A DNA stretch of 64,000 nucleotides from an uncultured Candidatus Saccharibacteria bacterium (GTDB taxonomy: Bacteria; Patescibacteriota; Minisyncoccia; Phycocordibacterales; UBA918), in NCBI GenBank assembly GCA_964552045.1, contig CAZKFF010000004.1:20368-84367 (forward strand), given 5' to 3'. The notes beneath the pieces are model-generated. The model had not been told where the DNA came from. It made no database searches and saw nothing but the letters and a program-made list of their open reading frames with translations. The translations under genes and the position numbers were made by a program. This document shows positions 1 through 64,000 of the stretch, in pieces. Positions within the stretch are counted from its first letter, which is position 1. Every line of letters starts with the position of its first letter.

Positions 1-2932
1 AAGACGGATATGATTCTCCTGAGTTGGTCTCAACGGGCAGGTCTGCATTAACGTCATAGAGCCTGAAGTAATATACGGTGTTCACGTGCACGGTTTTGGG
101 GATGATCGAGAACTCATACTCAGTTGCTGCACCGTTGCTATGCCTGAACCCGCTGTGCGGCAGCGGGCTTTCGTTGTGCGTGCCACACCCAACTCCTGCG
201 CCTGCGCTGCACGAATCCGCATCGGAAAGCACCGCCGTGGTGATCGTGGCATTGTCAACGCCTGCGCCATCGAAATAGCACCACACCGATGTATTTGTAC
301 AGGTGCTCGTGCTGCTGACGTCGGTAGAGGTCGCGAAGTTTATATCTTCAGAGAATTGGAGCTTGAAACGCGCATCGTCTTCCGGCATATTGGATATCTC
401 TTTGACGGTCACGCGCAGTTTCAGCGAATCATTTCGCGTCACATCTATGGGTGCAGTTACCTCTGAGGCAAGCGCCAGGCTTGGCGTTTCATTCTCTGCA
501 TCCCCGTAAAAACGCCAGTGCTGGCTCCGCGGATTGAAGCTTGCGGTACGCAATTGCGGATAATCCGTATACTCGCCCAAGAGCGTACCATTCTGTTCGA
601 CCATGCGGAAGCAGTAGAACGTCCCGGAGGGCGCATTGTTCTGCTGTATGAGCCAATCGAATTCCACATCGTCTCCCATGTCTACCGCATACGGGTTTAT
701 AGCGCTGCTATTCTCCTTTTCATACGTTCCTGCCGTATCTGATACGGTCAGATTGAGGTCACCGCTTGTCGGCGGTTCTGTGCTCAGAACCGTACCGTCG
801 GTAGTCGAGGCATTATAGCCTCTCCAAAGCGCACCAGAGCCGATCGCCCCGACGTCCGTCCAGTTCGCTTCACTGATAGCCCCGCAGGTACTTATTCGTT
901 CTCCATACTGGAGCTTGAAACTCTTGGAGTATTGCGGGAAGGTTGCGGTCTCAGCCGTAAGCGACATGCGGATGCGGATGCGCTCGCCATTCTGCAAGGG
1001 TTCGTCGGTTTCGGTCAAGACTGTGTTCTCTCCGAGATCGACAACACCTTCGGGCCATGGGTCGGTCGGATCAATCGCATTGTTGTCAACATAGAATCGG
1101 TAATCGTTCTGATCGAGCGACAACTTAGCCGTCGGCCATTCAACGACCTCAGTGCGGTAATCCATCTGCGTTCCCGTGTCACTTCTCCATATTTCGTAAT
1201 GGGTCGATGAAGCGATAAAAAAGCCAGCGATCGGCCGCGGATACGTCGTGCCGATGCCTACGCCGGATGTATTGGCGAAGATCGATGCGACAGAAATGTC
1301 CGTGAGGGTCTTTCCGATCGACACGCTCAGGGTTAAGGGCTCATCGCCCCCCGATGTATTTCCATTTGAGCGCGTCACCGCCATAGAGCCAAGACCAGTT
1401 TGTGTGTTCTCGATAACCCATGCCACGGAAGTCTGATCGCCCGGATTGTTCGCACCGTTTTGCAGGAGGAACGAGACTGCGCCGATGCTCGAGAGCCACA
1501 CTTCATGGCCGTATTCATCTGTTCCCGACAGTCCCGTCCCCGAACGCTTCTGCGTATGGATGAAACTCCGCACAAGGCTGTTCACCGGCGTGATGCTCTC
1601 CGTCTCAGTCACGCCTGCAGCTGCATAGGTATGCTCAACGCGCTCAATGTTCCAATTCGCCCCGGTAAATTCCACCACCGCGTAGCTCACTACTGCGGCA
1701 TCACCGCCTGTCTCGCCGCGGGTGAACACCGGCTCGTCTGTTGCATTTGCCCAGGCTGCCGTTGAAATGCCCGTATTATAATCGCTTGTGGTCGTGTCGG
1801 GCGTGCGCTGTCCGGTTATAAAGACAACCACATCATTGTCATCTGCAACAGATGCTGCTGTTCCGGTTGCAGAGAGTGCGGTCGTGCCGTATGTCAGCAC
1901 ATCCTGATCGCGTACGATAAACTCATTGTCTGATCCGGGAATGCCGACAAACTCAACGATCTCCCACGACACGCGCGAATTATTCAGCGCTGTGCCCGCC
2001 CGTGTGAATGTCACTGATGTGGCGATATTCTCAGGGTCAGCAATGGCAACGGTGACATCGTCTGCCGGCTGGGTTCCACCGATAACATTCTTTCCCGCCC
2101 CGGTGTAGTGCGAGTTCGTGATCCTGATGAATGCGGAGGAAGTCGCTGCCGGGGCGATGTAGTCCACTCCTGCAGTGATGGTCGCGGAGGTGCCGCTTAC
2201 CGTGACCGTGCCACGCTGCACAGTGAAATCGCGCTCCGACGCGGTGGTGAGTTCAGGATAGACACTGTATGCGTCGAGCGGCGATCCCGACGCACTCAGC
2301 CTGAAGCAGTACGTTGCGCCGTATGCTGCCTGCTGCGTCTGTATGATCGAAAACTCAGTTTCAATGAATTCTGTTGACGCCAAAGTAGTTGAGGCGACCA
2401 AAGGCGATGTATCCTTCAGTGCGGCATTTGCAGAGATGAAAGTTGTGTTCTCATCAGTGATGCCGCCAGCAGCTTCGCTGATGTTCGTCGTATTGCTGCC
2501 GTCGGTGATGTGTGACGAATCATACATCTCCCACGCAGCGTTTACTGCATTGACATTCACCCACGCAGCCACAGCGCTGCAGGAGGTGATCTTTGTCCCG
2601 TATTGCAACTGCAGAGCTGTTGACGACGATGTGACTACTCCTTCATTCGACACACCGATGCGCAACCGCACTGCTGTCTCGCGCGACACAGAATCGATCG
2701 CTGTATCCTCATTTCCCTGTGTCAGCGAGGCGGCGAGCGTCTCAGACCCGTCATCAGCACGCCAGTGATAGTGCACCTGTGTCAGGGCATCGTCTGCCCC
2801 ATGTACTTGCATTATTTTCAAAAGCGAACCGTCAATGCCGCTGCAGCTGAACGCAAGAAAGAGCAGCACGACGCATGCCAGGCATTTCTGCACAATCAAA
2901 AAGCAACGGTTTTGGTAACTCCGCCTGTTCAT
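1..2932 (-). CDS. Large secreted repeat protein, 5' part only (the gene runs off the window start). ATG at 2930-2932, N-terminal signal peptide MNRRSYQNRCFLIVQKCLACVVLLFLAFSCSG, then at least three copies of a ~200-aa domain (HY[RH]WR.DDG ... LQYG ... C ... YCFR[ML]) that also occurs in the giant protein.
   Basis: Hand translation of the minus strand from 2932 downwards shows an open frame with no stop through position 1. The six-frame track has no other long ORF covering 1-2930 because this ORF is unterminated. Signal peptide plus homology of the repeated domain to giant-protein residues ~1380-1505 (FKLQYG...YCFRMV.QDGT.L..Y..YPQ). A GAGGAAG Shine-Dalgarno-like motif lies ~20 nt upstream. 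Confidence 0.55.
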   Translation of the reverse strand, partial: MNRRSYQNRCFLIVQKCLACVVLLFLAFSCSGIDGSLLKIMQVHGADDALTQVHYHWRADDGSETLAASLTQGNEDTAIDSVSRETAVRLRIGVSNEGVVTSSSTALQLQYGTKITSCSAVAAWVNVNAVNAAWEMYDSSHITDGSNTTNISEAAGGITDENTTFISANAALKDTSPLVASTTLASTEFIETEFSIIQTQQAAYGATYCFRLSASGSPLDAYSVYPELTTASERDFTVQRGTVTVSGTSATITAGVDYIAPAATSSAFIRITNSHYTGAGKNVIGGTQPADDVTVAIADPENIATSVTFTRAGTALNNSRVSWEIVEFVGIPGSDNEFIVRDQDVLTYGTTALSATGTAASVADDNDVVVFITGQRTPDTTTSDYNTGISTAAWANATDEPVFTRGETGGDAAVVSYAVVEFTGANWNIERVEHTYAAAGVTETESITPVNSLVRSFIHTQKRSGTGLSGTDEYGHEVWLSSIGAVSFLLQNGANNPGDQTSVAWVIENTQTGLGSMAVTRSNGNTSGGDEPLTLSVSIGKTLTDISVASIFANTSGVGIGTTYPRPIAGFFIASSTHYEIWRSDTGTQMDYRTEVVEWPTAKLSLDQNDYRFYVDNNAIDPTDPWPEGVVDLGENTVLTETDEPLQNGERIRIRMSLTAETATFPQYSKSFKLQYGERISTCGAISEANWTDVGAIGSGALWRGYNASTTDGTVLSTEPPTSGDLNLTVSDTAGTYEKENSSAINPYAVDMGDDVEFDWLIQQNNAPSGTFYCFRMVEQNGTLLGEYTDYPQLRTASFNPRSQHWRFYGDAENETPSLALASEVTAPIDVTRNDSLKLRVTVKEISNMPEDDARFKLQFSEDINFATSTDVSSTSTCTNTSVWCYFDGAGVDNATITTAVLSDADSCSAGAGVGCGTHNESPLPHSGFRHSNGAATEYEFSIIPKTVHVNTVYYFRLYDVNADLPVETNSGESYPS

Positions 2933-2949
2933 ATTCTGTTCTCTGTATT

Positions 2950-4686
2950 CTATCCTACTTCCTCTGTGCTTGTGCTTAATGCAGGTGGAATAATAACGTC
3001 GGGAATATGGCTAACATCCTCGGTTTCTGCTGTTGTTGTCGCGGTTGAGACGATCAGATCAGCCACAGCAATGTCCGGTGTGGAGGTCGCTGGCGCTTCG
3101 AGCGTTGAGGAAGCCGTCAGATCAAGCGTGGAATCTGCAATGGGATCCGTACTTGTTCCCGTCCCCATCCCCTGCGGCAAGGGTTCCAATTCCTCGATCT
3201 CTCCGTTCTTTGGAGAGTTTTTGTTCTGAATAAGCGCGCGTGTTTCTCCGGTCTGATCGGGGTCAGGCAATTCATCGGGGAGGTCCGCCGGTATACTGTT
3301 GAGCATGAACGCTTGTCCGTTATCAAAATCATATCCCAGAGTCTGCACATCGCCCTCGTCGTTCGTGCTGTCATAGACGAGTACGAAACGAGGGTTCTCC
3401 ACTTTCGCATTGCCGTCTGATTTCACATATTCGATATGCTCTGTCTTCTGGTCATAGACAGCGACCTGCCATCCGTCTGCGAACTGGCTCTGCCACACGA
3501 TATACCCTCCTCGTATGCTCGGAGACACGTCCTGCTGCGTATTGTCGGTCAGCCTGCGCAGTTCGGTTCCGTCGTCATACATGATCTCCCAGTTGTTATC
3601 GATCCATGCCTGATACATGGTGATATCGCCGTACGCGACCGGTTCCATGTTGTTGTACCGGGTGTTGGTCAGACGCACCTCTTCATTGGTACGCATATTG
3701 TACGACATGATCTGATAACGATCATTATAATTCGCATGCCAGACGATACGATCCGAGAGCGCATCATAGTACGGTGCGTTGTCGTCTATGAGATTCGATG
3801 TCAGCTGCGTCTCTTCCCCGTTGAGTCGCACAAAGATCTCCATATCGCCGTCTGCATCGGGCGCCGCAAATACCCCGTCTTCGGTGAAGGCGGCCGCATT
3901 CTCTGTACTGCTGCAGTAGTAGGCTCCATCACCGACGCTTGCGCATTCCTTGGTATCAAACTCATACGCATTTGCATTATGCTCGACATGCACCGCTTCT
4001 GTTGTGGTTGCTTCTGTCGCAGCTTCTGTTTCCGTCTCGAAACTGTCATCTTCTTCAGCGGTCACTTCTTGATCTTCTTCGGTCGGAGTTTCGTCTGATG
4101 GAGCAGCCGGTGTTTCCTCCTGCTCCGCTTCAGAGACCCCTTCGGGTTCCTGGGCTTCTTCATCCGATGAACCACCGACCGTCTGTACTGTCGTGGTTGC
4201 AGCAGATTCTGAAACCGCAGGCATGGTGCTGGTGGATGCCGATCCCTGCTGATTGTCGGTTCCAGTCTGCAATTCGGTTTCTGTAGCAGAAACTTCCTCC
4301 AGCTCTGTGTTCGCTGTTACCTCCGACGGTTCCTTTGCGTCAGAAATTATGTCTGGCACCGGTTCTGCCGCTTCTTCATCCGCTGTCGCTTCCTCAACGT
4401 CATGCATCTCACCTTCCAGCGCTTCTTCACTTTCTGTTTCCAAAATCTGCTGTGGCTCTTCTGCTGTCACAATGGCAGCTTCCTGCTGCGGCGCTGCTTC
4501 AATGTCTGGTTCGCTTTCTTCGGGAGCGACTGTTTCGGTCACTTCAGCTGCAAACGCCAGCGATACCGGCTGCAGAAGCAAAAAACCGAAGAGCACACAG
4601 ACACCAATGCGAACTGCAGCACTTTCAAACACCACGCTATAGAGCGTTGTTGTATATTTTTTTTGTTGATTGAGTGATATGCCCAT
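2950..4686 (-). CDS. Secreted/membrane-anchored protein with a long acidic Glu/Thr/Ala-rich N-terminal region and a PD40/TolB-like beta-propeller repeat region (YNDRYQIMSYNMRTNEEVRLTNTRYNNMEPV ... YDDGTELRRLTDNTQQDVSPSIRGGYIVWQSQ).
   Basis: 578-aa ORF. N-terminal hydrophobic segment (RIGVCVLFGFLLLQPVSLAFA). Repeated ~40-aa D/N-rich motifs resemble WD40-like PD40 repeats of TolB-family propellers. Confidence 0.55.
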   Translation of the reverse strand: MGISLNQQKKYTTTLYSVVFESAAVRIGVCVLFGFLLLQPVSLAFAAEVTETVAPEESEPDIEAAPQQEAAIVTAEEPQQILETESEEALEGEMHDVEEATADEEAAEPVPDIISDAKEPSEVTANTELEEVSATETELQTGTDNQQGSASTSTMPAVSESAATTTVQTVGGSSDEEAQEPEGVSEAEQEETPAAPSDETPTEEDQEVTAEEDDSFETETEAATEATTTEAVHVEHNANAYEFDTKECASVGDGAYYCSSTENAAAFTEDGVFAAPDADGDMEIFVRLNGEETQLTSNLIDDNAPYYDALSDRIVWHANYNDRYQIMSYNMRTNEEVRLTNTRYNNMEPVAYGDITMYQAWIDNNWEIMYDDGTELRRLTDNTQQDVSPSIRGGYIVWQSQFADGWQVAVYDQKTEHIEYVKSDGNAKVENPRFVLVYDSTNDEGDVQTLGYDFDNGQAFMLNSIPADLPDELPDPDQTGETRALIQNKNSPKNGEIEELEPLPQGMGTGTSTDPIADSTLDLTASSTLEAPATSTPDIAVADLIVSTATTTAETEDVSHIPDVIIPPALSTSTEEVG

Positions 4687-4950
4687 ACGGAATTAAGGTG
4701 ACAAACTCATCACCTTATCCACTTTCCATGTACGAACAAACAGCCTGACAAAAACAAATATCAAGCGATACAAAGTATTGCGTACTATTCTTTTGTTCTG
4801 TTGTGCCCTACGTTGTTCGAGCATGCGTTTAAACTGTGGCATTTAAACTCTTCTCGAGCATCTTGAGACTAATCCCGACACCCGAGATTATTCCCATCAC
4901 TCCTTAATTTTACTCTTTATGTGTAAAGCAAGCTGAAGGTTATCAACAAC

Positions 4951-5721
4951 TCAGCGTATAAATGAATCAGCTAAAATGATCCCAAAATCCCTGAATGTCA
5001 TGCTACCGTCCCCGTTGAAGTCATACACCACGCTCCTGTTGCCCCATGCGGACATGAACCGGCTGATATCGGCTATGGTCACGTTTCCATCACCGTCGAT
5101 GTCAGTTACGATAATGATCGCAGCTGCACCCTGAAGATTGACACCGTTTGCGCCCTCTGACGCGAGATCCTGTCCATCAGTGATATAGAGCGTTGCGGAG
5201 TCTCCATTAGTACGCTCGACAGATACTTTTGAACCGCTTCCATCCCCAGCGAGCAATACCACATCCTCAACCGAGACCTGGGCCAGGCCGGTTTCAGTGG
5301 CGCGTGCATTGACCGTGGCGATAAGGTGATCGCCTTTGAATCCGCGTCGGAACGTTCCTCCCTGCAAAATAACCGTATTGTTCTCAACATATGGGTCTTG
5401 GGTCCAGAGCGTTATCACCGACTCTCCAGTATCAATGCCGAGCACTTCGATCTGATCCTTCGGAAATGACAGACTGATGTCCACTGCATTGACTGCAACA
5501 TGCGCATTGACATACACGCCAATTTGAAACGTATCCCCAGCATGAAGCGCCTGTTGGGATGATTCGATATGGATATAGGATGTGCCGCTGCTTATAACTG
5601 CAGCAACGCTCAGAAGAGCGGCAAATGCGAACACCAGCGGAAAAGCGTACCGCACGGTCGAACTCCTGTTTGGCAAGCAGGGCGCGCAAAAGTAGTAGAT
5701 GATTTTTCGTATCAGGTTCAT
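4951..5721 (-). CDS. Small secreted protein with an N-terminal cohesin-like beta-sandwich module and a C-terminal type I dockerin (two Ca-binding repeats: DIDGDGNVTIADISRFMSAW / DFNGDGSMTFRDFGIILADSF). Candidate adaptor.
   Basis: Signal peptide. The region HAGDTFQIGVYVNAHVAVNAVDISLSFPKDQIEVLGIDTGESVITLWTQ...VSVEDVVLLAGDGSG resembles the cohesin-like modules of 6400..8160 and 38454..40004. The C-terminus matches the dockerin EF-hand-like duplicated segment (D.D/N.DG.V...D... twice). Confidence 0.6.
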   Translation of the reverse strand: MNLIRKIIYYFCAPCLPNRSSTVRYAFPLVFAFAALLSVAAVISSGTSYIHIESSQQALHAGDTFQIGVYVNAHVAVNAVDISLSFPKDQIEVLGIDTGESVITLWTQDPYVENNTVILQGGTFRRGFKGDHLIATVNARATETGLAQVSVEDVVLLAGDGSGSKVSVERTNGDSATLYITDGQDLASEGANGVNLQGAAAIIIVTDIDGDGNVTIADISRFMSAWGNRSVVYDFNGDGSMTFRDFGIILADSFIR

Positions 5722-6389
5722 AGATCGAGAAGCTCCTGTCGCCTCTTGTCTATTTGTATGGAGAGAAGCTCGAGCGAATCTTTGGTCTCTTGGCCCTGTG
5801 CAAGAAGTGCTTGCATCTCATCTGAACCGATCGGCGACTGTGCCAAAAGCGCATCAATGATATCGCCCTGTATCTGTACAAGCTGCGTCGAGAGCCGGCT
5901 CCGCTCCTGTTCCATCTCAACAAGTTCTTTCCAGCCTGAAACATTGTAGGTGATTCCGTACGCCTTTTTGTCGAACAAAGCGAGTATGCCGATGAGATCC
6001 TCGTATACTTCAAACTCGCGGGAAAGCCGCGAGACCATGACTGCCTTGCGCTCCGCATAAAAATTACCGCATGCGCTGAAGAGCGACTCCACTTCGCGCA
6101 GCTCTGGCCTACCAAGCTGCGAGAGCGAACTCAGGAGTGTATCGAACCGCTCACGATTCTCCGGGGTGCAGTCCTTGATGATCTCTTCGACGACCGCATC
6201 GGCTCCGTCACGCGCAGTCAATTCAGCAATGGCAGCGAGCCTCGTCTCCTGCTCCGCTATAGTGAGCTGTGTCTTAAGTATGTATTCCGACTGTGCATCC
6301 TCTATGTATAGGGACGCAGCAAGAAATACGAGAAAAATAAAGAAGAACGCAAGCGCCAGGATCTTCTTATGGGAAAGCAATGCATGCAT
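5718..6389 (-). CDS. Membrane-anchored coiled-coil hypothetical protein (N-terminal TM, helical/charged ectodomain).
   Basis: 223-aa ORF overlapping both neighbours by 4 nt (operonic). N-terminal hydrophobic helix ILALAFFFIFLVFLAASLYI. Confidence 0.45.
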   Translation of the reverse strand: MHALLSHKKILALAFFFIFLVFLAASLYIEDAQSEYILKTQLTIAEQETRLAAIAELTARDGADAVVEEIIKDCTPENRERFDTLLSSLSQLGRPELREVESLFSACGNFYAERKAVMVSRLSREFEVYEDLIGILALFDKKAYGITYNVSGWKELVEMEQERSRLSTQLVQIQGDIIDALLAQSPIGSDEMQALLAQGQETKDSLELLSIQIDKRRQELLDL

Positions 6390-6399
6390 AGTATGTTCA

Positions 6400-8160
6400 T
6401 TAGTCTACCAAATCTTCCACATCTCCTATCTCCTTTTCTACGCGTTTCTGCGAGACTGCAAGCGCCTGTGTAAGTGACTCGAAGAGCGCCGCCTCTGCTT
6501 TCGTGAGCTTCTTCGTTTTGCGCGCGCCTTCAAGCTGCGCCTTCTGAGACCCCAGCTCCTTCTGGAGTTTTTGGAACTCCGACGCCAGCATGGACAGAGC
6601 TTCTTGTGCCTCTTTGCTGACGCCTTTCTTCAATGACCGTATCCGAGCCAAGAGAATGACGCCGCCGAGGAATAATACTGCACACAATGCGGCAAGCGGT
6701 ACGACAACCGACAGTACACTCACCAGAAATCCGCCGAGCCGTATGAATCCCGGCTGCTGTACCGCTATACGGATCGGATCGGAGACATCGCTCTGCGCGC
6801 CGTACTGGTCAATCGCCACCGCAGTGAGTTCATAGACACCGAGTGAGAGCCGTCCGTCAGGGATGAAAACGAACTCGCCGCTCTCCGAGCTTGTGACCTC
6901 GAATTCTCTCGCTGCGGAAGCTGTCGATACGCCGAGCCCGGTTTGCGTGAGGGTGACCTTCACCTTCGCATTTGGACGCGTAATACCCTTTATAACCGGT
7001 ATGACCTGTTCGTTGATCTCTGTTGGATATTCGGTGAACTGCGGCTTGTCGAATGCGAGAATGCCAAAGGAGAATGTACTGATGATGCTGTTGCCAGCCT
7101 CGTCGAACGCCTCAATGATCGCGGTATGGTGGCCAGGCTCCAGTGCGGGAAGCATCAGCGTGGAGCTGCCGGTCTCATCAATGAACTCATACGGCTCCTT
7201 CCCGTCAAGCTGCACGAGGAAACGCCGCACGAGCGAGGTCGCATCTTCAGTCTTCAGTACGAGTGTCTGCACCGGACTGGAAAGATCAGCAGCCTCAGGC
7301 AGTGCTATCTCGAACATCGCCGGTTTTTCTGTGTCCACTGCCAGACGGTAATGCGCGACCTTGCCCCAGCCTTCCGCGTTTTTGAACTGCATATGGAAAT
7401 ACGACACGCCTTCATCAAGGTCTTCAAGCGTGATGTCGCGGATCGGTGTGTCATAGACCTTCGTCGGTATCGATCCCGAATTCTCATCAAGAAGCGTGCG
7501 GACTGCGGTCACACCCTCAGGTACTGTCCAGCTCAATGAGGCGGTCTTCTGCGTATACCACGCAGCACTGTCCGGATGCGTTTCGGACTGTATCTGTGGC
7601 GCTCCGGGCGTGTTCGCAGGCGCAATGTACTCGATGGTTTCGGGCTCCGGCACGACATCAGCGGCACTTATGGTGTACGCACCGCCATTCATCGACGTGA
7701 GCACATTTGTCCCCTTTCCGTCAGCTGCAAGGACCGACCCGTTCGTAAACGATACTTTAGGACTGCCGGCGCTGTTTGCTTTGAACGTAACAGAAATAAC
7801 CGTGCCATTGCTTCCGGTGTACCCCGTAGGACTGCCGCCGCTGAACGTGATGGTACCGTTGGCATTGGAGTACGAAGGTTCTGCTGTCCATAGATTGAAA
7901 ATGCTCCCTTTGCTCACCCCGATGACGCTTATCTCCCTCGGATTGAATGAAAGCGTTCCGTCGGCGGCATTGATCGGTTCGCCGCTTGTGTTGACCACAA
8001 CGCGTGCGGTGAACGTCGATCCCGCGGTATAGACCCCTGTGCCGGGTGCAAGTGAAAGCGTTGCCGCATGAGCAGAAGCGCCGCAGAGCACAAACAGCGC
8101 GATGAGCGTGATTTTTATTGCGATGAGACTATGTGTATGGTACCGGTGCATGTTATTCAA
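6400..8160 (-). CDS. Cohesin-like domain surface protein anchored by a C-terminal TM helix followed by a cytoplasmic coiled-coil tail.
   Basis: 586 aa. Signal peptide (...CGASAHAATLSL). N-terminal module TGVYTAGSTFTARVVVNTSGEPINAADGTLSFNPREISVIGVSKGSIFNLWT...GTVISVTFKANSAGSPKVSFTNGSVLAADGKGTNVL. C-terminal LGGFLVSVLSVVVPLAALCAVLFLGGVILLA TM plus KKGVSKEAQEAL...QKELGSQKAQLEGARK coiled coil. Paralog of 38454..40004. Confidence 0.6.
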   Translation of the reverse strand: MNNMHRYHTHSLIAIKITLIALFVLCGASAHAATLSLAPGTGVYTAGSTFTARVVVNTSGEPINAADGTLSFNPREISVIGVSKGSIFNLWTAEPSYSNANGTITFSGGSPTGYTGSNGTVISVTFKANSAGSPKVSFTNGSVLAADGKGTNVLTSMNGGAYTISAADVVPEPETIEYIAPANTPGAPQIQSETHPDSAAWYTQKTASLSWTVPEGVTAVRTLLDENSGSIPTKVYDTPIRDITLEDLDEGVSYFHMQFKNAEGWGKVAHYRLAVDTEKPAMFEIALPEAADLSSPVQTLVLKTEDATSLVRRFLVQLDGKEPYEFIDETGSSTLMLPALEPGHHTAIIEAFDEAGNSIISTFSFGILAFDKPQFTEYPTEINEQVIPVIKGITRPNAKVKVTLTQTGLGVSTASAAREFEVTSSESGEFVFIPDGRLSLGVYELTAVAIDQYGAQSDVSDPIRIAVQQPGFIRLGGFLVSVLSVVVPLAALCAVLFLGGVILLARIRSLKKGVSKEAQEALSMLASEFQKLQKELGSQKAQLEGARKTKKLTKAEAALFESLTQALAVSQKRVEKEIGDVEDLVD

Positions 8161-9223
8161 TATCCTCCTCTGTCAACTCTGCTTTTCTTCTGGTGCGGCG
8201 TCTGAACAGGAACACAGCGATACCTGCACATACCCCAAGCAGTGCCACTATGGATGCTGCGAGCACGCCTATGATAAACAGATTGTCCTCGGAGAACGTC
8301 CGTTGACTTTCTTCTGGTACGAGCGTCGCGATGTATTCATTGCCTGCCTTATCTATTGCACGCACGCGGATGGTGCTGTTAAGCGACTGGTCATCAAGCA
8401 CATATGGGCTCTTTGCCTCTACCCATGGCGCGGTCTCCGCGCCCCAGCCAAAGAGGTTTTTCGAATCAAGCGGCTCTTCGATGACCTCGTAGTGATCGAC
8501 GCCAGATTGCTTGTCGGTAGTGTTGAAGGAGATGTGGTATTTTCCGAATTCATTGGGAATCCTACTAAGTGAAATGCTGAACTTCTCCGGCGGCAACTGG
8601 TCATTTGCGACCGCTTCCTGCCAGGGGTTCTGCACAGTTGCCCCCGCCTCCTTTGCCAGTAGAACTGAAGCACCAAACACCTGCGGTTCCACCCGTGTTC
8701 CAAAGCCGTCGTTGAGCAGCACGTGCGTCTGCGGATCGAAACCGATCGAGGCGACATTGCCGCTTTCGCTTTGACCGATCTGCAAACCCGGAGACTGGAA
8801 CAACAGATCGATAACATTGTTGGTCAGGCGCGGATCACCCGGGATACGTCCGCAGTAGCCATTGGGTATGCCTCCGGCGAAGGTGATCGTCCGATTCTCC
8901 TTGTTGATGACCGGCTCTTCTACCCAGAGGTTGAGAACGGAATTGCCCCGCGATGTATCAACCGGTTGGATGTTTTCGCTGTACGTAATAACCGCATCGA
9001 CGACGTTGACGCATTCACCTTCGTCTGTGTCGAGGCGCACCGAGATCACCATAGTGTCGCCGCGCTTAAGCTCAGCCTGATTAGGGTCCATGTACAAGCT
9101 GGCAGCATGAGCTTCGTGGGCAACACACAAGAGCAATACCTGTAGAGACAGCAGAAGCACACCTTTTTTCATGTAATTAAGTATACCGTGCACTTTTGCT
9201 TCAGGACTGGAATTGCTGTGCAT
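8153..9223 (-). CDS. Cohesin-like domain surface protein with a C-terminal TM anchor (LFIIGVLAASIVALLGVCAGIAVFLF-RRRTRRK).
   Basis: 356 aa. The likely start is the internal MKKGVLLL signal peptide. N-terminal module ASLYMDPNQAELKRGDTMVISVRLDTDEGECVNVVDAVITYSENIQPVDTSRGNSVLNLWVEEP follows the same pattern as the other cohesin-like modules. 8-nt overlap with the upstream gene. Confidence 0.5.
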   Translation of the reverse strand: MHSNSSPEAKVHGILNYMKKGVLLLSLQVLLLCVAHEAHAASLYMDPNQAELKRGDTMVISVRLDTDEGECVNVVDAVITYSENIQPVDTSRGNSVLNLWVEEPVINKENRTITFAGGIPNGYCGRIPGDPRLTNNVIDLLFQSPGLQIGQSESGNVASIGFDPQTHVLLNDGFGTRVEPQVFGASVLLAKEAGATVQNPWQEAVANDQLPPEKFSISLSRIPNEFGKYHISFNTTDKQSGVDHYEVIEEPLDSKNLFGWGAETAPWVEAKSPYVLDDQSLNSTIRVRAIDKAGNEYIATLVPEESQRTFSEDNLFIIGVLAASIVALLGVCAGIAVFLFRRRTRRKAELTEEDIE

Positions 9224-9255
9224 AGTCCTCTCTTCTGAGCTTTACCCAAACAAAA

Positions 9256-9286
9256 AACCTACTCGTGGTGGGAGATAGGTTTTTTG
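9256..9286 (-). terminator. Rho-independent terminator-like hairpin with A/T runs on both sides (aaaaaacctactcgtggtgggagataggtttttt), downstream of the 9422..10558 gene.
   Basis: GC-rich imperfect stem flanked by an A-run and a T-run. It lies in the 198-bp gap after a monocistronic minus-strand gene. Confidence 0.4.
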
Positions 9287-9421
9287 CAGCTCTTGCTATT
9301 GCAATTTTCGCACCAAACAAGTATTCATCATGCGGTGCACAACTATTCCTTCTTTGGTGTACAAGAGAAATAAATCGTTGCTGTTCAAGATACGCGAATA
9401 CTCGAACAGGTCATTATTTCC

Positions 9422-10558
9422 TTAAAAAGTAGGAGTTGCTATATAGGTAAGCGTAGTAGTGTAGTCGTCTCCCGCCTCCTGGAGGCTTGAGATCTCCACC
9501 TTGTAACCTACGCGTGCTGTACCTTCGCCAGTGCCGGCACCATTAGCTGGTCCGTTATGGCTCATCACGACGCGCGGAGTGGTACTCGCTGCGGCAAACT
9601 CGCCGGAGCCGAATTCATCTCCTGCATCGCGTGTTGTGTCTGAGTCATTCGAAGTGAAGCCCCAGTGACCATAGGTGTTCTCGCTGCCCATGACTTCAAC
9701 TGGTGAAGCCCACGCAGTTGGAGTATTGGTATCGGAACCTTCGACAAACCCGTCGATGTCAGCGCCAGTTGAAGACTGGAGCGCCTGGTCGAGCTGAACG
9801 GTTACAACGTATCCGTTGGCAGCGTTGGTGTTTACCGTAAGGTCCTGTGCAGTTGTAGTCGCATTCCCGTCAGTGAGTGCGCCGAATGGGATCGACGTCG
9901 TAGACGCCGCACCCGTAGTGGTTGCACCATTGACCGCCTGGTTTGCTCCTACCCCTGCAACAGTGAACGTGAAGATCGTATCCACAGCTGCAGTTACCTG
10001 CACACTGTTGATGATCGCCACCCGGGCTGTACCTGAATCGGCAGAACCTGCGGTTATGTCGATATCGTACGCGCCTTCCGCTGCAGGGTTCGAGATCTGC
10101 GTATCTCCTGCAGATCCGAATGTAGCGTTTGTACCAATTTCGATCGTCACTGTTGCGTTCGCGCCCAATGCGGCGTCAACGCTGGTGAGCGTGATGGATG
10201 ATGCTGTGGTAGCAACTCCCCACTGTTCACCGGACTGGTCTCCTTCGATGACCAATGTGTAATCGGACGTTGAGGCAAAGTCGATATCTTCAACCCCAAT
10301 GGACGAAGTATCAAAGTTGCCGTCAAAATCGATCACGATTGATTCACCCGATGCTATGCCTGTCGGCGTAGTAAAGGATATGGTGTGGTTTGATCCGGCG
10401 CTTGGCGCTGAATCAGTGAGCGTATCGCTGACATTGGTGAGGTTAGCGGCGCTCGCAAATTGGAGATTAGGAATCCCTAATGACCACAATGTGATCGCAA
10501 GACCCCCAATTATTGCAATAGTTTTGAGCAATGTAACGGTTTTTTCCGTTGTGTACAT
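9422..10558 (-). CDS. Secreted Thr/Ser/Gly/Ala-rich structural protein (paralog A). Conserved N-terminus (SDSAPSAGSNHTISF) and conserved C-terminal motif TTLTYIATPTF.
   Basis: 378 aa. SPI-type signal peptide (…LQFASAANLT). Paralogous along its full length to 45940..47058. Monocistronic and followed by a terminator. Confidence 0.6.
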   Translation of the reverse strand: MYTTEKTVTLLKTIAIIGGLAITLWSLGIPNLQFASAANLTNVSDTLTDSAPSAGSNHTISFTTPTGIASGESIVIDFDGNFDTSSIGVEDIDFASTSDYTLVIEGDQSGEQWGVATTASSITLTSVDAALGANATVTIEIGTNATFGSAGDTQISNPAAEGAYDIDITAGSADSGTARVAIINSVQVTAAVDTIFTFTVAGVGANQAVNGATTTGAASTTSIPFGALTDGNATTTAQDLTVNTNAANGYVVTVQLDQALQSSTGADIDGFVEGSDTNTPTAWASPVEVMGSENTYGHWGFTSNDSDTTRDAGDEFGSGEFAAASTTPRVVMSHNGPANGAGTGEGTARVGYKVEISSLQEAGDDYTTTLTYIATPTF

Positions 10559-10956
10559 AGCTCTTACGTTGTTTTAACTTACATTACTTCGCCATACCTC
10601 CTTTGTATGAAAAGGTATCCGAAGCGCAAGCCCGCTGTAATACGGCAGACTCAAATTGCGCATCAGGTCTCCACGCCTGCTGCGCAGAAACTAATGTAAG
10701 CACACTTGCCGCATAACATCCGGCTGCAGATGCCCGCACGGTACGCGAACCGTGCGCAGCGGTTCTAAAGGACCGCCTCTGCAACAAGTACATAATTATT
10801 GTAGCTCGCGTTGCAATGAATTGATGAGTTTCTCCTGTGCACAACCAGTCGGTGAACCTCGTGCACTGTCTATTCCAACAGGAGCAGTTCATGGATATAT
10901 GTCCCTCAGTATGATCTATCTCAAAAAACCTTCGGAAGCTCCACAGGTTCGCTTCC

Positions 10957-12102
10957 TCAGCCTGTCCAGTTAAACAACAATATGGAGAAATCCTCCAGGC
11001 CGACATTGCCGTTGCCGTTAATATCTGCTTTCGGATCGGAATCACCTCCCGAGGTCTGCCACCAGAATATGAGTATGGAAAAGTCAGTGAGGTTTACGGA
11101 ACCGTCACGGTTAAGGTCAGACGGAGTCGCGGCGGTGCCATTCACACCGACAAACAGCTGCACGGTGGTGCTGAAACTGCTTTCGGTAGTGAGCGTTCCG
11201 CTGCCGAGAATGAACCGCGCTCGTGCGGTGTGTTCGTCCGCAGAGAGGCCTGAGGTGGGGTAAGAAATGGTCCATGCGCCATTTGTTCCTGAGGTTGCAG
11301 AAAGCACCTCGTCACTGTCGTCGATATGCACCTCAACGCGTGTATTCGGGATCGTCTGTCCGGAAAAGACGACCGTATCGCCCGGGTTGATGGTCGCGTC
11401 ACTCACCGAGAGCGTCGGCGGAATGAGCACGCCAGACACATTCGTGATGGCACCCTGCGTGACATCGAAGGTCGTATTGTATGTCACTGACCGCACCCGG
11501 TTCAAATCAAACGACCAGAAGCCGAGCGAGACAGTGCCTGGAGACGCATTGGTAGCGAAATCGAACCGTCCAGAGCTGTCGGCGCGAACCGTACCCACTT
11601 CCTTGGCGTCGAGAAGCACATGCACTGTCTGATTGGGATAACCCCGACCGGTGATGCTTACCTGCGTATCGCCGAGCTCATCATCGCTTCCCCCGCTGCT
11701 TGAAGAGCCGCCGCCTGAAGAGCCGCCGCCGCCGCTCCCTGCTACTTCTACAGTACAATCCGCCGCACAAAAGTCACCGTCATCATTGTTGCCATCATCG
11801 CATTCTTCACCATGCAGGGTCTGCAGAATCGCGTCACCGCAGTATGGTCCGTAGTTGCAGTCAACGTCGCATTGTCTCCCGATGATCGTCGTGCTGTACA
11901 CGCCTGTCTCTCCCAGTACGTCGCACTCTTCTCCGTCGTCCACGAGCGCATTGCCGCAGATAGAGAGCGTCAGGGTTGTTGTCGCAATGAACCCGGGTGT
12001 GAGCTGTGCATATGCCACAGGAGTACACACTGCAATAGTGAGCGCAACGCCAAGAAGCAATAATGTCTTATGCATTAATCTCAACCGCGTGCGCATGCCC
12101 AT
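10957..12102 (-). CDS. Secreted dockerin protein: Myxococcus-type cysteine-rich repeats (CGNALVDDGEECD...CGDAILQTLHGEECDDGNNDDGDFCAADC), a Gly/Ser linker, an Ig-like middle region and a C-terminal type I dockerin (DLNRDGSVNLTDFSILIFWW / DINGNGNVGLEDFSILLFNW).
   Basis: 381 aa. Signal peptide. The Cys-rich repeat matches the CGDG..GEECDDGN pattern. The dockerin has a duplicated Ca-binding loop. Paralogous in middle and C-terminal parts to 40597..42507. Confidence 0.7.
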   Translation of the reverse strand: MGMRTRLRLMHKTLLLLGVALTIAVCTPVAYAQLTPGFIATTTLTLSICGNALVDDGEECDVLGETGVYSTTIIGRQCDVDCNYGPYCGDAILQTLHGEECDDGNNDDGDFCAADCTVEVAGSGGGGSSGGGSSSSGGSDDELGDTQVSITGRGYPNQTVHVLLDAKEVGTVRADSSGRFDFATNASPGTVSLGFWSFDLNRVRSVTYNTTFDVTQGAITNVSGVLIPPTLSVSDATINPGDTVVFSGQTIPNTRVEVHIDDSDEVLSATSGTNGAWTISYPTSGLSADEHTARARFILGSGTLTTESSFSTTVQLFVGVNGTAATPSDLNRDGSVNLTDFSILIFWWQTSGGDSDPKADINGNGNVGLEDFSILLFNWTG

Positions 12103-12105
12103 ACG

Positions 12106-13065
12106 TTATTGCATCCGCCGATTTACCTTTCTCTGGCGTGCGGTATGAACGCCGAAGAGTAGGAGAGCGAGCAATGCAAGTATCGGAAGTATGACCGAAA
12201 CCTGGTGTGCCAATGAAAGTCCGAGGAATCCGAATCCGGCAATCTGCAGTGTTCCATACGGAAGAATATTGAGGTTCACTTCTCCCTCTTGTTTCACTTC
12301 ATCATCATTGAATATCTGATAACGCGCAATATAGGTGCCTGCCGGCAGACGCGTCGGCAGTTCGGCCACGATCTCTTCGGTTGCGTACGGAGCTACCTTC
12401 TCTATTTTTCCTTTGTTCCGGACGTCTTCAAGAAGCACATTGCCCGTAGCATCATATATCTTGAATGCAACCTTTGACGGAGCAACATCAATGTTACCAG
12501 TATTCTCAAGGAGCATACCGAACCTGATCTTTCCAGGGAAATACAGCCACGCGAACTTATGTCCTTCATTGAGATCAGATATGTTTATCTTGCGGATGCG
12601 GAAATCCTTGATCTCCTTGTCGATGACGCTGAGGTCGATATCAACCTGTGCACCAAGTGAAATGTTGACTGCGCCGGCCGAAACCTCATCATCAACTGCT
12701 CCTGTTTTGATACGGATCGCACCCGTGTAATTTTTGAACTCAGCATCTTCCGGCACCTTCACACGAATAGTCATGGGAACCTTCTGCTCACCGCGTGGCA
12801 GTTCGAACTCTGTGCCTTCCACGATCTCGATCCAGTCCAGTATCTCAGGAGCATCGACGACTACAGTTGCTTTCAGCGGCACGTTCGGATCTCCGCGGAC
12901 AAGAAGTATCTGCTGTTCATAGGTCGAGTTGCGGGTGAGGCTCGTGTTGCGTACGTATGGCGGGGTCACACCAAAACCAGCGAGGGCTAAATCGGCTCCA
13001 AGTATCACAAAGAGAAGTATTGCTATGCAGAACGATTTAGCAAAGTTCATTATGTATCCCGACAA
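12106..13065 (-). CDS. Cell-surface protein with signal peptide and a C-terminal TM anchor. Its fold is like the DUF916/DUF3324 proteins of Gram-positive WxL-type surface loci.
   Basis: 319 aa. The likely start is the internal MNFAKSF. C-terminal hydrophobic helix plus basic tail (ILPILALLALLLFGVHTARQRKVNRR). Architecture parallels 44668..45741. Confidence 0.45.
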   Translation of the reverse strand: MSGYIMNFAKSFCIAILLFVILGADLALAGFGVTPPYVRNTSLTRNSTYEQQILLVRGDPNVPLKATVVVDAPEILDWIEIVEGTEFELPRGEQKVPMTIRVKVPEDAEFKNYTGAIRIKTGAVDDEVSAGAVNISLGAQVDIDLSVIDKEIKDFRIRKINISDLNEGHKFAWLYFPGKIRFGMLLENTGNIDVAPSKVAFKIYDATGNVLLEDVRNKGKIEKVAPYATEEIVAELPTRLPAGTYIARYQIFNDDEVKQEGEVNLNILPYGTLQIAGFGFLGLSLAHQVSVILPILALLALLLFGVHTARQRKVNRRMQ

Positions 13066-13108
13066 AAAATGTCTTACTAATTATCAGTAATAACTCAACA
13101 TAACGCAA

Positions 13109-13135
13109 GAACCACAGCTTGGATAACTGTGGTTC
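13109..13135 (-). terminator. Hairpin (gaaccacag-N9-ctgtggttc) downstream of 13169..15025. Weak terminator candidate.
   Basis: Perfect 9-bp inverted repeat in the intergenic gap. Only a weak T-run follows. Confidence 0.3.
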
Positions 13136-13168
13136 TGGCTTGCTCTTATCCTTTCGAAAATTTTACGG

Positions 13169-15025
13169 CTACCACTGATTTGGATTGCTTACCGCAGCGT
13201 AGAATGTGTTTTCACCGGTGTATGACCCCGCAAGTGTGAGCGTGATCGGAACATGGATACCCCAGTAGGTGGTTCCTGTTGCCTGAGTACTGGTTGCCGT
13301 TGACTTGAATACATTCAAGTCAAGCCGCTTGTTTGTAGTAGATGAGAGTGTGTTGCCAGTTGCAGTTGCCGTACCGTATGACACTGTCGAAGTTGCATAC
13401 ACTTGGAAGCTCTCCGCAATGGTTGAAGTAGAGGAATTAGGACAGGTCACAGAGGTACTGTAGTTGATACACATTGATTCTCCCGTAAGCAGTTCGTCAA
13501 TACCCACATTTCCAGTCGCCCGTATGTCTGTTGTGGCAGAGAGCGGATCAGTCTGTTGCCCAGGCTCGAGTGAACCATACGGGATAGCGAGCGTATCGAG
13601 AGCCATAGACAGGAAGGCATTGAGATCTTGTCCAATCGCACTTTGGGTGAATACACTCACCGCACTGTCATCATCTATGGCAGAAACTGCTGCTCTCCAA
13701 TCTTCGCCGGCATAAAGCGAAGTCGAAGCCTGGTCGGTCGGGTCTGCGATGTACCACAGTGGGAATGTACACTCCCATGTCTGTGTGGTGTCCGTTGCAC
13801 CTCCACAATCGGAAGGTGTCGTTGTTGCGGCACATGAAAGATTCCAGGTTGTTGTCGCGACGGTGCTCGTATAACAATTGTTTGCATTGTATTCGCCTGA
13901 TGCATCACAGGAGGTCGTGCCTACACCCGAACGGTACACTGACAGTGCGTAATCTACGATCTCATCAGTTGCGGATGAGTTCTCGCAGCTATTATTGTCT
14001 GTTGCAACAAAGCTGAGTGTGAATCCGGTCGTCTCACCCGATTCCTGTGTAAGCGTAATATCTCCTCCATTATTGAGTGTGATTTGCGCGGCGTTTATAG
14101 AAGGAGCGGCATTGTCAACGGTGAGAACAGAGTCTGTGCCTTGCGTAGCTCCTGATGCCTCATGCCCGTGATTGTCGACAATGAAGCCAAAGGCTGCGTA
14201 GTTCTGGTCCTGGGTCGGGATTGGTATGACGTAGGTGGCTGTCGGGTCAGATGCAGACAAGGTTGAAGTCGCTAATGTGAGATCATCACAGGTATCTGTC
14301 GATGTGCTGAAGTTTGATGATGAGCAGACGATGAGCTGCACCGTGTCATTGGTCGGTACTGTGTCAGGGTCAGATGATGTCGCAGTAAAGGTAACGGTCG
14401 CGCCCGGAAGCACTGGGGAATCGTCCCAGAACGCGGTGAAGGTCGGACGACGGTTTACGTTGAATGGAGATGATGTCGTACCTGTTCCCTGTTTGAATGA
14501 TGCGTTACAGCGCGGATTGACCAGCACGGAGTCGCAGACCCAGGCGAACCAGTCATTTTGCTCGTTGAACGGAGCGACTTCTGTGGTGGTCGTTGCGGCA
14601 GTTGCCTGCGTACCGCTGATCGTCAGAGAAGAAACAGCCCATTGCAGCGATCCTCCACCACAGGTCGGCGCAGCTCCCGGGTTCGCAGTTGGCGCAGTTG
14701 ACCCGTCACAGATAAGCAGATAGTAGCTCTCCGCGTTCGAGTCTGTTGCAGTTGCGATCCACTGCACCGGTGATCCTGAATTAGTCGGTGTTGTTGTTGA
14801 AGATTCGGTCAGCTCCTGCGCATCCACAGTCCATTGTGGCGGTGTGTTGAGCACGGTCACTGATGTGGTCGCCTGGCTTTGGGCTTCCGCATGGTTCAGT
14901 TCCTGTGCGCCTAAGTTGAGGAAAAATGCTACCGCGAACACAAACACGCCCAAAAGCGCTGTTATCACAGTTATTTTCCCTGCCGTGTTTATATAGTGTG
15001 GCAGCTCTTTCATGTTGTACGACAT
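13169..15025 (-). CDS. Secreted Thr/Ser-rich protein whose C-terminal ~300 aa (from ~14113 down) is a Cys-containing domain homologous to the extreme C-terminus of the giant protein.
   Basis: 618 aa. Signal/TM (ITVITALLGVFVFAVAFFLNLGA). Alignable blocks with giant-protein residues ~6090-6350: YRSGVG..C...NNCY, Y.ADATD....Y.GE.W.AAV, YWGI..P...NP. Confidence 0.55.
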   Translation of the reverse strand: MSYNMKELPHYINTAGKITVITALLGVFVFAVAFFLNLGAQELNHAEAQSQATTSVTVLNTPPQWTVDAQELTESSTTTPTNSGSPVQWIATATDSNAESYYLLICDGSTAPTANPGAAPTCGGGSLQWAVSSLTISGTQATAATTTTEVAPFNEQNDWFAWVCDSVLVNPRCNASFKQGTGTTSSPFNVNRRPTFTAFWDDSPVLPGATVTFTATSSDPDTVPTNDTVQLIVCSSSNFSTSTDTCDDLTLATSTLSASDPTATYVIPIPTQDQNYAAFGFIVDNHGHEASGATQGTDSVLTVDNAAPSINAAQITLNNGGDITLTQESGETTGFTLSFVATDNNSCENSSATDEIVDYALSVYRSGVGTTSCDASGEYNANNCYTSTVATTTWNLSCAATTTPSDCGGATDTTQTWECTFPLWYIADPTDQASTSLYAGEDWRAAVSAIDDDSAVSVFTQSAIGQDLNAFLSMALDTLAIPYGSLEPGQQTDPLSATTDIRATGNVGIDELLTGESMCINYSTSVTCPNSSTSTIAESFQVYATSTVSYGTATATGNTLSSTTNKRLDLNVFKSTATSTQATGTTYWGIHVPITLTLAGSYTGENTFYAAVSNPNQW

Positions 15026-15088
15026 AAATAATAATTACCTCTTACTATTTTAGCTAAAATGCTGAGGTAAATGGGCAGTTATACACAT

Positions 15089-16297
15089 TTATTCATAGCG
15101 GATAGCATCAAGCGGATTGAGCGATGCGGCACGCCGTGCGGGGAAAATTCCGGTGAGGTAGCCCACTCCGGCTGAGAAAAGGGCGATAAATACCAGGAAA
15201 TTGAGCGGAAATGAGAAGAGAGTCACCGCCTGCCCGCCAAATTGTCCGGCGGCAAGATTGAGCATGAGGTTTATGATGATCCCGAGCGCTACCCCCATGA
15301 CGATCCCGGATACACCTCCGAGAAAGCCTACAATGATGGACTCTGAAACGAACAGCCACTTGATGTCCGACGGCGATGCACCAATGGTGCGCATGATGCC
15401 GATCTCCTTGGTTCGCTCCAACAGTGTAACGGTCATCGTATTGAACATGCCGATGGCGGACACAAGGAGTGCGATCCCTCCGAATGTTGCAAGGACCACC
15501 TGGACTCCCTGGAAGATCTTTGACGCCTGTTCAACCGTCTTAGAAAGCGCCGTCACGCGGTATCCCTCCTCGATAAGCTGATCTTCCACGAGCTGCAGGA
15601 ACTCATTGCTCTCAACACGGACCTGCACCCGCTCGAACTCCTCAATGCCAATATGACTGCGAAGCTCCGGCAGCATCATGAGCGCATTGAGAACGCCCTC
15701 CTCTTTAGTGATGCCGCGAACCGTGTATTCTTTGTCAATGAAAACCTCGTCCACCTCATCGGTGCCGTCTTCTGCCGGTACGAGTATCCTGAACTTCACT
15801 TTCTCACCAACAAAGGAAGCCGGATCGTCGATCCCGAAGAGCTTGAGCACCGCCGGGGAGAGCATAACACTACTGGTATCACCTGCATCCGCATCAGTGA
15901 ACACTTCGCCCTCTGTTGCGGTCACGCCCGCATAGCGGAGGTACGGCGGTTCGGCGCCTTGAACGAACACATTGCCAGTAAGACCCTTGTACGTCACCAA
16001 TGCCGGGAACCGCGCAAGCGGTGCTGCGTCCAGTACATGATCCATAGCCTCAAATTGCGCCACCGTCTCTTCAGTCAGCCGCAGGTTCTGGGCGCCGGTT
16101 GCCGAGACCCCGAGTGACAGAAGTGTTTCTCCGAACACGATCTGCTCGAGGATGATCTGCTGCAGTCCGAACCCAAGCCCGACGAGCACCACCACCGCAC
16201 CAGTGCCCACTCCCATGCCCAGGATAGTGAGCCACGTACGCATTGGGTTCGTTTTGAATGCTCTCGTGGAGAGCTGTGCCAAGTCCTGTAAACGCAT
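15089..16297 (-). CDS. ABC transporter permease, FtsX/MacB-LolE family.
   Basis: 402 aa. N-terminal TM, large periplasmic loop, C-terminal 3-TM FtsX-like bundle (…IGIMRTIGASPSDIKWLFVSESIIVGFLGG…). 4-nt overlap (ATGA) with the upstream ATPase. Confidence 0.8.
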   Translation of the reverse strand: MRLQDLAQLSTRAFKTNPMRTWLTILGMGVGTGAVVVLVGLGFGLQQIILEQIVFGETLLSLGVSATGAQNLRLTEETVAQFEAMDHVLDAAPLARFPALVTYKGLTGNVFVQGAEPPYLRYAGVTATEGEVFTDADAGDTSSVMLSPAVLKLFGIDDPASFVGEKVKFRILVPAEDGTDEVDEVFIDKEYTVRGITKEEGVLNALMMLPELRSHIGIEEFERVQVRVESNEFLQLVEDQLIEEGYRVTALSKTVEQASKIFQGVQVVLATFGGIALLVSAIGMFNTMTVTLLERTKEIGIMRTIGASPSDIKWLFVSESIIVGFLGGVSGIVMGVALGIIINLMLNLAAGQFGGQAVTLFSFPLNFLVFIALFSAGVGYLTGIFPARRAASLNPLDAIRYE

Positions 16298-16299
16298 AT

Positions 16300-17622
16300 C
16301 TAACTCTTATAACTGACATCGACGCCTTGCGCGATGATCTTTTCGAAATAACGCGTGATATCCTCCGCTTCATCGTAGGTGAGACCGAGTCCGCCTGAAC
16401 TGACCCCGACGCTGAGCTTCTCAAGGAATTCCTGCTCGCCGCTGACTCCAACCACACGGTCGGCAATAAGCTCAACCAGGTTCTCGTCCTGCTTTTTCGA
16501 GAGCTTCATGTGGTGAATGCGGAGCAGATGATCGCGCAGACGTTCGGCGAGCTTGTGCTGATCAAAGAATGCATGCGCATTCTCAAACTGCTTGCGAAAT
16601 CTGCGAATATCATCTGCCTGCGAGAGCAGCTTGTCAGCCGTATGTACGATCCTTCGCGCATCCTTTTCAGGAATACCGACTCCGCCCCGGTCGTACGCAA
16701 GCACGAGCATCTTCGTGACAGCATCCTTCTCTACCCTTCCAGAGATAAAATATTGCATCGCTGTCTCAAGCCGCTCGAGCTGGCTGAAGGTGTAGTCCTG
16801 TGTCACATAGTTGACCAGACTCTTGACCCGGAGCGATTCAATGGAGTCATAGGGATAGAGACGTGCGAGCTGTTCGAGCTCGGTCACAATGGTCTCACCT
16901 TCTTTCACCGGCTTTATCTGCTTGCGCTGCGGATTGACCACTTCACGGACAATGCGCCCATCCTTGAGGTAATACACGCGGTGCGCATAGCTTAAGTGCG
17001 CTGCATTGTGCGACACCATGATGATGGTACGCTTGTCGAACGTATTGATCTCGTCAATCTTGTCCATAACCTGCTGTGTAGAAACAGAGTCAAGATTTCC
17101 GGTAGGTTCATCCGCGAGCAGGATTTTTGGATCATTGACCATGCTCCGCGCAACCGATACTCGCTGTTGCTGGCCTCCTGAAAGCATGGACGGAATCTTA
17201 TGGGATACGTGGCCGACGCCAAAACGTTCAAGCAGAGCCTGTGCACGCCGCTCGCGCGTCGGTCTGTCCGCATTGGCGAAGATCATGGGTAGCGCCACAT
17301 TATCAAGCACGGTAAGCGAACCGATGAGGTTGAACGATTGGAATATGATACCCATCACATACCGCTGGAAGTAGATACGGTCTTCAATAGGTATCTGGTA
17401 TATGTCCTCTCCGCCGATGAGCATTGTGCCGCCGCCAGGAGGGAGCGATCCCTGGATGGCATACATGAGTGTGGACTTGCCGGAACCGGACGCCCCGAAG
17501 AGGATGATGTACTCACCCTCATATATGTCGGTGCTTGCGTTAGAGAGCGCTTTGAATTCGTTCGATTTCCCTTTGTTGTAGGTGATATCGAGATTACGAC
17601 AAATAATAAGAGGCTTTGCCAT
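16300..17622 (-). CDS. ABC transporter ATP-binding protein (MacB/LolD-like) with an unusual ~200-aa C-terminal extension.
   Basis: Walker A GASGSGKSTLMYAI, ABC signature LSGGQQQRVSVARSM, Walker B ILLADEPTGNLD. The extra C-terminal helical domain has no obvious family. Confidence 0.85.
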   Translation of the reverse strand: MAKPLIICRNLDITYNKGKSNEFKALSNASTDIYEGEYIILFGASGSGKSTLMYAIQGSLPPGGGTMLIGGEDIYQIPIEDRIYFQRYVMGIIFQSFNLIGSLTVLDNVALPMIFANADRPTRERRAQALLERFGVGHVSHKIPSMLSGGQQQRVSVARSMVNDPKILLADEPTGNLDSVSTQQVMDKIDEINTFDKRTIIMVSHNAAHLSYAHRVYYLKDGRIVREVVNPQRKQIKPVKEGETIVTELEQLARLYPYDSIESLRVKSLVNYVTQDYTFSQLERLETAMQYFISGRVEKDAVTKMLVLAYDRGGVGIPEKDARRIVHTADKLLSQADDIRRFRKQFENAHAFFDQHKLAERLRDHLLRIHHMKLSKKQDENLVELIADRVVGVSGEQEFLEKLSVGVSSGGLGLTYDEAEDITRYFEKIIAQGVDVSYKS

Positions 17623-17796
17623 AGAAACGGGTTGCCTTAATTAGAACACGAAACAAGAAAAGAAATATAAGTAGTATCCACACATACGATTTCGCAGCAT
17701 ATGTCGTGCAATGGAACTGAGCCTCGCTTCCCTTGTGTAAAAGACATCTGAACATGTAGACTCCCATTCGACAGACAATAAGCGCTGCGGGGGCGC

Positions 17797-19314
17797 TTAT
17801 TGTCCTCTGATATTCTTGACCCAGCCGAATGTTGATTCAAAGTTCTCGAGGATGAGGTCAATGATGTTCTTTTCCTGGATCGGCGTGAATAAGACGAAGT
17901 TCTCTGACTGCACCTCATTGCCTGCCTCGTCCGCACAATTGAGCCAGAACTGATACACCGTCGCCGAGGCGAAGTCCACAATGACCTCAACATGGCGTTC
18001 GGAATAGCTTATGGTCTCAGGTTCTATGATGGTCGGCTCAACTCCCCCAGCCACACCCTCACGGTAAGTCATCGTACAGAATGCCGGCTCATCGGTCTTC
18101 CACTCAACAATGCTCTGCACGCGCGATTCTCCTCCCGGGAACAGCGTGGATTCATTGGTCACGTTGCTGATGATCGGCGGTGCCGTGTCTTTGACGGTGA
18201 TAAAGGTGATCGGCTGGCTCCTCACCCGGTCTCCGCCGCCGTTCTCTGCAATGACAAAGGCGACATACCGCGTACCGAGGGTAAGGTCGCTCAGCCGCAT
18301 CTGGTGCGTGGTGGCAAGCGTCGGCCGTCCTTTGGAGTTTTGTGCACCGGTAGTGAGGTCTTGGTATTCGATGAGTGCCTTGGAAGGCACGGTGGTGTCC
18401 CACGCGAGCGTGGCTGCATTCTCTTCGACCTTCACGATGCGAAGATTGCGGATCTCCGGAAGCGATGCCTTGGTCTTGAAGGTGTAATCACGGCTTTCGC
18501 CGGTGATGCCGAAGGAATCCGTTGAGACGACTTTGAAGTGGTATTCAGTGAACGATTCAAGTCCGATGATACGCACCTCATGGTCAGTGACGAGACCGTC
18601 GGTACTTGACTGGGAGTAGACGTAGCTTCCAGCGGTATATTCATCGGTCGGCGAGAAAAACACTGTTGAGTCTGACTCGCGGTCAGTGGTCCAGCGGACG
18701 ATCGCAGAGGTCGTTTCGGGAATGACGGTTGGAGGCCCGACAATAGTGAGGTCTTCGGTGATGCCCTGGATCGCCTTGACCACTTCATTGAGTATCTCCT
18801 GCAGCTGCTGCGGGTCGGTGATCTCCTGCACCTGCTGCTTTATCTCCTCGACAGTAGTCTCGCTTGACTGTCCTTCACCAGCCTGGGAACCCTGACCCTG
18901 ACCCTGCGCTTCCGCCTGGCCGGAACCCTCAGCACGCGGCGTGCCGGTTGTCTGCACTTTATAATCGGCGGAAATACCCTGGTTACCATCCTCATCTGCG
19001 GAAACAACGCGGAAATAGTACACGCGACCGGGATCGAGCTCGTCGAGTGTGATGCTGTGTACGGTCTTGTCGACCGCAGGGTCGCGGACGATGCCGTAGT
19101 CCTCCTGCAGACCGTAGTTGATGAGTGAATCCGATTCCTCATCGGTCTCCCAGGTGACCGTCACGGTTGTGTCAGAGACATCACCGATCTGGACATTGGA
19201 TATCTCTGGCGCATCAGTATCAGACTGGGCAAAAGCGGCCGGTACTGAGAGCAGCTGGAGCAAAAGCGCCAGGGAGAGAAGTAATGAGGAACTGCGCATG
19301 GTTCTGTTAATCAT
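17797..19314 (-). CDS. Secreted protein with three fibronectin type III-like domains, first gene of the ABC operon.
   Basis: 505 aa. Signal peptide (…LSVPAAFAQSD). FN3-like blocks such as ISNVQIGDVSDTTVTVTWETDEESDSLINYG...YYFRVVSADEDGN occur three times. Confidence 0.6.
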   Translation of the reverse strand: MINRTMRSSSLLLSLALLLQLLSVPAAFAQSDTDAPEISNVQIGDVSDTTVTVTWETDEESDSLINYGLQEDYGIVRDPAVDKTVHSITLDELDPGRVYYFRVVSADEDGNQGISADYKVQTTGTPRAEGSGQAEAQGQGQGSQAGEGQSSETTVEEIKQQVQEITDPQQLQEILNEVVKAIQGITEDLTIVGPPTVIPETTSAIVRWTTDRESDSTVFFSPTDEYTAGSYVYSQSSTDGLVTDHEVRIIGLESFTEYHFKVVSTDSFGITGESRDYTFKTKASLPEIRNLRIVKVEENAATLAWDTTVPSKALIEYQDLTTGAQNSKGRPTLATTHQMRLSDLTLGTRYVAFVIAENGGGDRVRSQPITFITVKDTAPPIISNVTNESTLFPGGESRVQSIVEWKTDEPAFCTMTYREGVAGGVEPTIIEPETISYSERHVEVIVDFASATVYQFWLNCADEAGNEVQSENFVLFTPIQEKNIIDLILENFESTFGWVKNIRGQ

Positions 19315-19322
19315 ACACTGTG

Positions 19323-22300
19323 TTAATCGCCTATTGCGTAGAAGATGTTAGTTCCCTGGTGCGGATTGCTTGCCACGCCGTACGGTATCTCGATGCCCCA
19401 GTAGACGACGTCAGTAACCGGGCTTGAGCTTGATGTCGGCTTAGTGAGATCAACCTCAAGGTCGGTAGCTGTGGTCGAGGATAGTGCGCTGCAAGATGTA
19501 CATGCAGTGTAGGTGAATGTCGAGGTTGCAAACAACTGTTCAGACGCGGGGATGAACGAGGATCCGCCGTCTGTGAGGTCGGTTCCCTCAAGTTCGATAT
19601 CGATCGGCACATTGCCGAGGTTCTGTACGGTCGTGGTCGGATTGTACGAACCGGTTGTCGAGGATACTGCAAGAGGCCCGTAATTGATCGCTGCGTCAAC
19701 ATCAAGCGCATGAAGTGTGAGGAGCTCGATCTGCGTAGTGGTCGGCGTTGAGCCGATGTCGATGCCTCCTCCCTGGTCGGAGACCTCGACCGCAGCAAGC
19801 CACTCTTCACCTTCATAGGCGCTGCCTGCGTCGGTTGCATCAGCATGGAAGTAGAAATCAGCGCTGCAGGAGATCGAACAGCTGTTTCCGGAACAGCCTG
19901 ACAGTTCACATAAAGGTGCAGCAGATACGTAACAGTTGTTATTGTCCGGCGTACATGCCGCACCCACGCCGCTGCGGTACATTGTTGCGGTTGCATGTGT
20001 GAGATCGTCAAAGCCGTTGAGGTCGGTTACCGTACCCGTGGTATATACCGTTGTGGTCGATCCCGGCACGAGAGCGATGGCGGCACCCCCATTGAGCGAC
20101 ACATTCGTGACGATCGGATCGAATCGGAGTTCGAGCTCTGCAACGCTCAGATATGTATCAAGCGGATCGCTTGCATCAGTCACCCGCAGACAGTATGAAG
20201 GCGCTGAGGCATTGATGGTCGGCGTGAGGGCATATTCCAGTTCGGTATATTCGTCCTGGTCAATGGTGAGTGCAGCAGTGGTGTTTGACGGATCTTCAAC
20301 GACCTTACCGGAAGTGAACTGTCCATCTACCTCAAAGAGGAGATCAGTGGTAGCTCCATTGTCGGTGAGATGGCTCGATGCCTGCATACACAAAGGCGAA
20401 CTGCCGCACGAGCTCTGTGGAGGCACAATCGCATAGCTTGCGCTGCTGACCGCCTCACAACTCGGTGCTGCGCCTTTTGTCGCATATTCAATGTCGAATG
20501 TCTGGCCGGTGATCTGCAGTCCGGAATTCTCGACAGCCACACGCAATCGGGCAATATCCCCGTGCGTGTAGGCATATGATTCGTCGAGGTCAGCAGCCCA
20601 GCTTGCTCCCCCGCTCACCTGTTTGTCGCCGAAGTAGACTGTCGGTTCGGTATCGACGTGCGGCCGCGCACTATAATTGTCCCATCCACCGTTCTGGAAC
20701 CAGAAGGTGAAGCCGATGCCGCCCGAGGTGTATGTATTGTCGCTTGCGGATGCCGTCGCTGCCGTAGCTCCATCTTTTGAGAGCGTCACATCCATGTCCC
20801 CGCCAGTCTGCCAGTCGATCTCAACCTCGTACCATCCCGAACCTAAGGTCGGGAAGTCAACCGTACTTGAGGCAAGAACGGTTCCCGACGAATCAGTGTT
20901 CTGTGCGTTCTCCACGATCGACATGCGATCGACGCCGAACTGTTCAAGACAGATGGCGTAGTTCTGATTGCTGGTTACGGGCGATTGCACACCGAAGAGT
21001 GTACAGACCTCATCGCCGTTGCCTGCGTCGGTATCTACATACTGCATATACCGGATGATCTGTCCCTGGCTCACCGTAAGTCCAGTGTCCGCAATACCGT
21101 CAGTGGCTTTATCGCTCTCATGTGCGGTCGCATCAAGTCCGAACGAGCCGCCATAGGCAAAGCTGCTGCCGACATTAAATAGGCTTGTATCGCCGCTGTA
21201 CTCGGTTATGTTTCCGTCCTCGAAGTCGTCTGCGGCGATGAATGCGTCTGCACTCGAGCTTGTGGACGAAGCAGTTGCATTGTCGAAGTACATGTAAAGC
21301 GTTGTTATATCTTCAGCAGCAAGGCTCGGCACCTGCACCCATATGTCCGCGTCGGCACTTGCGGTGTACCGCTCAATGAAGTGCGGGATGGTGGTTGTTC
21401 CGCTTGCATCAGTGAAGCGGAGATCATCAAAGTCTCCCTGCATCGCGGCATCATAGGCAACAGACAATTTGACTGCTGCATCGGTATAGGTTGCTGCGTC
21501 AGGATTCTCCAACCGGACCCGCTTGCGCGCACCCCATGATGCATTGAACCACTCGCTGTCCGGCACATCGACGCCGCCGTCATCGTGGCGCCAGCGGTAG
21601 TGCGTCTGCTGGGTGAGGAGACACGAACTGTCGTTCCATCTGATGGAACCGCAGGCGGTCGCGCCATCATCATCGTAATCCTCACCGGCAAGATTACCCG
21701 TGTGGCTGACGAACGCCCAGGCATTGGTCGTCGTGCCGATGAGCGTGACGTTCGTACCCGTGATCGCCGTGGTCGTTGCAAAACGGTTTCCAGAAATGAC
21801 CTTCGACGCATTCGCATCAAGGGTCGCGGATGACAGCGTGATAAGGCTTCCGCCGCTGACTGCAAGTTCAAAGTCTCCCTGCGACAACGAAGTAATGAAC
21901 GGTGTGCCGGAGAACAGCAGCCCTTCGGCATTGAGATCCCGGTACCGATAATAGAGTGCGTTGAATGTGCCGTCAGACACCGCGAACGCATAGGTACCGC
22001 TTCCCTGGTTCTGGACGGTTGTGCTGTTGCCGGAAGCGCCGATCATGTAAAGCGTGCCCCCATCCACGGTTGTGGTTGCATTGCCGGCAATAGAGACTGT
22101 CACTGCCCGCTCGATACCCGCCAGACTGGCGCCGTCAAAGTCGGTGGCATAACTCCAGTATTCAGTTGTCGTGCTGACATGGAAATCGCCGTATATGGTG
22201 AGCGCTCCGTCACTTCCTCCATGATCCTGCGAATACAGCGAAGCTGACGGTTGCACTGTAGTCGTATCCGCGCTTGAGTTCCATACGCGGATATCAGTAT

Positions 22301-25300
22301 CGTCACCCACGATCAACGTCCCGTACTGATCTCCGTCAGAAAGTTTCGTATTTATCGAATAGCCTGCCCCCGCATCAAGGATGAGTGTCGCTCCGCTCCA
22401 GGTAGTTGCACCGCCGCCGACATTGTTCGTAAAGACATTACCGACATAAAGACGGGTGCCGCTCTGCTGCGTGAACGATGACGCCAGTGACAGTGAGAAG
22501 TTGTGCGTAGCGGTCGCATTGCCAGTTATGGCCCATCCGCCGCCGGCGTTTGCCAGAACTACATTGTAGAAATTGCTGTTGCCCGGATCTATGGTCTCGC
22601 CGGCATCAGCTGAATTGAAGAGCACCGTGCCGGTCGCACTGTCGAACAATCCGCCTGACGCATCGAATGAGCCTCCGATCGCAAGCGTGCTCGAAGCGAA
22701 CAGAACTGATCCCTGCGCGATACGCAGATCGTCGAGAAGCGAGAGGCTCTCATCCTCCATAGTAAATGTGCCGGCGCCGCTGAATATGACTGCATACAGA
22801 TCAGAACTCGAAGCAAGCAGGGATGCGCCGGTGTCATTGGTGAAATACAGGTCTGCAGTATTGTGGACGATATCCCCTCCGGTATTTCTGAAGTCGCCAC
22901 CGACAGCGAACGCGCCTGACGGCAGCGTGAGCGTTCCCGCCTGGACCGTGACCGATCCGGTTGTGGTCGCATTGGCGTCAGTCATGGTCCATGCGCCGCC
23001 CACCCCGTTGAAGATGAGCTCCTCAAGATTCGAACCGCCGGCGCGGAGAATATTGCCGGTTGTTGCCGCGTCGAACACAAGCGTGCTGCCGTTGATCACA
23101 AATGAACCACCGTTGTTGCTGAACGAACCGCTCACGGTGGTTGTGCCGGTCGGGAACGTAAGCACGCCGTCTGTAATGAAGATGTTCTGTACATCGAACG
23201 TGGCATCGGTTATGCTCCAGCTGCCGCTTCCGCTGAAGACCGTGTTGTAGAACGATTCACTATTGGCGTCAATTGTGCGCGCAGCACCAGTTGTCGTGAA
23301 CGTTGTTGTCGACAAACCGGCATCGAAGGAGGCATTACTGCCGAGGATGAACGAACCGCCGATGCTGTGCTCCTGCGCTCCAGAGAAGCTGACTATTGCA
23401 TTGGCATAGGCTTCGAATGTCCCGTCGTATGCAGCGCCTGCGCCGCCTCCCTGAAGGGTAATATTCCCGTCAGGTTCGAATTCCTTTCCGCTCCACACGA
23501 TGAGCTTTCTGTTCGCAGGCAGCACAAGCGTATCAGGAGAACCGTCAATGGCCGTAAATGGGATATCAGCATCATCTGAAGAATCCCACACTGCCATGTC
23601 GGCAATGTTCAGCGGATCAGTGCCCTCGTGACGTACGATCACGCGGTTCTCATATATATGCATATTGCCGATGTTCGAGACCGGATCCTCAGTGACCGTC
23701 GCACCCTTCTGTGTTTCACCATCAATGTACGCGACAATGGAATCACCAGGACTATATGTGACCCCGCTGACGCTGTACGCGCCTGTTGTTGCATTACAGC
23801 TTGCAGCGTATGACGTCAGTCCGGCAACGCGTACGGTGATATTGTTTGTTGTTCCATCGCAGACTCCTGATACGGTCGTTCCCTCGTCACTGTACACATT
23901 TCCCGCGATCGTAATATTCGCCGCACTGTTATCCCATACGATATAACCGGGGTCACCGTCCGGGTCAACGTCATGCTCTTCGCCGTCGAGCGAGCCGGTA
24001 TGGTTCGTGAATCGCCACGAGCTCACCGACGTGCCGGTTGCGGTGACATTGAACGCGCTGATGCCGGTGGTGGTACTGAAGTTGTTGTTGGTGAACGTCT
24101 GCGCCGGATTGATATCAATGACCGTTCCCCCTACAGTGATACCACTGCCTCCTGCTTGTGCAATCTCGAAATCTCCGTGAGAAAGTGTCACCACGTGCGG
24201 TGCGCCGCTGAATGTAAGGCCTGCGCTGTTGATATCCTCTACGGCATAGTAACTCCAGGAGGTTGAGGCACTTCCTCCGATCAGAAGACTGTACGTTCCG
24301 CTTCCCTGGTTCTCGATGGACGTCGACGCTGAAGCGCTGCCGAGCACCTGCAACCCGCCGGAGAGAAGGTTCATACCTGCACCGCTTTCGAACCGCACAT
24401 GCGCCTGGCGCTCTGTTCCTCCACCGAGCACTGCACCGTCGAAGTCTGTCGCGTAGCTCCAGTGGTCAGTGCCGCCGTTGCCGCCGTAATTTCCATATAT
24501 AAAGAGGTCGCCGTCTACTCCTGCGTGATCCTGTGAATACAGCGATCCTGACGCATCGACAACGTACGCAGAAGCAGAGGAATTCCACATACGAATGTCG
24601 GTATTCGTCCCTACAGCGAAGTTCTCATACGTATCGCTGATGGTCTTTGCATTTATTTCATAATTGGTACCGCTTACAAAGCGGAGCGTGCTTCCTGTCC
24701 AGGTGGTTGCCGCTCCGCCGAGCGCATTGGTGAATGAGCCGCCGAGGGCAAGACTCTGTCCGCTTGCAAGCGTGAACGCTCCCGTGCTTGAAGCAAGCAT
24801 GAAGGCTCCTGTTGTTGTTGCATGTTCGCTTATAGTGAAGTTGCCGCCGCCATTGACGGTGAGGTTGCCGAAAGGAGAAGTTCCCGCAGCGATGTTTATT
24901 GCTCCTGAGCCGTTGAATGTCACTGTTCCATTGCTGCTCGTGTACGTACCGTCATTGTCCCAGCTGCCTGCAACAGTGAACAAACCGGAATTGCTGCCGA
25001 TGAGCGTACCGTTGCTGCGGATGACAACGTCTCCATTGACGCCAAGCGCAGTGTCATGAGTGTCAAAAGTTGCCGCGGTAGCGCTCTCTCCACCAACGGT
25101 AAGGTCATGGAGCACCAGAATACCCAGCCCGGTTGCGGTATAGGTCGGCGCACCCGCACCCGCATTGAGATCAAGATCGTAATACGTTGTGGAAAGGAGA
25201 TTGGTCGCGCTGCCCCCACTGTACCGCACAGTACTCTGGTCCTCGAGGAAGGTACCGTTCTCAACAAAGACCGTGCCGGTTCCCGACAGGTCGAAGCGTG

Positions 25301-28300
25301 AAGCTCCGGCATCGAGATAGTGCCCCACAGCGATGAAAAGCGTTCCGCCTATGGTTGTGGTGGCTGTACCCGCTGGCGTGGTGGTGCCAATTGTTGTTCC
25401 ATTGCCGAGCTGGAGGTTATACAGGGTCCATCCCTGCGATCCGCCGAGCGTATTCGACTGTTCGAGCGTGGTCGTGCCGCCCCCAAGCGAGACCAGCCCT
25501 TCGCCGAAGAACGAACCATTCGGTATGGATATGTCACCGGTGCCGGTTACCGTACCGGTCGCTACCTCGATGTCGTCAAGGGCTGCGATATCGCCGTTGA
25601 TGTTCCAGCCGCCGCCGATTCCGCTGAAGCGGAGCTGATTGAATGTTGCTGTCTCGCCCAAAGCGACATCGATCGCCTTGCCGGTTGTGGTTGCCGACAT
25701 GAGGACGCTCGAGGAGGCTGCACTGAATACTGCTCCGGCACTTTGCGTAAATGTGCCGCCGATGGTGTATGTGGTCGTGCCGTTGCCGATGAATGAAGCA
25801 CCGTTTGCAAGATAGAGCGATCCGTCATAGTCAGTGCCAGTTCCGCCGCTTTGGAGCGTCACAGTACCCCCGGGAGTGAATGTTGTTGAGGCCCATACGA
25901 AGAGCGCATTGTCCGGTGCAACAGTGAGGAGCGGTTCAGTTCCTGTCGCCACAGTGAAGATAATATCGCTGTCGAACGTGCTGTCGTGCACCATGTCAGC
26001 GATGGTCATAGACGCAGTATCCTCGTGCCGCGTGATAACGCGATGTGCATAGAGATCAAGGTCACCAATGTCCTCTGTAGGGGTCTTCGTCACCGTCACT
26101 GCCGTTTCTCCGCCCGATGCTCCATTGAGGAACACCGTGACCGTCGGATCGCCGACGATCGCCACTCCGCTCATACTCCACGAACCGTCAACATTGCTGC
26201 ACGAGGTGTCATAGGTGGATCCATCCTCAACTACGATGCGGACAGGCGTTGACACTCCATCGCACGTGCCACCGGTAAGCGGAGTGGCGCCATTGTCTGC
26301 ATATACCGTTCCTGAGAGCGTGAGCGCAACCGAACTGTCATCCCACCGGATCGAACCTGGATCACCGGTGTCATCATCGAATGCTTCACCGTCAAAATCT
26401 CCGGATGTCTGCCTGAACCACCAGTATGATGTCGGCGAGCCGCTTGCAGAAACGTTGTATGGTATGAACGCATTTACAGACTCTTCACTTCCCCATGTTC
26501 CGTGTGAAGGTTCTGTTGCAACGATCTTTCGTATGAGCGCGAAATCCCAGTCGTTTGAAACAGTTTCCGAAAGACCACCTGTATTGAGTGCGAAATATCC
26601 TGTACGTCCGGTGCGCGCCCACGAATTCCACGTTCCATCGTCAAACCGGCCCAAGACAGATGTGCCATCATGATAGATCTCTTCGGTATACCATGTGCCT
26701 AGAGTCCACGGTTCAGAATGTGTCGGTCCCCATGCGACAAGGTCGTCGAGGAATGCCCGCGGAGTGAAACTTGAGAAGTTATGGAGAAGATAGTTATACC
26801 CCTGCCCGTTTGCTGTACTTGTTTTGATGCTCAAGCCTACACGCTGATCGTTGTTCGCACCGACTCTTGGGCGGAAACGTGCCCGGAACGCAAGGTTATT
26901 CCCTGTCTCGCCGGAACCTCCTTCAGACGCAATGATCTTTGCAGGATCTTTGGCAGTTGTCGTGGCAGTCAGTATGCCATTCGATTGAGAGTAACTGTCA
27001 ATGTTGAATGTCTGCCACTTGCTCGTGTCGAGTGAAGCACCCGAAAAGTCATCAAAGAACGTAAATGTCGCCTCACCGTCACTTTGGCTGCTTGCACTGT
27101 TGTTGCCATAGTACACATAAATGGTCGCATCAGAGCTCGAAAGATCTGCCGATACGTTAACCCACACAACAGCCTGATCGCCGTCGGTCTGGCTTTCAAT
27201 CCAATACGGAAGCAGCGTCTGTCCATCATCGGAAGTGAACCGCAGATCGCTGAAATCAGCACTGCCCTTGCTGCCAAGATACACATCATCACCGCTGTCT
27301 GTGCCAGAACCATAGTGTATGGTCATCATGATCGGGTAATCAGTTCCTGCTCCGCTTGCGCTCTGTACAACATGGCTTTTACGGTAATCCCAAGGGTCAA
27401 GCCAAGGAGATGACGAAGCTGCTGAACCGAAACGCACATTGAGTATCTGCAGTGCAGGATTAGCATCAATAACGCTCGCCGCAACACTTATAGAGCTTGC
27501 CGGCACAGTGAGATCAAAGTCACCATTTGCCAGAGAAGTGATCGAAGGAGTCCCCAAAAAGGCAAAGCCCGAAGCATCCGTATTCCGAACCTGATAATGA
27601 TCCGCATTGACTGTGCCTCCGGAAACGGTCAGTGCATAGGAGCCGCTTCCCTGGTTGTGTATGGTGGTTGTCGCGCTTGCTGTGCCGAGTATGTTAAGTG
27701 AGCCTCCACTGAACGTCGCACTTGAACCCGCTGCAAAAGCAATATCCGCCTGGCGTTCAGACCCCCCAGCGAGTGATGTTCCGTCGAAATCAGTGGCATA
27801 GCTCCAATGCTCAGTACCGGATGCCCGTTCATACGATCCCCAAATGTAAAGATCGCCATCAACGCCGCTATGGTCCTGCGAATACAGTGATCCGTCAACC
27901 GTATAGGCCGTTGATGAAGAGTTCCACATGCTCACGTGAGTTGTTGAAGCCACACGGAGAGTGCCATAGCCATCAGCACCTGCAGTTTTTGTATTGAGCG
28001 CAAAACTTCCGCCGCCAAGCGCGAGTGTGCTTCCCGTCCAGGTGGTCGCGCTTCCTCCTGCACTATTAGTGAACGTACCGCTAACAGAGAGCGTCTGGCC
28101 CGAAGCAAGTGTGAATACTCCCGCCGATGCGAGTGTAAAATCGTTCGTCGTGGTGGCGTTGCCGTTGATGCTCCAGCCGCCTGTGCCGCTATTGAATGTC
28201 ACGTTGTAGAGCGGAGATGACCCGAGCACAATGGTTTCGCCAGCATCATTCGAATTGAAGAGGACCGTGCCGCTGTTATGCACAAGCGTTGCGCTGTTGG

Positions 28301-31300
28301 AGAGCGAACCCCCCAGGGTCAAAGTACCGCTCGGCAGAGTGACCGTACCCGCAGTTACCGTGAGACTGCCCTGCGCTGTCACCGATGCGTCGACAAACGA
28401 CCAGCTGCCGCTTCCCGTAAAGGCAAGACTGTTGAATGGAGCATTCGTATCAATGGAATGAGTGCCGCTCCCGGTAAGGCGGACCGTACCGTTATTGTGA
28501 GCGAACGTACCGCCGGTATTGAGGAAAGAACCGCCGACTGCAAGAGAAGCGCTCGGCAGCGTCACCGTCCCCTGCACAATGCGGAACTCGTTTGATGTCG
28601 TGGCATGAGCTTCAGTGAACGACCATGAACCGCTCCCCTGGAATCGGACGTCGTACAGCGCATTGGTGAAGGTACCCCCATTGAACGTCAGCGTTTCGGC
28701 GGTGCTCGAATTAAAGAGTACCGATCCGTTATTATGCGCAAAGCTTCCCCCTGAGTTGGTGAATGAGCCGGCAATCGTCGTTGTACCGGTCGGGAACGTG
28801 ACCGTACCTGTTGCTATAGAAAGGTCGTTGTTGATGCCGAGTGTACTTTCGGTGAACGACCATGAACCGCCAGAACCGTTGAAGATAAGGTTATAGAAAT
28901 TATCGCCGCCTGCGGTGACGATCTGTCCGGGCTGCGTGCCTGAAAACGTTACATCACCGTTGCGCGGATTGAAGGTGTTGTTGTTGACCCAGTTACCATA
29001 CACCACAATATCGCGGTTGGATGTCGAAAGATCGAATGTGTCATCGCTACCAATGGTTACAGAAGACGCTTCAACATTACTTCCGAGCTGTACCACCTTA
29101 CTGACGCCATTGACAACCGCATAGCCGATATTCTGTTTTGGCGTGCTGTTGTCACTCCATGTTGCGATGCCAGTGCCGTCAAAAGTGGTCGTTCCAACAC
29201 CTGTCCAGAGACCGTTCGCCTGTGTGGTCACATTGCCCGCGACAGTGATCGTTTCGCTTCCGCGCGCAAGCGTGCCGTATGCGACAGTGAGCGCATTATC
29301 AACGTCAAGGCTGTCTGCGATCTCCCATTCTGATGTACCGCTTCCCTCACCAAACGTAACAGTGTAGAAATCGAGCGTACCGTCAGCGTCAGTAAGCGTG
29401 TACGGCAATCCGGAAGTGGAAGACGCAAAGGATTCACTGGCGCTTACCGCATAGAATGTACCCGGACTTGAGATGTTGCGGTACTCCGCATCAAGCCAGT
29501 CAGCGGTACGTGAGACGCTCGAAAGTCGCACCTCATCCATTGTACCGTCGAACGAACGCGCAACCCCGAAGGAATCCCATCCGAAGTCAAGATTGTTGAT
29601 GGTCGAGAGCGTATGCGTCTGGACATTGCTGCCTGAGGTCACTCCGCCTTGTGCATGTGCATACAACGTCGCCTGCGTCGGTTCGACCACGAGCGATGCC
29701 ATGTACCATTCATTGGTTGGATAGACCGCGCCTCCGGCAAAGTCCCACGCCGTCGCCGCAAGGTTCTCCCAGTGGTAGCCGATGCGGCTGGTATCCGTAC
29801 ACGCACCCGCGTTCATACCGTTCACACCGGTGCCGCGGGAGAACATGACGCCATCGCAGGCACCCTGCGTGCCGTCGGCGTCAAGGAAGATCGACCAGGT
29901 CGAATTCAAAAGCGACTGGCTGAAATTGGTCTCAATGCGTTCATCAACTCCGTCAACCTCGGCTGCGCCTCCTGCGATGCCGGCAACCCGGTCGCCTGCT
30001 TCCATGTTCACTGCCGTACCAGATGAATTGCCGGTACTATCGGCATATTGCGGCGCGCTGGCGCTCGGGCTCTCATCGAAGTGATAGACCGCCTCATAGT
30101 CGTTGTTCCATACATTCTCTGAGCCGTTGGTGGCATTGGAAGCATAATCGCTTGCACTGCTGTTGCCGTAATAGATATAAAATGTGGTGTCGCCTGCAGA
30201 AGAAAGGCTGTCGGCCTGGAAGTATATCTCGCCGGTCTGCGCGCCGGTATCAATGGACACGATCTCGCGCGGCAGTTCGGTCTGTCCATCTGCGGTAGTA
30301 ATGCGTATGTCTCCCCCGTTGGTATTGACATTACTAAAGAACGTGCTGTCGAGGTCAGACAGATCAACGTACACAGGAAAATCGGTCACCGATGTATCTA
30401 TCTGCGAGGACTGTATTGTCAGCGGCAGGCGGTGCGACCATTGTGCATCATACCAGGGGACCGAACTCTGCGTGCTCGTTGCGGTAAAGATGACCGTCGA
30501 TGTAGCCATATTCGTGGTTGCATTGTTCTCCCACGAACCACCCACACGCAGTGTGTTGCCGTTGGCCGAAACTGTTCCGTTGTTCTCAAAACTGAAGGTA
30601 GTTGCATTGCCACCGGTGCCAGGCTGGTAGGTATTGCCTGCCTTGATATACAGCTCAGTTTCGGCGCATCCGGAAGAGGCGCAGACGCTGAGGTCGTTGC
30701 TCGCATTCACGTCGAAGAAGAGGTCTTCGTCATTGGTAAGGTCATAGAGACCCAGAGATGCGTTACTCACCGTTGCTGCGTCATCCGAGCCAACAACCAG
30801 ATGTCCGGCATACAGATCGAGGCCGCTCATATTGCCGACCCCGTCATACGCGGTTACCGCAACCGCTTCCGAGCTGTCGGATGCGCCGTCAATGAAGACT
30901 GTGACAACATCACCCTGTGCGACATTCACATTGGCGATGGACCACGTTCCATTCGATATCGTTCCCGTTTTCCCTGTTTGGAGGACGCCATTAACGGCGA
31001 TCGCAACATTTCCTGAAGCGACATTGGTCGCTTCATCGTACTGCAGCGCGGTTCCCGACACGGTGATCCCCGCAGCCCAGGTGATGGTCCAGTCTGAGAA
31101 TACCGGACAGGTGCCGATATTGCAGATGAGGTTCGCTACCGGCCGGATCTGGCCGTATGTGGATGCCGGCAGCACACCGGAGAGATCGATCGGACCGGTG
31201 CTTGTCCCGCTGGAATTGCCCGGGAGGAGCGAATCAGGGACAAGCTCCCATGAATCGCCGTCGTAGTATTCGATCTGGTAGAGAATATCAGAGCCATCAA

Positions 31301-34300
31301 GAGTGGTGTCCGTCCACGACATCTGCTGCCAGTACGGTCCTGAGCCTTCATTGAAATCAATGAGCGGCTGCCCAATGATCGTTCCGGAACTGCCCGGGTT
31401 CTGTACCGCGATCATGAACGGCTCCTTAAATGGCGCTGCTCCGACCGAACCATTGGACTCAAGCGTCTGCCGCGTTGTCCATGATGTTCCATTCCAGCCT
31501 GAATAATCGTAGCGGTCATTGACATCATCGTATGCCAGAAGCTGTATAAGCTGTGCGCCCGTGCGCTGCAGCTGCACGGTTGACGCATCAGAGATCGCGG
31601 CAATAGTCGCCTCGCCGGACCATCCACCATCATAGGTACGATAGCGGACTGCAGTAGTGTCGCTGTACGCGAGCATGATCTCACCGTCATTGGCGCCGCC
31701 GACCTCGAACATACAATCGACCGCACGCGACGTCTTAGAATTGCCCGCCGTATCAAGTTCAGTCCGCCCTGTCCAGCCGGAACCGGTCCATGGCACCACG
31801 CCGATGTCATTGTCGTTATCGATATAACACAAAGCCATGTCGTCTGATCCGACATCGGCAGCGATGCTTCCCCATTCGAAATCGTCTCCAAGTGCAACAC
31901 TCGCTGCACCTGTCCATGAGGAACCGTTCCACGCTCTCCACGAGAAGGATGCTGCACCGCCGTTGGAAACAGCAACAACAGCCTGGTCGCCGCTTTCTTC
32001 GTACGAAGCTGCTATACCTTCATTGATATCTTCAGACATAGCGCCCCAAGTGACAAAGTTTCCCCACGAAGATCCGTCCCACACCATCGCTTCATAATCT
32101 GATCCGAGGATATCGCGCACAATGGCAATGATCTCGTCAGAATCAGGATCGGATATGAGGCGGACCCATCCGCAGGCGTTCGTACCCGTGCGGTCAATGT
32201 CACCTTCATCAGACCAGGAGGTGCCATTCCAGATATGGTAGGAAGGATCTGCATTTCCGTCGCAGGCGACCGCAACGGCATCCCCCGAATTCGTTTCATA
32301 GGCTATATCAAAACCGCGCATGTCGACGTTCGAAATAGACGTGCTTATCTCTTCTAGGTTGCCCCATGCCCCGTTCTTGAACACCTGCAAATTGACATCC
32401 CCGTCGCTCCCGAGCGTTCCGGTGATGTATTCATTCTCTATCGGAGAGGACCGGGTCACGATCCAGTTGATGGTCGCTCCCACATTGAGCGCGCTCGATT
32501 CTGTGCTCCATGCAGTGCCTGACCAGCGCCGGTAGCGCGGCGTGGTGACGGTTCCTTCCGCGTACACGACGATTGATTCATCAGAGGTGGTTGCAACCGT
32601 AACAGTATCCCCCGACTGGGTATAGAGCCCGGAGAGAAGGTTATTGTCGAACTGCGACTGCGTTGTCTGGAACCAGGTAGAGACCGTAACCGACGTATCC
32701 ACCGTGAAGCTGCGCGGTGTTGTGTAGAACGAATAGGTATTCGAACCAAGCGGATCGCGCGCGCGAACCCTCCACCAGTAGGTAGTGCCATTGCTGAGCG
32801 CATCGCCTGCCTGCACTTCAAAGCGGATACTGTCGCCCGATGAGAACGGACTCGTGTCCGCGCCGCTGTCGACATTGGTGAATCCTGTATTCGTATCGGA
32901 TGTGCGCGTGGTCGGAGCCGAGAAGTCATAGCTTGTCGACCATTGGAGCTGATAGATGAGGTCGTTATCCTGCGGATCGGTGGTGGTGAATTCGAACGTC
33001 GGGGTGGTTGTGCTCACTTTTTCGTTCGCAAACGGCTCGCTGATGGTCGGTGTCTCGATGAGATAATCCCAGTCGACGCTCCAGCTTTGGATCGACGGCG
33101 ATGCGCCTGAATCAGTCAGATCAGCAGCGATACGGATCTCCGCATAGACGGTCTTATCAACCCCAAGGAGACTCACCGGCGATGTATCGAAGCCGGTGCT
33201 GTTGCCGGGGAGATCAGCATCAGGGATATCAGTCCAGGTATCATTGTCGTTGTACTGGATCGAATACTTCACATCACTCGATGTCTCCGTGTCTGCAAAG
33301 ACGAAATCGCCCCATGCAGTACCGAGTTCGCCTTCTTCGAAGGTGATCGGATCGCTGTAGACCGTACCAGTAGCGAACGGCGAGAGTATTTGCATCTGAT
33401 CGGACACGGCCGCCTCGACATTGAGGAGCGTGTTCGTTTCAAACTGCTCTTGGGTCGTCTGGAACCAGGTAGAGACCGTAACAGACGTGTCCACCGTGAA
33501 GCTCTGGATGGTCGCCCATGAACCCCATGTATTAGAGCCGTTCGGATCACGCGCGCGGACCCGCCAGTAGTATGTGGTGCCGTTGTTCAATGCAGTCGCT
33601 GAGTTATATCGTATGAGCTCACCATTGGTGAACGGATCCTTATCAGCGGGAGTGGCGAGGTTCTGGAACAGTGTTGCGTTTGAAACTGTGTTGTGATCGA
33701 CAACCGCGGAGCTGAAATCATAATCGTTGTCGATCTGTATCTGGTACTCAAGGTCATCAGTCTCTTCGTCAGCGGCACTGAATTCGAAGTTCGGCGTGGT
33801 GGTACCGATCTTTTCATTATCGAAAAGCTTGAACAGATCAGGAGCGTTCGGAGCCTGGTTGGTCATTACCTGCGGGTATTCGCTGTATGCAAATAACGGA
33901 GTACCATCCTGCTGTACCATGCGGAAGCAATATATCGTACCGGCCTCTGCATTGTTTTGCTGTACAACGAAATCCCATTCACCGTAGTCATCAACCCCGA
34001 TCGGGTTTGGCACGCTCGCAGTCGGATTGTTCTCCTCATAGGTGGCGAGCACGGTGGTGCTTGCGAGCGTTGCCGATGCAAGCGTGTCACCATCGTTTAC
34101 CCCGGCATTTTCATACCCTCGCCACGCCGCTGAAGAGGTTGCGCTGCCCACATCGGACCACACGGAGATATCCGTGCACAAAGCGGTCGTCGTTCCATAC
34201 TGCAACTTGAAGGAATCCGCAGTCGAGGTGGAATTGGTCACCTGAAGCTGCATGCGTATGCGCAGCGCATCTCCGCTTGCTAGCGGCTCGTCTTCGGATG

Positions 34301-37300
34301 TGATCGGCTCATTCTCCAGAAGGTCTGCGGCTCCGGCAGGATACGGGTCACTTGGCGTATTGGCATTCTCGTTCGCATAAAAAAGGTATCCCGTTTGCGT
34401 ATACACCGGAACAGCACCGAGCTTCTTTCCATAGATCACCGTGAGATACGGCGGAAGGTTGTTCGCAGTCGAGAAATTCGTGACATCAACCAGGTGCGTG
34501 TGCGCACCACTGTTACCCGATGAGCCTGAGCGTGCATTATCGGTGATCGTCGCGTCACTACTTACGATACCAAAGATATCAGCGTGCGTATGCGTAGCCG
34601 ACCCGCCGGTGGTTCCGTAACTCGTAGCTCCTTTGACGAATCTGCCATTGAACGGGTCAGACGGCGATGACGACCGGTCGATCCACTGTGCAGGCGGCTC
34701 ATCCGACCACATTGCGATGGCGCCCTGAGGTGTGGATGTGGCGATCCCAGCGGTCGCAAAGATCACTTCGATGAATGGTGGTTCGCTGTTGATGCTTGCA
34801 GTATTGGACGACACGCTGTGCGCATGGTTGTCGGCAGCACCGGTTACCTGAGAGCCTCCAAAACGCGAGTTGAGCGTCGAGACGTTGGAAGCCGCGGTGG
34901 TGTTTCCGGTGATGTTGTGCGTGTGTGTATTGCTTCCGCCGTTGGCAATACTGTTTTCGCCGCGCGGATAACGGCCATCAAGCGCTGAGAGCCGTGTCCA
35001 ACCGGTTGGCAGTGACGCGTCATCGAACATCATGATCGCACCAGCAGGAATGGTCGCGGGATCTCCCGCGCTGTTGCTCTGGATGACGCGGAACTGGCGA
35101 TATGCCGGCAGGTTTGAGACCGTGGAGATATTCGGGGTATACAAGTGCGAGTGCGTAGGGATACTGATCTCGCCTGAGCCGTTGTTCTCCGTATTGGTGG
35201 TATTGCTCGAGTTGACCACACCCGTTGCCGTGTGCGTGTGCGTGGTCGCGCCTCCAGTGGTGTTATAGGTATCGCCGCCCATAGGGAACCGCTGGTAGAA
35301 CGTGCCTGATCCGCAGGACAGACAGGTCCAGCCAGCAGGGATCGCAGCGCCGCTGTTCCAGAAGACGATCAGGTTCCCGGTCGCGTCAGACGCGATCTGC
35401 CACTGCCGGTGTTCTTCGAAGACCACACTGTTCATGTTCGTTGCTGCAACGCTCTCCATCGGCTGCGGTTCAGACAATACCGGAGCAGGTATTGCTCCTG
35501 ATCCAATTTCTGGAGCCGTTGTTGCCGATTGCTCTGCCTCCGGCTCCGTAAGTGCATCGGATGTTTCCGGTACTTCTTCCCCTTGTGTGTCCTGCGGCAT
35601 GCCCGCAGCCGGCACTTCCTCCGTACCCTGCTCCGTATCCTGTGGTGTTTCAACAACAGGCAGCGGCGCTGAAGTTGTTGCACCCGCTTCAAACAGGTCC
35701 GGCAGTTCTGAAGGCGTCGTGGTGCTTTCGCCTGCCGGCATCGGTGATGATGCCGGAGTGGTTGTAGCAGTCGATGATGCAGTTTCGTCGGCCGTACGCA
35801 TTGACTCGGGCAGTTCACCCTCAAGTCGTGCCGAACCGACCGTGTACAGATACGGCGAAATGTCAGGTGCATCAAAAGTGTATGCAAAACTCTGGCTCAC
35901 ACCGGCTTCCAGGGAAACGTCCCATGAGAGTTCCTGCACATCATGCTTCGTGCTGATTGCTGCGTCAGTTTTTGTGATGACAAACGACGAGGGGACCTGT
36001 TCAATGAGGGTTCCTTCCCAGGCTTCCTGTGCAGTAAGCGTTATTTCCATCGGATACTGCTCCAGTGGATATACGCGGCTCGGGCCTTTGCGCTCCAATA
36101 CAAACGGCAGGTTCTCTTCCACCATAAAGGTGTCTATGGTATGCGCCGCGATAGTGCCGTCTGCGTCAATACGCTCGAGGTACATTTCATGTTCACCTGC
36201 AACTTCAGGGGTGAATACCGCAGCGTAATCAGGCACATCAACGACATTGTTTCCATTGCAGAGACCCGATGCCTGAACCGGCACCTTTGAAAGAACTTCC
36301 TGCGGATCAATGATATACAGCGACAGTGCGGCATCGCAGATAGTATTGCCGTTCTGAGAAAGCGCTCCCATCGATATCTCGACCGTATCGCCAAGTTCGT
36401 AGGCTGTCTGATTTGAGTTTATGGAAAGAAGCCCCCACTGGAATGAGAACGTATCAGTGTATGTTGCACCGCCTTCATTGATCGTTATCTCAACAAGGTA
36501 TTCTCCCGGACGCAGGCGTTCACGATCCTCCTCTTCCAATTGAATGTTGATGATTCCTTCATCAGTGATACTGACCTCCGGAGTTATCCCTACATCGCCA
36601 ATGTCCTTATGGACGAAGGAGACTGCTTCTACCTCGGCGAGCTTACGACCGAACAGATCGCGGAAGAACCGTACTGCGAGGTTGCGTTGCGACGTATACT
36701 TCAGGCTGAAATGCGGCAGCTCTTCACGGGTGAAGTCTATGTCTTCGCTCATGAGCGTATGCATCGACGGATCAGACAGACGCCGCAAGAGATCCCGCAC
36801 CAATCGTGCATGGAGCAGTTCTTTGTCGAGATGTTCAACTTCGATCTGCAGCCATGCGGTGTCGATGTACACTCCACCGAGTTGCTCCGTATCACCTTTG
36901 TATACAACTTCGACTTCAACATCATTGAGCTCGGCAATGCTTGCTATCTGCGGCAGCGCAAACAGGAAATAACCGCCGTTGAGTGCATTGGATACCTCAC
37001 CGTCTATAACGATCGTGCCCACCTGCTGTGTGGACGAGGGCGTTTTGTAATTGATCTCCAGCACAGGCGCTGAGGATGACGCTTTTGGTTCATACTGCGC
37101 CGCCAGAGACATGCGCAGCTGCATGCCCGTTATGAACTCACCGCGCTTGAGCTCCGGAGCACTGAAGTCCGACAGGGTAAATACGTACTGCGAAGGCGGC
37201 TCTGCTGGAGCTTCAGATTCCTCAAGTACGTCGCCAGTTGTCGTTGCCTGATCCTGCGAAATGGTTTCTTCCGTTGATGTTGCCTGCAAAGTATTCGGTG

Positions 37301-38375
37301 TCTTCTCTATGGGTTCCTCAGGCGAAGTCAGCGCCTCCTCGGTCTGAAGCGGTACCTCTTCCATAGATGGCTCAACAGATTCCGGCTCTTGCAGCATAGG
37401 GTCAGAAGCCGGAATTTCAGACGCCGCTTCACTCTCTGGTTCAGGTTCAGGTTCCTGCGCAGGTTCAGGTTCCTGCGTCTGTTCAACTGTTGGTTCCAGT
37501 TCTGCTTCGGGCTGTGCTTCCGCTTGCACGACTGCTGCTACCTCTTCTACCTCCGCATCATTCATGAATGGGAAAAATTCCGTTACCGTTCCGAGGAATG
37601 CAAACAGCGTCTCTGTTGCTTTTTTCAGCACTACGGGCTGCGACGTTTCATCAGCAGGAGCGGGAGTTTCTTCAGTCTCTGGTTCAGGTTCAGGTTCCTG
37701 CGCAGGTTCCGGCGTCTGTTCAACTGTTGGTTCCAGTTCTGCTTCGGGCTGTGCTTCCAGCTCTAGTGCCGCCGGTTCTTCTATCTGCACAGGCGAGTTC
37801 GTCGCCGCAGGCTCAGAAACCGGTTCCACAGTTGGAGTTGCTGTCTCGGCTGATGTGGTTGCAGTTGTCGTTGCGGTCGATTCTCCGGATGAGGATGCGC
37901 CGTTCGGAGGAGTCATCTCGGACTGTGCATCCTTCTGTGCCGCTTCGTCGGAAGGTAGCGGCACATGCGCGGAATTGTGCCGGGTGAATTCTTGGTACAG
38001 CGCCTCTTCATCAAGATCAGGAGAAAGCACCTGCTCGACATCGGTCCAAGTGCTGTTTGTCACTGAACCCGGATAGATATGCAGGGTGTTTTTAACGCCG
38101 AGCTGCGTGTCTCTGTCCTCCGCCTGAGAATATGCGCGATCAATGCTTAGACCACCGATTGCGATAACAAGCAAGAGGAGAAGTGCGCGAGATATGACCG
38201 TCTTCCACACTGATGAGAGATGTAGTTTTGTCGTTCCATGAGAAGGCTTCCCATTCTGAGAAACAACAAAACGCCCTGCAAAAGATTCCAGCGCTCTAAA
38301 TATGAATATATTAAATTCCCTCCTTGTTTTTTTTGAGAAAAATCTCATCGAGAACAAGCAGCAAAACACCCCCAA
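19323..38375 (-). CDS. Giant (6,350 aa) membrane-anchored modular surface protein. Residue numbers and approximate coordinates follow.
- N-terminal TM anchor: aa 61-78.
- Acidic Pro/Glu tandem linker.
- Phage tail-collar-like HxH repeat region: aa ~990-1320 (34416..35408).
- LQYG/YCFRMV domain: aa ~1380-1505.
- Two tandem FN3-like units: aa 1506-1906.
- WxGxxW 8-repeat propeller-like region: aa ~1940-2330.
- DUF2341-like modules: aa ~2640-2745, ~3660-3765, ~5596-5705.
- LamG/concanavalin-like modules.
- Three copies of a ~550-aa parallel beta-helix module: aa ~3140-3660, ~4180-4790, ~5040-5560.
- C-terminal ~260-aa Cys-containing shared domain: aa ~6085-6350 (19323..20123).
   Basis: Single uninterrupted ORF; residue count verified at 6350. 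The listed start is TTG (an in-frame ATG lies at 38348). Motif evidence:
- DUF2341 signatures (W..R.P.TI......T.FPV.V.L......DIR.T..DG.T.LP.EI.......A.IYF......S...TFYIYYGN) occur three times.
- LamG signature (...W.IFLDADG...FDG.MDEVRLS).
- Tail-collar-like HTHTATG...THSHLY, SNTHTHNITG, DNHAHSVS, SATHTHADIFG, GAHTHLVD...PPYLTVIY. Confidence 0.8.
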   Translation of the reverse strand: MGVFCCLFSMRFFSKKTRREFNIFIFRALESFAGRFVVSQNGKPSHGTTKLHLSSVWKTVISRALLLLLVIAIGGLSIDRAYSQAEDRDTQLGVKNTLHIYPGSVTNSTWTDVEQVLSPDLDEEALYQEFTRHNSAHVPLPSDEAAQKDAQSEMTPPNGASSSGESTATTTATTSAETATPTVEPVSEPAATNSPVQIEEPAALELEAQPEAELEPTVEQTPEPAQEPEPEPETEETPAPADETSQPVVLKKATETLFAFLGTVTEFFPFMNDAEVEEVAAVVQAEAQPEAELEPTVEQTQEPEPAQEPEPEPESEAASEIPASDPMLQEPESVEPSMEEVPLQTEEALTSPEEPIEKTPNTLQATSTEETISQDQATTTGDVLEESEAPAEPPSQYVFTLSDFSAPELKRGEFITGMQLRMSLAAQYEPKASSSAPVLEINYKTPSSTQQVGTIVIDGEVSNALNGGYFLFALPQIASIAELNDVEVEVVYKGDTEQLGGVYIDTAWLQIEVEHLDKELLHARLVRDLLRRLSDPSMHTLMSEDIDFTREELPHFSLKYTSQRNLAVRFFRDLFGRKLAEVEAVSFVHKDIGDVGITPEVSITDEGIINIQLEEEDRERLRPGEYLVEITINEGGATYTDTFSFQWGLLSINSNQTAYELGDTVEISMGALSQNGNTICDAALSLYIIDPQEVLSKVPVQASGLCNGNNVVDVPDYAAVFTPEVAGEHEMYLERIDADGTIAAHTIDTFMVEENLPFVLERKGPSRVYPLEQYPMEITLTAQEAWEGTLIEQVPSSFVITKTDAAISTKHDVQELSWDVSLEAGVSQSFAYTFDAPDISPYLYTVGSARLEGELPESMRTADETASSTATTTPASSPMPAGESTTTPSELPDLFEAGATTSAPLPVVETPQDTEQGTEEVPAAGMPQDTQGEEVPETSDALTEPEAEQSATTAPEIGSGAIPAPVLSEPQPMESVAATNMNSVVFEEHRQWQIASDATGNLIVFWNSGAAIPAGWTCLSCGSGTFYQRFPMGGDTYNTTGGATTHTHTATGVVNSSNTTNTENNGSGEISIPTHSHLYTPNISTVSNLPAYRQFRVIQSNSAGDPATIPAGAIMMFDDASLPTGWTRLSALDGRYPRGENSIANGGSNTHTHNITGNTTAASNVSTLNSRFGGSQVTGAADNHAHSVSSNTASINSEPPFIEVIFATAGIATSTPQGAIAMWSDEPPAQWIDRSSSPSDPFNGRFVKGATSYGTTGGSATHTHADIFGIVSSDATITDNARSGSSGNSGAHTHLVDVTNFSTANNLPPYLTVIYGKKLGAVPVYTQTGYLFYANENANTPSDPYPAGAADLLENEPITSEDEPLASGDALRIRMQLQVTNSTSTADSFKLQYGTTTALCTDISVWSDVGSATSSAAWRGYENAGVNDGDTLASATLASTTVLATYEENNPTASVPNPIGVDDYGEWDFVVQQNNAEAGTIYCFRMVQQDGTPLFAYSEYPQVMTNQAPNAPDLFKLFDNEKIGTTTPNFEFSAADEETDDLEYQIQIDNDYDFSSAVVDHNTVSNATLFQNLATPADKDPFTNGELIRYNSATALNNGTTYYWRVRARDPNGSNTWGSWATIQSFTVDTSVTVSTWFQTTQEQFETNTLLNVEAAVSDQMQILSPFATGTVYSDPITFEEGELGTAWGDFVFADTETSSDVKYSIQYNDNDTWTDIPDADLPGNSTGFDTSPVSLLGVDKTVYAEIRIAADLTDSGASPSIQSWSVDWDYLIETPTISEPFANEKVSTTTPTFEFTTTDPQDNDLIYQLQWSTSYDFSAPTTRTSDTNTGFTNVDSGADTSPFSSGDSIRFEVQAGDALSNGTTYWWRVRARDPLGSNTYSFYTTPRSFTVDTSVTVSTWFQTTQSQFDNNLLSGLYTQSGDTVTVATTSDESIVVYAEGTVTTPRYRRWSGTAWSTESSALNVGATINWIVTRSSPIENEYITGTLGSDGDVNLQVFKNGAWGNLEEISTSISNVDMRGFDIAYETNSGDAVAVACDGNADPSYHIWNGTSWSDEGDIDRTGTNACGWVRLISDPDSDEIIAIVRDILGSDYEAMVWDGSSWGNFVTWGAMSEDINEGIAASYEESGDQAVVAVSNGGAASFSWRAWNGSSWTGAASVALGDDFEWGSIAADVGSDDMALCYIDNDNDIGVVPWTGSGWTGRTELDTAGNSKTSRAVDCMFEVGGANDGEIMLAYSDTTAVRYRTYDGGWSGEATIAAISDASTVQLQRTGAQLIQLLAYDDVNDRYDYSGWNGTSWTTRQTLESNGSVGAAPFKEPFMIAVQNPGSSGTIIGQPLIDFNEGSGPYWQQMSWTDTTLDGSDILYQIEYYDGDSWELVPDSLLPGNSSGTSTGPIDLSGVLPASTYGQIRPVANLICNIGTCPVFSDWTITWAAGITVSGTALQYDEATNVASGNVAIAVNGVLQTGKTGTISNGTWSIANVNVAQGDVVTVFIDGASDSSEAVAVTAYDGVGNMSGLDLYAGHLVVGSDDAATVSNASLGLYDLTNDEDLFFDVNASNDLSVCASSGCAETELYIKAGNTYQPGTGGNATTFSFENNGTVSANGNTLRVGGSWENNATTNMATSTVIFTATSTQSSVPWYDAQWSHRLPLTIQSSQIDTSVTDFPVYVDLSDLDSTFFSNVNTNGGDIRITTADGQTELPREIVSIDTGAQTGEIYFQADSLSSAGDTTFYIYYGNSSASDYASNATNGSENVWNNDYEAVYHFDESPSASAPQYADSTGNSSGTAVNMEAGDRVAGIAGGAAEVDGVDERIETNFSQSLLNSTWSIFLDADGTQGACDGVMFSRGTGVNGMNAGACTDTSRIGYHWENLAATAWDFAGGAVYPTNEWYMASLVVEPTQATLYAHAQGGVTSGSNVQTHTLSTINNLDFGWDSFGVARSFDGTMDEVRLSSVSRTADWLDAEYRNISSPGTFYAVSASESFASSTSGLPYTLTDADGTLDFYTVTFGEGSGTSEWEIADSLDVDNALTVAYGTLARGSETITVAGNVTTQANGLWTGVGTTTFDGTGIATWSDNSTPKQNIGYAVVNGVSKVVQLGSNVEASSVTIGSDDTFDLSTSNRDIVVYGNWVNNNTFNPRNGDVTFSGTQPGQIVTAGGDNFYNLIFNGSGGSWSFTESTLGINNDLSIATGTVTFPTGTTTIAGSFTNSGGSFAHNNGSVLFNSSTAETLTFNGGTFTNALYDVRFQGSGSWSFTEAHATTSNEFRIVQGTVTLPSASLAVGGSFLNTGGTFAHNNGTVRLTGSGTHSIDTNAPFNSLAFTGSGSWSFVDASVTAQGSLTVTAGTVTLPSGTLTLGGSLSNSATLVHNSGTVLFNSNDAGETIVLGSSPLYNVTFNSGTGGWSINGNATTTNDFTLASAGVFTLASGQTLSVSGTFTNSAGGSATTWTGSTLALGGGSFALNTKTAGADGYGTLRVASTTHVSMWNSSSTAYTVDGSLYSQDHSGVDGDLYIWGSYERASGTEHWSYATDFDGTSLAGGSERQADIAFAAGSSATFSGGSLNILGTASATTTIHNQGSGSYALTVSGGTVNADHYQVRNTDASGFAFLGTPSITSLANGDFDLTVPASSISVAASVIDANPALQILNVRFGSAASSSPWLDPWDYRKSHVVQSASGAGTDYPIMMTIHYGSGTDSGDDVYLGSKGSADFSDLRFTSDDGQTLLPYWIESQTDGDQAVVWVNVSADLSSSDATIYVYYGNNSASSQSDGEATFTFFDDFSGASLDTSKWQTFNIDSYSQSNGILTATTTAKDPAKIIASEGGSGETGNNLAFRARFRPRVGANNDQRVGLSIKTSTANGQGYNYLLHNFSSFTPRAFLDDLVAWGPTHSEPWTLGTWYTEEIYHDGTSVLGRFDDGTWNSWARTGRTGYFALNTGGLSETVSNDWDFALIRKIVATEPSHGTWGSEESVNAFIPYNVSASGSPTSYWWFRQTSGDFDGEAFDDDTGDPGSIRWDDSSVALTLSGTVYADNGATPLTGGTCDGVSTPVRIVVEDGSTYDTSCSNVDGSWSMSGVAIVGDPTVTVFLNGASGGETAVTVTKTPTEDIGDLDLYAHRVITRHEDTASMTIADMVHDSTFDSDIIFTVATGTEPLLTVAPDNALFVWASTTFTPGGTVTLQSGGTGTDYDGSLYLANGASFIGNGTTTYTIGGTFTQSAGAVFSAASSSVLMSATTTGKAIDVALGETATFNQLRFSGIGGGWNINGDIAALDDIEVATGTVTGTGDISIPNGSFFGEGLVSLGGGTTTLEQSNTLGGSQGWTLYNLQLGNGTTIGTTTPAGTATTTIGGTLFIAVGHYLDAGASRFDLSGTGTVFVENGTFLEDQSTVRYSGGSATNLLSTTYYDLDLNAGAGAPTYTATGLGILVLHDLTVGGESATAATFDTHDTALGVNGDVVIRSNGTLIGSNSGLFTVAGSWDNDGTYTSSNGTVTFNGSGAINIAAGTSPFGNLTVNGGGNFTISEHATTTGAFMLASSTGAFTLASGQSLALGGSFTNALGGAATTWTGSTLRFVSGTNYEINAKTISDTYENFAVGTNTDIRMWNSSASAYVVDASGSLYSQDHAGVDGDLFIYGNYGGNGGTDHWSYATDFDGAVLGGGTERQAHVRFESGAGMNLLSGGLQVLGSASASTSIENQGSGTYSLLIGGSASTSWSYYAVEDINSAGLTFSGAPHVVTLSHGDFEIAQAGGSGITVGGTVIDINPAQTFTNNNFSTTTGISAFNVTATGTSVSSWRFTNHTGSLDGEEHDVDPDGDPGYIVWDNSAANITIAGNVYSDEGTTVSGVCDGTTNNITVRVAGLTSYAASCNATTGAYSVSGVTYSPGDSIVAYIDGETQKGATVTEDPVSNIGNMHIYENRVIVRHEGTDPLNIADMAVWDSSDDADIPFTAIDGSPDTLVLPANRKLIVWSGKEFEPDGNITLQGGGAGAAYDGTFEAYANAIVSFSGAQEHSIGGSFILGSNASFDAGLSTTTFTTTGAARTIDANSESFYNTVFSGSGSWSITDATFDVQNIFITDGVLTFPTGTTTVSGSFSNNGGSFVINGSTLVFDAATTGNILRAGGSNLEELIFNGVGGAWTMTDANATTTGSVTVQAGTLTLPSGAFAVGGDFRNTGGDIVHNTADLYFTNDTGASLLASSSDLYAVIFSGAGTFTMEDESLSLLDDLRIAQGSVLFASSTLAIGGSFDASGGLFDSATGTVLFNSADAGETIDPGNSNFYNVVLANAGGGWAITGNATATHNFSLSLASSFTQQSGTRLYVGNVFTNNVGGGATTWSGATLILDAGAGYSINTKLSDGDQYGTLIVGDDTDIRVWNSSADTTTVQPSASLYSQDHGGSDGALTIYGDFHVSTTTEYWSYATDFDGASLAGIERAVTVSIAGNATTTVDGGTLYMIGASGNSTTVQNQGSGTYAFAVSDGTFNALYYRYRDLNAEGLLFSGTPFITSLSQGDFELAVSGGSLITLSSATLDANASKVISGNRFATTTAITGTNVTLIGTTTNAWAFVSHTGNLAGEDYDDDGATACGSIRWNDSSCLLTQQTHYRWRHDDGGVDVPDSEWFNASWGARKRVRLENPDAATYTDAAVKLSVAYDAAMQGDFDDLRFTDASGTTTIPHFIERYTASADADIWVQVPSLAAEDITTLYMYFDNATASSTSSSADAFIAADDFEDGNITEYSGDTSLFNVGSSFAYGGSFGLDATAHESDKATDGIADTGLTVSQGQIIRYMQYVDTDAGNGDEVCTLFGVQSPVTSNQNYAICLEQFGVDRMSIVENAQNTDSSGTVLASSTVDFPTLGSGWYEVEIDWQTGGDMDVTLSKDGATAATASASDNTYTSGGIGFTFWFQNGGWDNYSARPHVDTEPTVYFGDKQVSGGASWAADLDESYAYTHGDIARLRVAVENSGLQITGQTFDIEYATKGAAPSCEAVSSASYAIVPPQSSCGSSPLCMQASSHLTDNGATTDLLFEVDGQFTSGKVVEDPSNTTAALTIDQDEYTELEYALTPTINASAPSYCLRVTDASDPLDTYLSVAELELRFDPIVTNVSLNGGAAIALVPGSTTTVYTTGTVTDLNGFDDLTHATATMYRSGVGAACTPDNNNCYVSAAPLCELSGCSGNSCSISCSADFYFHADATDAGSAYEGEEWLAAVEVSDQGGGIDIGSTPTTTQIELLTLHALDVDAAINYGPLAVSSTTGSYNPTTTVQNLGNVPIDIELEGTDLTDGGSSFIPASEQLFATSTFTYTACTSCSALSSTTATDLEVDLTKPTSSSSPVTDVVYWGIEIPYGVASNPHQGTNIFYAIGD
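32658..33859 (-). repeat. Internal tandem duplication (~810-bp period, two units) encoding FN3-like/ending-in-SFTVDTSVTVSTWFQTTQ modules of the giant protein.
   Basis: Protein residues 1506-1646 and 1776-1906 align. The DNA blocks ...gtctggaaccaggtagagaccgtaac.gacgt.tccaccgtgaagct... recur at ~32650-32710 and ~33440-33500. Confidence 0.65.
37437..37760 (-). repeat. Two ~80-bp copies (37437..37523 and 37680..37760) of an imperfect tandem DNA duplication with ~240-bp period, encoding the acidic linker AQPEAELEPTVEQT[PQ]EP..AQEPEPEPE inside the giant gene.
   Basis: Near-identical DNA blocks ggttcaggttcaggttcctgcgcaggttc...tgttcaactgttggttccagttctgcttcgggctgtgcttcc at ~37437-37523 and ~37680-37760. 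Confidence 0.7.
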
Positions 38376-38386
38376 TGAGCGTGCAT

Positions 38387-38433
38387 CGCTATAACAAATT
38401 ATAGCGCGTTAAACCTTGGTTTAACGCGCTATA
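38387..38433. promoter_or_regulatory. Palindromic array in the 78-bp gap upstream of the giant gene: cgctata-acaaat-tatagcg (7-bp stem hairpin) overlapping a 34-bp near-perfect palindrome tatagcgcgttaaacc-tt-ggtttaacgcgctata. Three TATAGCG/CGCTATA half-sites. Candidate operator and/or bidirectional terminator for 38454..40004.
   Basis: Read directly from the sequence at 38387-38433. Position between the stop of the cohesin gene and the start of the giant gene. Confidence 0.35.
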
Positions 38434-38453
38434 CTGTGGATTCAAATCCTCTT

Positions 38454-40004
38454 CTATTTCAATATTTTCTTCACATCATTGATCTCCTTTTCGATGAGTG
38501 TTTCAGAGACCTCGAGCGCCTGATTGAGTCCCTCGACAGCCTCCTTTTCCTTGGCAGAAAGACGCGGCCGTTTGGTGATGTTATTCACCTGATCGTAGAT
38601 CTCATCGCGCAGCGCAGAGAATATTTTTTCCATCTGATCCTGTATCTCGCGGGTCTCTTTGCGGAGCCGTTCCTCCTTCTTACTGAACTGCTTACGTTCA
38701 AAGATGAGGTAACCGAACTGCAGAAGTATGGTAAGGATAAGCAGTCCTATCAGAATGTTCGTACCAGTGAGAAATGACCAGAAGCTCACTTCTTCAACAG
38801 TCTCCGCTGGCTTGACCCATCCTGCGGTGATCAGAACCGGCGATGAGCTCTCTGTCTTATTGCCCGCCTTATCGAAAGCGATCACCTTCACTGTGTATGT
38901 GCCGTCCTCAAGCTCCTTGAGCATGTAGCCGAGTTTTGCTTCGTCCGGCGTGACAACTACCGGTTCTTTGTCCGCAACAGTGAGCTCGTAATGATCAATG
39001 CCCGAAGTCACATCTTTTGCTTCAAATACCAGAAGTGGGAATGAGGAAGGCGAGGTGCCTGCCTGAATATGAATGGCAAACGGTTCAGGTGCTGTCGTGT
39101 CGATCTGGATCTTGCGGTTGGTAATTGCGCCCCAGCCTACCTGATTCTTGAATTGCACGCTGAGATACTGAACGCCGTCTGCAAGATTCTCAGCACTGAC
39201 AACAAACTCCTCTACAGGCGGGTCGATGATCGTGCTCGGTTCGTTTTCCGAAGATGTCGCGATCTCGGCGGCGAGCGCATTGACATCGAACGGCAGTTCC
39301 CAGGTGAACACTCCGTCAACTTTGTTGTACCACAGTTCGGGGTCAAGGAAGGTGACCGATCCAACCTCAGGAGCACGAGGAGGATCGCCGAATGCCAATG
39401 CAGCATTATTGTCTTCGTCGGACGTCTCCGGTTCCGCAGTCTCTTCAGGCTCTTCCGCTGGTGTTGGTGTCTGCGTGGTTGCGGCCGCTACAGTAAAGCT
39501 CGCTCCATTCTTTCCTTCGAGCACATCGGTGCCGCGGCCGTCAGCTGCAAGTGCGGAAGCAGTGCCGAATGCTATAGCTCCCGTACCGTTTGACAGTGTT
39601 CTGAACGTTACAGTGAGCAGATTGGAGCGCGATGAGAACGGCGTCGGGCTACCGCCGCCGAATGAAATGGTTCCTGCAGTATTCGAAAATGTGGGTTCAG
39701 TGGTCCAGAGCGAAAAGACCGATCCGGTTTTGGACACGTTGACCACAGAAAGAACCGACTTATCGAAGGTCAGCTCTGCTTCAACCGCATTGACACTGTC
39801 GCCAGACGGATCAATCTGAATGGTCGTTGTGAACGTCTGCCCCACTGAGTAGGAGCCTGACGCGGGTGATATCTGCAGATTTGCAGCAAAAGCAGTACGC
39901 GTGAAAAGAAGCAGCAGTACGAGAAAAAGCGCCGCCTTGAGAGTAAGCAACAGCAATGGTATTCGATTTTCAAAAAATGAACTCTGGGTTGAAAGAACGC
40001 TCAT
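38454..40004 (-). CDS. Cohesin-like domain surface protein with a C-terminal TM anchor plus cytoplasmic coiled-coil tail (paralog of 6400..8160).
   Basis: 516 aa. Signal peptide (…FAANLQISP). Module SGSYSVGQTFTTTIQIDPSGDSVNAVEAELTFDKSVLSVVNVSKTGSVFSLWTTEPTFSNTAGTISFGGGSPT...GTGAIAFGTASALAADGRGTDVL. TM ILIGLLILTILLQFGYLIF, then KQFSKKEERLRKETREIQDQMEKI... coiled coil. Confidence 0.6.
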   Translation of the reverse strand: MSVLSTQSSFFENRIPLLLLTLKAALFLVLLLLFTRTAFAANLQISPASGSYSVGQTFTTTIQIDPSGDSVNAVEAELTFDKSVLSVVNVSKTGSVFSLWTTEPTFSNTAGTISFGGGSPTPFSSRSNLLTVTFRTLSNGTGAIAFGTASALAADGRGTDVLEGKNGASFTVAAATTQTPTPAEEPEETAEPETSDEDNNAALAFGDPPRAPEVGSVTFLDPELWYNKVDGVFTWELPFDVNALAAEIATSSENEPSTIIDPPVEEFVVSAENLADGVQYLSVQFKNQVGWGAITNRKIQIDTTAPEPFAIHIQAGTSPSSFPLLVFEAKDVTSGIDHYELTVADKEPVVVTPDEAKLGYMLKELEDGTYTVKVIAFDKAGNKTESSSPVLITAGWVKPAETVEEVSFWSFLTGTNILIGLLILTILLQFGYLIFERKQFSKKEERLRKETREIQDQMEKIFSALRDEIYDQVNNITKRPRLSAKEKEAVEGLNQALEVSETLIEKEINDVKKILK

Positions 40005-40030
40005 ACTCTCCTTTGCCTTACCACCTATTA

Positions 40031-40495
40031 TTACACACGCTGTGCTCCTTTCGCCTTCGTTATCTTCAGTTTGACCTTTTCTTTCTCCTCCGGTTTCAAA
40101 AGCGGAAGCACGAGGATCAGCACGCCGTTCTTTATCTTTGCGTCAGCATGCTCGATGTCGACGCTCTCAGGCAGAATTATCCTGCGGTAGAAATCACCCC
40201 ACACGCATTCTTCCGTGAAGAATGCACCGTCGGGTTTCTTCTTGGGAAAAGCGATGTGTTCAGGTCGCAGGCGGCGGCCTTCAATAAGCACAATATCGGC
40301 ATCACCTTCGATCGAGACCTGAATATCCGACATATCGGCACCGGCTGCATGTGCATACACGACGATGAGGTTGTCAGTCTGAAATACATCGACATCAAGC
40401 TGCACTATTTTGTTGAGCGCAGTTTCCTCATCGCTTGAGAGCAATTTTTCTTCTGAGCGGACACCTCTGCCTTTGAGTCGTTGCAAGAAGGACAT
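40031..40495 (-). CDS. Small heat-shock protein, Hsp20/alpha-crystallin family.
   Basis: Alpha-crystallin domain pattern DVFQTDNLIVVYAHAAG...DIQVSIEGDADIVLIEGRR...YRRIILPESVDIEHADAKIKNGVLILVLP. The track ORF extends to 40537, but the start is probably the MSFLQRLKG Met at 40495. Confidence 0.75.
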   Translation of the reverse strand: MSFLQRLKGRGVRSEEKLLSSDEETALNKIVQLDVDVFQTDNLIVVYAHAAGADMSDIQVSIEGDADIVLIEGRRLRPEHIAFPKKKPDGAFFTEECVWGDFYRRIILPESVDIEHADAKIKNGVLILVLPLLKPEEKEKVKLKITKAKGAQRV

Positions 40496-40596
40496 ATAAC
40501 AAATTATATAGCGTGCGTGAGCTTTATTATGTATCACTTACCCACAGCCACACCGATCCTGTCCGCAGGTATTCGAGCATGAGTCGGTCACGACCC

Positions 40597-42507
40597 TTAG
40601 CCCGTCCAGTTGAACAGCATGATCGAAAAGTCAGTCAGACTTACTGTTCCATCTCTGTTGATGTCTGCGGGCGGATTGGAATCTCCTCCATTGCCGCCCC
40701 ACCAGAACAGCAGTATGGAGAAGTCGGTGAGATTGATCTTGCCGTCGGTATTGAGGTCAGCACTGAGAGGCACATCGGCATTCTGTCCAACCCCGTAGAA
40801 GGTATAGCCGGAGAAGTTCGTCTCGAGGCCAAGTCCGGATTGCTGTTTCGCTTTTGCGCGCGCTTTGTAGGTACCGGTTGAAAAGCCATTGGTATCGACG
40901 GCCACCGACCATGCGCCGCTACTGTTTGAAGTTGTGGTAAAGGTCTTCCGCGAGGCGGCGCTTTTGTCGTTCTGATTCTCCAGGGTTATCTCCGCATTTG
41001 GAATTGAGTAGCCACTGAGCGTCAACGTTTCGCCGGGCGTCACTGGATCAGGTGATGCCTTGACCGACGGCATGATATTGATGTTCGACAGATTGGAAGT
41101 TCGTCCTCCGGTAACCGTAAACGACGTGCTGAAGGTTGATGATTTCACTTTGTCGCTTCCCATTGCGTAGACCCCGAATGTGTAGACACCGCGCGCGATC
41201 TCTTCGAGCGTCACTGAGTAGCTTCCGTCATTGCCGGCCCGAGTCGATTCAGCCTCTGAGCCGTCAACAAGTACATAGACGGTACTTCCAGGGAACGCAT
41301 ACCCGCGAATGATGACCTCAGCATCGCCGCTCCGATATGGACCGTCTTCATTTTCGAATCCGCCGCCGCTTTGGTCCTCATCATCTTCTCCCCTGCTGCC
41401 TCCCGAGCCGCCGCCCGAGCCGCCACTTCCCGAACTGCTGCCGCCGGATCCGCTCCCGCCGGAGTTGCTGCCGCCGCCGGTGCCTGAGGAACCGCTTCCG
41501 GTACCCTCATTTCCTGATCCCGTTCCCTCACCCTCTGTGTCTCCTTCTGTATTGGGAATTCCTTCCGGCGGTTCGAGCGAAGTGAACACGATCTCGTAGT
41601 CGTCAATGTTGAAGTTGCCTTCATCGTCAATACAGCGGACGTAGTATGCGTTGACCGTACCGGTAGCAACCGCTTTTTCCTCCGCGTGCACGAGGAGACC
41701 GGTGCTTGAAAATACATCGGTCATATCATGAAAATCAACGCCTGGAGTCCGGCTCATGCGGCACACAGCAAGCTCGTCGGTTTCAAGCGAAAGTTCAACA
41801 TTGAGCACGGTACCGCTGACCTCCCCCGTTGGAGCGCCGTTGAAACGGAATGGCGGAACCTCCTCGGTTGTATCTGCAGGGCCGACACCCACGGCATCGA
41901 CAACTGCGATATTGAATTGGGCATAGGCTGGCTCTGCACCGCCGCCCACGGTAACGGCAAACCGGTATGTCCCCGGAGTACCGCTGTTTTTGATCGGCTC
42001 GACATCACCAGCTATAGTCGTGGTTCCGGTTGTGGTGCTGTATGAAACGCTCTCCTGAAGAGCACCAGACGTATGGTTGCCGATACGCATCTCGATAGCG
42101 GAACCGGATGGTATGCCGGTTGTCGGATTGAGATTGTACCGTATTGCCCCCGGCGATCCCGGAGTTATGACAACCTCATCGACGTTCGGAGCAAGAACCG
42201 CCCCTGCCGAGCGAAGTGCTCCGTTGACGTACAGTTCCACATTCCGCTCCGCAAATGTAGAGGTCGCAAGGATTTCGAATCCGGACGCCGGCTCTACCTC
42301 AATATAACCGCCGGGCGATATGTCGGTTCCGAGTTTGAACTCAAGCGTGTGATTCGCATACCCCGATGGCCGCGAGTCAGAAATAGTATCTTTATAGGAA
42401 AGAATATTGAGCGCCTTGCTTTCAAACGGAAAAGCGGCAAACAGACACGACCCCAGCACAAGCAACGCAAGTGCACAGGCAGCTTTGCGCACCAAGGAAA
42501 CTTTCAT
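40597..42507 (-). CDS. Secreted dockerin protein: N-terminal Ig-like domains, a Gly/Ser-rich linker (GGSNSGGSGSGGSSSGSGGSGGGSGGS), Ig-like domains, and a C-terminal type I dockerin (DLNTDGKINLTDFSILLFWW / DINRDGTVSLTDFSIMLFNW).
   Basis: 636 aa. Signal peptide (…LFAAFPFESKALN). Duplicated dockerin repeat nearly identical in pattern to 10957..12102. The middle region is paralogous. Confidence 0.7.
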   Translation of the reverse strand: MKVSLVRKAACALALLVLGSCLFAAFPFESKALNILSYKDTISDSRPSGYANHTLEFKLGTDISPGGYIEVEPASGFEILATSTFAERNVELYVNGALRSAGAVLAPNVDEVVITPGSPGAIRYNLNPTTGIPSGSAIEMRIGNHTSGALQESVSYSTTTGTTTIAGDVEPIKNSGTPGTYRFAVTVGGGAEPAYAQFNIAVVDAVGVGPADTTEEVPPFRFNGAPTGEVSGTVLNVELSLETDELAVCRMSRTPGVDFHDMTDVFSSTGLLVHAEEKAVATGTVNAYYVRCIDDEGNFNIDDYEIVFTSLEPPEGIPNTEGDTEGEGTGSGNEGTGSGSSGTGGGSNSGGSGSGGSSSGSGGSGGGSGGSRGEDDEDQSGGGFENEDGPYRSGDAEVIIRGYAFPGSTVYVLVDGSEAESTRAGNDGSYSVTLEEIARGVYTFGVYAMGSDKVKSSTFSTSFTVTGGRTSNLSNINIMPSVKASPDPVTPGETLTLSGYSIPNAEITLENQNDKSAASRKTFTTTSNSSGAWSVAVDTNGFSTGTYKARAKAKQQSGLGLETNFSGYTFYGVGQNADVPLSADLNTDGKINLTDFSILLFWWGGNGGDSNPPADINRDGTVSLTDFSIMLFNWTG

Positions 42508-42561
42508 ACATAGTATTGTAGCCTGCTGTGGTCATACAGCAGCGCCTGCTGTACACATGTG

Positions 42562-43368
42562 TCACAAAACGCACCTGAATCCGATTGCGACTCCGGAAGC
42601 GGTCGGGAGCGTCTGAGCATGCACTGCATAGATGCCGGCATCGAGTCCGCTGCCGTAGAATCCACCGCGAAGCACGCCGAACGCTCCATCATTTGATGAC
42701 CACAGATAATCCTGATAGAACAATTCCGACGGAGAGCTACCGGTAAGGACTGCCATGCCAGAAGCATCGACCTGGGTGACATAGCCTGAGTGTGGCAACT
42801 CTCTTCCTGCATACATGCCCTGGAGCACGTCATCCGTAGTCCACTCCCACACATTTCCAATGCTGTCATATGCACCCACAGCTGAAATACATTCCTCATG
42901 GGTGCCGGTTGGTGAGGCGCCGCTTGCATCGATGTTACATGTGTGCGCATCATCAGGAGTGCCTACCGAAGAGAGATACCACTCATCGCTGCGAGGCAGC
43001 CGCTTCCCTGCGCGCATGCAGGCGGTCAGAGCTTGCTCACGGGTTATATACCGCCACGCGTCGGCGTCCGGCTTCGACTCCGCCTCGCATTGTGCGGTAT
43101 CCATATTCTCTCTGGTCTGCAACTCGTTTTGGGGATTCTTCTGCGGACACGAAGCCGCAGCGGACGCCTCGTACATGTCAACACACCGGTATGTGATTGC
43201 CATGGGCACTTCGACCATACCAGCAGGGCATGCACTGTCGTCTCCGGCTTTGATCACCTGACCCAACAGCGTCGAACGTGAACCCTGCAGCGTGTCGGCC
43301 GCATCGATCCCGAGCGCGGTTATGAGAACAGCGCCACAGATAACCGCCCCGACTTTGAGCAATTTCAT
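42562..43368 (-). CDS. Secreted FGE-sulfatase (SUMF1/formylglycine-generating-enzyme-like) domain protein, copy 1.
   Basis: 268 aa. Signal peptide. C-terminal family signature GVLRGGFYGSGLDAGIYAVH...GFRCVL plus conserved Cys/Trp-rich core (…CPQ.PQNE..T.EN...A.CE......W..I....A...C..AGKRLP...EWY...G). Confidence 0.7.
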   Translation of the reverse strand: MKLLKVGAVICGAVLITALGIDAADTLQGSRSTLLGQVIKAGDDSACPAGMVEVPMAITYRCVDMYEASAAASCPQKNPQNELQTRENMDTAQCEAESKPDADAWRYITREQALTACMRAGKRLPRSDEWYLSSVGTPDDAHTCNIDASGASPTGTHEECISAVGAYDSIGNVWEWTTDDVLQGMYAGRELPHSGYVTQVDASGMAVLTGSSPSELFYQDYLWSSNDGAFGVLRGGFYGSGLDAGIYAVHAQTLPTASGVAIGFRCVL

Positions 43369-43465
43369 GCTCTAAGTATACACGCATGTGCGCTGTAGCT
43401 TACATATTTATCCAAAACGTGTGCGGAGTCACACGCACATTTTCTCGCGGTACGTGCAAAGTTCT

Positions 43466-44269
43466 TTACATATCCTTCACGCAGCGAAAACCGATTCCCG
43501 AGGTCTTGAAGTCGAGCGGCACAGACATGTTCTGCGCAAATATACCTGCGTCTTCGCCGCCTCCATAAAAGCCGCCGCGTATGACGCCGCGAACCCCATC
43601 AGAACTCGTCCACGCGTAGTCCTTCCCGAATTCAGCAACAGCCTCCGGTGCAGTCTGAAGCACCACGCCATTGGTATCGACAAGTGAGACATACCCGCTC
43701 GCAGGAAGCGTGCGGTCTGCGTAGCTGCCGTCAACAACTTCTTCATCGATCCACTCCCATACATTGCCGATCATGTCATGCACTCCAGAAGGAGTGACGC
43801 ATGCGGCTTTGCCTGTTGGCGCCGCAGAAGACTCGTGCATCACGCATGAGGTAGCGTCGCCGAATCCGCTTGCGGTCTTATACCATTCCTCGTTCGTCGG
43901 CAGGCGCTTGCCTGCGCGCGCACACAGCTGCTGCGCCTGCGTCAGCGAGACGAACCTCCAGGGCATTGCGTCTTCCTTTGACTCCGGGTGACAATCTGCA
44001 GCATTGGCATTGTCCTGCGTTTCGATCTCATTCTGGGGATCCTGATGCGGACACTCAGAAGACGGCGACGCTTCGTATACATCCACGCACAGGCTGTGGC
44101 TTCCGAACAAAAGCTGCACCGCACCATCTCCGCACACTGAGGCACTTTCAAGCACCAGGCCTGATAAGTTGCCTTCCACACCACGCAGCACGTCGCTTGC
44201 CTGTATGGCAGCTGTAGAAAGTATCACCGCCGCGAGTCCAACAAGCGCTGACTTTTGGAATGTGTTCAT
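43466..44269 (-). CDS. Secreted FGE-sulfatase (SUMF1-like) domain protein, copy 2. Tandem paralog of 42562..43368.
   Basis: 267 aa. Signal peptide. GVIRGGFYGGGEDAGIF...GIGFRCVKDM. Collinear with copy 1. A terminator-like hairpin (gtgtgcggagtcacacgcac + T-run on the minus reading) separates the two genes at ~43418-43438. Confidence 0.7.
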   Translation of the reverse strand: MNTFQKSALVGLAAVILSTAAIQASDVLRGVEGNLSGLVLESASVCGDGAVQLLFGSHSLCVDVYEASPSSECPHQDPQNEIETQDNANAADCHPESKEDAMPWRFVSLTQAQQLCARAGKRLPTNEEWYKTASGFGDATSCVMHESSAAPTGKAACVTPSGVHDMIGNVWEWIDEEVVDGSYADRTLPASGYVSLVDTNGVVLQTAPEAVAEFGKDYAWTSSDGVRGVIRGGFYGGGEDAGIFAQNMSVPLDFKTSGIGFRCVKDM

Positions 44270-44658
44270 GCGGCCTTTGTATCGCTTAGGAGCCTTCTGC
44301 CCCGTGTGAAATCGAGGACATAATTGAGCACGATCAGTACAAGAATGATGAAGAGGATAATACTGAGTATGAACGTTGACGTATCGCCGCTGTGCGCTGA
44401 TGACTCCTTCAGTGAGACCTCGATCTCACGCGCATCAAGCTCCTGCTGGCGCTGTACGAGCTGGGCTGAGAGCGTATTGACATCGGTCGGAAGCACAGAC
44501 GCATTGATACCGATCGCTGTAGCAAGATAACTGCCGGTATTGAGTGAAAGCTCATGAGTGACTGGAGAGAACAGACCGCTCACAAACAGAAGCACGAGTG
44601 CAAGCGAGAGCGCAGATACCCGCAGAAATTTATGGTAGAGGGAATCAGACATATACAT
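44266..44658 (-). CDS. Small two-TM membrane protein (hypothetical).
   Basis: 130 aa. Hydrophobic helices at both ends. 4-nt overlap with the downstream FGE gene. Confidence 0.4.
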   Translation of the reverse strand: MYMSDSLYHKFLRVSALSLALVLLFVSGLFSPVTHELSLNTGSYLATAIGINASVLPTDVNTLSAQLVQRQQELDAREIEVSLKESSAHSGDTSTFILSIILFIILVLIVLNYVLDFTRGRRLLSDTKAA

Positions 44659-44667
44659 ATTTTAACA

Positions 44668-45741
44668 CTATGCGAACAGAGCGAGAAGAACGATGAGGAA
44701 AAGTGCTGTGACAGCAAGCATGACCGCCACCACAAGAAGCAACGCTGACACGCCTCCCCCTCGGCGGCGTCGCGCAATACGGCGCGCACCAGCATATCCC
44801 CGGATGGCCCTGCGTATATAGAGCTTCACGGATACATATGCGACAAGAAGCAGAAACGCGAGTACGCCGGCAGCAGGAAGTATGATGTTCATCGGAAGAA
44901 TCCAGAATGAAGCAGTGCTTGAAATGGTTGCCTGTCTTCCCTGATCTCCATAGACCATGCTTAAGATAGCCTCGTACCTGCCGAAACCGGGACCCTCATG
45001 TTCCCAGACGATCTCGAATGTGCGCTCCGCATTCGGAAATACTCCCGCCTTCTTTTCGTTCATGGTAAGCATCGCTACACGCTTGCCGAACATGTTGTAT
45101 ACCTCAAGCGGACCGACAGGCCGGACCAGAACATTACCCTTGTTCTCGATGCGTGCGGAAAAATCGATCTCCGGCTTGCCATAGATGAAATTACCGGTTG
45201 AGAACGAACGTATCTGTGCATTCTCCACTGCGTCCCCGGCAACACGGATGCTGATGATGTTGGCAACCTCATAACCGACCGATGCACCGGTTGAACGCAG
45301 GCGGGGCGGATCCATCGAGACGAACACACCGCCGAAGTGGCTGCCCGGCGTCGCATTGTCCGGAACAGAAAGGGTTACTGTTATTTCTTTCTCTTCTCCC
45401 GGGTTAAGGGTGAGCTCGGTCGTATCGAGCGTGATCCATTCGGTGAGCTCATAGCCGGTTTTCTCTGCGTTCTCCTCGGCAAAGATCGGCACTCCGGCGC
45501 CTTCAACCCCGACAATATCGCGGGTAAACAGATAATACGTCTGCGTGGTGCCGCTGAGGTTGGTGATACCGACCTTGTGCTCCTGAACTTCGCCGGGATT
45601 TGCCGGACCTTCAATGGTCGCCGGTCTGATACCGATACCCGTGCCCGTTGACTGTGCCTGCGCATACAGCGGAAACAAGGAACCGATGCTGAACAATATC
45701 AAGAAAAAAAGAGAACGCTTGAAGGTGAGTGAAAACGCCAT
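44668..45741 (-). CDS. Cell-surface protein with signal peptide, two beta-rich domains and a C-terminal TM anchor plus Arg-rich tail (DUF916/DUF3324-like architecture).
   Basis: 357 aa. Signal peptide (…LYAQAQSTG). C-terminal ILPAAGVLAFLLLVAYVSVKLYIRRAIRG...RRRRGG. Architecture parallels 12106..13065. Confidence 0.5.
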   Translation of the reverse strand: MAFSLTFKRSLFFLILFSIGSLFPLYAQAQSTGTGIGIRPATIEGPANPGEVQEHKVGITNLSGTTQTYYLFTRDIVGVEGAGVPIFAEENAEKTGYELTEWITLDTTELTLNPGEEKEITVTLSVPDNATPGSHFGGVFVSMDPPRLRSTGASVGYEVANIISIRVAGDAVENAQIRSFSTGNFIYGKPEIDFSARIENKGNVLVRPVGPLEVYNMFGKRVAMLTMNEKKAGVFPNAERTFEIVWEHEGPGFGRYEAILSMVYGDQGRQATISSTASFWILPMNIILPAAGVLAFLLLVAYVSVKLYIRRAIRGYAGARRIARRRRGGGVSALLLVVAVMLAVTALFLIVLLALFA

Positions 45742-45888
45742 AAGTTCGTAACGTGAATAACAGATTCATTCTAGCACTCGTTGCTCTGCTTCCTAACGAA
45801 TTCATGTACATAACCCGTCATATATATATGTCGAACAGGTATACCGACCGTGACGGTCAAAAACATGTTTGGCCTTGCGTAAAAGAAA

Positions 45889-45907
45889 AGACCCCCTTGA
45901 GGGGATC
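45889..45907 (-). terminator. Rho-independent terminator (gacccccttgaggggatc flanked by A- and T-runs) after 45940..47058.
   Basis: On the minus reading: gatcccctcaagggggtc followed by ttttctttt. Confidence 0.5.
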
Positions 45908-45939
45908 TCTTCTTTCTACGTTGTACGTTCGTTTTGTGA

Positions 45940-47058
45940 TTAGAACGTTGGAGTAGCGATGTACGTAAGCGTCGTGCTGTAGTCATCAGCAGCTTCCTGC
46001 AGCGGACTGATCTCGACTTGGAATCCGATTGATGTCGAACCCTCGCCTGCTGTTGTACCGTCAGCTGGGCCATCATGGCTAAACACTACTTGTGGCGTTG
46101 TTGAAACTCCAGCCCATGTGTTCGAACCAAACTCGTTTGTACGGGTGGTATCAGTATCTTCTGAAGTGATACCCCAGTGGCCCCACGTGTTCTCATTAGC
46201 GATGTTGTCCTGTGGTGATGCCCATGCCGCCGGTGTGTCAGAGGTGACCGAATCGACAAAGTTATCGATGTCAGCACCCGTTGACGAAAGAAGGTGCTGG
46301 TCCTCTTCAATAGTAACTACGAAGCCCTGAATAGCGTTTGTGGTTACCGCAAGATCTTGTGCAAGCGTTTCTATCTCACCGGCAGACAGCGTTCCAAATG
46401 GAATCGTCGTCGACGAACTTGTAATAGTGGTCGAGGTTCCATTGATCGCTGTTGAGGTCGCAACTCCAGCAACTGTGAAGCTGAATGTTGTCTGGACGTT
46501 TGCCGTAACCTCAACCGTATCAAGGATGACCACGCGCGTGTGTCCACTGTCCGAAGTCCCCGCTGAGATATCGATCTCATATGACTGATTTCCACCTGCT
46601 GGAGCAGGGTTGACTATCTGTGTATCAGGCGTACCTTCATTGGTCGCGTGATCACCGATCAGGATCGTTGTTGTTGCATCAGCAGCGATAGAACCTGTGT
46701 TGATAGTGATCGTGATATCATCAGCTCCGGTCACTACTGACCAGTCTGCAGCCTGTACGTTTGCACCATTTACGAGGAGATCAATATCTTCTTGTCCGAT
46801 CCCAGTAAGATCGAATGTGCCTGTTTCGAATGCTATTACAATGTCCTCACCGTTTCCCACTCCGGTTGGAGAGACAAATTCAATAGTGTGATTTGATGCC
46901 GCGCTCGGAGCTGAGTCCGAAAGCAGATCATACACATTTGTAATGTTTGCTGCCTGAGCGAAATGTGATGCACCCATTGCCCACATAAGAAGCGCAGTTG
47001 CCACGAGTGTCGCGATCACTCTGTAGCTTGCAGAAACATTTCGTGATAATACGAACAT
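45940..47058 (-). CDS. Secreted structural protein (paralog B of 9422..10558). Conserved N-terminus (SDSAPSAASNHTIEF) and C-terminal TTLTYIATPTF.
   Basis: The track ORF extends to 47325, but the signal-peptide Met (MFVLSRNVSASYRVIATLVATALLMWAMGASHFAQA) is at 47058, giving ~373 aa, which matches the paralog length. Monocistronic, with a strong terminator downstream. Confidence 0.6.
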   Translation of the reverse strand: MFVLSRNVSASYRVIATLVATALLMWAMGASHFAQAANITNVYDLLSDSAPSAASNHTIEFVSPTGVGNGEDIVIAFETGTFDLTGIGQEDIDLLVNGANVQAADWSVVTGADDITITINTGSIAADATTTILIGDHATNEGTPDTQIVNPAPAGGNQSYEIDISAGTSDSGHTRVVILDTVEVTANVQTTFSFTVAGVATSTAINGTSTTITSSSTTIPFGTLSAGEIETLAQDLAVTTNAIQGFVVTIEEDQHLLSSTGADIDNFVDSVTSDTPAAWASPQDNIANENTWGHWGITSEDTDTTRTNEFGSNTWAGVSTTPQVVFSHDGPADGTTAGEGSTSIGFQVEISPLQEAADDYSTTLTYIATPTF

Positions 47059-47392
47059 GTTCTTTGGTATTAAATTATTTTTAAATAACTGTTGTGACGA
47101 TGTCTCACAAAAAACATCATCAGTCCCGGCAGAGATCATATGTGGAGAATAGAACGGACGCTTTATAAAAGGTGTAGCCTTAAACGCCCTATCTATCTTT
47201 TTGATCCCTATCGGTCTACATATAATGATACAAGGACATTGCCAGCCTGTCTTAAATGTTGTGTTGATAAGTATGTCCTGTATGCCGCGCGCGTATCCTT
47301 TCTTTTCTCTATGCTTCACACTCAAAAGGTCTGAGGCATTTCTTAATTATTTAAAGTCATAAAGTACACGTGTCCTTTTGACCGTTAGCGGC

Positions 47393-48631
47393 TCATTTCG
47401 CCTTCACAGTGGGGATATCTTTCCACCGTGTCGTATATTCCTGCGAGCGAAGTTTTGCGCTTGTCCGCGTCGGGTTTCCCCGTATGACTGCGTGCTTGAG
47501 CACATTGTGCCCAAACCGTTCGTTGATGCTGTCAGCAAGATCATCGAGCAGTCTGTCCTGCACAGATGTGGGCGAGAACAGGTCGCCGGTTACATACGAC
47601 TCCGGCATCAACCCGGAGAGGACAACACCTGCCTTCTTGTACGGAACCCGCTTCACATACAGCCTTTCCACTTCCGCAAGGGCAGCCTGGAGGAGCTTTT
47701 GCGTATGTGCGGTCGGTTCATCAAGAATCACTTCCCCCATGCCGCTCTGCAACAGGAAATCACCATGGCGGCTTGTAAGGATTGCCACATGCAGGCGGGA
47801 GGCAACCAGTTTCTTCTCCCGCAGCTTCTGCGCGGCAAAGCTTACATGGTACGCAACAGCGCTCTGAAGATGTTCCAGCTCAGAGGTGGTCTTTTCAAAG
47901 GACCGGGTGCTCATGATGCTCTGCTGGATATCTTCGCTCGTTGTACCCACGCCATGGACCTGTGTCCCGTGCAGTTCGTCGTACAAACGCTCTCCGGAAA
48001 CGCCGAAATGCCGGCGCACCACTGCCCGGTCAAGCACAAGGAATTGCGCCACTGTGGCTATCCCCATGCCGCTGAGCTTCGCGGAGGTTGCCCGTCCGAG
48101 ACCCCACACTGAGGAGCAGGGAGCCCGCTTCTGTTCCTCTTCCCAGAGCTCCTGCGTCAGGATACAGGCACCACCGGCTTTTTTAGCGAGTGCGCTTGCC
48201 TGTTTTGCAAGAGTCTTGGTGGATGCTATCCCGATGGAGACCGGGACACCGACCTTCTTCATGATCTGTGCGCGGATACGGAGTACTTCTTCTTGCGATA
48301 CATCATCAGCTATGGCAAAGAAAGCCTCGTCGATGGAATATATCTCGCAGACACCGACCTCGGCAGCAAGCGCCTGCATGACCCGCGCAGATATGTCCCG
48401 GTAGAGGGTGAAATTCGAGGAAAAAAGTGTCACTCCCTCCTTTTGGCAGATATCCTTCACCTTGAAATACGGAATGCCCATGGGAATACCCAGATCCTTC
48501 ACTTCCTGGCTGCGCGCGACAATACAGCCGTCGTTGGAAGACAGCACCGCAACCGGTCTTTTCAGCAGGTCGGGCCGAAAAAGCCGCTCACAGGAGGCAA
48601 AAAAGTTGTTGCAGTCCATGAGGCCGATCAT
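47393..48631 (-). CDS. umuC: Y-family translesion DNA polymerase, Pol V subunit UmuC.
   Basis: 412 aa. Near-collinear with E. coli UmuC from the N-terminus (DCNNFFASCERLFRPDL..PVAVLSSNDGCIVARS, SIDEAF) to the C-terminus (SPxYTTRW.DIP.VK). Confidence 0.9.
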   Translation of the reverse strand: MIGLMDCNNFFASCERLFRPDLLKRPVAVLSSNDGCIVARSQEVKDLGIPMGIPYFKVKDICQKEGVTLFSSNFTLYRDISARVMQALAAEVGVCEIYSIDEAFFAIADDVSQEEVLRIRAQIMKKVGVPVSIGIASTKTLAKQASALAKKAGGACILTQELWEEEQKRAPCSSVWGLGRATSAKLSGMGIATVAQFLVLDRAVVRRHFGVSGERLYDELHGTQVHGVGTTSEDIQQSIMSTRSFEKTTSELEHLQSAVAYHVSFAAQKLREKKLVASRLHVAILTSRHGDFLLQSGMGEVILDEPTAHTQKLLQAALAEVERLYVKRVPYKKAGVVLSGLMPESYVTGDLFSPTSVQDRLLDDLADSINERFGHNVLKHAVIRGNPTRTSAKLRSQEYTTRWKDIPTVKAK

Positions 48632-48669
48632 GGCAATAGTATATCAATCTTATGATATCGACATATCCT

Positions 48670-49116
48670 TCAAAAAGTTCTTACACTGCCGACGACAACA
48701 CCCCAAATAAAGCACTCTTCCCCATCTCCGACTGCAATAGGCGCATACTGTTCATTTTCAGACATGAGCAGCGCGGTTCTGTCTTCTATTGAGAGACGCT
48801 TGACCAGAAGTTCGCCATTGACGGCGGCAACGACGATAACGCCGTCTTCCGGGTCTTTCGAGCGATCAACCACAAGCACATCGCCGCTGAAAATGCCCGC
48901 ACCAACCATAGAATCGCCTTCAACGCGCACAAAGAAAGTCGAAGCCGGGTTCTTGACCACCAGATCATTAATATCGAGCACATTCTCCACCTGATCATCG
49001 CCCGGGGCGGGAAAACCGGCCGCAGGACGCGACGCATACAACGGCGCAGGAACGGAACGTGGCGCGTCCTTCGGACGCGCCACCTCTTTCGCCCGCAACT
49101 CTGTTGTGTGTTTCAT
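48670..49116 (-). CDS. umuD: UmuD-like S24 peptidase (LexA-type autoprotease; Pol V accessory subunit).
   Basis: 148 aa. FPAPGDD...LDINDLVVKNPASTFFVRVEGDSMVGAGIFSGDVLVVDRS...GVIVVAAVNGELLVKRL matches UmuD, including the catalytic Ser (GDSM) and Lys (VKRL). Located immediately upstream of umuC. Confidence 0.85.
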   Translation of the reverse strand: MKHTTELRAKEVARPKDAPRSVPAPLYASRPAAGFPAPGDDQVENVLDINDLVVKNPASTFFVRVEGDSMVGAGIFSGDVLVVDRSKDPEDGVIVVAAVNGELLVKRLSIEDRTALLMSENEQYAPIAVGDGEECFIWGVVVGSVRTF

Positions 49117-49718
49117 CAGGCCATTTTACCATTTCCACAGCAAAAGGCTGCCCCGAAGGACAGCCTTGTCAAGATTTACGCCACCATCGCCGTGTGCGCC
49201 TCTTCTTCCTCGTTGCCGGCTGCCGGCGCGGCAGACGCCTGCAGCGCACGGGAGAGCATCAACGGAGAGGTTTCGAAGTACTTCGGGAGCCGCAGTTCAC
49301 GCACATTGCCCGAGATCGGCTCGAGTGTAAACCGGACATGGCGATCATCCTGCTCCACGACATGGAGCGTGAAAGTCCGGTCTCCGATATCGCGTGCGAC
49401 TGCTTCGCTGACCTTCCTGCTGAGGTGATCAAGAAGCGACCTGCTCCCATTGGTTGCCCCGAGATCGACCCGCAGCGTGGATGTGTCGAGCACTGCTGTG
49501 CCGTAGTCGGTCATGATGCGGAAATCACCGCACATGACCGCCAGTTCCATTTCGTTGCACGGTACCCACCGATGCGGCACAAGCCGCACGGTAAGAATCC
49601 CGCTGCAGTGAAATTCCGCCTGATTTTTCTGTTTCACCTGAAGTACCCCGCTGTTGATGATATGGAAAAACGTTCTGCCAGCACTCTAGCATACGAGCAA
49701 CGAAGCCGGCAATAGGAC

Positions 49719-50942
49719 TCAGACAATGAGCGCGCCGCTGGTGATAAGCATGTGCATGTAATAGAGCATGCCAATAATGGCAAGAAGTCCTGCGCCGTAC
49801 GCAATCTGGACCGGCTGCTGATATCGCACCTCAATGAAGATCGACAGCAAAAGCGACGCGAGCACAAAGCATCCTATGGTGATGTAGATGATCTCGAGGA
49901 CCACATGCGGCTGGGTGGCGAGCTTCAGGTAGAACGGAACCTGCGCTTCGTTTGGATGCGCCTCTTGTGCAACAGGCGCTGCAATCGCATTGGTCGAGGT
50001 CGAAATATGGTCTGAGTAGAGTACGACACCGTAGGCGTCGCTCGTCATATCTGTGATGATAACCGGTGCATGTTCCTGTCTTGGCACAGTATTCTCTGCG
50101 GATGCAGGTATTTCTTCATTCTGTGCAGTTTTCTCTGCAACAGAAGTCCCCTCTTCAACCGGGGCTGTTTCTTCCACAGCCGGAGCAGATTCCTCACCTG
50201 CAGGGACAGTCTCTTCAGCGACCGCAACCGGCACCGGCTCCGCTTCATGTACTACCACCTCTTCGGTAAGCGACACAGACTCGGCAGCGACCTCCTGCAA
50301 CGCTTCGTTCGTCACAGGAACTGATGGCGCCTGTGCTACAGCAATCGGAGCTGCCGGCTCCGGGACATGTGCTGCAACTGCAGCCGGCGTACCAAAAAGC
50401 TGCACCACATAGACAGTCGGATAGCCCTGATATGTGCCTTCTGCGGTACCCACGCCTATCTCAGAGTAATTGCCGTTCATGATATTGGCGCGATGGCTCG
50501 GCGACTCCATCCACGCGTCGACCACATCGCCCGAGTCAGTAAAGTGAATAGCGAGATTCTCGCCTGCGTGCACGAAATTATATGAGACTTCTCCGAACCA
50601 GTGCCAGGGAGAGACACCGTCGGGACTGTAGTGTGCAAAGTATTCGTGCGCTGCCATATCCTCTGCCTTCAAGCGCGCAGCCTCGTCGAGTACGCTGCTG
50701 CGGCGCAGCGTACCGAGTGCGCCCTCTGCGCGCTCCTCATTGGTCAGATCAACAATGACCGCCGGAAGAATGGTCGATATCATCCACTGCGAACTGATCC
50801 AAATGAGCGAATGCACATTCGCCATGGTGAAGGACAGCATGACCATGATCGCCATGCCGAATAGTGCGGCTTTCTGGAGGATATGTGGCGCGTAACCGTT
50901 CGTTCTGCTGGGGATGAAGTATTCTTTGAGGTTTTTCTTCAT
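49719..50942 (-). CDS. CAP/SCP (PR-1-like, YkwD-type) domain protein. N-terminal TM, Ala/Pro/Glu-rich linker and two C-terminal TM helices.
   Basis: CAP core EAARLKAEDMAAHEYFAHYSPDGVSPWHWFGEVSYNFVHAGENLAIHF...AWMESPSHRANIMNGNYSEIGVG. The track ORF extends to 51038, but that would run through a terminator. The probable start is MKKNLKEYF at 50942. Confidence 0.7.
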   Translation of the reverse strand: MKKNLKEYFIPSRTNGYAPHILQKAALFGMAIMVMLSFTMANVHSLIWISSQWMISTILPAVIVDLTNEERAEGALGTLRRSSVLDEAARLKAEDMAAHEYFAHYSPDGVSPWHWFGEVSYNFVHAGENLAIHFTDSGDVVDAWMESPSHRANIMNGNYSEIGVGTAEGTYQGYPTVYVVQLFGTPAAVAAHVPEPAAPIAVAQAPSVPVTNEALQEVAAESVSLTEEVVVHEAEPVPVAVAEETVPAGEESAPAVEETAPVEEGTSVAEKTAQNEEIPASAENTVPRQEHAPVIITDMTSDAYGVVLYSDHISTSTNAIAAPVAQEAHPNEAQVPFYLKLATQPHVVLEIIYITIGCFVLASLLLSIFIEVRYQQPVQIAYGAGLLAIIGMLYYMHMLITSGALIV

Positions 50943-51002
50943 GTGCCTACAGTATAGCAAATGCCCAAACCGGACCGTGCCAGCTTCTGCGTATATACCA
51001 AA

Positions 51003-51031
51003 AAGCCCCGCAGTATGCGGGGCTTTTTGGT
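51003..51031 (-). terminator. Strong rho-independent terminator (aaaaagccccgcagtatgcggggctttttgg) downstream of 51044..52978.
   Basis: 8-bp GC stem, 3-nt loop, with T-runs on both strands. Confidence 0.6.
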
Positions 51032-51043
51032 ATTGCATTCTCT

Positions 51044-52978
51044 TTACTGAGCGTTGAGCGCATCAAGCTGTGCCTGAAGTGCTGCAACCTGTGCAAGCAG
51101 ATCAGCGATCTTCAGTGCGAGAGGGTCTGCAACCACCGGTTCGGTATTGAGCTGTGAGCGTGTGAGCGGACCAACGAATCCTGTTGCCGGGATCCCGTGC
51201 GCCGCCTGGTACTGCGTGAGTGCAGCGAATGTGAGCGGACCGAAGAATCCAGTCGGAGCATCGATATCAAGATATCCTGCCGCGATAAGAATGGTCTGGA
51301 GGTTCGTCACATCGGTATTCTCTGTACCCATGCCGAAATCAACAAGGAATGAGTAATACACTACTGGGGTTGAGGTTGCTTCACCGAGCACCTGTCCTTC
51401 AGGAGTCTCTGTTTCTTCTTCCCCAGTCTCCTCTTCTTCCGCTTCCTCATCGTCAGTGAGCGAAACACGGCTTCCGTTTCCGCCTCCTCCGCCGCCGTTT
51501 GATGGTGTCGGGGTCGGCTGATTAAGTGATGAATCAAGTACCACATTGTCAAAGAGGAAACCTTTGCCTGCAAGCTCTGCATGATTATCAGACGATCCGT
51601 TGCCTCGAGCCTGGATGATCATTCCACGAATAACCTGAGGAACATGGTTTGTCACTTCACCGCTTATATCAGTCCAATAATAATTCTCCCAGCTTGTGCC
51701 TGTGTGGACGTTTGATCCGTCAATATACACATGCACGATGTCATTCGACATTCCGTCCACTACATCTAGGGTAATCTTGATTGTGTGCTCTTCAGTCCGT
51801 GACAAAGTGGCAATATCTGTTTCATCCCAAGTTATTGGGGTTGTCGTTGACGGGACGTCATCGAAGAATACATGGATCCCATCAGATTGATCCTCAAAAC
51901 GAAGATAGCTCATTCGTCCGCCATTTCCATTGTCAGGCGCTACAGAGACCTGCAGTCCTGATTGTTCGTCTGGCTGTACGGTCGCAATATTGAACTCCAC
52001 TTCAAAGTGATCATCCAATGCATCCACGCTAGAACTCGCTTCACCAACTCCTTCTGGAAGCAGTGGAGTGAAGATCCAGTCACCAAACGAACCGCTGGTT
52101 ACAGCGTTGGACACACGTAGTGATTGGCAGCCGAATGAATCAAAACCATAGATATTGCTTACTACTTCCTGATCATATGGACCAGTTGCACTCCAATCCC
52201 CCTGTCCATTCACCGATCCTGTTGTAAAGGTGTCGAAAGTTGAGGTGTCACATGCAGGCAGCGGCTCCGGATCGAAGTCTGTAACTACAATGCCGTCTGT
52301 TCTAGTTACCACAACATTATCGAGGTAACCGCTTACTCCTGTGTCTGAATCCGTAGTATCACCCACATTAATGGCGATAACTCGAATGGTGGCACCAGTG
52401 CTTGATGCTGTATCCATATCTGCTGGAACAGCAGGACAAGCCTCGGGCGATGTTCCGTGAGTAGCCACCGTATATGCCTGTGAAGGATCGAATGTCACCG
52501 TTGTGAAGTTTGCTGAAGAACCTGTTGTTGGTATTACATTGTACCGACAATCATAAAACTTAGTCGGACTTGACGTTCCAAAGTTTGCATAGACACTCAT
52601 ATAGAACTGCCCTGCATCTGCTTCATCAAGCGTCAGGAAATCGTATGAGATGCTTTGGATATTAGCAATCGGTGCAAGAAGGAAATCCTCTGCAATGAAC
52701 TTATCCTTACCTCCATTTGCTGAAGTATTTGTGATTGCTGGGACAAATAAGCTCCCGTCACCTATACTCTTCTGGTCAAAGTTGAATTCAAATGGTGATT
52801 GTGTCTCTGTATCACGATTGAATAGCCATCCAGTCTGGTTTTCACCGGCTGAAGTATCCGCTGAAACCACTTCTGTTGCTGCAAAAGCTTGGGTGCTAAT
52901 AAAAAGAAACGCTGCAGCCGCAAAAAGCGCTGAAGCGAAGAAACGCGCCAAAACACGCGATGAATTGGTTGTCGTCAT
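51044..52978 (-). CDS. Secreted protein with a large N-terminal beta-rich domain, a Gly-rich/acidic linker, a peptidoglycan-binding domain (PG_binding_1-like) and a C-terminal coiled coil.
   Basis: 644 aa. Signal peptide (…FISTQAFAATEV). PG-binding signature VTNLQTILIAAGYLDIDAPTGFFGPLTFAALTQYQAAHGIPATGFVGPLTRSQL. Terminal heptads ALKIADLLAQVAALQAQLDALNAQ. Confidence 0.65.
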   Translation of the reverse strand: MTTTNSSRVLARFFASALFAAAAFLFISTQAFAATEVVSADTSAGENQTGWLFNRDTETQSPFEFNFDQKSIGDGSLFVPAITNTSANGGKDKFIAEDFLLAPIANIQSISYDFLTLDEADAGQFYMSVYANFGTSSPTKFYDCRYNVIPTTGSSANFTTVTFDPSQAYTVATHGTSPEACPAVPADMDTASSTGATIRVIAINVGDTTDSDTGVSGYLDNVVVTRTDGIVVTDFDPEPLPACDTSTFDTFTTGSVNGQGDWSATGPYDQEVVSNIYGFDSFGCQSLRVSNAVTSGSFGDWIFTPLLPEGVGEASSSVDALDDHFEVEFNIATVQPDEQSGLQVSVAPDNGNGGRMSYLRFEDQSDGIHVFFDDVPSTTTPITWDETDIATLSRTEEHTIKITLDVVDGMSNDIVHVYIDGSNVHTGTSWENYYWTDISGEVTNHVPQVIRGMIIQARGNGSSDNHAELAGKGFLFDNVVLDSSLNQPTPTPSNGGGGGGNGSRVSLTDDEEAEEEETGEEETETPEGQVLGEATSTPVVYYSFLVDFGMGTENTDVTNLQTILIAAGYLDIDAPTGFFGPLTFAALTQYQAAHGIPATGFVGPLTRSQLNTEPVVADPLALKIADLLAQVAALQAQLDALNAQ

Positions 52979-53049
52979 AAATAAAACTGGTTATTTATAA
53001 GGCTTATAAAGCTCAACTAAGCCGAACAGTACTCTCATTGACGAGTTTG

Positions 53050-53709
53050 TCAAGAAGTTTTTTGAGCTGGTTCCTTGAGCTTCGCATAGACAACAAGATT
53101 GTGGGAATATCGCTGTGTCCCGTGGTTGTATGTACCGGTACAGGTGATGAGGCGCAGGGATGGGTAATCAGTGCGTTCGTACACCTCTTCGGCCGGGAAT
53201 GCGTCCTGATCGTACATCTCCGTGTGTGTCACTTCGAATACGGCTGTGGTCCCGTCCTCACGCTCTATCTCGATTGCATCCCCCTCTTTCACATACTGCA
53301 GTGGCCAGAACACCGCAGGGCCGAGGTATGAGTCGACGTGACCCAGAACAGTAGCAGTCCCCACTTCACCCGGAGTTGCACCATGCACATACCACCCCAC
53401 GTTCGTGTAAGTATCAGGCACCTCAATCGTATGATCCTCATTGAGTCCGAGCGGCCCTTCGAAATCGGCTTCCAGCTTGATCCGCGGGATGCTCAGATGC
53501 ACAGGAGCTGAACGGGCATACAGTCCTGTAGAAGTCGCGCTCTGCGTATATGCTTCAGATAATGCTGTGTCTGAAGGCGTATACCGATAATAGAACAGCG
53601 CGGCATTTCCTACCGCCAGTCCCAAAAGCACGCCGAACACGCATGCACCACACAGCCTTACCAGTCTGTGTTTGTCAGTGAATAAAAGTGAGCGGGGAGT
53701 CCCTTCCAT
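53050..53709 (-). CDS. Sortase (class E/F-like transpeptidase).
   Basis: 219 aa. N-terminal TM anchor. Catalytic His in LGHVDSY, Cys in the TLxTC-type motif LRLITCTG, and a downstream conserved Arg (TQRYSHNLVVYA). Confidence 0.8.
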   Translation of the reverse strand: MEGTPRSLLFTDKHRLVRLCGACVFGVLLGLAVGNAALFYYRYTPSDTALSEAYTQSATSTGLYARSAPVHLSIPRIKLEADFEGPLGLNEDHTIEVPDTYTNVGWYVHGATPGEVGTATVLGHVDSYLGPAVFWPLQYVKEGDAIEIEREDGTTAVFEVTHTEMYDQDAFPAEEVYERTDYPSLRLITCTGTYNHGTQRYSHNLVVYAKLKEPAQKTS

Positions 53710-53780
53710 GAAAATAAGGTGGTTACTGTAGCACGCACACGTGAAGACCGGATGAATTGCTCACACGGGCCGCTTTTTTG

Positions 53781-54920
53781 CTACGAACCCTGATTCCGTG
53801 TGTTTTTTCGCCCTGAAAAGAGTGCTCCCGCCTGAAGATCGAACATGCTTCGAGAAGCACCGCCTTTTCCGGTGCCCGGAGCCCCCTGTGGAATGTCTGT
53901 CGACTCGCCGAGAACCTGTGGAGCTGGCGCACCGGTCTGATCATCGTCATCATCGCCATCTCCTCCTCCGTCGCGGAGCTCTATCCTTCGGCCATTGCCA
54001 TCGCTATACGACCCTTGCGAATATCCGCCTGCGCCGTATGAGCCCTGCGCGTAATTGCCTCCATACGAGCCTTGTGCGTAATTGCCGCCGTATGAGCCCT
54101 GCGTGTAGTAGCCCGACTGTGAATATCCAGGATTGTACGAACCCTGCGTGTAGTATGAGCTTTGCGAGTATACCGGCTGCGTGATCCATGTATTGGTAAT
54201 GGTGCAAGTCTCGCTTCCGCCCTGGTTGATGGTTCCTTCACAGCCTGAAGAGTAGGTCGTCGTGTACGCTGCATATGTATCTTCCTCCACTTTGTAGTCC
54301 CCCGAAGCGAGCGTGATATCATCATTGACCCCATCAGCGTCGAACGGCCCATCAAACTGGAGCAGATTTCCCTGGGTGACCATGAACTCAAAGTCCTCCG
54401 GCGGGGTTGTCGTCCCCACCACTTCCTTTATCACAGTGAGATTCCCCGGCCGCCACTGGTTATCCGCCCGGCAGACATTCGCTGTCTGGTCGTCTGTCAC
54501 CGTAAGCGTTGAAGCTGCTATCGGTCCGTTGTAATTATCGCAGCCGAAACCAGACCACTGCACGGTCCATTCGCCCGCGACGAAATCATTCGGGCCGTCT
54601 TCCGATATGGTGTAATCACCCATGGGCAGATTGATGATCTTGTTGGCTGTGTCATTGGTGAAATGGTCCAAAGACACTGTTCGATTGACCGGCGTTCCGC
54701 TTGCGGAGGTTCCCACAATGGTGAATGTAAACTGGTCTGCCGTATAGGGATCAGGCACCCGATTGTCGCTGATGTTCTTTTCCAGGCTTACCGGATAGAC
54801 CGGTTCCGCCACCTGCGCCTGTGCAACGTGGGCAAAAACAACCGCAAATACGAATGATGTGCATACTCCGGCAACAAATGCTGCAATACGGCGCTGTTTC
54901 GATGTGAGATTGATGATCAT
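53781..54920 (-). CDS. Pilin/adhesin-like sortase substrate: signal peptide, two prealbumin-like/Cna-type beta-sandwich modules with paired Cys, a Tyr/Gln/Gly/Ser-rich repeat tract (YSQSGYYTQGSY, GNYAQGSY x n), an acidic Gly/Asp tract, and a C-terminal ...QVLGESTDIPQGAPGTG motif with a weak hydrophobic tail.
   Basis: 379 aa. Its C-terminal region aligns with that of 60709..62022 (APxxQVLGE.T....GAP.TG.GGAS), but the hydrophobic anchor is short or degenerate. Lies immediately upstream of the sortase. Confidence 0.55.
   Translation of the reverse strand: MIINLTSKQRRIAAFVAGVCTSFVFAVVFAHVAQAQVAEPVYPVSLEKNISDNRVPDPYTADQFTFTIVGTSASGTPVNRTVSLDHFTNDTANKIINLPMGDYTISEDGPNDFVAGEWTVQWSGFGCDNYNGPIAASTLTVTDDQTANVCRADNQWRPGNLTVIKEVVGTTTPPEDFEFMVTQGNLLQFDGPFDADGVNDDITLASGDYKVEEDTYAAYTTTYSSGCEGTINQGGSETCTITNTWITQPVYSQSSYYTQGSYNPGYSQSGYYTQGSYGGNYAQGSYGGNYAQGSYGAGGYSQGSYSDGNGRRIELRDGGGDGDDDDDQTGAPAPQVLGESTDIPQGAPGTGKGGASRSMFDLQAGALFSGRKNTRNQGS
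54003..54185 (-). repeat. Tandem ~24-bp repeats encoding (G)NYAQGSY / SGYYTQGSY Tyr-rich units inside 53781..54920.
   Basis: Recurring DNA units ccgtatgagccctgcgcgtaattgcc / ccatacgagccttgtgcgtaattgcc seen directly at ~54040-54130. Confidence 0.55.
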
Positions 54921-54964
54921 ATGCTTTTAATAGTTACATTTTTATAAGCGTCTTGAAGCCTTCC

Positions 54965-57900
54965 CTACCGGAAGAATCCGAAGACATTCTTCACGAACCC
55001 GACGACGCCTCCCTCCTGCTTTGGTTTTTCAGGCTCGGGCACCTGCGGTGCGGTCTGCGGTGGTGGAGGTGTTGTAACCGCAGGCGCTACAGGAGGCTTC
55101 GGCGCAGGCGGCACATACGCAGCGGCAGCAGGCGCAACCGCTGTAGTTGCTGCGCCTGCAACCTGCGAGACCGGATTGGTCGGGAACGCCAATGTCAGGC
55201 GCGGTACGTATGCCGGCACGGTAAATGTGTACTCACGGCTGGTGGCGATGTACTTGCTTGTCTGCGCATGGATGCGATACGCATGCGTACGGCCTGGATA
55301 CAGATCATTGATGATCATTGCGTGCTTGGTCTTCTCTGTCGGGAATTTGAAACTTGCATGCTGGTATCCATAATTTGCCACGTTTGGATTGTATGGAGAA
55401 ACCGGCTGCGCCGTGCCGTAGAAGACTTGGCTCTGCGACGGCTTGGAAGTTTCCCATCCAAGGAGCGCTGAAGTCATGCCGTGGAGTCCCGGGAAATATG
55501 CGAGCACAACCACGTTGCCGATCGCCAGGTCTAGCCCTTTGATCTGTATGGTGTACTCTGCATCCTCAACCTTCAGCGGATCGTCACCATTCTCCTTCAT
55601 GCTGTCTTCGAGGTAGGCAACTACCCGCGCCGTATTGGTGTACTTTCCGCTCGGAGTGGTCGGGTCATATTCAGTGGTGTACGTGAGCTCAATCTCTTCG
55701 CCCGGGAGAATGGTGCCGAGCTCCCACGACTGCTGTGTGACCACCGATCCGATCGGGTTGGTGAGCACATCAAACACCTCCGCATCGTACGCATTGCCGC
55801 CTTTGTTGGTGACGGTGATCTTGTAGTCAACACTGTCGCCTGCGGTCACTATCTCGTCTTCGTCAATATTCTCTGCCTCTTTGGTGATGATAAGGAGCGG
55901 CGCTTTGTTCGGATCGATGGCTTCCACCTCCTCGCGGTCGATCTTTTTCTTCTTTGAAGAGCTGCCGCCGCATACGCCGCATACGCCGCTGCTGTACGAG
56001 CCCTGCGCATAATAACCGCTCTGGGAATATGTCGGTGTCGTCGTGCTGTTGTTCTCCTCGTCATCAGACGGCGTGGTCGTTCCGGTTGTCGTTCCCGTAT
56101 CACTGTCTGGATCTGGATTCTCAGCTGTTGCACTGAGCATAAGGAGATTGTCGGAGAAATGCATGTCTCCCTGATCGCTCGATACGGTCGCGTATGCGGT
56201 CACCGGCGTTGAAGTTCCTTCTGCGATATTGTCGTCAACGTATGCGGTGAACGATACCTCTGTGCTTGCTCCCGGAGCGAGATCACCGATCGAATCGCTT
56301 TGCGTGGTCACGCCGGTGCTTGTGTGTGCGTTCTGGAGCGTCTGGTCGAGCACGATATTGGTCGCGGTACTGTTGCTGTGGTTCGTGACTGTATACGCGT
56401 AGGTGAGAACTCCGCCCGGACCAAGCGGGTCTGCGGGAGTCACCGTACCTGCAAGCGCGATATCGGTCGGGGCAAAGGAGATATTACCTTCAAAATCACC
56501 GAGAATGTTGACGATGGCCATCGTCCAGTTGGTGCCAATCACATTCGTATTGGCGATGTTCATCACGTTTGCGCTCGCAAACGCGTCTCCGGTACGGATG
56601 CTTCCCACAAGCCCGTCTATGTCATTCTCTCCTGACACCGCATTGAGCGTGATGTTGTTCTCAAGCGCAACGGTATTATTGTTGGTGAAATTGGCAGTAT
56701 AGGAATCCTGGTCGTATCCCAGGAACGCCGACGGTGCGATCTCCGCATCGACGTTGTAGATGATAATGCCGTCAGGCGTCCAGTCCCAGGTGAGACCTTC
56801 GGGCAGTCCGACCACCTCGCCGTTCCAGTAGCCGTGAATACGGATAAGAAGATACAGGGAATCCCCGCCGTAAGTGTTCTCATTGATCTTATTGAGCACA
56901 TTCGATTCAGATTCGCCTTCGCCAGTTACGATGCTCGAATCAAAATCGGTTGTGGAATCGTTATTTCCCGTTTGTGCGTATGCCTCAAGCTGATTGTCAA
57001 CATCGGCATCATTGAGGTTGTCTGCGTTCACATGGACGTCCTCAGGGCGTTCCACCTGGTTGGTGCCGTTCGGCCGGCTGAAGAATGTGTCGAACAACTC
57101 GCCTGTCGGCAGTACGAGGTCACCGTCGAGGTCACCAATGGCATTGTAGGTCAAGAGACGGTAATTGGAGTCGATGATATTGCTGTTGACCACATTGAGC
57201 ACATTCGCTGCTGCATACGCGTCCCCCGTTACGATCTCGACGCCTAAGCCTCCGTCTGCATCATTGTAGCCGGTTTCCGCTTCCACAAGCGCGCTGTTGG
57301 TGATGGTCGCATGATTCATCTGAGAGACGTTGTAGATCACATCCTCTGAGGTACATGACAAAAGCGAACAGGTGTCAGACATCGCCTCCTCGAGCGCCAC
57401 ATCCGGGAAGAACGTATCGGTGAGGTTCAATGATTCCCCATCTTCGAGTATCCGGTTTGCCAGATAGATGAAACCGTCGGAGTTAATGACGTTGGAGTTG
57501 ACGACATTTGCGATATTAAATGCGGCCACCGCGTCTCCGGTGTGAATCTTTGCTGTGGTATTGCCCTGGGCCAGGTTGTCGCCGGATGTGGCACGCGCAA
57601 GGCCATCATTGGTCACTACTGCGTCATTGGTGCCGGTTGCAGTGAAGGTGTAGGTGTCGTAATCGGATTGATTGACGTCTTCAAGTTCGCTCCGCACATC
57701 GTTTGAATTCGCATCGGTTGAAAGTTCGCCCTGAGCGGTTGCGATCCCGGTTTCTATATACGTATTGGTCTGCCCCGTCTTAAAGACATCGCCGGTGTTC
57801 TCCTCTTCTTCAGGAGTGTCAGTATCTCCCAGAAGCTCGTCGGAGATGACCGTAACAGGAGTCACCTCATCATCCGGCGTTGCACCTGCGGTGCCTTCCC

Positions 57901-58351
57901 CGCCTTCGCTTCCATCAAGACCGTCTGTACCAGTATCGCCTTCATCCCCCTGGCTTGGCGTTGTGCTTGCGGTTGAGGTCGCCGTGGTTGTAGCCGTTTG
58001 GCCATTCTCTGTGCCGCCAGCGCCATCTGTGCCATCCGCTCCATCGCCGTCGCCGCCCTGTGTACCATCGTCTGTTGAGCTCGCAGTTCCGCCGTCTTGG
58101 GGAGTAGAGGTCGCTGTTGTCGAAGCAGTCTGATCGGTGGATGACGCGGATGTCTGCGGCGATGATGTTGCCTGAGTTCCTCCGCCCGCGCCGTTGTCGG
58201 TCGAGCTCGCCTGTGTCTGACCGCCCGTTCCCTCGGGAACATCCTCCGCGAACACACTGACCGGGATGAGCGACAATAGTATGGAAACGATGATCAGCAC
58301 CGCCATGAAACGGTGCGGTCCCTCCATCACCCTAGAATAATACGCTGACAT
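54965..58351 (-). CDS. Large secreted surface protein (1,128 aa): Gly/Thr/Asp-rich N-terminal tract, four copies of a TGDA.A.ANV.NVVNSN.I repeat, DUF11-like (conserved repeat domain) modules, a Tyr-rich YSQSGYYAQGSY tract, a Lys-rich segment and a Pro/Ala-rich C-terminus.
   Basis: Signal peptide (…IPVSVFAEDV). DUF11-like blocks GGVLTYAYTVTNHSNSTATNIVLDQTL...APGASTEVSFTAYV and ...DYKITVTNKGGNAYDAEVFDVL... The real start is probably an internal Met (MAVLIIV...), which would remove the 20-nt overlap with 58332..58802. Confidence 0.6.
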   Translation of the reverse strand: MSAYYSRVMEGPHRFMAVLIIVSILLSLIPVSVFAEDVPEGTGGQTQASSTDNGAGGGTQATSSPQTSASSTDQTASTTATSTPQDGGTASSTDDGTQGGDGDGADGTDGAGGTENGQTATTTATSTASTTPSQGDEGDTGTDGLDGSEGGEGTAGATPDDEVTPVTVISDELLGDTDTPEEEENTGDVFKTGQTNTYIETGIATAQGELSTDANSNDVRSELEDVNQSDYDTYTFTATGTNDAVVTNDGLARATSGDNLAQGNTTAKIHTGDAVAAFNIANVVNSNVINSDGFIYLANRILEDGESLNLTDTFFPDVALEEAMSDTCSLLSCTSEDVIYNVSQMNHATITNSALVEAETGYNDADGGLGVEIVTGDAYAAANVLNVVNSNIIDSNYRLLTYNAIGDLDGDLVLPTGELFDTFFSRPNGTNQVERPEDVHVNADNLNDADVDNQLEAYAQTGNNDSTTDFDSSIVTGEGESESNVLNKINENTYGGDSLYLLIRIHGYWNGEVVGLPEGLTWDWTPDGIIIYNVDAEIAPSAFLGYDQDSYTANFTNNNTVALENNITLNAVSGENDIDGLVGSIRTGDAFASANVMNIANTNVIGTNWTMAIVNILGDFEGNISFAPTDIALAGTVTPADPLGPGGVLTYAYTVTNHSNSTATNIVLDQTLQNAHTSTGVTTQSDSIGDLAPGASTEVSFTAYVDDNIAEGTSTPVTAYATVSSDQGDMHFSDNLLMLSATAENPDPDSDTGTTTGTTTPSDDEENNSTTTPTYSQSGYYAQGSYSSGVCGVCGGSSSKKKKIDREEVEAIDPNKAPLLIITKEAENIDEDEIVTAGDSVDYKITVTNKGGNAYDAEVFDVLTNPIGSVVTQQSWELGTILPGEEIELTYTTEYDPTTPSGKYTNTARVVAYLEDSMKENGDDPLKVEDAEYTIQIKGLDLAIGNVVVLAYFPGLHGMTSALLGWETSKPSQSQVFYGTAQPVSPYNPNVANYGYQHASFKFPTEKTKHAMIINDLYPGRTHAYRIHAQTSKYIATSREYTFTVPAYVPRLTLAFPTNPVSQVAGAATTAVAPAAAAYVPPAPKPPVAPAVTTPPPPQTAPQVPEPEKPKQEGGVVGFVKNVFGFFR

Positions 58352-58802
58352 ACTTTACTAACATTAACTGCAATGAAAAAAGTGCTTCCTGGAGTGCCAA
58401 CAGCGCACTCTGATCTGAAGCGGTACTGCTTGAGCTTGCTGAGGCGGCTTTCACCTCTACTGTAGAACTGGTCGCAAAACCAAATGACGGCGCGGTCTTT
58501 TGGGCAGAGATGACTTCCTGACCGTTGTTCATGGTCGATTCGATGCGGACCGAAGCGCCGCTGTCCCTATCGACATTGATTACGCTTCTTCCTGAAACGC
58601 CCGGAGCGCCATCCTGACCATCTTTGCCATCTTCACCGTCTTTCCCGTCGGTGGTTATCCCGCCGGTTTGCTGGCTTGAATACACCACATTGGTGACGAA
58701 TGGCACAGTTTGCGCCTGTGCATATGCTGTCGCAACTGTACTAGAAACAGCAGTGATTGCAAGAAATGCGAATATTCGGTTGTATAGCCCCTTCATAGTC
58801 AT
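58332..58802 (-). CDS. Small secreted protein with a short collagen-like Gly-X-Y tract (GKDGEDGKDGQDGAPGVSG).
   Basis: 156 aa. Signal peptide (…ATAYAQAQTV). Seven consecutive G-X-Y triplets. Confidence 0.4.
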   Translation of the reverse strand: MTMKGLYNRIFAFLAITAVSSTVATAYAQAQTVPFVTNVVYSSQQTGGITTDGKDGEDGKDGQDGAPGVSGRSVINVDRDSGASVRIESTMNNGQEVISAQKTAPSFGFATSSTVEVKAASASSSSTASDQSALLALQEALFSLQLMLVKYVSVLF

Positions 58803-58886
58803 ATCCCTCTATAAAGCCGGAAGTGCTTCTGGCTTTAAGAGAGGGCCTCTCTGCATGAAGCAGAGAGGAACCCTCACCAGGTCGAA

Positions 58887-59981
58887 TTAACGACGTACAA
58901 CTCGTGTAACGTTTCGGTTGACCGTATTGGTAACCGTGCTCCATGAGTCTGCGCGTCCGGTTCGGACAATTCCACCCTGTCCGCCGTTGCCGCCGTTGCC
59001 TCCTGAAGCACCGACACCTGTGTTGCCACCTGTGCCTCCAGCTGCACTGTCGCCGCCGTCGCCTCCAGCTCCGGTAGTACCGCCGTTGCCGCCAACGCCG
59101 CCGTTGCCGCCTTCCTGCGTGCCGTCAACTTCGTCGGTTCCGAGAGAATCAGCGTCGCCGCCGTTTCCTCCCTCTTCACCGTCTCCAGCACCCTGTGTGT
59201 CTCCACCAGGAGCAACATTGAGGCTTGTTCCACCGTCTCCGGCTGTTGATCCGCCGTTGCCGCCGTTGCCGCCGTTGCCAGCGTCATCTCCAGTAGACGT
59301 GTTAGCTCCTGAGTCAGAAGCCGCAACACCTACATTGAGAAGTCCAACGTTATTTGTGCTGCTTGTGGTCGCTGCTGTCTCGTCGAGATCAGCTGCACTG
59401 CCGTCACGGATGATCTCGGTGTCGTTGCTGTTCACATCATTGAGAATATCTGAAGTTGAGATGGCATTTCCAGTCTCAATGAGACCGCCGTTGCCACCAT
59501 CACCTCCGTCTCCGCCGTGTCCGCCAGCGCCAGTGTTGCCGCCGTTGCCGCCGATTCCACTGTCGCCTCCAGCTCCACCTTCTCCGGTGTTACCGCCGTC
59601 GCCTCCAGCGCCGCCGTTGCCAGCTGTCTGAGTAGCCGCTGTGCCGTCAACATCACCGTTGGCATCACCGCCGTTGCCACCTTCATCACCATCTCCAGCG
59701 CCCTGTGTTGAACCGCCAGGTGCCACATTGATGCTTGATCCGCCGTCGCCAGCGTTGTTGCCGCCGTTGCCTCCGTCTCCGCCACGTCCACCGCGTCCAC
59801 CACGTGAAGTATTTCCGCCAGTGTTTGATGAAGAGATAGAGACATTAGCAATGGTAGCTGTGTTGTTGTTTGTTACAACCACGCTGTCATCCTCGTACGC
59901 CTGTGCAGGCAGAACGAAGAGACTGAGTGTCAGTGCCGCAGCTCCGAACACTGCTGTTGCTTGTTTTACTGCTAGTGTCAT
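58887..59981 (-). CDS. Secreted Gly/Asn/Asp-rich repeat protein (GGNGGxGG tracts) with an internal ~190-aa duplication. It carries the same TG.A...LN.VNSN..I motif as the 1,128-aa protein.
   Basis: 364 aa. Signal peptide (…LFVLPAQAYED). Duplicated blocks ...SINVAPGGSTQGAGDGDEGGNGGDA / ...SLNVAPGGDTQGAGDGEEGGNGGDA. Motifs IETGNAISTSDILNDVNSNDTEII and IVRTGRADSWSTVTNTVNRNV. Confidence 0.5.
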   Translation of the reverse strand: MTLAVKQATAVFGAAALTLSLFVLPAQAYEDDSVVVTNNNTATIANVSISSSNTGGNTSRGGRGGRGGDGGNGGNNAGDGGSSINVAPGGSTQGAGDGDEGGNGGDANGDVDGTAATQTAGNGGAGGDGGNTGEGGAGGDSGIGGNGGNTGAGGHGGDGGDGGNGGLIETGNAISTSDILNDVNSNDTEIIRDGSAADLDETAATTSSTNNVGLLNVGVAASDSGANTSTGDDAGNGGNGGNGGSTAGDGGTSLNVAPGGDTQGAGDGEEGGNGGDADSLGTDEVDGTQEGGNGGVGGNGGTTGAGGDGGDSAAGGTGGNTGVGASGGNGGNGGQGGIVRTGRADSWSTVTNTVNRNVTRVVRR

Positions 59982-60094
59982 AAATAATTGTGTAACTTAA
60001 GATTAATTGCTTGTTAATAAAGAAACTTTCCCTCTCTCCCGTAACCCGAAAGAAAGGAGAGCTGTTTCGACCACATGGGCATGTAAACACATAC

Positions 60095-60135
60095 CCATAC
60101 AATGAAACCTGGAAACTAAGATTTCATTGTATGGA
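60095..60135. promoter_or_regulatory. 13-bp perfect inverted repeat ccatacaatgaaa-N15-tttcattgtatgg in the long non-coding spacer.
   Basis: Read directly from the sequence. Lies ~110-150 bp upstream of the 58887..59981 start. Confidence 0.3.
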
Positions 60136-60472
60136 TATGCATGTATTAACACACACAATGGATGATGAACTGATGAAGAAGGACCGTGCGGCAATGCACA
60201 ACAAAAAAGCTCTTTGCCGAACGCAGCAAAAAGCTTTTTGGAAGTGACGCAATGATGTAACCGCAAGTAATACTTGGGCTGGGAACCAATTCATATATAC
60301 CTCCGCCACGACTCTGGTTCCCACGCCATGTCAGTGGATTGAGTGAACACATTTTATGCTCACCAGCACAACAGTCAAATGAATGATCCACTGCGATACA
60401 TCTCGCACCGATGTCAATACAGTGCTCTCATCTGTTCTTCATAAAAATGTAAAGAGGATTGGTATAATGTAA

Positions 60473-60562
60473 AAAATAAGCCCTGTGATGAACCGGCGTA
60501 TCCGTGGGAACAACTTCCCCGCAAGGGGAAATCGGGATAGCCGGTTCATCACAGGGCTTATT
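60473..60562. ncRNA. ~90-nt highly structured element: 23-bp perfect outer stem (aataagccctgtgatgaaccggc / gccggttcatcacagggcttatt) enclosing an inner stem (tatccg/cgggata) and a ttcccc-GCAA-ggggaa GNRA-tetraloop hairpin with an asymmetric bulge. Candidate small RNA, attenuator or MITE-like element.
   Basis: Seen directly in the sequence. No credible ORF overlaps it. It sits in a 727-bp non-coding region in an otherwise gene-dense window. Confidence 0.3.
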
Positions 60563-60650
60563 GCTGTGCTTGCGCAGCAATATAGTGTAGAACTCATGTA
60601 TACGCAATCTGTACAAACGGCGTTTTAGTTTCATTGCAGGTATACTACAG

Positions 60651-60683
60651 CAAAAAACCGCCAAGAATGGCGGTTTTTTGCTG
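60651..60683 (-). terminator. Bidirectional rho-independent terminator (aaaaaaccgccaagaatggcggttttttgc) downstream of 60709..62022.
   Basis: 8-bp GC-rich stem, 4-nt loop, A-run upstream and T-run downstream. Confidence 0.6.
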
Positions 60684-60708
60684 TATTCTGTCTCATTAAC
60701 AATGCAAC

Positions 60709-62022
60709 TTACACAGCCGTACTGTTTCTGCGACTGATCTGTGCGGCGGCGAATCCGAGCGCGAGCACAAGCACGGTGATCATAAACGGTACAGAAGTAG
60801 TTCCGCCGCTTGCACCACCAAAGCCGGTATTTGGTGCCCCAACAGGATAGATTGATGTCTGCTCGCCGAGTACCTGTCCTCCAGGCGCTCCGCCAGTGAA
60901 GTCGTCTTCATCATCGTCGATGGTTCCGGCTCCACCTCCGTCGTTGTCGTCATCATCGTCATTATCATTACTGTCATTGTCATCGTTGTCACGAAGCTCA
61001 ATGCGCACCCCATTGCCGCTGCTGCCTCCTCCATTCGAGGTATCGCGGTCATTGCCGAAGTTGTAGTCGCCGAGCGGTATGGTGCTCGTGGCCGTGCCGG
61101 TTGCATTCACCGTGTGCGTGTTGCCCGACGGGAATGTCTGATCCCAGTTGTTCTGCGTGGTCTGCGACACCACCCACTGCCCGTCTGTCACCAGCAATGT
61201 ATAGCGACCGTTTGCATCCGTCATGTCAGTACGGGTTATCTCTCCGGTCTGCGAAGCAGAGACGATCCAGTCCTGGAGACCGCTCTCTCCTGAATCAAAC
61301 ACTCCGTCCTCATCTTCGTCATTCCAGACCACACCCGTTATTTCGTAGAGCTGTCCTCCGCCAACATTGAAATTGTTGGTTATCGTACAGGTGGTGGTAG
61401 CGCCGACATCAATGACCACATTGCTACAGTTGCTGTACGTCGGCGTATAGTTTGCCGCTGGCGTTTCGGTGATCGAATACGTTCCCGTGGCAAGTTCGAC
61501 CAGGTTCGAGCCATCCGCTTCAAAGGCGGAGGCTGTTCCTCCGTTGACCGCAAAGCTGAACGATGAGGTCGCCGCTGGACCGCCGTTCACGATCTTATTG
61601 ACCATGAGCATCCCGGTTGTGGTGGTCGGCGTCGATGTGCCGCTTCCTGTCGTGGTTGCAGTGTTCGTAATGGTGCACACCGGCGTATTGGTTGCCGTGA
61701 GCATGATATCGTCGCAGCCAAAGTAGATGGTTGTATATCCTGCTACCTGAGCTTCAGTGATATCGTACGTTCCCGTTGCCAAGGTAAGATCATTGCTTCC
61801 ATCGGCTTCAAACGGCGTTGAAGAGGCGCCGTTTATAAGAAAACTGAAGTCGCTGGCTGTGACTGTTGTCGTGCCGACGATCTGTTTCTCTACGGTAATA
61901 GTTCCTTGCGGGGGTACTGCCTGTGCTTTGACCTCCGCAAGCGGAGCAAGGATCATCGCGCACAACGCAAACAGTGCAAATGCGATTTGCACTTTCCCTA
62001 CCGCAAAAAATGAAGAATTCAT
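60709..62022 (-). CDS. Pilin/adhesin-like sortase substrate: signal peptide, two prealbumin-like beta-sandwich modules (…FSFLINGASSTPFEADGSNDLTLATGTYDITE…C…CTITN), an SdrD-B/Cna-B-like module (GVVWNDEDEDGVFDSGESGLQDWIVSASQTGEITRTDMTDANGRYTLLVTDGQWVV), a poly-Asp/Asn tract, and a C-terminal sorting signal GAPNTG-FGGASGGTTSVPFMITVLVLALGFAAAQI-SRRNS.
   Basis: 437 aa. The C-terminus has the classic tripartite cell-wall sorting signal (motif, hydrophobic helix, basic tail), but with APNTG in place of LPxTG. Confidence 0.65.
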   Translation of the reverse strand: MNSSFFAVGKVQIAFALFALCAMILAPLAEVKAQAVPPQGTITVEKQIVGTTTVTASDFSFLINGASSTPFEADGSNDLTLATGTYDITEAQVAGYTTIYFGCDDIMLTATNTPVCTITNTATTTGSGTSTPTTTTGMLMVNKIVNGGPAATSSFSFAVNGGTASAFEADGSNLVELATGTYSITETPAANYTPTYSNCSNVVIDVGATTTCTITNNFNVGGGQLYEITGVVWNDEDEDGVFDSGESGLQDWIVSASQTGEITRTDMTDANGRYTLLVTDGQWVVSQTTQNNWDQTFPSGNTHTVNATGTATSTIPLGDYNFGNDRDTSNGGGSSGNGVRIELRDNDDNDSNDNDDDDDNDGGGAGTIDDDEDDFTGGAPGGQVLGEQTSIYPVGAPNTGFGGASGGTTSVPFMITVLVLALGFAAAQISRRNSTAV

Positions 62023-62174
62023 ATTAGTTACGTTTATTACTACGTCTGATAATCGTCAAAGTCCCGTTAAAGTGAACTTTGCTATATACGGTACTGTGTA
62101 GGTATGAAACAGCTATGAAGAAAAGCTCTGTTTGCACACAGGCACACAGAGCTCCTTCTTCCATCGGCAGATGC

Positions 62175-63101
62175 TTACGGCATCTGGAATTCCCCGCGCA
62201 GCTTCAGGAATGCCCCGCTGTGCGCACACACCATCGGATGGTCCGCCGGTACGGTATTGGTCGCCTGCTGCAGCTCCAGGAATACCCGTTCGTGATGCGC
62301 TTCCATGCGCCTGATGAAATCGAGACGGTCGTGCTGCATATCCTGCAGCGTGAATTCATGCTGGATAGGCCCGGGGAACACGGCACATCCGTGGAAATAA
62401 CGGTCGCTTGACGTTGCGAGCACACCCATGATCCGTACTTCGTCGCCGGTAAAAAGATTCACTTTGTCTATAGGATTCAGTTCCGCAGTATCGAGTGTCC
62501 ATGTTCCGCCGCGCTTATCGCGAAACTGCACGGTGTATGAATCGTCGCCTTCTCGCTCGTACATGCCCACCAAGCGCCCCTCCTCAGGAGCAAGCCACAT
62601 CTTGGTCTCCAGTTTTTCGACGTTCATAAACAGCGGTATCCGTCCTGCCTGCGCATCAATAAGCAGACCTATGCCTGCGGAATGGAGCACTGCTCCACCG
62701 ATGAGGCTCAGTACAAAACTGCTGAGGACGATCTGCCACAGCGGATAGGTGTACCCGCGTTTGGTATGACGCAGATTGTAATGCGCGAGCACGGCCATCA
62801 GAATAAACAGAAGTGCCCATGCATACGGGAGCACCTCGATAGTGAACTCCAGCATATCCTGCTGCAGGCCTTCTTTGAAGGCGAAACCGGCATGCATGAA
62901 TATGAGAAGCATCGCTGAGAACGAGATTGCACCAATAACCACGGAAAGCGCCCATAAAACCCACATGCCATATTCAAACAGAAGGAATTTCCATCGCGGC
63001 GTCTGCATGACGTTTTCTTTTTCAATGCGGCTGAGGACAGAAACCGACAACGGTGAGTGTTCACTGTGTTCCTGAGGCTGCTGTGTGTGTGGTGTTGTCA
63101 T
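62175..63101 (-). CDS. Multi-pass membrane protein with an extracytoplasmic C-terminal domain. Putative anti-sigma factor, by position and by the 4-nt overlap with the ECF sigma gene.
   Basis: 308 aa with four predicted TM helices. Translationally coupled (ATGA overlap) to 63098..63679. Confidence 0.4.
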   Translation of the reverse strand: MTTPHTQQPQEHSEHSPLSVSVLSRIEKENVMQTPRWKFLLFEYGMWVLWALSVVIGAISFSAMLLIFMHAGFAFKEGLQQDMLEFTIEVLPYAWALLFILMAVLAHYNLRHTKRGYTYPLWQIVLSSFVLSLIGGAVLHSAGIGLLIDAQAGRIPLFMNVEKLETKMWLAPEEGRLVGMYEREGDDSYTVQFRDKRGGTWTLDTAELNPIDKVNLFTGDEVRIMGVLATSSDRYFHGCAVFPGPIQHEFTLQDMQHDRLDFIRRMEAHHERVFLELQQATNTVPADHPMVCAHSGAFLKLRGEFQMP

Positions 63102-63679
63102 AGATGTAAATGTGTATCCCGTAACTGTGCCTTGAGTTCCTTCTTTCCGCGATGGATGAGCGTTCCAACCGTGCCCGGGGGTATTTTCAAAATGTCGGAT
63201 ATCTCTTCGTATTCCTTGTGTTCAAAGAAGCGGAGAATGAGTGCATCACGGTACTTCTGGTCAATGCGCCCGAATGCCCTGCTTACCTCCTGTGCATTTA
63301 TCCTGATATCAAAATGCTTTTCTGCGGTCTCTTCGGGCGAGGATATGAGCCCGAGGATGTCCTCCTGCGCATCCACCAGATGCCCTTCGGGGCGCACGCG
63401 TTTTCTGCGGTAGAAACTGATCGCCTCATTGTGGGCGATGCGGTAGATCCAGGAAGAAAATGAAAGTTCGGTATCAAATCCGTAGAGATTCTTGTAGACC
63501 TTTATAAAAATATTCTGAAGAACATCGGCGCGGTCATCCTCATTGTGAATGCCGAGCCGGCGGACATAGCGAGAAAGCTTGTCCTCGTACCGCAGAACAA
63601 TGTGCTCGAAAAACGCTGTGTCACCGAGCGTCTTTGCAACGATCTCCTCATCGGTCATAGAAGAAACATTTTCGTGCAT
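63098..63679 (-). CDS. ECF-type RNA polymerase sigma factor (sigma-70 family, regions 2 and 4).
   Basis: 193 aa. Region 2 (...DRADVLQNIFIKVYKNLYGFD...FSSWIYRIAHNEAISFYRRK) and region 4 (YRDALILRFFEHKEYEEISDILKIPPGTVGTLIHRGKKELK). Confidence 0.8.
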   Translation of the reverse strand: MHENVSSMTDEEIVAKTLGDTAFFEHIVLRYEDKLSRYVRRLGIHNEDDRADVLQNIFIKVYKNLYGFDTELSFSSWIYRIAHNEAISFYRRKRVRPEGHLVDAQEDILGLISSPEETAEKHFDIRINAQEVSRAFGRIDQKYRDALILRFFEHKEYEEISDILKIPPGTVGTLIHRGKKELKAQLRDTHLHL

Positions 63680-63753
63680 TGTTACATCCTACGCGAGTAT
63701 GGATACCTCCGCACGGATTTTGCACATTATCGGCGCTACGCTAAAATATACGC

Positions 63754-64000
63754 ATGAGCATACAATATATTTCAGGCGGCCTCCTGGCGCTTTTTCTTCT
63801 GATGTGCATCCCGAACAGCGCAGAAGCATACTTCACCACCGCACAGTCCGGGGTGAAACTCTCGGGATCTGCAGCGTTGTATACAATCTCGTACGCATTC
63901 GGCCTTGAAGACCATGACATCTATATGCCGGTTTTGGCCGTGCGGAATCTTTCAGAAGAGAATAGCCGAAACAAGGTCGGCTATACCATCCGGGAGGAAA
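63754..64000 (+). CDS. 5' end of a plus-strand gene that runs off the window. The predicted product begins with a signal peptide (MSIQYISGGLLALFLLMCIPNSAEAYFTT...).
   Basis: ATG at 63754. Open frame with no stop to the window end. Hydrophobic signal-like N-terminus. It is the only credible plus-strand gene in the window. Confidence 0.35.
   Translation, partial: MSIQYISGGLLALFLLMCIPNSAEAYFTTAQSGVKLSGSAALYTISYAFGLEDHDIYMPVLAVRNLSEENSRNKVGYTIREE

Follow-up and report, generated by a model that had tools for sequence, protein, structure and literature searches.

The DNA analyzed here, referred to below as the window, is a 64,000-nt stretch of contig CAZKFF010000004.1 from an uncultured Candidatus Saccharibacteria bacterium. 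The minus strand of the window carries an open reading frame (ORF) of 6,350 codons (19323..38375), counted from a mechanically assigned TTG start, which encodes a giant secreted protein. The likely start of this protein is the ATG at 38348, which is followed by a signal peptide (..ALLLLLVIAIGGLSIDRAYSQA). DUF2341 repeats and an Ig_Rha78A_N domain are found in the giant protein, the C-terminus of which is formed by what we refer to as the client domain. Directly downstream of the giant gene, on the same strand, is the gene for a 505-aa fibronectin-III protein (17797..19314), which is syntenic in Paceibacteria-type loci. This is followed, again on the minus strand, by a MacB-type ABC transporter (15089..17622), comprising an ABC ATPase (16300..17622) and an FtsX/MacB_PCD permease (15089..16297), and by the gene for a 618-aa secreted protein (13169..15025). 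The 618-aa protein consists of an N-terminal signal or anchor sequence, two Cys-containing Ig-like repeats and a second copy of the client domain, and the transporter is thereby placed between two client genes. Its N-terminal half is conserved at other loci (E 1e-41 to 1e-167). The last gene of the series, also on the minus strand (12106..13065; likely ATG at 13050, 314 aa), encodes a small membrane protein, a divergent WxLIP-like protein that we term the anchor.

When the 618-aa protein was compared by BLASTP with the C-terminal 699 aa encoded by the giant ORF, a single collinear alignment was obtained, in which residues 354–610 of the 618-aa protein paired with residues 472–696 of the giant segment (31% identity over 258 columns, E = 3e-20). 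The Smith–Waterman score of the two tails was 276, as compared with 53.6 ± 9.3 for shuffled sequences (n = 500, maximum 89; z = 23.9), and the maximum against equal-length tiles from elsewhere in the giant protein, with their similarly Thr/Ser-rich composition, was 55–72. These data indicate that the shared tail proposed in an earlier, sequence-only reading of this DNA is real, and the blocks on which that proposal was based (YRSGVG..C..NNCY, ADPTD..W..AAV and YWGI..P) all fell within the BLASTP alignment. The start of the domain is marked by “..PxVxxVxLNGG..”, approximately 40 residues before YRSGVG, and the domain therefore measures approximately 265–270 aa in the giant protein (19323..20123, minus strand; ~266 aa plus the stop codon, as judged from BLASTP, alignments, AlphaFold2 and the profile search) and ~310 aa in the 618-aa protein (13169..14122, minus strand), so that the boundaries first proposed were essentially right. 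The copy in the 618-aa protein carries extra Cys-containing insertions, which are typical of a “618-type” subfamily, and an orthologue of it was found in every Paceibacteria-type locus. Six-frame translation of the window revealed these two copies of the domain only. The invariant residues are C62, N67, C69 and Y70 (the CxxxxNNCY loop), T102 and D103 (ADPTD), W113, D121, I151, Y153, G175, N176, K233, W247 (YWGI), P252 and G262. Both tails finish in a β-strand (..GTNIFYAIGD and ..FYAAVSNPNQW). An AlphaFold2 model of the client domain showed two β-sandwich lobes (pLDDT 93.3); the model was complete and confident on its own, with no obvious strand missing, and hhalign detected no sequence relationship between the N-lobe and the C-lobe.

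The sequence-only reading had regarded the domain as private to these two proteins, which proved to be wrong: a profile search with the client domain matched 2,628 cluster representatives (clusters at 50% identity) at E ≤ 1e-3 and 1,139 at E ≤ 1e-30. The matched proteins were 263–7,696 aa in length, and every match bearing an informative organism name came from the Candidate Phyla Radiation (CPR). The ~270-aa tail is a large, unnamed CPR domain family. Pfam searches with one and then 27 client-domain members at E ≤ 10 returned scattered weak matches only and no matching family, and a PDB sequence search with the client domain returned no match, leaving no solved structure as a specific relative. 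The description of the domain as a conserved module that terminates secreted proteins of otherwise different kinds also held; among the 150 best representatives, it lay within 12 aa of the C-terminus in 142, and in 5 more it was split by an insertion and was still C-terminal. Non-terminal homologs, which had been named in advance as evidence against such a module, were rare exceptions (two or three of the 150 representatives; P0151, P0161 and a tandem copy in P0196).

A C-terminal module common to unrelated secreted proteins is likewise found in the T9SS CTD, LPXTG/sortase, PEP-CTERM/exosortase and SLH systems. The client domain differs from these sorting domains in being several times larger and in having neither a cleavage motif nor a hydrophobic or basic tail, and the SLH and other sorting-domain models of Pfam did not match it. 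A short sorting signal of the LPXTG, PEP-CTERM or T9SS type was rejected, because the tail is a folded two-lobe domain of ~270 aa with no processing enzyme alongside. Thus, of the sorting, anchoring or assembly role first suggested for the domain, the short sorting signal was discarded, and a role in anchoring or assembly was retained on the strength of the C-terminal module and of a membrane-anchored partner gene.

This partner emerged from a comparison of gene order in a set of 24 loci, labeled Paceibacteria/Parcubacteria, Kaiserbacteria, Nomurabacteria, Dojkabacteria, Shapirobacteria and Magasanikbacteria. In all of the loci holding both kinds of gene (23/23), two or three client genes were followed by one WxLIP-like anchor gene, the start of which lay −45 to +99 nt from the end of the last client gene. 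One distinct locus (L001–L003, with the domain-only protein P0076) had no anchor gene nearby, and no client–anchor (Rosetta-stone) fusions were observed among 224 family proteins. Co-occurrence with a processing enzyme had been put forward as a check; no such enzyme was conserved next to the client genes in the gene-order loci, and the WxLIP-like anchor protein was found there instead. The MacB-type transporter genes were kept in Paceibacteria-type loci only and are therefore accessory, outside the core module. In distant lineages, the client–anchor pair was kept, and the intervening ABC transporter and fn3 genes were lost. These observations bear on the possibility that the MacB-type ABC transporter recognizes the client domain as a C-terminal signal for export, comparable to type 1 signals or T9SS CTDs. 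Such a function would agree with the C-terminal position of the domain and with the location of the ABC ATPase and FtsX/MacB permease genes between two client genes in approximately 15 loci; however, it appears hardly credible, because each of the two client proteins carries a Sec-type signal sequence at its N-terminus, because the loci of Dojkabacteria, DTUPAT2, Shapirobacteria and Magasanikbacteria, as well as L004, retain the client–anchor pair without the transporter, and because known secretion signals do not resemble a folded domain of 270 aa in which cysteines are conserved.

The anchor is composed of a signal peptide, two Ig-like β-sandwich domains, a C-terminal transmembrane helix and a basic tail. 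Its AlphaFold model, which was built on an alignment of sequences at least 68% identical, placed strands at residues 41–123 and 138–267 and a helix at 285–318, and the membrane helix and Arg/Lys tail were present in all 19 aligned anchor homologs. The anchor fold resembled that of the solved EfmWxLIP1 (9i1y), and WxLIP outscored every listed pilus chaperone as a match to it. WxLIP (DUF916/DUF3324) is encoded together with small WxL and large WxL proteins in the WxL gene clusters (Csc clusters) of Lactobacillales and Bacillales (PMC1534035, PMC9772566, PMC10599100). The WxLIP motif NQIDKxxxYFDLK is absent from the anchor, in which the invariant N-terminal motif GFG[VI]TPPYVRNTSLTRNSTYEQQILLVR occupies the same place, and neither PF06030 nor PF11797 matched the window protein at E ≤ 1 or its 18 homologs at E ≤ 10. 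Direct comparison of the anchor with Firmicute WxLIP by hhalign gave 96–97%, a match that we set aside because most of it came from the signal peptide and the membrane helix; when the ectodomains only were compared, the value fell to 65% with small profiles and to 11% with profiles of 116 and 58 sequences. For this reason, we relied instead on a bridge through a second CPR family that is positive for PF06030.

This second family is represented in the window by a 357-aa anchor-type protein (44668..45741, minus strand), which matched WxLIP_PGBD (PF06030) with 32.4 bits (cut-off, 27.3). PF06030 matched 18 of the 19 family members, namely the window protein and 17 of its 18 relatives, and the family aligned with the anchor family over 209 ectodomain columns (hhalign, 98.7%, E = 1.6e-16). 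By this sequence comparison, the anchor is a homolog of WxLIP, in a transitive sense only. Upstream of the PF06030-positive gene lies a gene for a secreted protein (45940..47073, minus strand) that ends in ..EAADDYSTTLTYIATPTF, resembling the second WxL motif, and a gene of this type was followed by a 44668..45741-like gene in 32 of 40 loci. The secreted protein is a probable client of the second anchor. Comparison of this protein and 50 relatives with WxL and with the client domain gave E values of 0.045–0.09; the aligned motifs (IPFGxL, GFxVTV and DDYxxxLTY) are suggestive, but the similarity is not significant.

The gene layout is also reminiscent of WxL clusters. A cluster of this kind is defined by one WxLIP and at least two WxL proteins, in which the WxL domain is invariably found at the C-terminus (PMC9772566, PMC10599100). 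In Firmicute plasmid clusters, a gene for a large protein is followed by one to three WxL genes and, last, by that for WxLIP. The CPR loci share with these clusters a β-rich C-terminal domain on secreted proteins, at least two clients per cluster with the anchor gene last, and the architecture of the anchor (~320 aa, versus 337–365 aa for WxLIP; PMC10599100). They also share the occurrence of domain-only and multi-domain forms, corresponding to “small WxL” and “large WxL”; proteins consisting of a signal peptide and the client domain only were P0063, P0068–70, P0073 and P0076. The differences are that the client domain measures ~270 aa and has two lobes, as opposed to 160–190 aa for WxL, that the CPR cluster includes no small LPXTG protein, and that the hosts are CPR bacteria instead of Firmicutes, with large clients exceeding 7,000 aa. 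The WxL/WxLIP cluster of Firmicutes, which is the closest analog, went unnamed in the sequence-only reading, and among the papers searched, we found none linking WxL or WxLIP with Patescibacteria.

The client domain itself was rejected as a WxL domain by motifs, Pfam model, profile comparison and fold. Both Trp-x-Leu motifs (DxRG..GWxL, and YxxxLTWxL near the end) are absent from the client-domain alignment, whereas real WxL sequences, aligned for comparison, carry both. The client pattern consists of W113 in the N-lobe and, close to the C-terminus, one invariant Trp within YWG[ILWM]xVP, with the last strand reading G(T)NxFxA. The Pfam WxL model did not match any of the 27 client-domain members at E ≤ 10, and hhalign of the client domain against 13 small WxL proteins, whole or domain-trimmed, gave probabilities of 0.1–0.2% (E 0.4–0.7); comparisons with trimmed lobes and in low-mact and global modes were all non-significant. 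The client model was not scored as similar in fold to the solved WxL chain (9i25_A). Thus, it is the anchor and the gene layout that carry the analogy with WxL clusters.

Considering that the domain is encoded beside a membrane-anchored relative of WxLIP, it most likely docks proteins onto the cell surface, and the interpretation that we favor, on balance, is a WxL-cluster-like system for surface display in CPR bacteria, to which the C-terminal module would contribute the client (docking) domain. According to this proposal, the giant and 618-aa proteins would be exported by Sec via their N-terminal signal sequences, and the last domain to emerge would be the self-contained two-lobe β-sandwich. 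The small type-I membrane protein from the end of the operon would then hold the client domain through a non-covalent contact with its own ectodomain, probably by β-strand addition with the invariant, poorly ordered N-terminal strand of the anchor, and the extended N-terminal regions, with their DUF2341, LamG-like and Ig-like repeats, would be kept at the cell surface, facing outwards. We infer the physical binding of client to anchor, and likewise the strand-addition mode and the role in display or adhesion. Residues 29–57 form the most conserved stretch of the anchor, and the segment modeled with the lowest confidence, residues 23–39, overlaps part of it. The corresponding element of WxLIP is predicted to gain order by pairing with a WxL strand (PMC10599100), and by analogy the conserved, low-confidence segment of the anchor is a possible binding element.

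A different function, in which the client domain is a wall- or glycan-binding module (for the cell's own peptidoglycan, an S-layer or a host glycan) and the neighboring membrane protein has a separate role, seems unlikely to us. WxL domains were first described as peptidoglycan binders (PMC9772566), and in the client domain a ligand or Ca2+ could be bound by the invariant acidic and aromatic cluster (ADPTD, W113 and D121) and by the CxxxxNNCY loop. Weak Pfam matches to Glyco_hydro_123_N_2 were obtained with 3 of the 27 members, but these were generic Ig-like matches over ~100 aa at 8–17% identity, and wall or glycan binding leaves unexplained both the adjacency to a WxLIP-like gene in 23/23 loci and the client-to-anchor ratio of at least 2:1. 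Wall contact and anchor binding could also be compatible, as has been proposed for WxL.

The two Ig-like domains of the anchor belong to the PapD/MSP fold class, and binding by strand addition is plausible, features shared with chaperone–usher pili. If the client were a polymerizing pilin-like module, the two-Ig partner would be a membrane-tethered PapD-like chaperone or assembly platform, and a fiber of domain-only subunits would bear the giant protein. The tandem domain-only genes at L004 are in keeping with this model, which we nevertheless consider quite improbable. CPR cells lack both an outer membrane and an usher, no domain-only gene is present in the window, and the client, which terminates very large proteins, is modeled with confidence as a complete two-lobe fold. 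Furthermore, WxLIP is the better match to the partner than any listed pilus chaperone and shares its architecture, and a stable membrane anchor is ill-suited to a chaperone that must recycle.

Returning to docking onto a WxLIP-like anchor, one tentative extension of this interpretation, which we hold to be possible though doubtful, is that WxLIP-type anchors are an old modular display device of Firmicutes and CPR bacteria and that the CPR recruited an unrelated two-lobe client. The client domain would then represent a new protein–protein docking fold rather than a diverged WxL domain, joined to its partner by strand addition of a new kind, and the client–anchor pair would be a conserved mount for the multi-thousand-residue proteins that contact the hosts of these epibionts. 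In either case, the WxL/WxLIP-type complex, described as nearly confined to Lactobacillales and Bacillales, would extend to distant bacteria, in which the client domain is a different one. The lifestyle of CPR (Patescibacteria) bacteria is one of attachment to other cells, and the docking pair offers a concrete hypothesis of binding for the display and holding of their giant surface proteins. The present results define a new domain family, absent from Pfam and lacking a relative of known structure, that comprises about 2,600 clusters (50% identity), together with a simple rule: at least two proteins ending in the client domain, then one small membrane-anchored WxLIP-like protein. The domain also flags the true 3′ end of giant genes, which are usually fragmented in metagenome assemblies.

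The proposed docking has a parallel in the cohesin–dockerin system, in which a terminal module docks non-covalently onto a surface-anchored scaffold. Dockerin is a Ca2+-binding helical module of ~60 aa. The folds and sizes are unrelated to those of the client and anchor, and the client domain (27 members) matched neither family in Pfam. Cohesin and dockerin proteins are themselves encoded in the window, as is a sortase (53050..53709), which belongs to a separate SpaA-like pilin cluster 34 kb away.

In the giant ORF (19323..38375, minus strand, 6,350 codons) and the 618-aa ORF (13169..15025, minus strand), a single collinear alignment was found at the C-termini (258 columns, 31% identity, E = 3e-20). 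The two tails gave a Smith-Waterman score of 276, whereas 500 shuffles gave 53.6 ± 9.3 (z = 23.9) and comparisons with other Thr/Ser-rich stretches of the giant protein never exceeded 72. These results confirmed the common tail proposed in the sequence-only reading, the coordinates of which were essentially right, and withstood the shuffling control that it had called for. A six-frame phmmer scan of the window detected only these two copies of the domain, hereafter the client domain. Both client proteins have Sec-type N-termini. Translation of the giant protein probably begins further downstream than the automatically assigned TTG at 38375, the likelier start being an ATG at 38348 (MRFFSKK..), after which comes a stretch that resembles a signal peptide and ends in ..AYSQA (38346..38375, minus strand). 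In its N-terminal half (14123..15025, minus strand), the 618-aa protein contains two Cys-containing repeats of ~120 aa each (..YYLLICD.. and ..QLIVCSS..). This half, for which no Pfam match was found, is conserved along with the client domain in all loci with 618-like genes (L007-L030).

The domain had been called private, which proved wrong. A word-indexed search with the tail of the giant protein returned 77 proteins, mostly fragments ending at contig edges, and all organism-named matches carried a Candidatus label (Kaiserbacteria, Parcubacteria, Saccharibacteria or Woesebacteria). When a profile of 27 sequences was searched against 1.84 billion cluster representatives, 2,628 matches were obtained at E ≤ 1e-3 and 1,139 at E ≤ 1e-30. 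The claim that the domain is terminal held for most of the best 150 of the 2,628 matches (protein length, 263 to 7,696 aa): the domain ended within 12 residues of the C-terminus in 142, and in 5 others it was interrupted by a large insertion, yet was still protein-terminal. One protein (P0196) carried a tandem copy, and two were true non-terminal exceptions, namely P0151 (signal peptide, client domain, then a DUF2341/LamG-like region) and P0161 (client domain, then Kelch-like repeats). These three could be real rearrangements or assembly chimeras. Several family members of 285-316 aa consist of a signal peptide and the client domain only. Among the invariant positions are a CxxxxNNCY loop, ADPTD, two Trp, a GN turn and one Lys.

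The 618-aa gene is followed directly by a gene (12106..13065, minus strand) for a small membrane-anchored protein, the anchor. A homologue of this protein (E = 2e-42) is encoded in L004, an unrelated metagenome contig, where its gene comes after two domain-only genes in tandem. A survey in which one genome per species was scanned yielded 25 further loci. In 23 of the 23 loci with both genes, the spacing between the last domain-bearing ORF and the start of the anchor ORF ranged from an overlap of 45 nt to a gap of 99 nt, and the sole distinct locus without an anchor was that of P0076 (L001-L003). We place high confidence in the family, the position of the domain and its linkage to the anchor. 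Where enough downstream DNA was available, loci labelled Paceibacteria, Parcubacteria, Kaiserbacteria and Nomurabacteria, together with several auto-labelled Saccharibacteria, showed the order giant (domain), fibronectin-III protein, ABC ATPase, FtsX/MacB permease, 618-like (domain), anchor. In the window, the MacB-type transporter and a 505-aa fibronectin-III protein occupy 15089..19314 (minus strand) between the two client genes, and the order of these genes is strictly conserved in the Paceibacteria-type loci. Dojkabacteria, DTUPAT2, Shapirobacteria and Magasanikbacteria loci comprise a giant (domain), one or two mid-size domain proteins or a domain-only gene, and the anchor, without the ABC transporter; the fibronectin-III gene is likewise missing from the Dojkabacteria, Shapirobacteria and Magasanikbacteria loci, and both are missing from L004. 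The transporter is thus dispensable for the client-anchor module, which, like the Sec-type N-termini of both clients, speaks against the domain being an export signal for the ABC transporter.

The anchor comprises a signal peptide, an invariant N-terminal motif, two beta-sandwich domains, a C-terminal membrane helix and an Arg/Lys tail, and belongs to a family of at least 1,306 members without Pfam annotation. Its full-length profile matched Firmicute WxLIP with a probability of 96-97% (E about 1e-9). Since this value fell without the signal peptide and membrane helix, to 65% (E = 6e-5) with small profiles and 11% (E = 0.003) with larger ones, the direct link is only suggestive; matched domains gave E = 0.004 (D1-D1) and 0.017 (D2-D2), versus 0.26-0.35 for mismatched ones. 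The window encodes another protein built like the anchor (44668..45741, minus strand), which matches Pfam WxLIP_PGBD (PF06030; 32.4 bits; cut-off, 27.3). Of the 19 proteins in the alignment of its family, 18 match PF06030. Because this family aligns to the anchor family (98.7%, E = 1.6e-16, 209 columns wholly within the ectodomains), profile comparison identifies the anchor as a divergent member of the WxLIP superfamily. Anchor homologues in DTUPAT2 (L026:14255-15661; same ORF in Dojkabacteria L027) and Shapirobacteria (L028:12605-13981) are ~460 aa long, with an additional C-terminal region past the first membrane helix. Matches to bacterial SH3 domains (SH3_3, E = 6.5e-9) in two proteins of the scanned anchor set hint that this extension could bind the wall.

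The layout of these loci matches that of WxL clusters, known from Lactobacillales and Bacillales, in which small WxL proteins are domain-only, large ones always carry the domain C-terminally, and a WxLIP is present (PMC9772566, PMC10599100). Intact clusters taken from Firmicute plasmids had the WxL genes first and the WxLIP last. A WxLIP combines two Ig-like domains, DUF916 and DUF3324, with a membrane helix at the C-terminus; it measures 337-365 aa in the clusters analysed, with one 181-aa outlier, and strand addition by WxLIP is predicted to complete the sandwich of WxL (PMC10599100). The client domain itself failed each of the WxL tests applied: it has no dual Trp-x-Leu motifs, no match to the Pfam WxL model and no profile-profile signal, and 9i25_A was absent among the structural matches listed. 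The 27 members gave no Pfam family match, and no PDB match was found by sequence. The AlphaFold2 model, built with the 27-sequence alignment, is all-beta with two sandwich lobes (pLDDT 93.3, pTM 0.83), and Foldseek against 350,542 PDB chains retrieved two-Ig-domain proteins such as RbmA (E = 2e-4, TM 0.24). Nor is it a sorting signal, having no motif-plus-tail ending and no processing enzyme conserved beside the client genes; the sortase encoded in the window is part of another cluster, one of SpaA-like pilins.

We propose that the clients would be exported via Sec and that their C-terminal two-lobe domain would dock non-covalently on the WxLIP-like protein, one anchor type serving two or three clients whose long N-terminal regions would project from the cell. 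Less probably, the domain might bind the wall or a glycan directly, or form a pilus-like polymer with a chaperone-like partner. We consider physical docking on the anchor moderately probable. The anchor's invariant N-terminal stretch (residues 29-57) partly overlaps the least confident model segment (residues 23-39) and resembles the WxLIP element predicted to order upon WxL binding; because of this parallel, strand addition is the favoured, but unproven, mode of binding. Anchors of this type and the logic of the cluster were known before; the unnamed client domain is new, as is the lineage for a WxL-type system, and the clients are unusually large. Our literature search found no paper connecting WxL or WxLIP with Patescibacteria.

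At 44668..47073 (minus strand) lies another client-anchor pair, of a more canonical kind. The secreted protein encoded at 45940..47073 (roughly 370 aa) ends in ..EAADDYSTTLTYIATPTF, resembling WxL motif 2 except for a Tyr in place of Trp, though its similarity to WxL was not significant, and is followed by the 357-aa PF06030-type protein at 44668..45741. The pair is kept in 32 of 40 metagenome loci with room downstream. In L060, L070, L071, L081 and L090, a client-domain gene and anchor lie 1.3-1.7 kb upstream of the 45940..47073 relative, and since no second PF06030-type anchor follows it, a single anchor may in some genomes serve both client types. The cluster is flanked by proteins with cohesin domains (6400..8160 and 38454..40004) and others with dockerin domains (4951..5721, 10957..12102 and 40597..42507), all on the minus strand; the region therefore encodes a second surface assembly, of the cohesin-dockerin type. 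A Gram-positive-type sortase pilus cluster occupies 53050..62022 (minus strand), with the sortase gene at 53050..53709, SpaA-like/prealbumin-fold proteins at 53781..54920 and 60709..62022, and a 1,128-aa DUF11 protein at 54965..58351. Two adjoining ~267-aa proteins with FGE-sulfatase (formylglycine-generating-enzyme-like) domains are encoded at 42562..44269 (minus strand), in the interval that separates the second anchor gene from a dockerin protein gene.

Follow-up and report, generated by a model that had tools for sequence, protein, structure and literature searches.

A tandem triplet of units related to phage tail-fibre tips, a probable single-chain pseudo-trimer, within a giant cellular surface protein

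The window studied here, that is, the whole analysed stretch of 64,000 nucleotides, carries on its minus strand a giant open reading frame (ORF) with a probable ATG start at 38348. Besides a triple module of collar-needle units, its product has an N-terminal hydrophobic anchor, acidic/Pro/Thr-rich linkers, three DUF2341 domains, one domain resembling Ig_Rha78A_N, and long stretches of beta-helix-like repeats. We identified full-length homologues (5,600-6,500 aa) at 41-62% identity, together with an orthologue, L001, which is 73% identical overall. The main features of this gene are as follows:

19323..38375, minus strand: giant ORF, 6,350 codons from TTG, supported by homologues and the orthologue
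38142..38198, minus strand: hydrophobic stretch VISRALLLLLVIAIGGLSI, residues 60-78, read directly off the sequence
35421..35798, minus strand: T/P/E/A-rich low-complexity linker, residues ~860-985, directly N-terminal of the module
34419..35399, minus strand: triple module, three tandem collar-needle units, residues 993-1319

Judging from its sequence, the hydrophobic stretch is a probable signal-anchor or transmembrane helix, and a scan of the whole 6,350-aa protein found no LPxTG motif. The linker is only 36-48% identical to L001 (100-residue blocks 801-900 and 901-1000). Genes around the giant ORF include those for a sortase, an ECF sigma factor (sigma-70), MacB/FtsX, UmuC and cohesin/dockerin proteins; no phage genes were found near it, and the cellular nature of the gene hosting the module is supported. 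GC content is 58% in the module against a window average of 53%. Neither tRNA genes nor a second DNA copy of the module were found in the window.

A first-pass annotation of this DNA had described four to five tandem HxH repeats at 34416-35408 (residues 990-1320) within a giant protein. The coordinates were right, the strand (minus) having been left unstated, and all the quoted HxH and NLPPY motifs are present in the protein; the number of units, however, is exactly three:

35073..35399, minus strand: unit 1, residues 993-1101 (unit HMM E = 1.3e-28)
35232..35240, minus strand: HxH 1a (HTH), residues 1046-1048, predicted ascending strand of unit 1
35154..35231, minus strand: apex loop of unit 1, 26 aa between both HxH, 73% S/T/N/G/A
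35145..35153, minus strand: HxH 1b (HSH), residues 1075-1077, predicted descending strand of unit 1
34746..35066, minus strand: unit 2, residues 1104-1210 (unit HMM E = 2.3e-35)
34917..34925, minus strand: HxH 2a (HTH), residues 1151-1153
34827..34916, minus strand: apex loop of unit 2, 30 aa
34818..34826, minus strand: HxH 2b (HAH), residues 1184-1186
34419..34748, minus strand: unit 3, residues 1210-1319 (unit HMM E = 1.3e-29)
34584..34592, minus strand: HxH 3a (HTH), residues 1262-1264
34503..34583, minus strand: apex loop of unit 3, 27 aa
34494..34502, minus strand: HxH 3b (HTH), residues 1292-1294

The units are ~108 aa long and are joined in a single reading frame by junctions of 2-6 residues. 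Each follows the pattern IPxGxIxxF..PxGW..GRFxxG..yGtTGGsxTHTH in its first half, and a 26-30 aa S/T/N/G-rich loop, an HxH motif and NLPPYxxVIy in its second half. The three are 25-38% identical among themselves (unit versus unit BLASTP, E = 4e-9 to 4e-12) and match the family unit HMM at E values of 1e-28 to 2e-35. Every unit has two HxH motifs, spaced 29-33 residues, and these six are the only ones in the 6,350 residues, none occurring among the other 6,023; at the background His frequency, ~0.05 HxH would be expected in the module. Further, all 12 His of the module fall within the six motifs. The module comprises three homologous units with conserved His pairs.

All 12 of these His are retained in L001, with which the module shares 80-90% identity, against 73% for the whole protein. 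In this comparison, which involves small numbers, the apex loops are 60-89% and the cores 89-96% identical, with the lowest conservation of the whole module in the apex loop of unit 3 (60%). Across the family alignment, the His pairs constitute the most conserved columns, with HTH 1a invariant or nearly so, and it is in the apex loops that length and sequence vary most. These loops were considered as the target of a diversity-generating retroelement (DGR) and rejected as such, as there was no template repeat and a crude screen of window ORFs of 200-700 aa for a Y/F-x-DD motif yielded no reverse transcriptase candidate.

Searching Pfam, PHROGs and NCBIfam, and the PDB by phmmer, directly with the segment of the window returned nothing meaningful; a WW-domain match (E = 0.14) was rejected as a chance 'PAGW..SGTFY' similarity. 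The motifs had initially been read as the phage Collar signature of T4 gp12 and MdpB. Residues 940-1360 matched no Pfam family at E<=10, Collar (PF07484) included, scanning the window's three units singly with PF07484 gave no match, and neither T4 gp12 nor MdpB turned up in any of the sequence or fold searches. The Pfam Collar model misses the window units because their collar lacks the LCDG..PDLRG insert. The long-needle units of the family do bear the Collar motif LCDG..PDLRGRF (as GWxLCDG..TPDLRGRFxxG); PF07484 weakly matches 10 of 48 family units (best E 0.0013), and one relative, P0073, is pre-annotated as PF07484. Profiles of window-type and long-needle units match each other with an hhalign probability of 99.7% (E 1e-25), and the joint family unit profile (A3) matches the homotrimeric PDB fibres 9qgo_A (1.9e-7) and 9nxk_A (4.5e-7) and, more weakly, 7z47_I (SU10 gp16, 0.0044) and 6ov6_A (0.034), in alignments that run from the collar to PPY. 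The best match of the window-type profile alone to solved structures was 7z47_I (SU10 gp16) at E = 0.1, which is not significant. The link to solved tips is thus transitive, since the window-type profile matches the long-needle profile and it is the joint profile that reaches the PDB fibres. These profile comparisons support homology of the module units to the Collar/HxH type of receptor-binding tip found on phage tail fibres; the phage reading held in that respect, although through this transitive link, and with gp37-type tips as the nearest solved analogues. By the same transitive homology, PF07484 Collar proteins (T4 gp12, MdpB-like proteins) belong to the same superfamily as the module.

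AlphaFold2 modelling of the 346-aa segment with an 85-sequence alignment gave a pLDDT of 88 and a pTM of 0.84, and a single-sequence run on the segment gave a pLDDT of 31. The low-confidence regions of the model are the three inter-HxH loops only; one of these stretches overlaps the apex loop of unit 1, a putative ligand-contact loop. The pTM points to a compact body, though not to the three-fold His geometry in particular. In a Foldseek search of BFVD, the model matched Pas29 (3.6e-15) and Pas28 (1.6e-14) of Actinoplanes phage phiAsp2, with TM scores of 0.56-0.59 over all three units, followed by proteins named 'Tail fiber protein' and 'Phage tail collar domain containing protein'. Foldseek against the PDB, in which single chains are compared with a fused trimer, gave no matches, a result that we judge to reflect this limitation rather than an unrelated fold.

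Clustered at 50% identity, the family to which the module belongs counts at least 4,019 representatives, and neither Pfam nor NCBIfam has a model for it. Further members occur in giant DUF2341 proteins named Paceibacterota and Woesearchaeota, one Woesearchaeota-labelled giant having two triplets, and in the homologous giants of 5,600-6,500 aa the triplet lies roughly 950-1,500 residues from the N-terminus. Exactly three units were found in 85 of 111 members in a first search. Among the best 147 of the 4,019 representatives, 118 have three units and 23 have six (together 141/147), five have four, one has seven and none has five; these lists are score-ranked, which favours multi-unit proteins, and the sequences are related. 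Needle length, measured as unit length and first-to-last HxH span, agrees closely between the three units within one protein (ICC 0.91 for unit length and 0.94 for the span), while the span ranges from 30 to 77 residues between proteins. None of 5,000 permutations reached this match, a statistic that overstates independence because the lists are score-ranked, favouring multi-unit proteins, and the sequences are related. An earlier regex measure, from the first HxH to PPY, gave an ICC of 0.52, was noisy from motif mismatches and was replaced.

The best non-self match of a unit is the unit at the same position elsewhere (U1-U1 in 73/77, U2-U2 in 71/80 and U3-U3 in 80/82 cases). On these sequence matches, unit positions are orthologous across proteins, and the three units are differentiated, position-conserved paralogues. 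In all 15 single-unit proteins of the search, the unit lies at the extreme C-terminus, preceded by a signal peptide and an N-terminal part that resembles a fibre, which by analogy is how a homotrimeric fibre tip would be expected to look. HxH number is unequal among the three units in some relatives (3-4-3, 1-2-2, 2-2-1), and some metal sites would therefore hold fewer than six His; some single-unit relatives, e.g., P0087, have one HxH only. Together with the matched needle lengths, the orthologous unit positions and the C-terminal single units, the compact, confident model and the family-wide rule of three make it likely that the triplet is one body. Of the tandem array of collars proposed at first for a giant cellular protein, the cellular gene and the tandem units stand; the units are better read as one triplet, most likely one pseudo-trimeric body, than as four or five independent collars.

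The nearest solved analogues of the module are gp37-type tips, namely T4 gp37 (2XGF), SU10 gp16 (7Z47), JUB59 prophage C24 (6OV6) and the fibre of Pseudomonas phage Pa223 (9NXK), with 9QGO as a further gp37-type structure for comparison. These tips and the module units share a common order of collar, ascending HxH strand, apex and descending HxH strand, followed by a return to the collar that ends in a 'PPYxxVxfI'-like strand. In gp37-type tips, three identical chains are wrapped round a three-fold axis, on which an HxH from each of the three chains jointly holds one metal ion (Fe/Zn in the solved cases), whereas the module is one fused chain. The tips constitute the C-terminal end of a virion fibre; the module is internal to a cellular protein, ~1,000 residues from its N-terminus, and its needle is very short and without a separate head domain, unlike those of gp37-type tips. 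The trimeric SU10 gp16 has a receptor-binding domain similar to the tip of T4 gp37, and Fe2+ binding has been proposed for its two His pairs, H194/196 and H230/232 (PMC9509320). Each module unit has the same layout of two pairs, which lie ~36 residues apart in SU10 gp16 and 29-33 in the module units.

A trimer built from three paralogous Collar proteins has been documented experimentally in the virophage DSLV2, whose tripartite tail is encoded by three consecutive PF07484 genes, with 1:1:1 stoichiometry and a gp37-like cell-surface-binding tip (PMC12724248). DSLV2 and the module follow one logic, a trimer whose three parts differ from one another and are conserved by position; in DSLV2 each part is a gene and polypeptide of its own, carried on a virus particle, and in the module all three are fused in one chain of a cellular protein. 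Single-chain triplets like the module are also found in phages: Pas28 and Pas29 lie in the tail module of phiAsp2 and have three units each with four HxH per unit, and the ~420-aa uncultured-phage proteins P0031, P0045 and P0063 are located in phage tail modules or phage contigs. These phage triplets have longer needles with 3-5 heptad-spaced HxH per unit (HxHxxxxHxH), against two in the module. The GenBank note on Pas28 and Pas29 reads 'possible receptor recognizing protein; contains HXHY motifs', and both are otherwise uncharacterised.

Phage-fibre-like adhesive tips are also used by a cell in the mosaic adhesive trimer (MAT) fibres, non-phage structures at the surface of Bdellovibrio, a bacterium living on other bacteria. 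MAT fibres are homotrimers with C-terminal tips of diverse folds, in contrast to the single-chain, internal module. The window segment matched no NCBIfam family, Bdello_MAT_N included, and the single-unit relative P0101 matched Bdello_MAT_N below the cut-off (E 0.0079; 16 bits against 60). The literature searched did not describe any HxH fibre tip that is a pseudo-trimer in a single chain, although such a description may exist elsewhere.

We consider it probable, though with appreciable doubt, that residues 993-1319 represent a tandem triplication of a gp37-type collar-plus-needle tip, forming a single-chain pseudo-trimer that likely serves as an adhesion knob. The three 'chains' of a fibre tip would here be fused head to tail within one polypeptide, and the module would therefore fold alone as a pseudo-trimer. 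The IPxGxIxxF..GW..GRFxxG and NLPPYxxVIy segments would build a three-lobed collar, at which the chain both enters and exits. From it would rise a short six-stranded needle of HTH-bearing ascending and HxH-bearing descending strands, with two stacked six-histidine sites for Fe2+ or Zn2+, one built from the first HxH of each unit and the other from the second. Three S/T/N/G-rich loops would form the exposed apex. No partner chains would be needed, and the knob could therefore be inserted midway in a monomeric, N-terminally anchored giant surface protein, where, rigid and metal-stapled, it would most likely serve in adhesion to, or recognition of, a ligand on a cell surface. We infer the pseudo-three-fold geometry, the metal binding and the ligand binding; by analogy with phage tips, the module may recognise a receptor or glycan.

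A rival architecture would be beads on a string, that is, three independent domains in a lectin-like or collar array, each with its own four-His tetrahedral Zn site; two HxH per unit suffice for one such site, and giant surface proteins normally carry independent domains in tandem. We nevertheless regard this as distinctly improbable. Three freely linked 108-aa domains would not be expected to give a pTM of 0.84 across 346 residues, the units of score-ranked relatives come in threes or sixes, with hardly any in twos, fours or fives, and needle lengths are matched inside each protein. Single units, moreover, were confined in the search to the C-termini of fibre-like proteins, and in the solved homologues, which are obligately trimeric and intertwined, the HxH bind metal across chains. 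In P0087 and some other single-unit relatives, the one HxH retained makes an intra-unit four-His site impossible. The assembly itself could also be at fault, if a prophage fibre gene had been joined by mis-assembly or frameshift, or if the His/Thr pattern were a chance product of low complexity, as the sequence is metagenomic and the GC content of the module slightly exceeds that of the window. With the module at the same place in the orthologous giant ORF of an independent MAG (L001), the triplet borne at a similar distance from the N-terminus by the homologous giants, no phage members among the nearby genes, and internal-repeat statistics that rule out chance, this reading is effectively refuted.

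Whether the knob binds a ligand is a separate matter. All characterised homologues are receptor-binding tips (T4 gp37, SU10 gp16 and JUB59 C24, and DSLV2, which binds cyanobacterial cells), phages use the same triplet in their tail modules, and the apex loops vary most across the family and are the low-confidence parts of the model. All this argues against a purely architectural pseudo-trimer, i.e., a rigid, protease-resistant, metal-stapled joint or spacer without a ligand role. Such a role, which we find unlikely, would be in keeping with the view of HxH-metal sites of phage fibres and spikes as stabilising, with the conservation of the module, which is above that of the giant protein as a whole, and with the lack of any sign of hypervariation or of a DGR.

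The adhesion knob could further be extended, as a speculative proposal to which we give little weight, to a host-recognition determinant of ultra-small episymbionts that is shared and exchanged between phages and symbionts. On this reading, the knob would be displayed on giant monomeric surface proteins by CPR bacteria (Paceibacterota-like) and DPANN archaea, and uncultured phages would bear the same single-chain receptor-binding knob on their tails, with modules exchanged between phages and symbionts that dock onto like cell surfaces. The fusion of a homotrimer into one chain would be the innovation enabling transfer into non-trimeric cellular proteins.

If the pseudo-trimer is true, an obligate homotrimeric, metal-stapled virus fibre tip would have become a self-sufficient single-chain domain by tandem triplication, the virophage heterotrimer being a published stage between the two. 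The large family that it represents is invisible to Pfam and NCBIfam. As a monomeric scaffold with three different apex loops, the triplet may be of use for engineered binders, as homotrimeric fibre tips do not allow asymmetric diversification. For Patescibacteria-like organisms, the module provides an expressible adhesion candidate of ~330 residues inside otherwise opaque giant DUF2341 surface proteins.

The tail-collar-like repeats at 34416-35408 fall, where the first-pass annotation had placed them, within residues 990-1320 of a giant protein (ORF 19323..38375, minus strand, 6,350 codons), and all the motifs it quoted are present there; these resolve, however, into three units rather than the four to five proposed:

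residues 993-1101, minus strand: unit U1
residues 1104-1210, minus strand: unit U2
residues 1210-1319, minus strand: unit U3

Each unit starts with the pattern 'IPxGxIxxF..PxGW..GRFxxG..yGtTGGsxTHTH', followed by an S/T/N/G-rich loop of 26-30 residues, 'HxH' and 'NLPPYxxVIy', and the units match one another at BLASTP E 4e-9 to 4e-12. The giant protein has six HxH motifs, all within this module (~0.05 expected there by chance) and none in the remaining 6,023 residues; they hold every one of the 12 module histidines. All 12 are kept in the orthologue encoded by L001, an independent MAG locus, whose giant ORF is 73% identical to the window protein overall and 80-90% across the module, versus only 36-48% in the low-complexity linkers flanking it. 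The triple module is thus a real feature, and one under selection. The loops between the HxH pairs were only moderately more divergent than the cores. No template repeat of the DGR kind is present, and a crude motif screen revealed no candidate reverse transcriptase.

The giant gene is cellular and bacterial, as originally proposed. None of its neighbours is a phage gene; they include a MacB/FtsX ABC transporter, UmuC and an ECF sigma factor, as well as fn3, cohesin and dockerin surface proteins. The following surface-related genes were recognized:

38454-40004, 40597-42507, 6400-8160 and 10957-12102, all minus strand: two cohesin-domain and two dockerin-domain proteins
42562-43368 and 43466-44269, minus strand: two adjacent ~267-aa paralogues with FGE-sulfatase (SUMF1-like) domains
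53050-58351, minus strand: sortase gene beside a DUF7601 protein and a 1,128-aa DUF11/DUF7507 protein

The cohesin and dockerin proteins flanking the giant gene suggest that this probable CPR bacterium bears a surface scaffold of the cohesin-dockerin type. The FGE-sulfatase pair has a dockerin protein on one side and a WxL-interacting/peptidoglycan-binding-like protein on the other. The giant protein carries no LPxTG motif, and is therefore probably not a sortase substrate; besides a probable hydrophobic anchor at the N-terminus, it has acidic/Pro/Thr linkers, one Ig_Rha78A_N-like domain and DUF2341 domains, three in number. Its full-length homologues (5,600-6,500 aa, 41-62% identity), where named, are 'DUF2341 domain-containing protein [Candidatus Paceibacterota bacterium]', which makes the source organism probably a member of the Patescibacteria/CPR; DUF2341-bearing proteins >4,000 aa have been reported as common in Patescibacteria, with a proposed role in adhesion (PMC11809585). 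Within the N-terminal acidic linker (giant residues ~200-320, window 37400-37800) a block, 'AQPEAELEPTVEQT(P/Q)EP..AQEPEPEPE', is duplicated almost exactly, and this region displays the fastest divergence from the L001 orthologue (37-57% identity). Large internal duplications are present in the C-terminal half (window 19323-29000, residues ~3100-5600), where L001 orthologue segments of ~560-580 aa (its residues ~3100-3870) match three window-protein regions at 45-66% identity, taking in repeated DUF2341 blocks.

The suggested homology to phage tail-collar proteins was recovered through intermediate relatives, whereas the Pfam Collar check gave nothing, the segment having no Pfam match at all; searches of the segment against PHROGs, NCBIfam and, by phmmer, the PDB were also negative. 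Among the 110 relatives found by protein search, the nearer ones carry two HxH per unit, as in the window, and the distant ones three to five. The collars of the latter carry 'GWxLCDG..TPDLRGRFxKG', the Collar signature; one distant relative, P0073, was already annotated with PF07484, a model weakly matched by 10 of 48 individual units. Profiles of the window-type (short-needle) and long-needle units aligned end to end (99.7% probability, E 1e-25), and a joint unit profile matched the solved fibres 9qgo_A (1.9e-7), 9nxk_A (Pseudomonas phage Pa223 fibre, 4.5e-7), 7z47_I (SU10 short tail fibre gp16, 0.0044) and 6ov6_A (JUB59 prophage receptor-binding tip, 0.034), all three-chain entries, with alignments spanning from the collar to the final PPY strand. 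Since the window-type profile on its own reached only SU10 gp16 (E 0.1), the relation of the module to phage tail-collar fibres, as read from these profiles, is real but transitive. As described in the literature, each of these solved structures is a gp37-like tip composed of a collar, a needle and a receptor-contacting apex, with axial Fe bound jointly by needle HxH pairs that three chains contribute; the His pairs of SU10 gp16 number exactly two (H194/196 and H230/232; PMC9509320). T4 gp12 and MdpB, the relatives originally named, were absent from every search, the closest analogues being gp37-type tips. These are trimers of separate chains, whereas the module, we infer, is a fused, single-chain version of such a trimeric HxH tip, of which literature searches found no prior description.

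Instead of an array of collar repeats, as had been claimed, the triplet behaves as one object, from which we infer a pseudo-trimer. Exactly three units were present in 85 of the 111 family proteins of the first search, where apparent two-unit proteins were fragments or split matches. When 1.84 billion cluster representatives were scanned with the unit profile, 4,019 proteins matched, 1,511 of them at E<=1e-10; among the best 147 new ones, the unit-count lists being score-ranked and thus favouring multi-unit proteins, 118 had three units, five had four, none had five, 23 had six (15 arranged 3+3 and 5 contiguous) and one had seven, with 41 proteins >2,000 aa and eight >5,000 aa. The only relatives that seem to break the three-unit rule are a minority (P0236, P0224, P0245, P0250, P0122 and P0129) with two units, a 100-350-aa gap and then more units, which may be triplets with a large domain inserted in one unit, or with one unit diverged beyond the HMM. 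The first-to-last HxH span ranges from 30 to 77 residues between proteins and agrees to ~2 residues among the three units of one protein; this within-protein match (ICC 0.94 for HxH span, 0.91 for unit length) was reached in 0 of 5,000 permutations, a result that overstates independence, as the sequences are related to one another. Each unit is orthologous to the one at the same position in other proteins (U1-U1 73/77, U2-U2 71/80, U3-U3 80/82), and therefore the triplication is old and the triplet has been inherited whole. Single-unit relatives bear the unit at the very C-terminus (15 of 15 in the first search), preceded by a signal peptide and an N-terminal part that looks fibre-like, which is how a homotrimeric fibre would be built. 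In virophage DSLV2, three consecutive PF07484 proteins form a 1:1:1 heterotrimeric gp37-like tip that binds cyanobacterial cells (PMC12724248), a documented intermediate evolutionary state. HxH counts are unequal among units in some relatives (e.g., 3-4-3 or 1-2-2), implying sites with fewer than six His.

AlphaFold2 modelling of residues 985-1330 (85-sequence alignment) gave pLDDT 88 and pTM 0.84, with low confidence limited to the three stretches between HxH pairs; such a pTM would not be expected from three freely linked 108-residue domains. Foldseek found no match to the model in the PDB. Against predicted viral structures, it retrieved phiAsp2 Pas29 (E 3.6e-15) and Pas28 (E 1.6e-14), at TM 0.56-0.59 across all three units, followed by a 'Tail fiber protein' (1.3e-3) and a 'Phage tail collar domain containing protein' (0.023). 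The first-pass annotation had paired a missing Collar match with an unrelated fold as evidence against its reading; the match is indeed missing, and the modelled fold resembles predicted structures of viral tail proteins. Pas28 and Pas29 have exactly three units each, with four HxH per unit, and their genes sit in the phiAsp2 tail module, preceded by pas27, a large gene labelled 'tail protein'. These consecutive large genes (L004 9850-16568) encode one triplet each, with heptad-spaced HxHxxxxHxHxxxxHxH ladders. Actinoplanes phage phiAsp2, a cultured siphophage, offers a tractable system for the single-chain pseudo-trimer idea.

In the proposed arrangement, the three units would fold round a pseudo-three-fold axis, the N- and C-terminal segments of each building a three-lobed collar where the chain would enter and exit, with HTH ascending and HxH descending strands forming a short six-stranded needle. 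There would be two six-His metal sites, one built from the first HxH of all three units and the other from the second, leaving three S/T/N/G-rich loops at the exposed apex. As this knob would need no partner chains, it could be inserted into a monomeric giant protein.

Long-needle triplets (~420 aa) were found in phage contigs, with a tape-measure gene, SU10-like portal and capsid genes, or VapE and Clp genes as neighbours in one case each, and short-needle triplets, of the window type, are cellular. Some of the latter are stand-alone ~500-aa secreted proteins in an operon with a Peptidase_M73 (camelysin/TasA-like) protein. The stand-alone triplets P0006 and P0003 lie directly downstream of a Peptidase_M73 gene (L002 8330-12037; L003 2456-6163; L008 3555-5837), with a Peptidase_S26 signal peptidase just downstream of P0006; their N-termini ('..AYFTDNETS' or '..AFFSDAETS') resemble the SipW-dependent signal class, and the setting suggests a TasA-like secretion or fibre operon displaying the knob. 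Other short-needle triplets lie inside DUF2341/Ig_Rha78A surface proteins beside housekeeping genes, or inside giants whose records name Paceibacterota, an 'Actinobacteria' MAG or a Woesearchaeota archaeon. Two of these are giant DUF2341 proteins, P0128 from the 'Actinobacteria bacterium' MAG and P0117 (5,808 aa, MBN2422330.1, 'Candidatus Woesearchaeota archaeon'), the latter with two triplets. The module family is widespread, is covered by neither Pfam nor NCBIfam, and turns up repeatedly in giant surface proteins from uncultured lineages. Going by analogy with all characterised homologues, the knob would most likely serve to bind a ligand on another cell's surface, and if P0117 (a DPANN archaeal label) and P0128 are correctly binned, ultra-small symbionts share the module across domains of life.

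What the first reader, a model, noticed from the sequence alone, without database searches (positions are those of the whole stretch)
38454..42507. Second cohesin/dockerin pair flanking an Hsp20, directly upstream of the giant surface protein gene
38454..40004 is a close paralog of 6400..8160 (cohesin-like module, TM helix, charged coiled-coil tail). 40597..42507 is a paralog of the 10957 dockerin protein. An Hsp20 gene sits between them (40031..40495), and the 19-kb giant gene follows.

Duplication of the cohesin/dockerin pair at two loci suggests a modular display system with several cargo proteins. The Hsp20 may act as a dedicated chaperone.
Basis: seen in the sequence. Interest (0 to 1): 0.6.

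Follow-up and report, generated by a model that had tools for sequence, protein, structure and literature searches.

The report
Membrane-anchored cohesin–dockerin surface system in CPR bacteria
An uncultivated ultra-small (CPR/Paceibacteria) bacterium carries two ancient copies of a gene set in which membrane-anchored "socket" (cohesin) proteins probably hold secreted pilin-like "plug" (dockerin) proteins on the cell surface; one copy is always co-located with a small heat-shock gene and a giant surface-protein gene, and I found no paper describing the arrangement.

Summary
38454..40004 and 6400..8160 are paralogs (35% over 366 aa plus the tail). 40597..42507 and 10957..12102 share a 40%-identical C-terminal Ig-Ig-dockerin module. 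An Hsp20 gene lies between the first pair and a 6350-aa gene follows. The cohesin passes Pfam's threshold, and its predicted fold matches solved type I cohesins (TM 0.76). The dockerins pass Pfam's threshold with intact Ca2+ loops.

The order dockerin protein, Hsp20, cohesin-TM, giant gene holds in about 80 species-level Patescibacteria MAGs: 61/62, 76/76 and 71/71 testable loci.

New findings:
- The window has four cohesin-like and three dockerin modules.
- The dockerin protein's N-terminal half is homologous to neighbouring pilin-like proteins, which are sub-threshold relatives of the CPR 'Pam' pilins.
- The cohesin protein's most conserved part is an 80-aa cytoplasmic tail.
- Cohesin-less orthologs exist in loci that lack the dockerin and giant genes.
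- hsp20 and the cohesin gene look like one operon.

The most likely function is Ca2+-dependent tethering of pilin-like surface proteins to the membrane. Binding is inferred, not shown. The 'dedicated chaperone' role for Hsp20 is unproven. This is a new variant of non-cellulosomal cohesin–dockerin systems.

The parts
40597..42507 (-). doc2: secreted 636-aa protein. It has a signal peptide, a pilin-like N-terminal half (aa 26-311), a disordered G/S-rich linker (aa 313-393), two Ig-like domains, and a C-terminal dockerin (aa 580-636 = nt 40600..40770).
   Evidence: Pfam Dockerin_1 scores 29.5 bits against a threshold of 22.9. It has two F-hand loops, DLNTDGKINLTD and DINRDGTVSLTD. The dockerin is 63% invariant across 20 orthologs. 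hhalign against the p461 family gives 98.8% probability, E 1.4e-16. In the AF2 model the N-domain has pLDDT about 90, but the dockerin is not modelled.
40538..40547 (-). Conserved upstream element CTGTGGGTAA. It lies about 29 nt before the TATAAT (40503..40508), which ends 7 nt before the hsp20 ATG. The layout is that of a leaderless-type promoter.
   Evidence: The sequence is. The element plus spacing is kept in 52 of 77 orthologous loci under a strict pattern. There is only one copy in the window.
40031..40495 (-). hsp20: a 154-aa cytoplasmic small heat-shock protein with an alpha-crystallin domain and no signal peptide.
   Evidence: Pfam HSP20 scores 44.4 bits. It is adjacent to the cohesin gene in 76/76 loci, with median identity 78%. 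The N-terminus MSFLQRLKG is invariant or nearly so.
38454..40004 (-). coh2: a 516-aa type-I membrane protein. It has a signal peptide, a cohesin module (aa 40-176 = nt 39477..39887), an acidic linker, two Ig/FnIII-like stalk domains, a TM helix (aa 406-431) and a cytoplasmic helical tail (aa 436-516 = nt 38457..38699).
   Evidence: Pfam Cohesin scores 30.6 bits. AF2 gives pLDDT 84-92 for the cohesin. The top 36 Foldseek PDB hits are all cohesins; the best is 6kgf_C, E 2.9e-10, TMt 0.76. The tail is 74% invariant, against 36% for the cohesin. A Shine-Dalgarno-like aaggagag sits shortly before the ATG, which lies 26 nt after the hsp20 stop.
38400..38442 (-). AATCCACA motif followed by a perfect 15-bp hairpin directly after the coh2 stop. 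The 3' arm of the hairpin runs into a TATAAT (38398..38403) in front of the giant gene. This is a putative terminator overlapping a promoter.
   Evidence: A hairpin is present in 68 of 79 loci at z < -3, with a median stem of 14 bp whose inner sequence differs between species. ATCC[AC]CA...TATA[AC]T occurs in 59 of 79 loci.
19323..38375 (-). Giant surface protein gene (6350 aa as listed; the likely start is the ATG at 38348). It has an N-terminal membrane anchor, DUF2341 domains and an Ig_Rha78A_N domain. It has no cohesin, dockerin or LPXTG.
   Evidence: A homolog lies downstream of coh2 in 71/71 testable loci.
6400..8160 (-). coh1: paralog of coh2. It has a cohesin, Ig-like domains, a TM helix and the same type of tail. 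The database ortholog starts at the ATG at 8151.
   Evidence: Its cluster is syntenic in relatives.
10957..12102 (-). doc1: a secreted 381-aa protein with a Cys-rich DUF4215 repeat, then the same Ig-Ig-dockerin module as doc2.
8153..9223 (-). p356: a third cohesin-like protein with a C-terminal TM helix. Its gene overlaps the listed TTG start of coh1 by 8 nt.
   Evidence: hhalign against the coh2 family gives 98.2% probability, E 3e-14.
4951..5721 (-). p256: a cohesin-like module (aa 52-175) plus a divergent dockerin (aa 204-250) in one protein, which is an adaptor-like architecture.
   Evidence: hhalign gives 95.8% probability, E 8e-9. Dockerin_1 scores 19.7 bits, below the threshold. Two F-hand loops are present. 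The in-house profiles agree.
45940..47058 (-). p461 (about 372 aa from the ATG at 47058): a secreted pilin-like protein. It is 52% identical over 383 aa to p378 (9422..10558), and its N-terminal part is homologous to that of doc2.
   Evidence: NCBIfam CPR_Pam_pilin_C matches end to end, but below the cut-off: 19.4 and 24.7 bits against 55.
9422..10558 (-). p378: the pilin-like paralog in cluster 1.
44668..45741 (-). WxLIP-like two-domain protein with a C-terminal TM helix. Its distant paralog is 12106..13065.
   Evidence: Pfam WxLIP_PGBD scores 32.4 bits against a threshold of 27.3. The family profile hits EfmWxLIP1 in PDB 9i25, E 5.5e-5. Paralogy is shown.

Best explanation
The window comes from an uncultivated Patescibacteria (CPR) genome of the Paceibacteria type. 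The finding is part of a deeply conserved cell-envelope gene island.

The proteins:
- coh2 (38454..40004) is a type-I membrane protein. Outside the cell it carries a genuine cohesin module on a two-domain Ig/FnIII-like stalk. It has one TM helix and a nearly invariant 80-aa helical tail in the cytoplasm.
- doc2 (40597..42507) is secreted. Its N-terminal half is homologous to the neighbouring pilin-like proteins. Its C-terminus is a type-I-like dockerin with two intact Ca2+ loops.

Most likely mechanism: the dockerin plugs non-covalently, in a Ca2+-dependent way, into the membrane-anchored cohesin. This would tether a pilin-like or Ig-like surface structure to the cytoplasmic membrane of a cell that, as is generally assumed for CPR bacteria (background, not tested here), has no outer membrane.

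The second cluster is an ancient paralogous copy of the same apparatus. It holds doc1, coh1, the cohesin-like p356, and p256, which has both a cohesin-like and a dockerin module. It also has its own pilin-like and WxLIP-like paralogs.

hsp20 and coh2 form a two-gene operon. It has a conserved leaderless-type promoter, a Shine-Dalgarno sequence before coh2, and a conserved hairpin after coh2. The giant gene has its own -10 element overlapping that hairpin.

Shown:
- module identities, paralogy, synteny, conservation pattern and operon signals.

Inferred:
- that these cohesins bind these dockerins;
- the membrane topology (signal peptide plus positive-inside rule);
- any role of Hsp20 or of the giant protein in the same apparatus.
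For: - Cohesin identity: Pfam scores are above threshold. The predicted fold matches solved cohesins: the top 36 PDB hits are all cohesins, TMt up to 0.78, rmsd 2.2-2.7 A.
- Dockerin identity: Pfam scores are above threshold in doc1 and doc2. Two canonical loops are present, and most of their D/N Ca2+ ligand positions are invariant across 20 orthologs.
- Conservation: the dockerin is the most conserved part of doc2, at 63% invariant.
- Paralogy.
- Further modules: four cohesin-like and three dockerin modules, including a cohesin-plus-dockerin adaptor.
- Synteny in about 80 species-level MAGs whose UmuC is only 45% identical (median): dockerin protein upstream in 61/62, Hsp20 adjacent in 76/76, giant homolog downstream in 71/71.
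- Cluster 1 is also syntenic in relatives.
- Co-occurrence: three loci with cohesin-less orthologs lack the dockerin gene, the pilin-like gene and the giant gene.
- doc2's N-terminal half is homologous to the pilin-like p461/p378 family.
- Operon signals.
Against: - No binding test of any kind was possible. AF2 did not fold the dockerin (pLDDT about 27).
- None of the dockerin proteins carries an enzyme domain, so there is no analogy to cellulosome cargo.
- The most conserved part of coh2 is the cytoplasmic tail, not the cohesin.
- Orthologs without a cohesin exist. The protein's core job may therefore be something other than docking.
- One locus (L033) has coh2 but no dockerin gene upstream.
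- The dockerins of doc1 and doc2 are nearly identical in their helices, so pairing specificity between the two clusters is unclear.
Confidence: 0.55

Rival explanations
1. This is a Pam-like pilus with a cohesin-dockerin anchor. The two clusters would be divergent Paceibacteria versions of the CPR Pam pilus operon. In this reading p461/p378 are the filament pilins and the WxLIP-like TM proteins act as membrane-anchored assembly chaperones. coh1 and coh2 would be PamR-like membrane anchors (two FnIII-like domains plus a TM helix) that acquired a cohesin. doc2 would be the basal pilin-like subunit, fixed to the anchor by its dockerin instead of by strand insertion.
For: - NCBIfam CPR_Pam_pilin_C matches p378 and p461 end to end (profile positions 2-148 of 148), at E 2e-5 and 9e-4.
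- doc2 aa 26-311 is homologous to the p461 family.
- The coh2 stalk has fn3/Big_13-type domains followed by a C-terminal TM helix.
- The cohesin-less orthologs have the architecture described for PamR in 10.64898/2026.03.03.709456.
- The interdomain linker of doc2 is conserved but unfolded in the monomer model.
Against: - The Pam pilin scores (24.7 and 19.4 bits) are far below the curated cut-off of 55.
- No PapD/FimC-like hit was found for the WxLIP-like proteins; they match EfmWxLIP1 instead.
- No Pam structure was found in the PDB for comparison.
- The Pam paper reports pilins mainly in Saccharimonadia and Microgenomatia, and does not mention cohesin or dockerin.
- Donor-strand exchange was not tested.
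Confidence: 0.25
2. The modules are real but do not pair with each other. The surface cohesins would bind something else, such as host-cell or other-cell dockerins, glycans or envelope polymers. The dockerins would act as Ca2+-stabilised end-caps or bind other partners. Gene proximity would then reflect only a shared 'surface protein island'.
For: - By my recollection of the literature (for example a 2009 survey by Peer et al., not retrieved here), cohesin- and dockerin-like modules are widespread in non-cellulolytic organisms and most have no demonstrated partner.
- The whole 64-kb window is dense in secreted proteins, so co-location alone is weak evidence.
- Cohesin-less orthologs exist.
Against: - Both module types occur in both paralogous clusters, and one protein carries both.
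- The dockerin is the most conserved segment of doc2.
- The dockerin gene is absent from the three cohesin-less loci examined.
Confidence: 0.15
3. Hsp20 is simply the organism's general stress sHSP. Its place next to coh2 is inherited from an older umuDC - hsp20 - tail-protein arrangement, and it has no dedicated function for the cohesin protein, the dockerin protein or the giant protein.
For: - L086 has the order umuC - hsp20 - cohesin-less ortholog, with no dockerin or giant gene.
- L087 and L089 have the ortholog directly after umuC without hsp20.
- The paralogous cluster 1 has no hsp20.
- hsp20 has its own promoter with a specific conserved upstream element, as expected for a stress gene.
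- It has a canonical alpha-crystallin domain.
Against: - Adjacency holds in 76/76 loci, with gaps within about 30 nt, while other junctions of the island gain and lose genes.
- No terminator lies between hsp20 and coh2.
- Hsp20 is unusually conserved: 78% median identity against 45% for UmuC.
- The only other strongly conserved cytoplasmic element in the locus is the coh2 tail.
Confidence: 0.5

Closest known systems
Cellulosomal anchoring scaffoldins and type I cohesin-dockerin pairs (e.g. C. thermocellum OlpA/OlpC, C. acetobutylicum CohA2-Doc0917, C. cellulolyticum Coh-Doc)
   Same: - The cohesin module passes the Pfam threshold and its predicted fold superposes on these structures (TMt 0.73-0.78).
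- The dockerin is a duplicated Ca2+-binding F-hand segment at the extreme C-terminus of secreted proteins.
- One protein combines a cohesin and a dockerin, as adaptor scaffoldins do.
   Different: - There is no glycoside hydrolase, CBM or other enzyme on any dockerin protein.
- Each protein has one cohesin, not a multi-cohesin scaffoldin.
- By my recollection, cellulosomal anchors use SLH domains or sortase. Here the anchor is a C-terminal TM helix plus a conserved cytoplasmic tail.
- The host is a CPR bacterium; a relative's apparently complete genome is about 1 Mb.
Non-cellulosomal cohesin/dockerin modules (e.g. Archaeoglobus fulgidus cohesin 2xdh; Clostridium perfringens GH33 cohesin 2vo8)
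   Same: These are cohesin and dockerin modules outside any cellulose-degrading context. Both structures are among the fold matches (ranks 12 and 25).
   Different: Here the modules sit in two conserved multi-gene clusters with pilin-like, WxLIP-like and giant surface proteins, and the cohesins are integral membrane proteins. I found no paper linking cohesin or dockerin to Parcubacteria, Paceibacteria or Kaiserbacteria.
Pam pilus system of CPR bacteria (Troman et al. 2026, bioRxiv 10.64898/2026.03.03.709456)
   Same: - It is specific to CPR bacteria.
- It has secreted two-domain Ig-like pilins, TM-anchored assembly factors and a TM-anchored two-FnIII anchor protein (PamR), in a cell without an outer membrane.
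- p378 and p461 match the NCBIfam Pam pilin C-domain end to end.
   Different: - The scores are well below the family cut-off.
- The Pam paper describes no cohesin, dockerin, Hsp20 or giant gene.
- The class differs: Paceibacteria here, against Saccharimonadia and Microgenomatia there.
- The putative chaperone here is WxLIP-like rather than demonstrably PapD-like.
WxL / Csc cell-surface complex gene clusters of Lactobacillales (WxLIP = DUF916/DUF3324 proteins; PMC10599100)
   Same: A TM-anchored WxLIP_PGBD-type protein is encoded in a cluster of secreted surface proteins.
   Different: No WxL-domain protein and no LPXTG partner were found in the clusters. The link between components would be cohesin-dockerin rather than WxL.
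Small heat-shock proteins (Hsp20/alpha-crystallin family)
   Same: It has a canonical alpha-crystallin domain and a C-terminal L-K-I motif that resembles the I-x-I motif of sHSPs (my reading of the sequence). It has no signal peptide.
   Different: It is fixed in an operon with a surface-anchor gene across about 80 species. It is also much more conserved than the neighbouring UmuC.

Membership tests
Cohesin (Pfam PF00963) | HMM score at or above the gathering threshold (24.1 bits) | tested here: met
   coh2 scores 30.6 bits and coh1 39.2 bits. p356 and p256 do not reach Pfam, but they match the coh2-family profile: hhalign 98.2% and 95.8%.
Cohesin (Pfam PF00963) | Nine-stranded beta-sandwich (jelly-roll) fold superposable on solved cohesins | tested here: met
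   AF2 gives pLDDT 84-92 for aa 41-175. The 36 best PDB matches are all cohesins, with TMt 0.73-0.78 and rmsd 2.2-2.7 A for type I cohesins.
Cohesin (Pfam PF00963) | Binds a cognate dockerin | not testable with these tools
   No complex prediction or experiment was available.
Dockerin type I (Pfam PF00404) | HMM score at or above the gathering threshold (22.9 bits) | tested here: met
   doc2 and doc1 each score 29.5 bits. p256 scores 19.7 bits, below the threshold.
Dockerin type I (Pfam PF00404) | Two tandem F-hand segments of about 22 residues, with Ca2+-ligand D/N at loop positions 1, 3, 5, 9 and 12 | tested here: met
   The two loops are DLNTDGKINLTD and DINRDGTVSLTD. D584, N586, D588, N592, D595, D615, N617, D619 and D626 are invariant in 20 orthologs.
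Dockerin type I (Pfam PF00404) | Folded three-helix dockerin structure | tested here: inconclusive
   AF2 left aa 579-636 at pLDDT about 27, using a 20-sequence alignment.
Cellulosome | Dockerin-bearing carbohydrate-active enzymes, and a scaffoldin with several cohesins and a CBM | tested here: not met
   No GH or CBM domain is present in any dockerin or cohesin protein, and each protein has one cohesin. The doc2 model is a chain of Ig-like domains.
Cellulosome | Cell-surface anchoring through SLH domains or a sortase signal | tested here: not met
   coh1, coh2 and p356 end in a TM helix. coh1 and coh2 also have a cytoplasmic tail. No SLH hit and no LPXTG were found.
Small heat-shock protein (Pfam PF00011) | Alpha-crystallin domain HMM score at or above the threshold (20.8 bits) | tested here: met
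   It scores 44.4 bits over aa 39-142.
Small heat-shock protein (Pfam PF00011) | Holdase chaperone activity | not testable with these tools
   None available.
CPR Pam pilus system | Pilin C-terminal domain model NF058581 at or above its cut-off (55 bits) | tested here: not met
   p378 scores 24.7 bits (E 2e-5) and p461 19.4 bits (E 9e-4). Both cover the whole profile.
CPR Pam pilus system | TM-anchored PapD/FimC-like chaperones (PamC/D) | tested here: inconclusive
   The TM-anchored two-domain proteins at 44668..45741 and 12106..13065 match WxLIP (Pfam, and PDB 9i25) rather than PapD by sequence. No structure model could be made.
CPR Pam pilus system | RbmA-like anchor with two FnIII domains and a C-terminal TM helix (PamR) | tested here: inconclusive
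   The coh2 stalk has weak fn3/Big_13 hits followed by a TM helix. The cohesin-less orthologs have just this architecture. No direct comparison with PamR was possible.
CPR Pam pilus system | Donor-strand exchange between pilins | not testable with these tools
WxL / Csc surface complex cluster | WxLIP (DUF916) protein together with WxL-domain proteins | tested here: not met
   WxLIP_PGBD scores 32.4 bits against a threshold of 27.3. No WxL domain was found in any scanned protein of the window.

The most novel reading that the evidence does not exclude
The island encodes an attachment organelle of Paceibacteria. In this reading a Pam-like donor-strand filament, possibly together with the giant adhesin, is fastened to the cell by a cohesin-dockerin joint. 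The transmembrane anchor that holds the joint has an invariant cytoplasmic tail that couples the surface structure to a cytoplasmic partner. The co-transcribed, unusually conserved Hsp20 is the obvious candidate for that partner. This would be a new use of the cohesin-dockerin joint, as a pilus or adhesin anchor with an intracellular connection, in bacteria whose host-attachment machinery is largely unknown.
Probability: 0.2. Interest if true: 0.8.

Novelty: new variant of a known kind. Interest (0 to 1): 0.6.

Why it matters
How CPR/Patescibacteria cells build their surface and attach to other cells is a central open question, and nearly all of their surface proteins are unannotated.

This analysis gives a concrete, testable module map for a gene island conserved in at least 80 species. 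It contains genuine cohesins on transmembrane stalks, dockerins on pilin-like proteins, an adaptor carrying both modules, and fixed neighbours (Hsp20 and a giant protein).

If the cohesin-dockerin pairing holds, it would extend this joint from cellulosome assembly to envelope and pilus anchoring in ultra-small bacteria without an outer membrane. It would also provide handles (recombinant modules, antibodies, tags) for studying uncultivated Paceibacteria.

Tried and rejected
- **Shared 14-mer.** An exact 14-mer, TATAATTTGTTATA, precedes both hsp20 and the giant gene. It looked like a shared operator. It is not conserved as such beyond the closest relative. Only the -10-like TATAAT and separate upstream elements are conserved.
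- **Rfam and tRNA scans** of the window found nothing.
- **PDB sequence searches.** The coh2-family profile found no cohesin by sequence; only the fold search did. The p461-family profile found nothing.
- **Giant protein modules.** I scanned it for dockerin loops, LPXTG and cohesin- or dockerin-like modules. None were found, so it is not a dockerin cargo.
- **FGE substrate motif.** I searched for C/S-x-P-x-R motifs that could be substrates of the two FGE-sulfatase-like proteins. There was no convincing site.
- **Dockerin model.** AF2 did not fold the dockerin, so no structural confirmation was possible.
- **doc2 as an enzyme.** I rejected this. The model is all Ig-like beta-sandwich, and the PDB matches are generic multi-Ig proteins.
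- **JGI label 'TatA'** on coh1 orthologs. I judged it spurious; it reflects a TM helix followed by an amphipathic helix.
- **Literature searches** for cohesin or dockerin in Patescibacteria, Parcubacteria or Paceibacteria returned nothing relevant.

Full report
**Observation**

All genes of the window lie on the - strand.
- 38454..40004 encodes a 516-aa protein. It has a signal peptide, a Pfam cohesin (30.6 bits, threshold 24.1), Ig/fn3-like hits, a TM helix near residue 406 and a charged helical tail.
- It aligns with the 6400..8160 product at 35% identity over 366 aa (E 2e-67), and again over the TM and tail region at 25% over 185 aa.
- 40597..42507 (636 aa) and 10957..12102 (381 aa) share a 40%-identical C-terminal block of 244 aa, ending in a Pfam dockerin (29.5 bits each, threshold 22.9). 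Their N-terminal halves are unrelated.
- 40031..40495 is an Hsp20 (44.4 bits). The next gene downstream is the 6350-aa ORF 19323..38375.

'Close paralog' overstates 35% identity, and the dockerin paralogy covers only the C-terminal module.

**Are the modules real?**
- An AlphaFold2 model built on 14 orthologs gives pLDDT 84-92 for residues 41-175.
- Its 36 best Foldseek matches in the PDB are all cohesins. The closest are type I cohesins: 6kgf_C at E 2.9e-10, TMt 0.76, rmsd 2.2 A, and also 1g1k and 4dh2. The non-cellulosomal A. fulgidus cohesin 2xdh is also among them.
- The dockerins have two F-hand loops each, DLNTDGKINLTD and DINRDGTVSLTD in doc2. Most of their D/N ligand positions are invariant in 20 orthologs.
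- The dockerin itself was not folded by AF2 (pLDDT about 27). Its identification therefore rests on sequence.

**Organism and conservation**
- The coh2 product has hundreds of full-length homologs at 64-100% identity.
- A scan of one genome per species returned 80 loci. Nearly all are labelled Patescibacteria or CPR, mostly Paceibacteria, Kaiserbacteria or Nomurabacteria, with some inconsistent labels.
- tblastn of the window's proteins against these loci shows the order umuC - pilin-like p461 - WxLIP-like - p130 - (0-2 FGE-like genes) - dockerin protein - Hsp20 - cohesin-TM - giant ORF.
- Counted on the loci with enough flank: Hsp20 is adjacent in 76/76, a giant-protein homolog follows in 71/71, and the dockerin protein is upstream in 61/62.
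- Median identities are Hsp20 78%, coh2 64%, doc2 C-terminus 65%, UmuC 45% and giant N-terminus 35%. The genomes are therefore well diverged.
- A 1.08-Mb contig (apparently a complete genome) shows the same order, with a FIST gene inserted between the dockerin gene and hsp20.
- coh1 is an equally conserved family (57-83% identity) found on the same contigs as coh2 orthologs. The duplication therefore predates this clade.
- Its cluster is syntenic too: ABC/MacB - 617 aa - 314 aa - DUF4215/dockerin - 381 aa - 336 aa - cohesin - 224 aa - 256 aa - 549 aa - about 2000 aa.

**More than a pair**

All-against-all BLASTP within the window, with profile comparisons, gave the following.
- p356 (8153..9223) is a third cohesin-like protein with a TM anchor.
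- p256 (4951..5721) has a cohesin-like module and a divergent dockerin in one chain.
- The clusters also share pilin-like proteins: p461 and p378 are 52% identical over 383 aa.
- They share WxLIP-like TM-anchored proteins (44668..45741 and 12106..13065).
- The C-terminal domain of the giant protein recurs in p618.
- A second large ORF (at least 976 aa) runs off the window start after cluster 1.
- The giant protein has no cohesin, dockerin or LPXTG.

**What is the dockerin protein?**
- Its model is a chain of beta-sandwich domains with a disordered G/S linker, and the PDB matches are generic multi-Ig proteins. It is not an enzyme.
- Profile-profile comparison shows that residues 26-311 are homologous to the p461/p378 family (98.8%, E 1.4e-16). 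The shared region includes the mature N-terminal motif xDTxSDSxPxxxSNHTxxF.
- NCBIfam's model 'CPR_Pam_pilin_C' matches p378 and p461 over its whole length, but far below the cut-off: 24.7 and 19.4 bits against 55.
- The Pam pilus was described in 2026 in a Saccharimonadia parasite (10.64898/2026.03.03.709456). It has two-domain Ig-like pilins joined by donor-strand exchange, TM-anchored PapD-like chaperones, and a TM-anchored two-FnIII anchor called PamR.
- That paper mentions neither cohesin, dockerin, Hsp20 nor Paceibacteria. The Pam link is a lead, not a membership.

**What is the core of the cohesin protein?**
- Within 14 orthologs the cytoplasmic tail is 74% invariant, against 36% for the cohesin.
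- A profile of the two tails, searched against 1.84 billion representative proteins, found 392 proteins. In all those listed the tail is C-terminal. They fall into length classes matching coh2, coh1 and a class of about 320-370 aa.
- Members of the short class are 48-49% identical to coh2 residues 209-516 and have their own signal peptide, but no cohesin.
- Their loci read umuC - hsp20 - ortholog (L086), or umuC - ortholog (L087, L089). None has a dockerin gene, a pilin-like gene or a giant gene.
- The stalk-TM-tail protein next to umuC is therefore the common core of all these loci. In the loci examined, the cohesin, the dockerin protein, the pilin-like genes and the giant gene are present or absent together.
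- This fits cohesin-dockerin pairing. It also shows that docking is not the protein's only constraint.

**Operon structure**
- Upstream of hsp20 lies CTGTGGGTAA - N29 - TATAAT - 7 nt - ATG, with no Shine-Dalgarno sequence.
- The element, spacing and -10 are kept in most orthologous loci. The 10-mer occurs once in the window.
- coh2 follows 26 nt after the hsp20 stop, with a good Shine-Dalgarno sequence and no terminator between them.
- After the coh2 stop come AATCCACA and a perfect 15-bp hairpin. The 3' arm of the hairpin runs into a TATAAT before the giant gene.
- 68 of 79 loci have a hairpin here at z < -3, with stems whose inner sequence differs between species.
- I read this as a two-gene hsp20-coh2 operon whose terminator overlaps the giant gene's promoter. 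This is inferred from sequence only.

**Mechanism**

The best-supported reading (confidence about 0.55) is as follows.
- TM-anchored cohesins hold dockerin-ended, pilin-like or Ig-like proteins on the cell surface through the Ca2+-dependent cohesin-dockerin joint.
- The apparatus exists in two ancient paralogous copies, and one adaptor protein carries both modules.
- The invariant cytoplasmic tail implies an additional, unknown intracellular interaction.

A more specific version (about 0.25) is that these are Pam-like pili whose basal subunit is fastened to a PamR-like anchor by the cohesin-dockerin joint.

For Hsp20, conserved co-transcription argues for a link. Against a dedicated role stand its absence from the paralogous cluster, its presence beside a cohesin-less ortholog without a giant gene, and its own stress-type promoter. 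I put a dedicated role at no more than even odds.

**Comparison and novelty**
- The modules belong to the cohesin and dockerin families.
- The system is not a cellulosome. It has no enzymes or CBMs, no multi-cohesin scaffoldin, and no SLH or sortase anchoring.
- It is closest to the poorly understood non-cellulosomal cohesin-dockerin systems.
- It differs from them in its TM anchoring with a conserved cytoplasmic tail, its pilin-like dockerin proteins, its fixed association with Hsp20 and a giant gene, and its CPR host.
- I found no paper describing it.
- I rate it a new variant of a known kind, with interest 0.6.

Noticed in passing
window 40503..40547 (- strand): There is a conserved hsp20 promoter architecture: TGTG[GT][GA]TA[AT] - about 28-29 nt - TATAAT - about 7 nt - ATG. 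This implies a leaderless mRNA. In several species the upstream element is a palindrome (TGTGGGTAAnnCCACA/TCACA), as if it were an operator for a dimeric regulator centred near -43. No known heat-shock operator matches it.
   Followed up: partly
window 38398..38442 (- strand): AATCCACA is the reverse complement of the core of the hsp20 upstream element. It is followed by a 15-bp perfect hairpin whose 3' arm forms part of a TATAAT before the giant gene. The hairpin is present in 68 of 79 species, and the inner stem sequence differs between them. It may be a terminator overlapping a promoter, or a shared regulatory site for the hsp20-coh2 operon and the giant gene.
   Followed up: partly
window 38390..38403 and 40495..40508: The exact 14-mer TATAATTTGTTATA occurs only at these two places in 64 kb: immediately before the hsp20 ATG and before the giant gene (0.1 expected by chance). 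It is not conserved as a 14-mer in other species.
   Followed up: yes
window 38348..38385: The giant gene probably starts at the ATG at 38348 (MRFFSKK...), not at the listed TTG at 38375. A 13-codon ORF starting at the ATG at 38385 ends in an ATGA overlap with that start, so it could be a coupled upstream ORF.
   Followed up: no
window 45940..47325: The listed 461-aa ORF (TTG start) is probably about 372 aa, starting at the ATG at 47058. Orthologs are 362-378 aa and align from there.
   Followed up: yes
window 13169..15025 and 19323..20050: The last 230 aa or so of the giant protein are 31% identical to the C-terminus of the 618-aa protein of cluster 1. That protein's N-terminus has a faint TadE/G-like (pseudopilin-like) hit.
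   Followed up: no
window 2..2932 (- strand): A large ORF (at least 976 aa) starts near 2932 and runs off the window start. Relatives have a protein of about 2000 aa at this position, so the second cohesin/dockerin cluster is also followed by a very large surface protein.
   Followed up: partly
window 42562..44269: Two paralogous secreted FGE-sulfatase-like proteins (44% identical) lie just upstream of the dockerin gene. They are present in only 28 of 54 related loci. No C/S-x-P-x-R substrate motif was found in the neighbouring surface proteins.
   Followed up: partly
window 15089..17622: A MacB-type ABC transporter (an FtsX/MacB_PCD permease plus an ABC ATPase with a C-terminal extension of about 200 aa) sits between the giant gene and cluster 1, and is syntenic in relatives. 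It might export or process the surface proteins.
   Followed up: no
window 47393..49116; loci L086, L087, L089: umuD/umuC (S24 peptidase plus a Y-family polymerase) flank the island. In lineages whose coh2 ortholog lacks the cohesin, that gene lies directly after umuC (with hsp20 between them in L086). The whole surface island therefore appears to be inserted into, or deleted from, this junction.
   Followed up: partly
window 53050..63679: A separate Gram-positive-type pilus or adhesin cluster is present: a sortase, two SpaA-like prealbumin-fold proteins, a 1128-aa DUF11 protein, and then an ECF sigma factor with a putative 3-TM anti-sigma protein.
   Followed up: no
loci L004-L082; proteins P0130, P0156, P0204, P0240: Public labels are inconsistent. 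Many of these MAGs are titled 'Saccharibacteria', and single ones 'Legionellaceae', 'Acidimicrobiales' or 'Azotimanducaceae', although the locus is the same Paceibacteria-type island. JGI names some coh1 orthologs 'TatA', which looks spurious.
   Followed up: no
locus L033: This is the only locus, of the 62 testable, where the dockerin gene is missing upstream of hsp20-coh2. There an FGE-like gene abuts hsp20, although coh2 keeps its cohesin.
   Followed up: no
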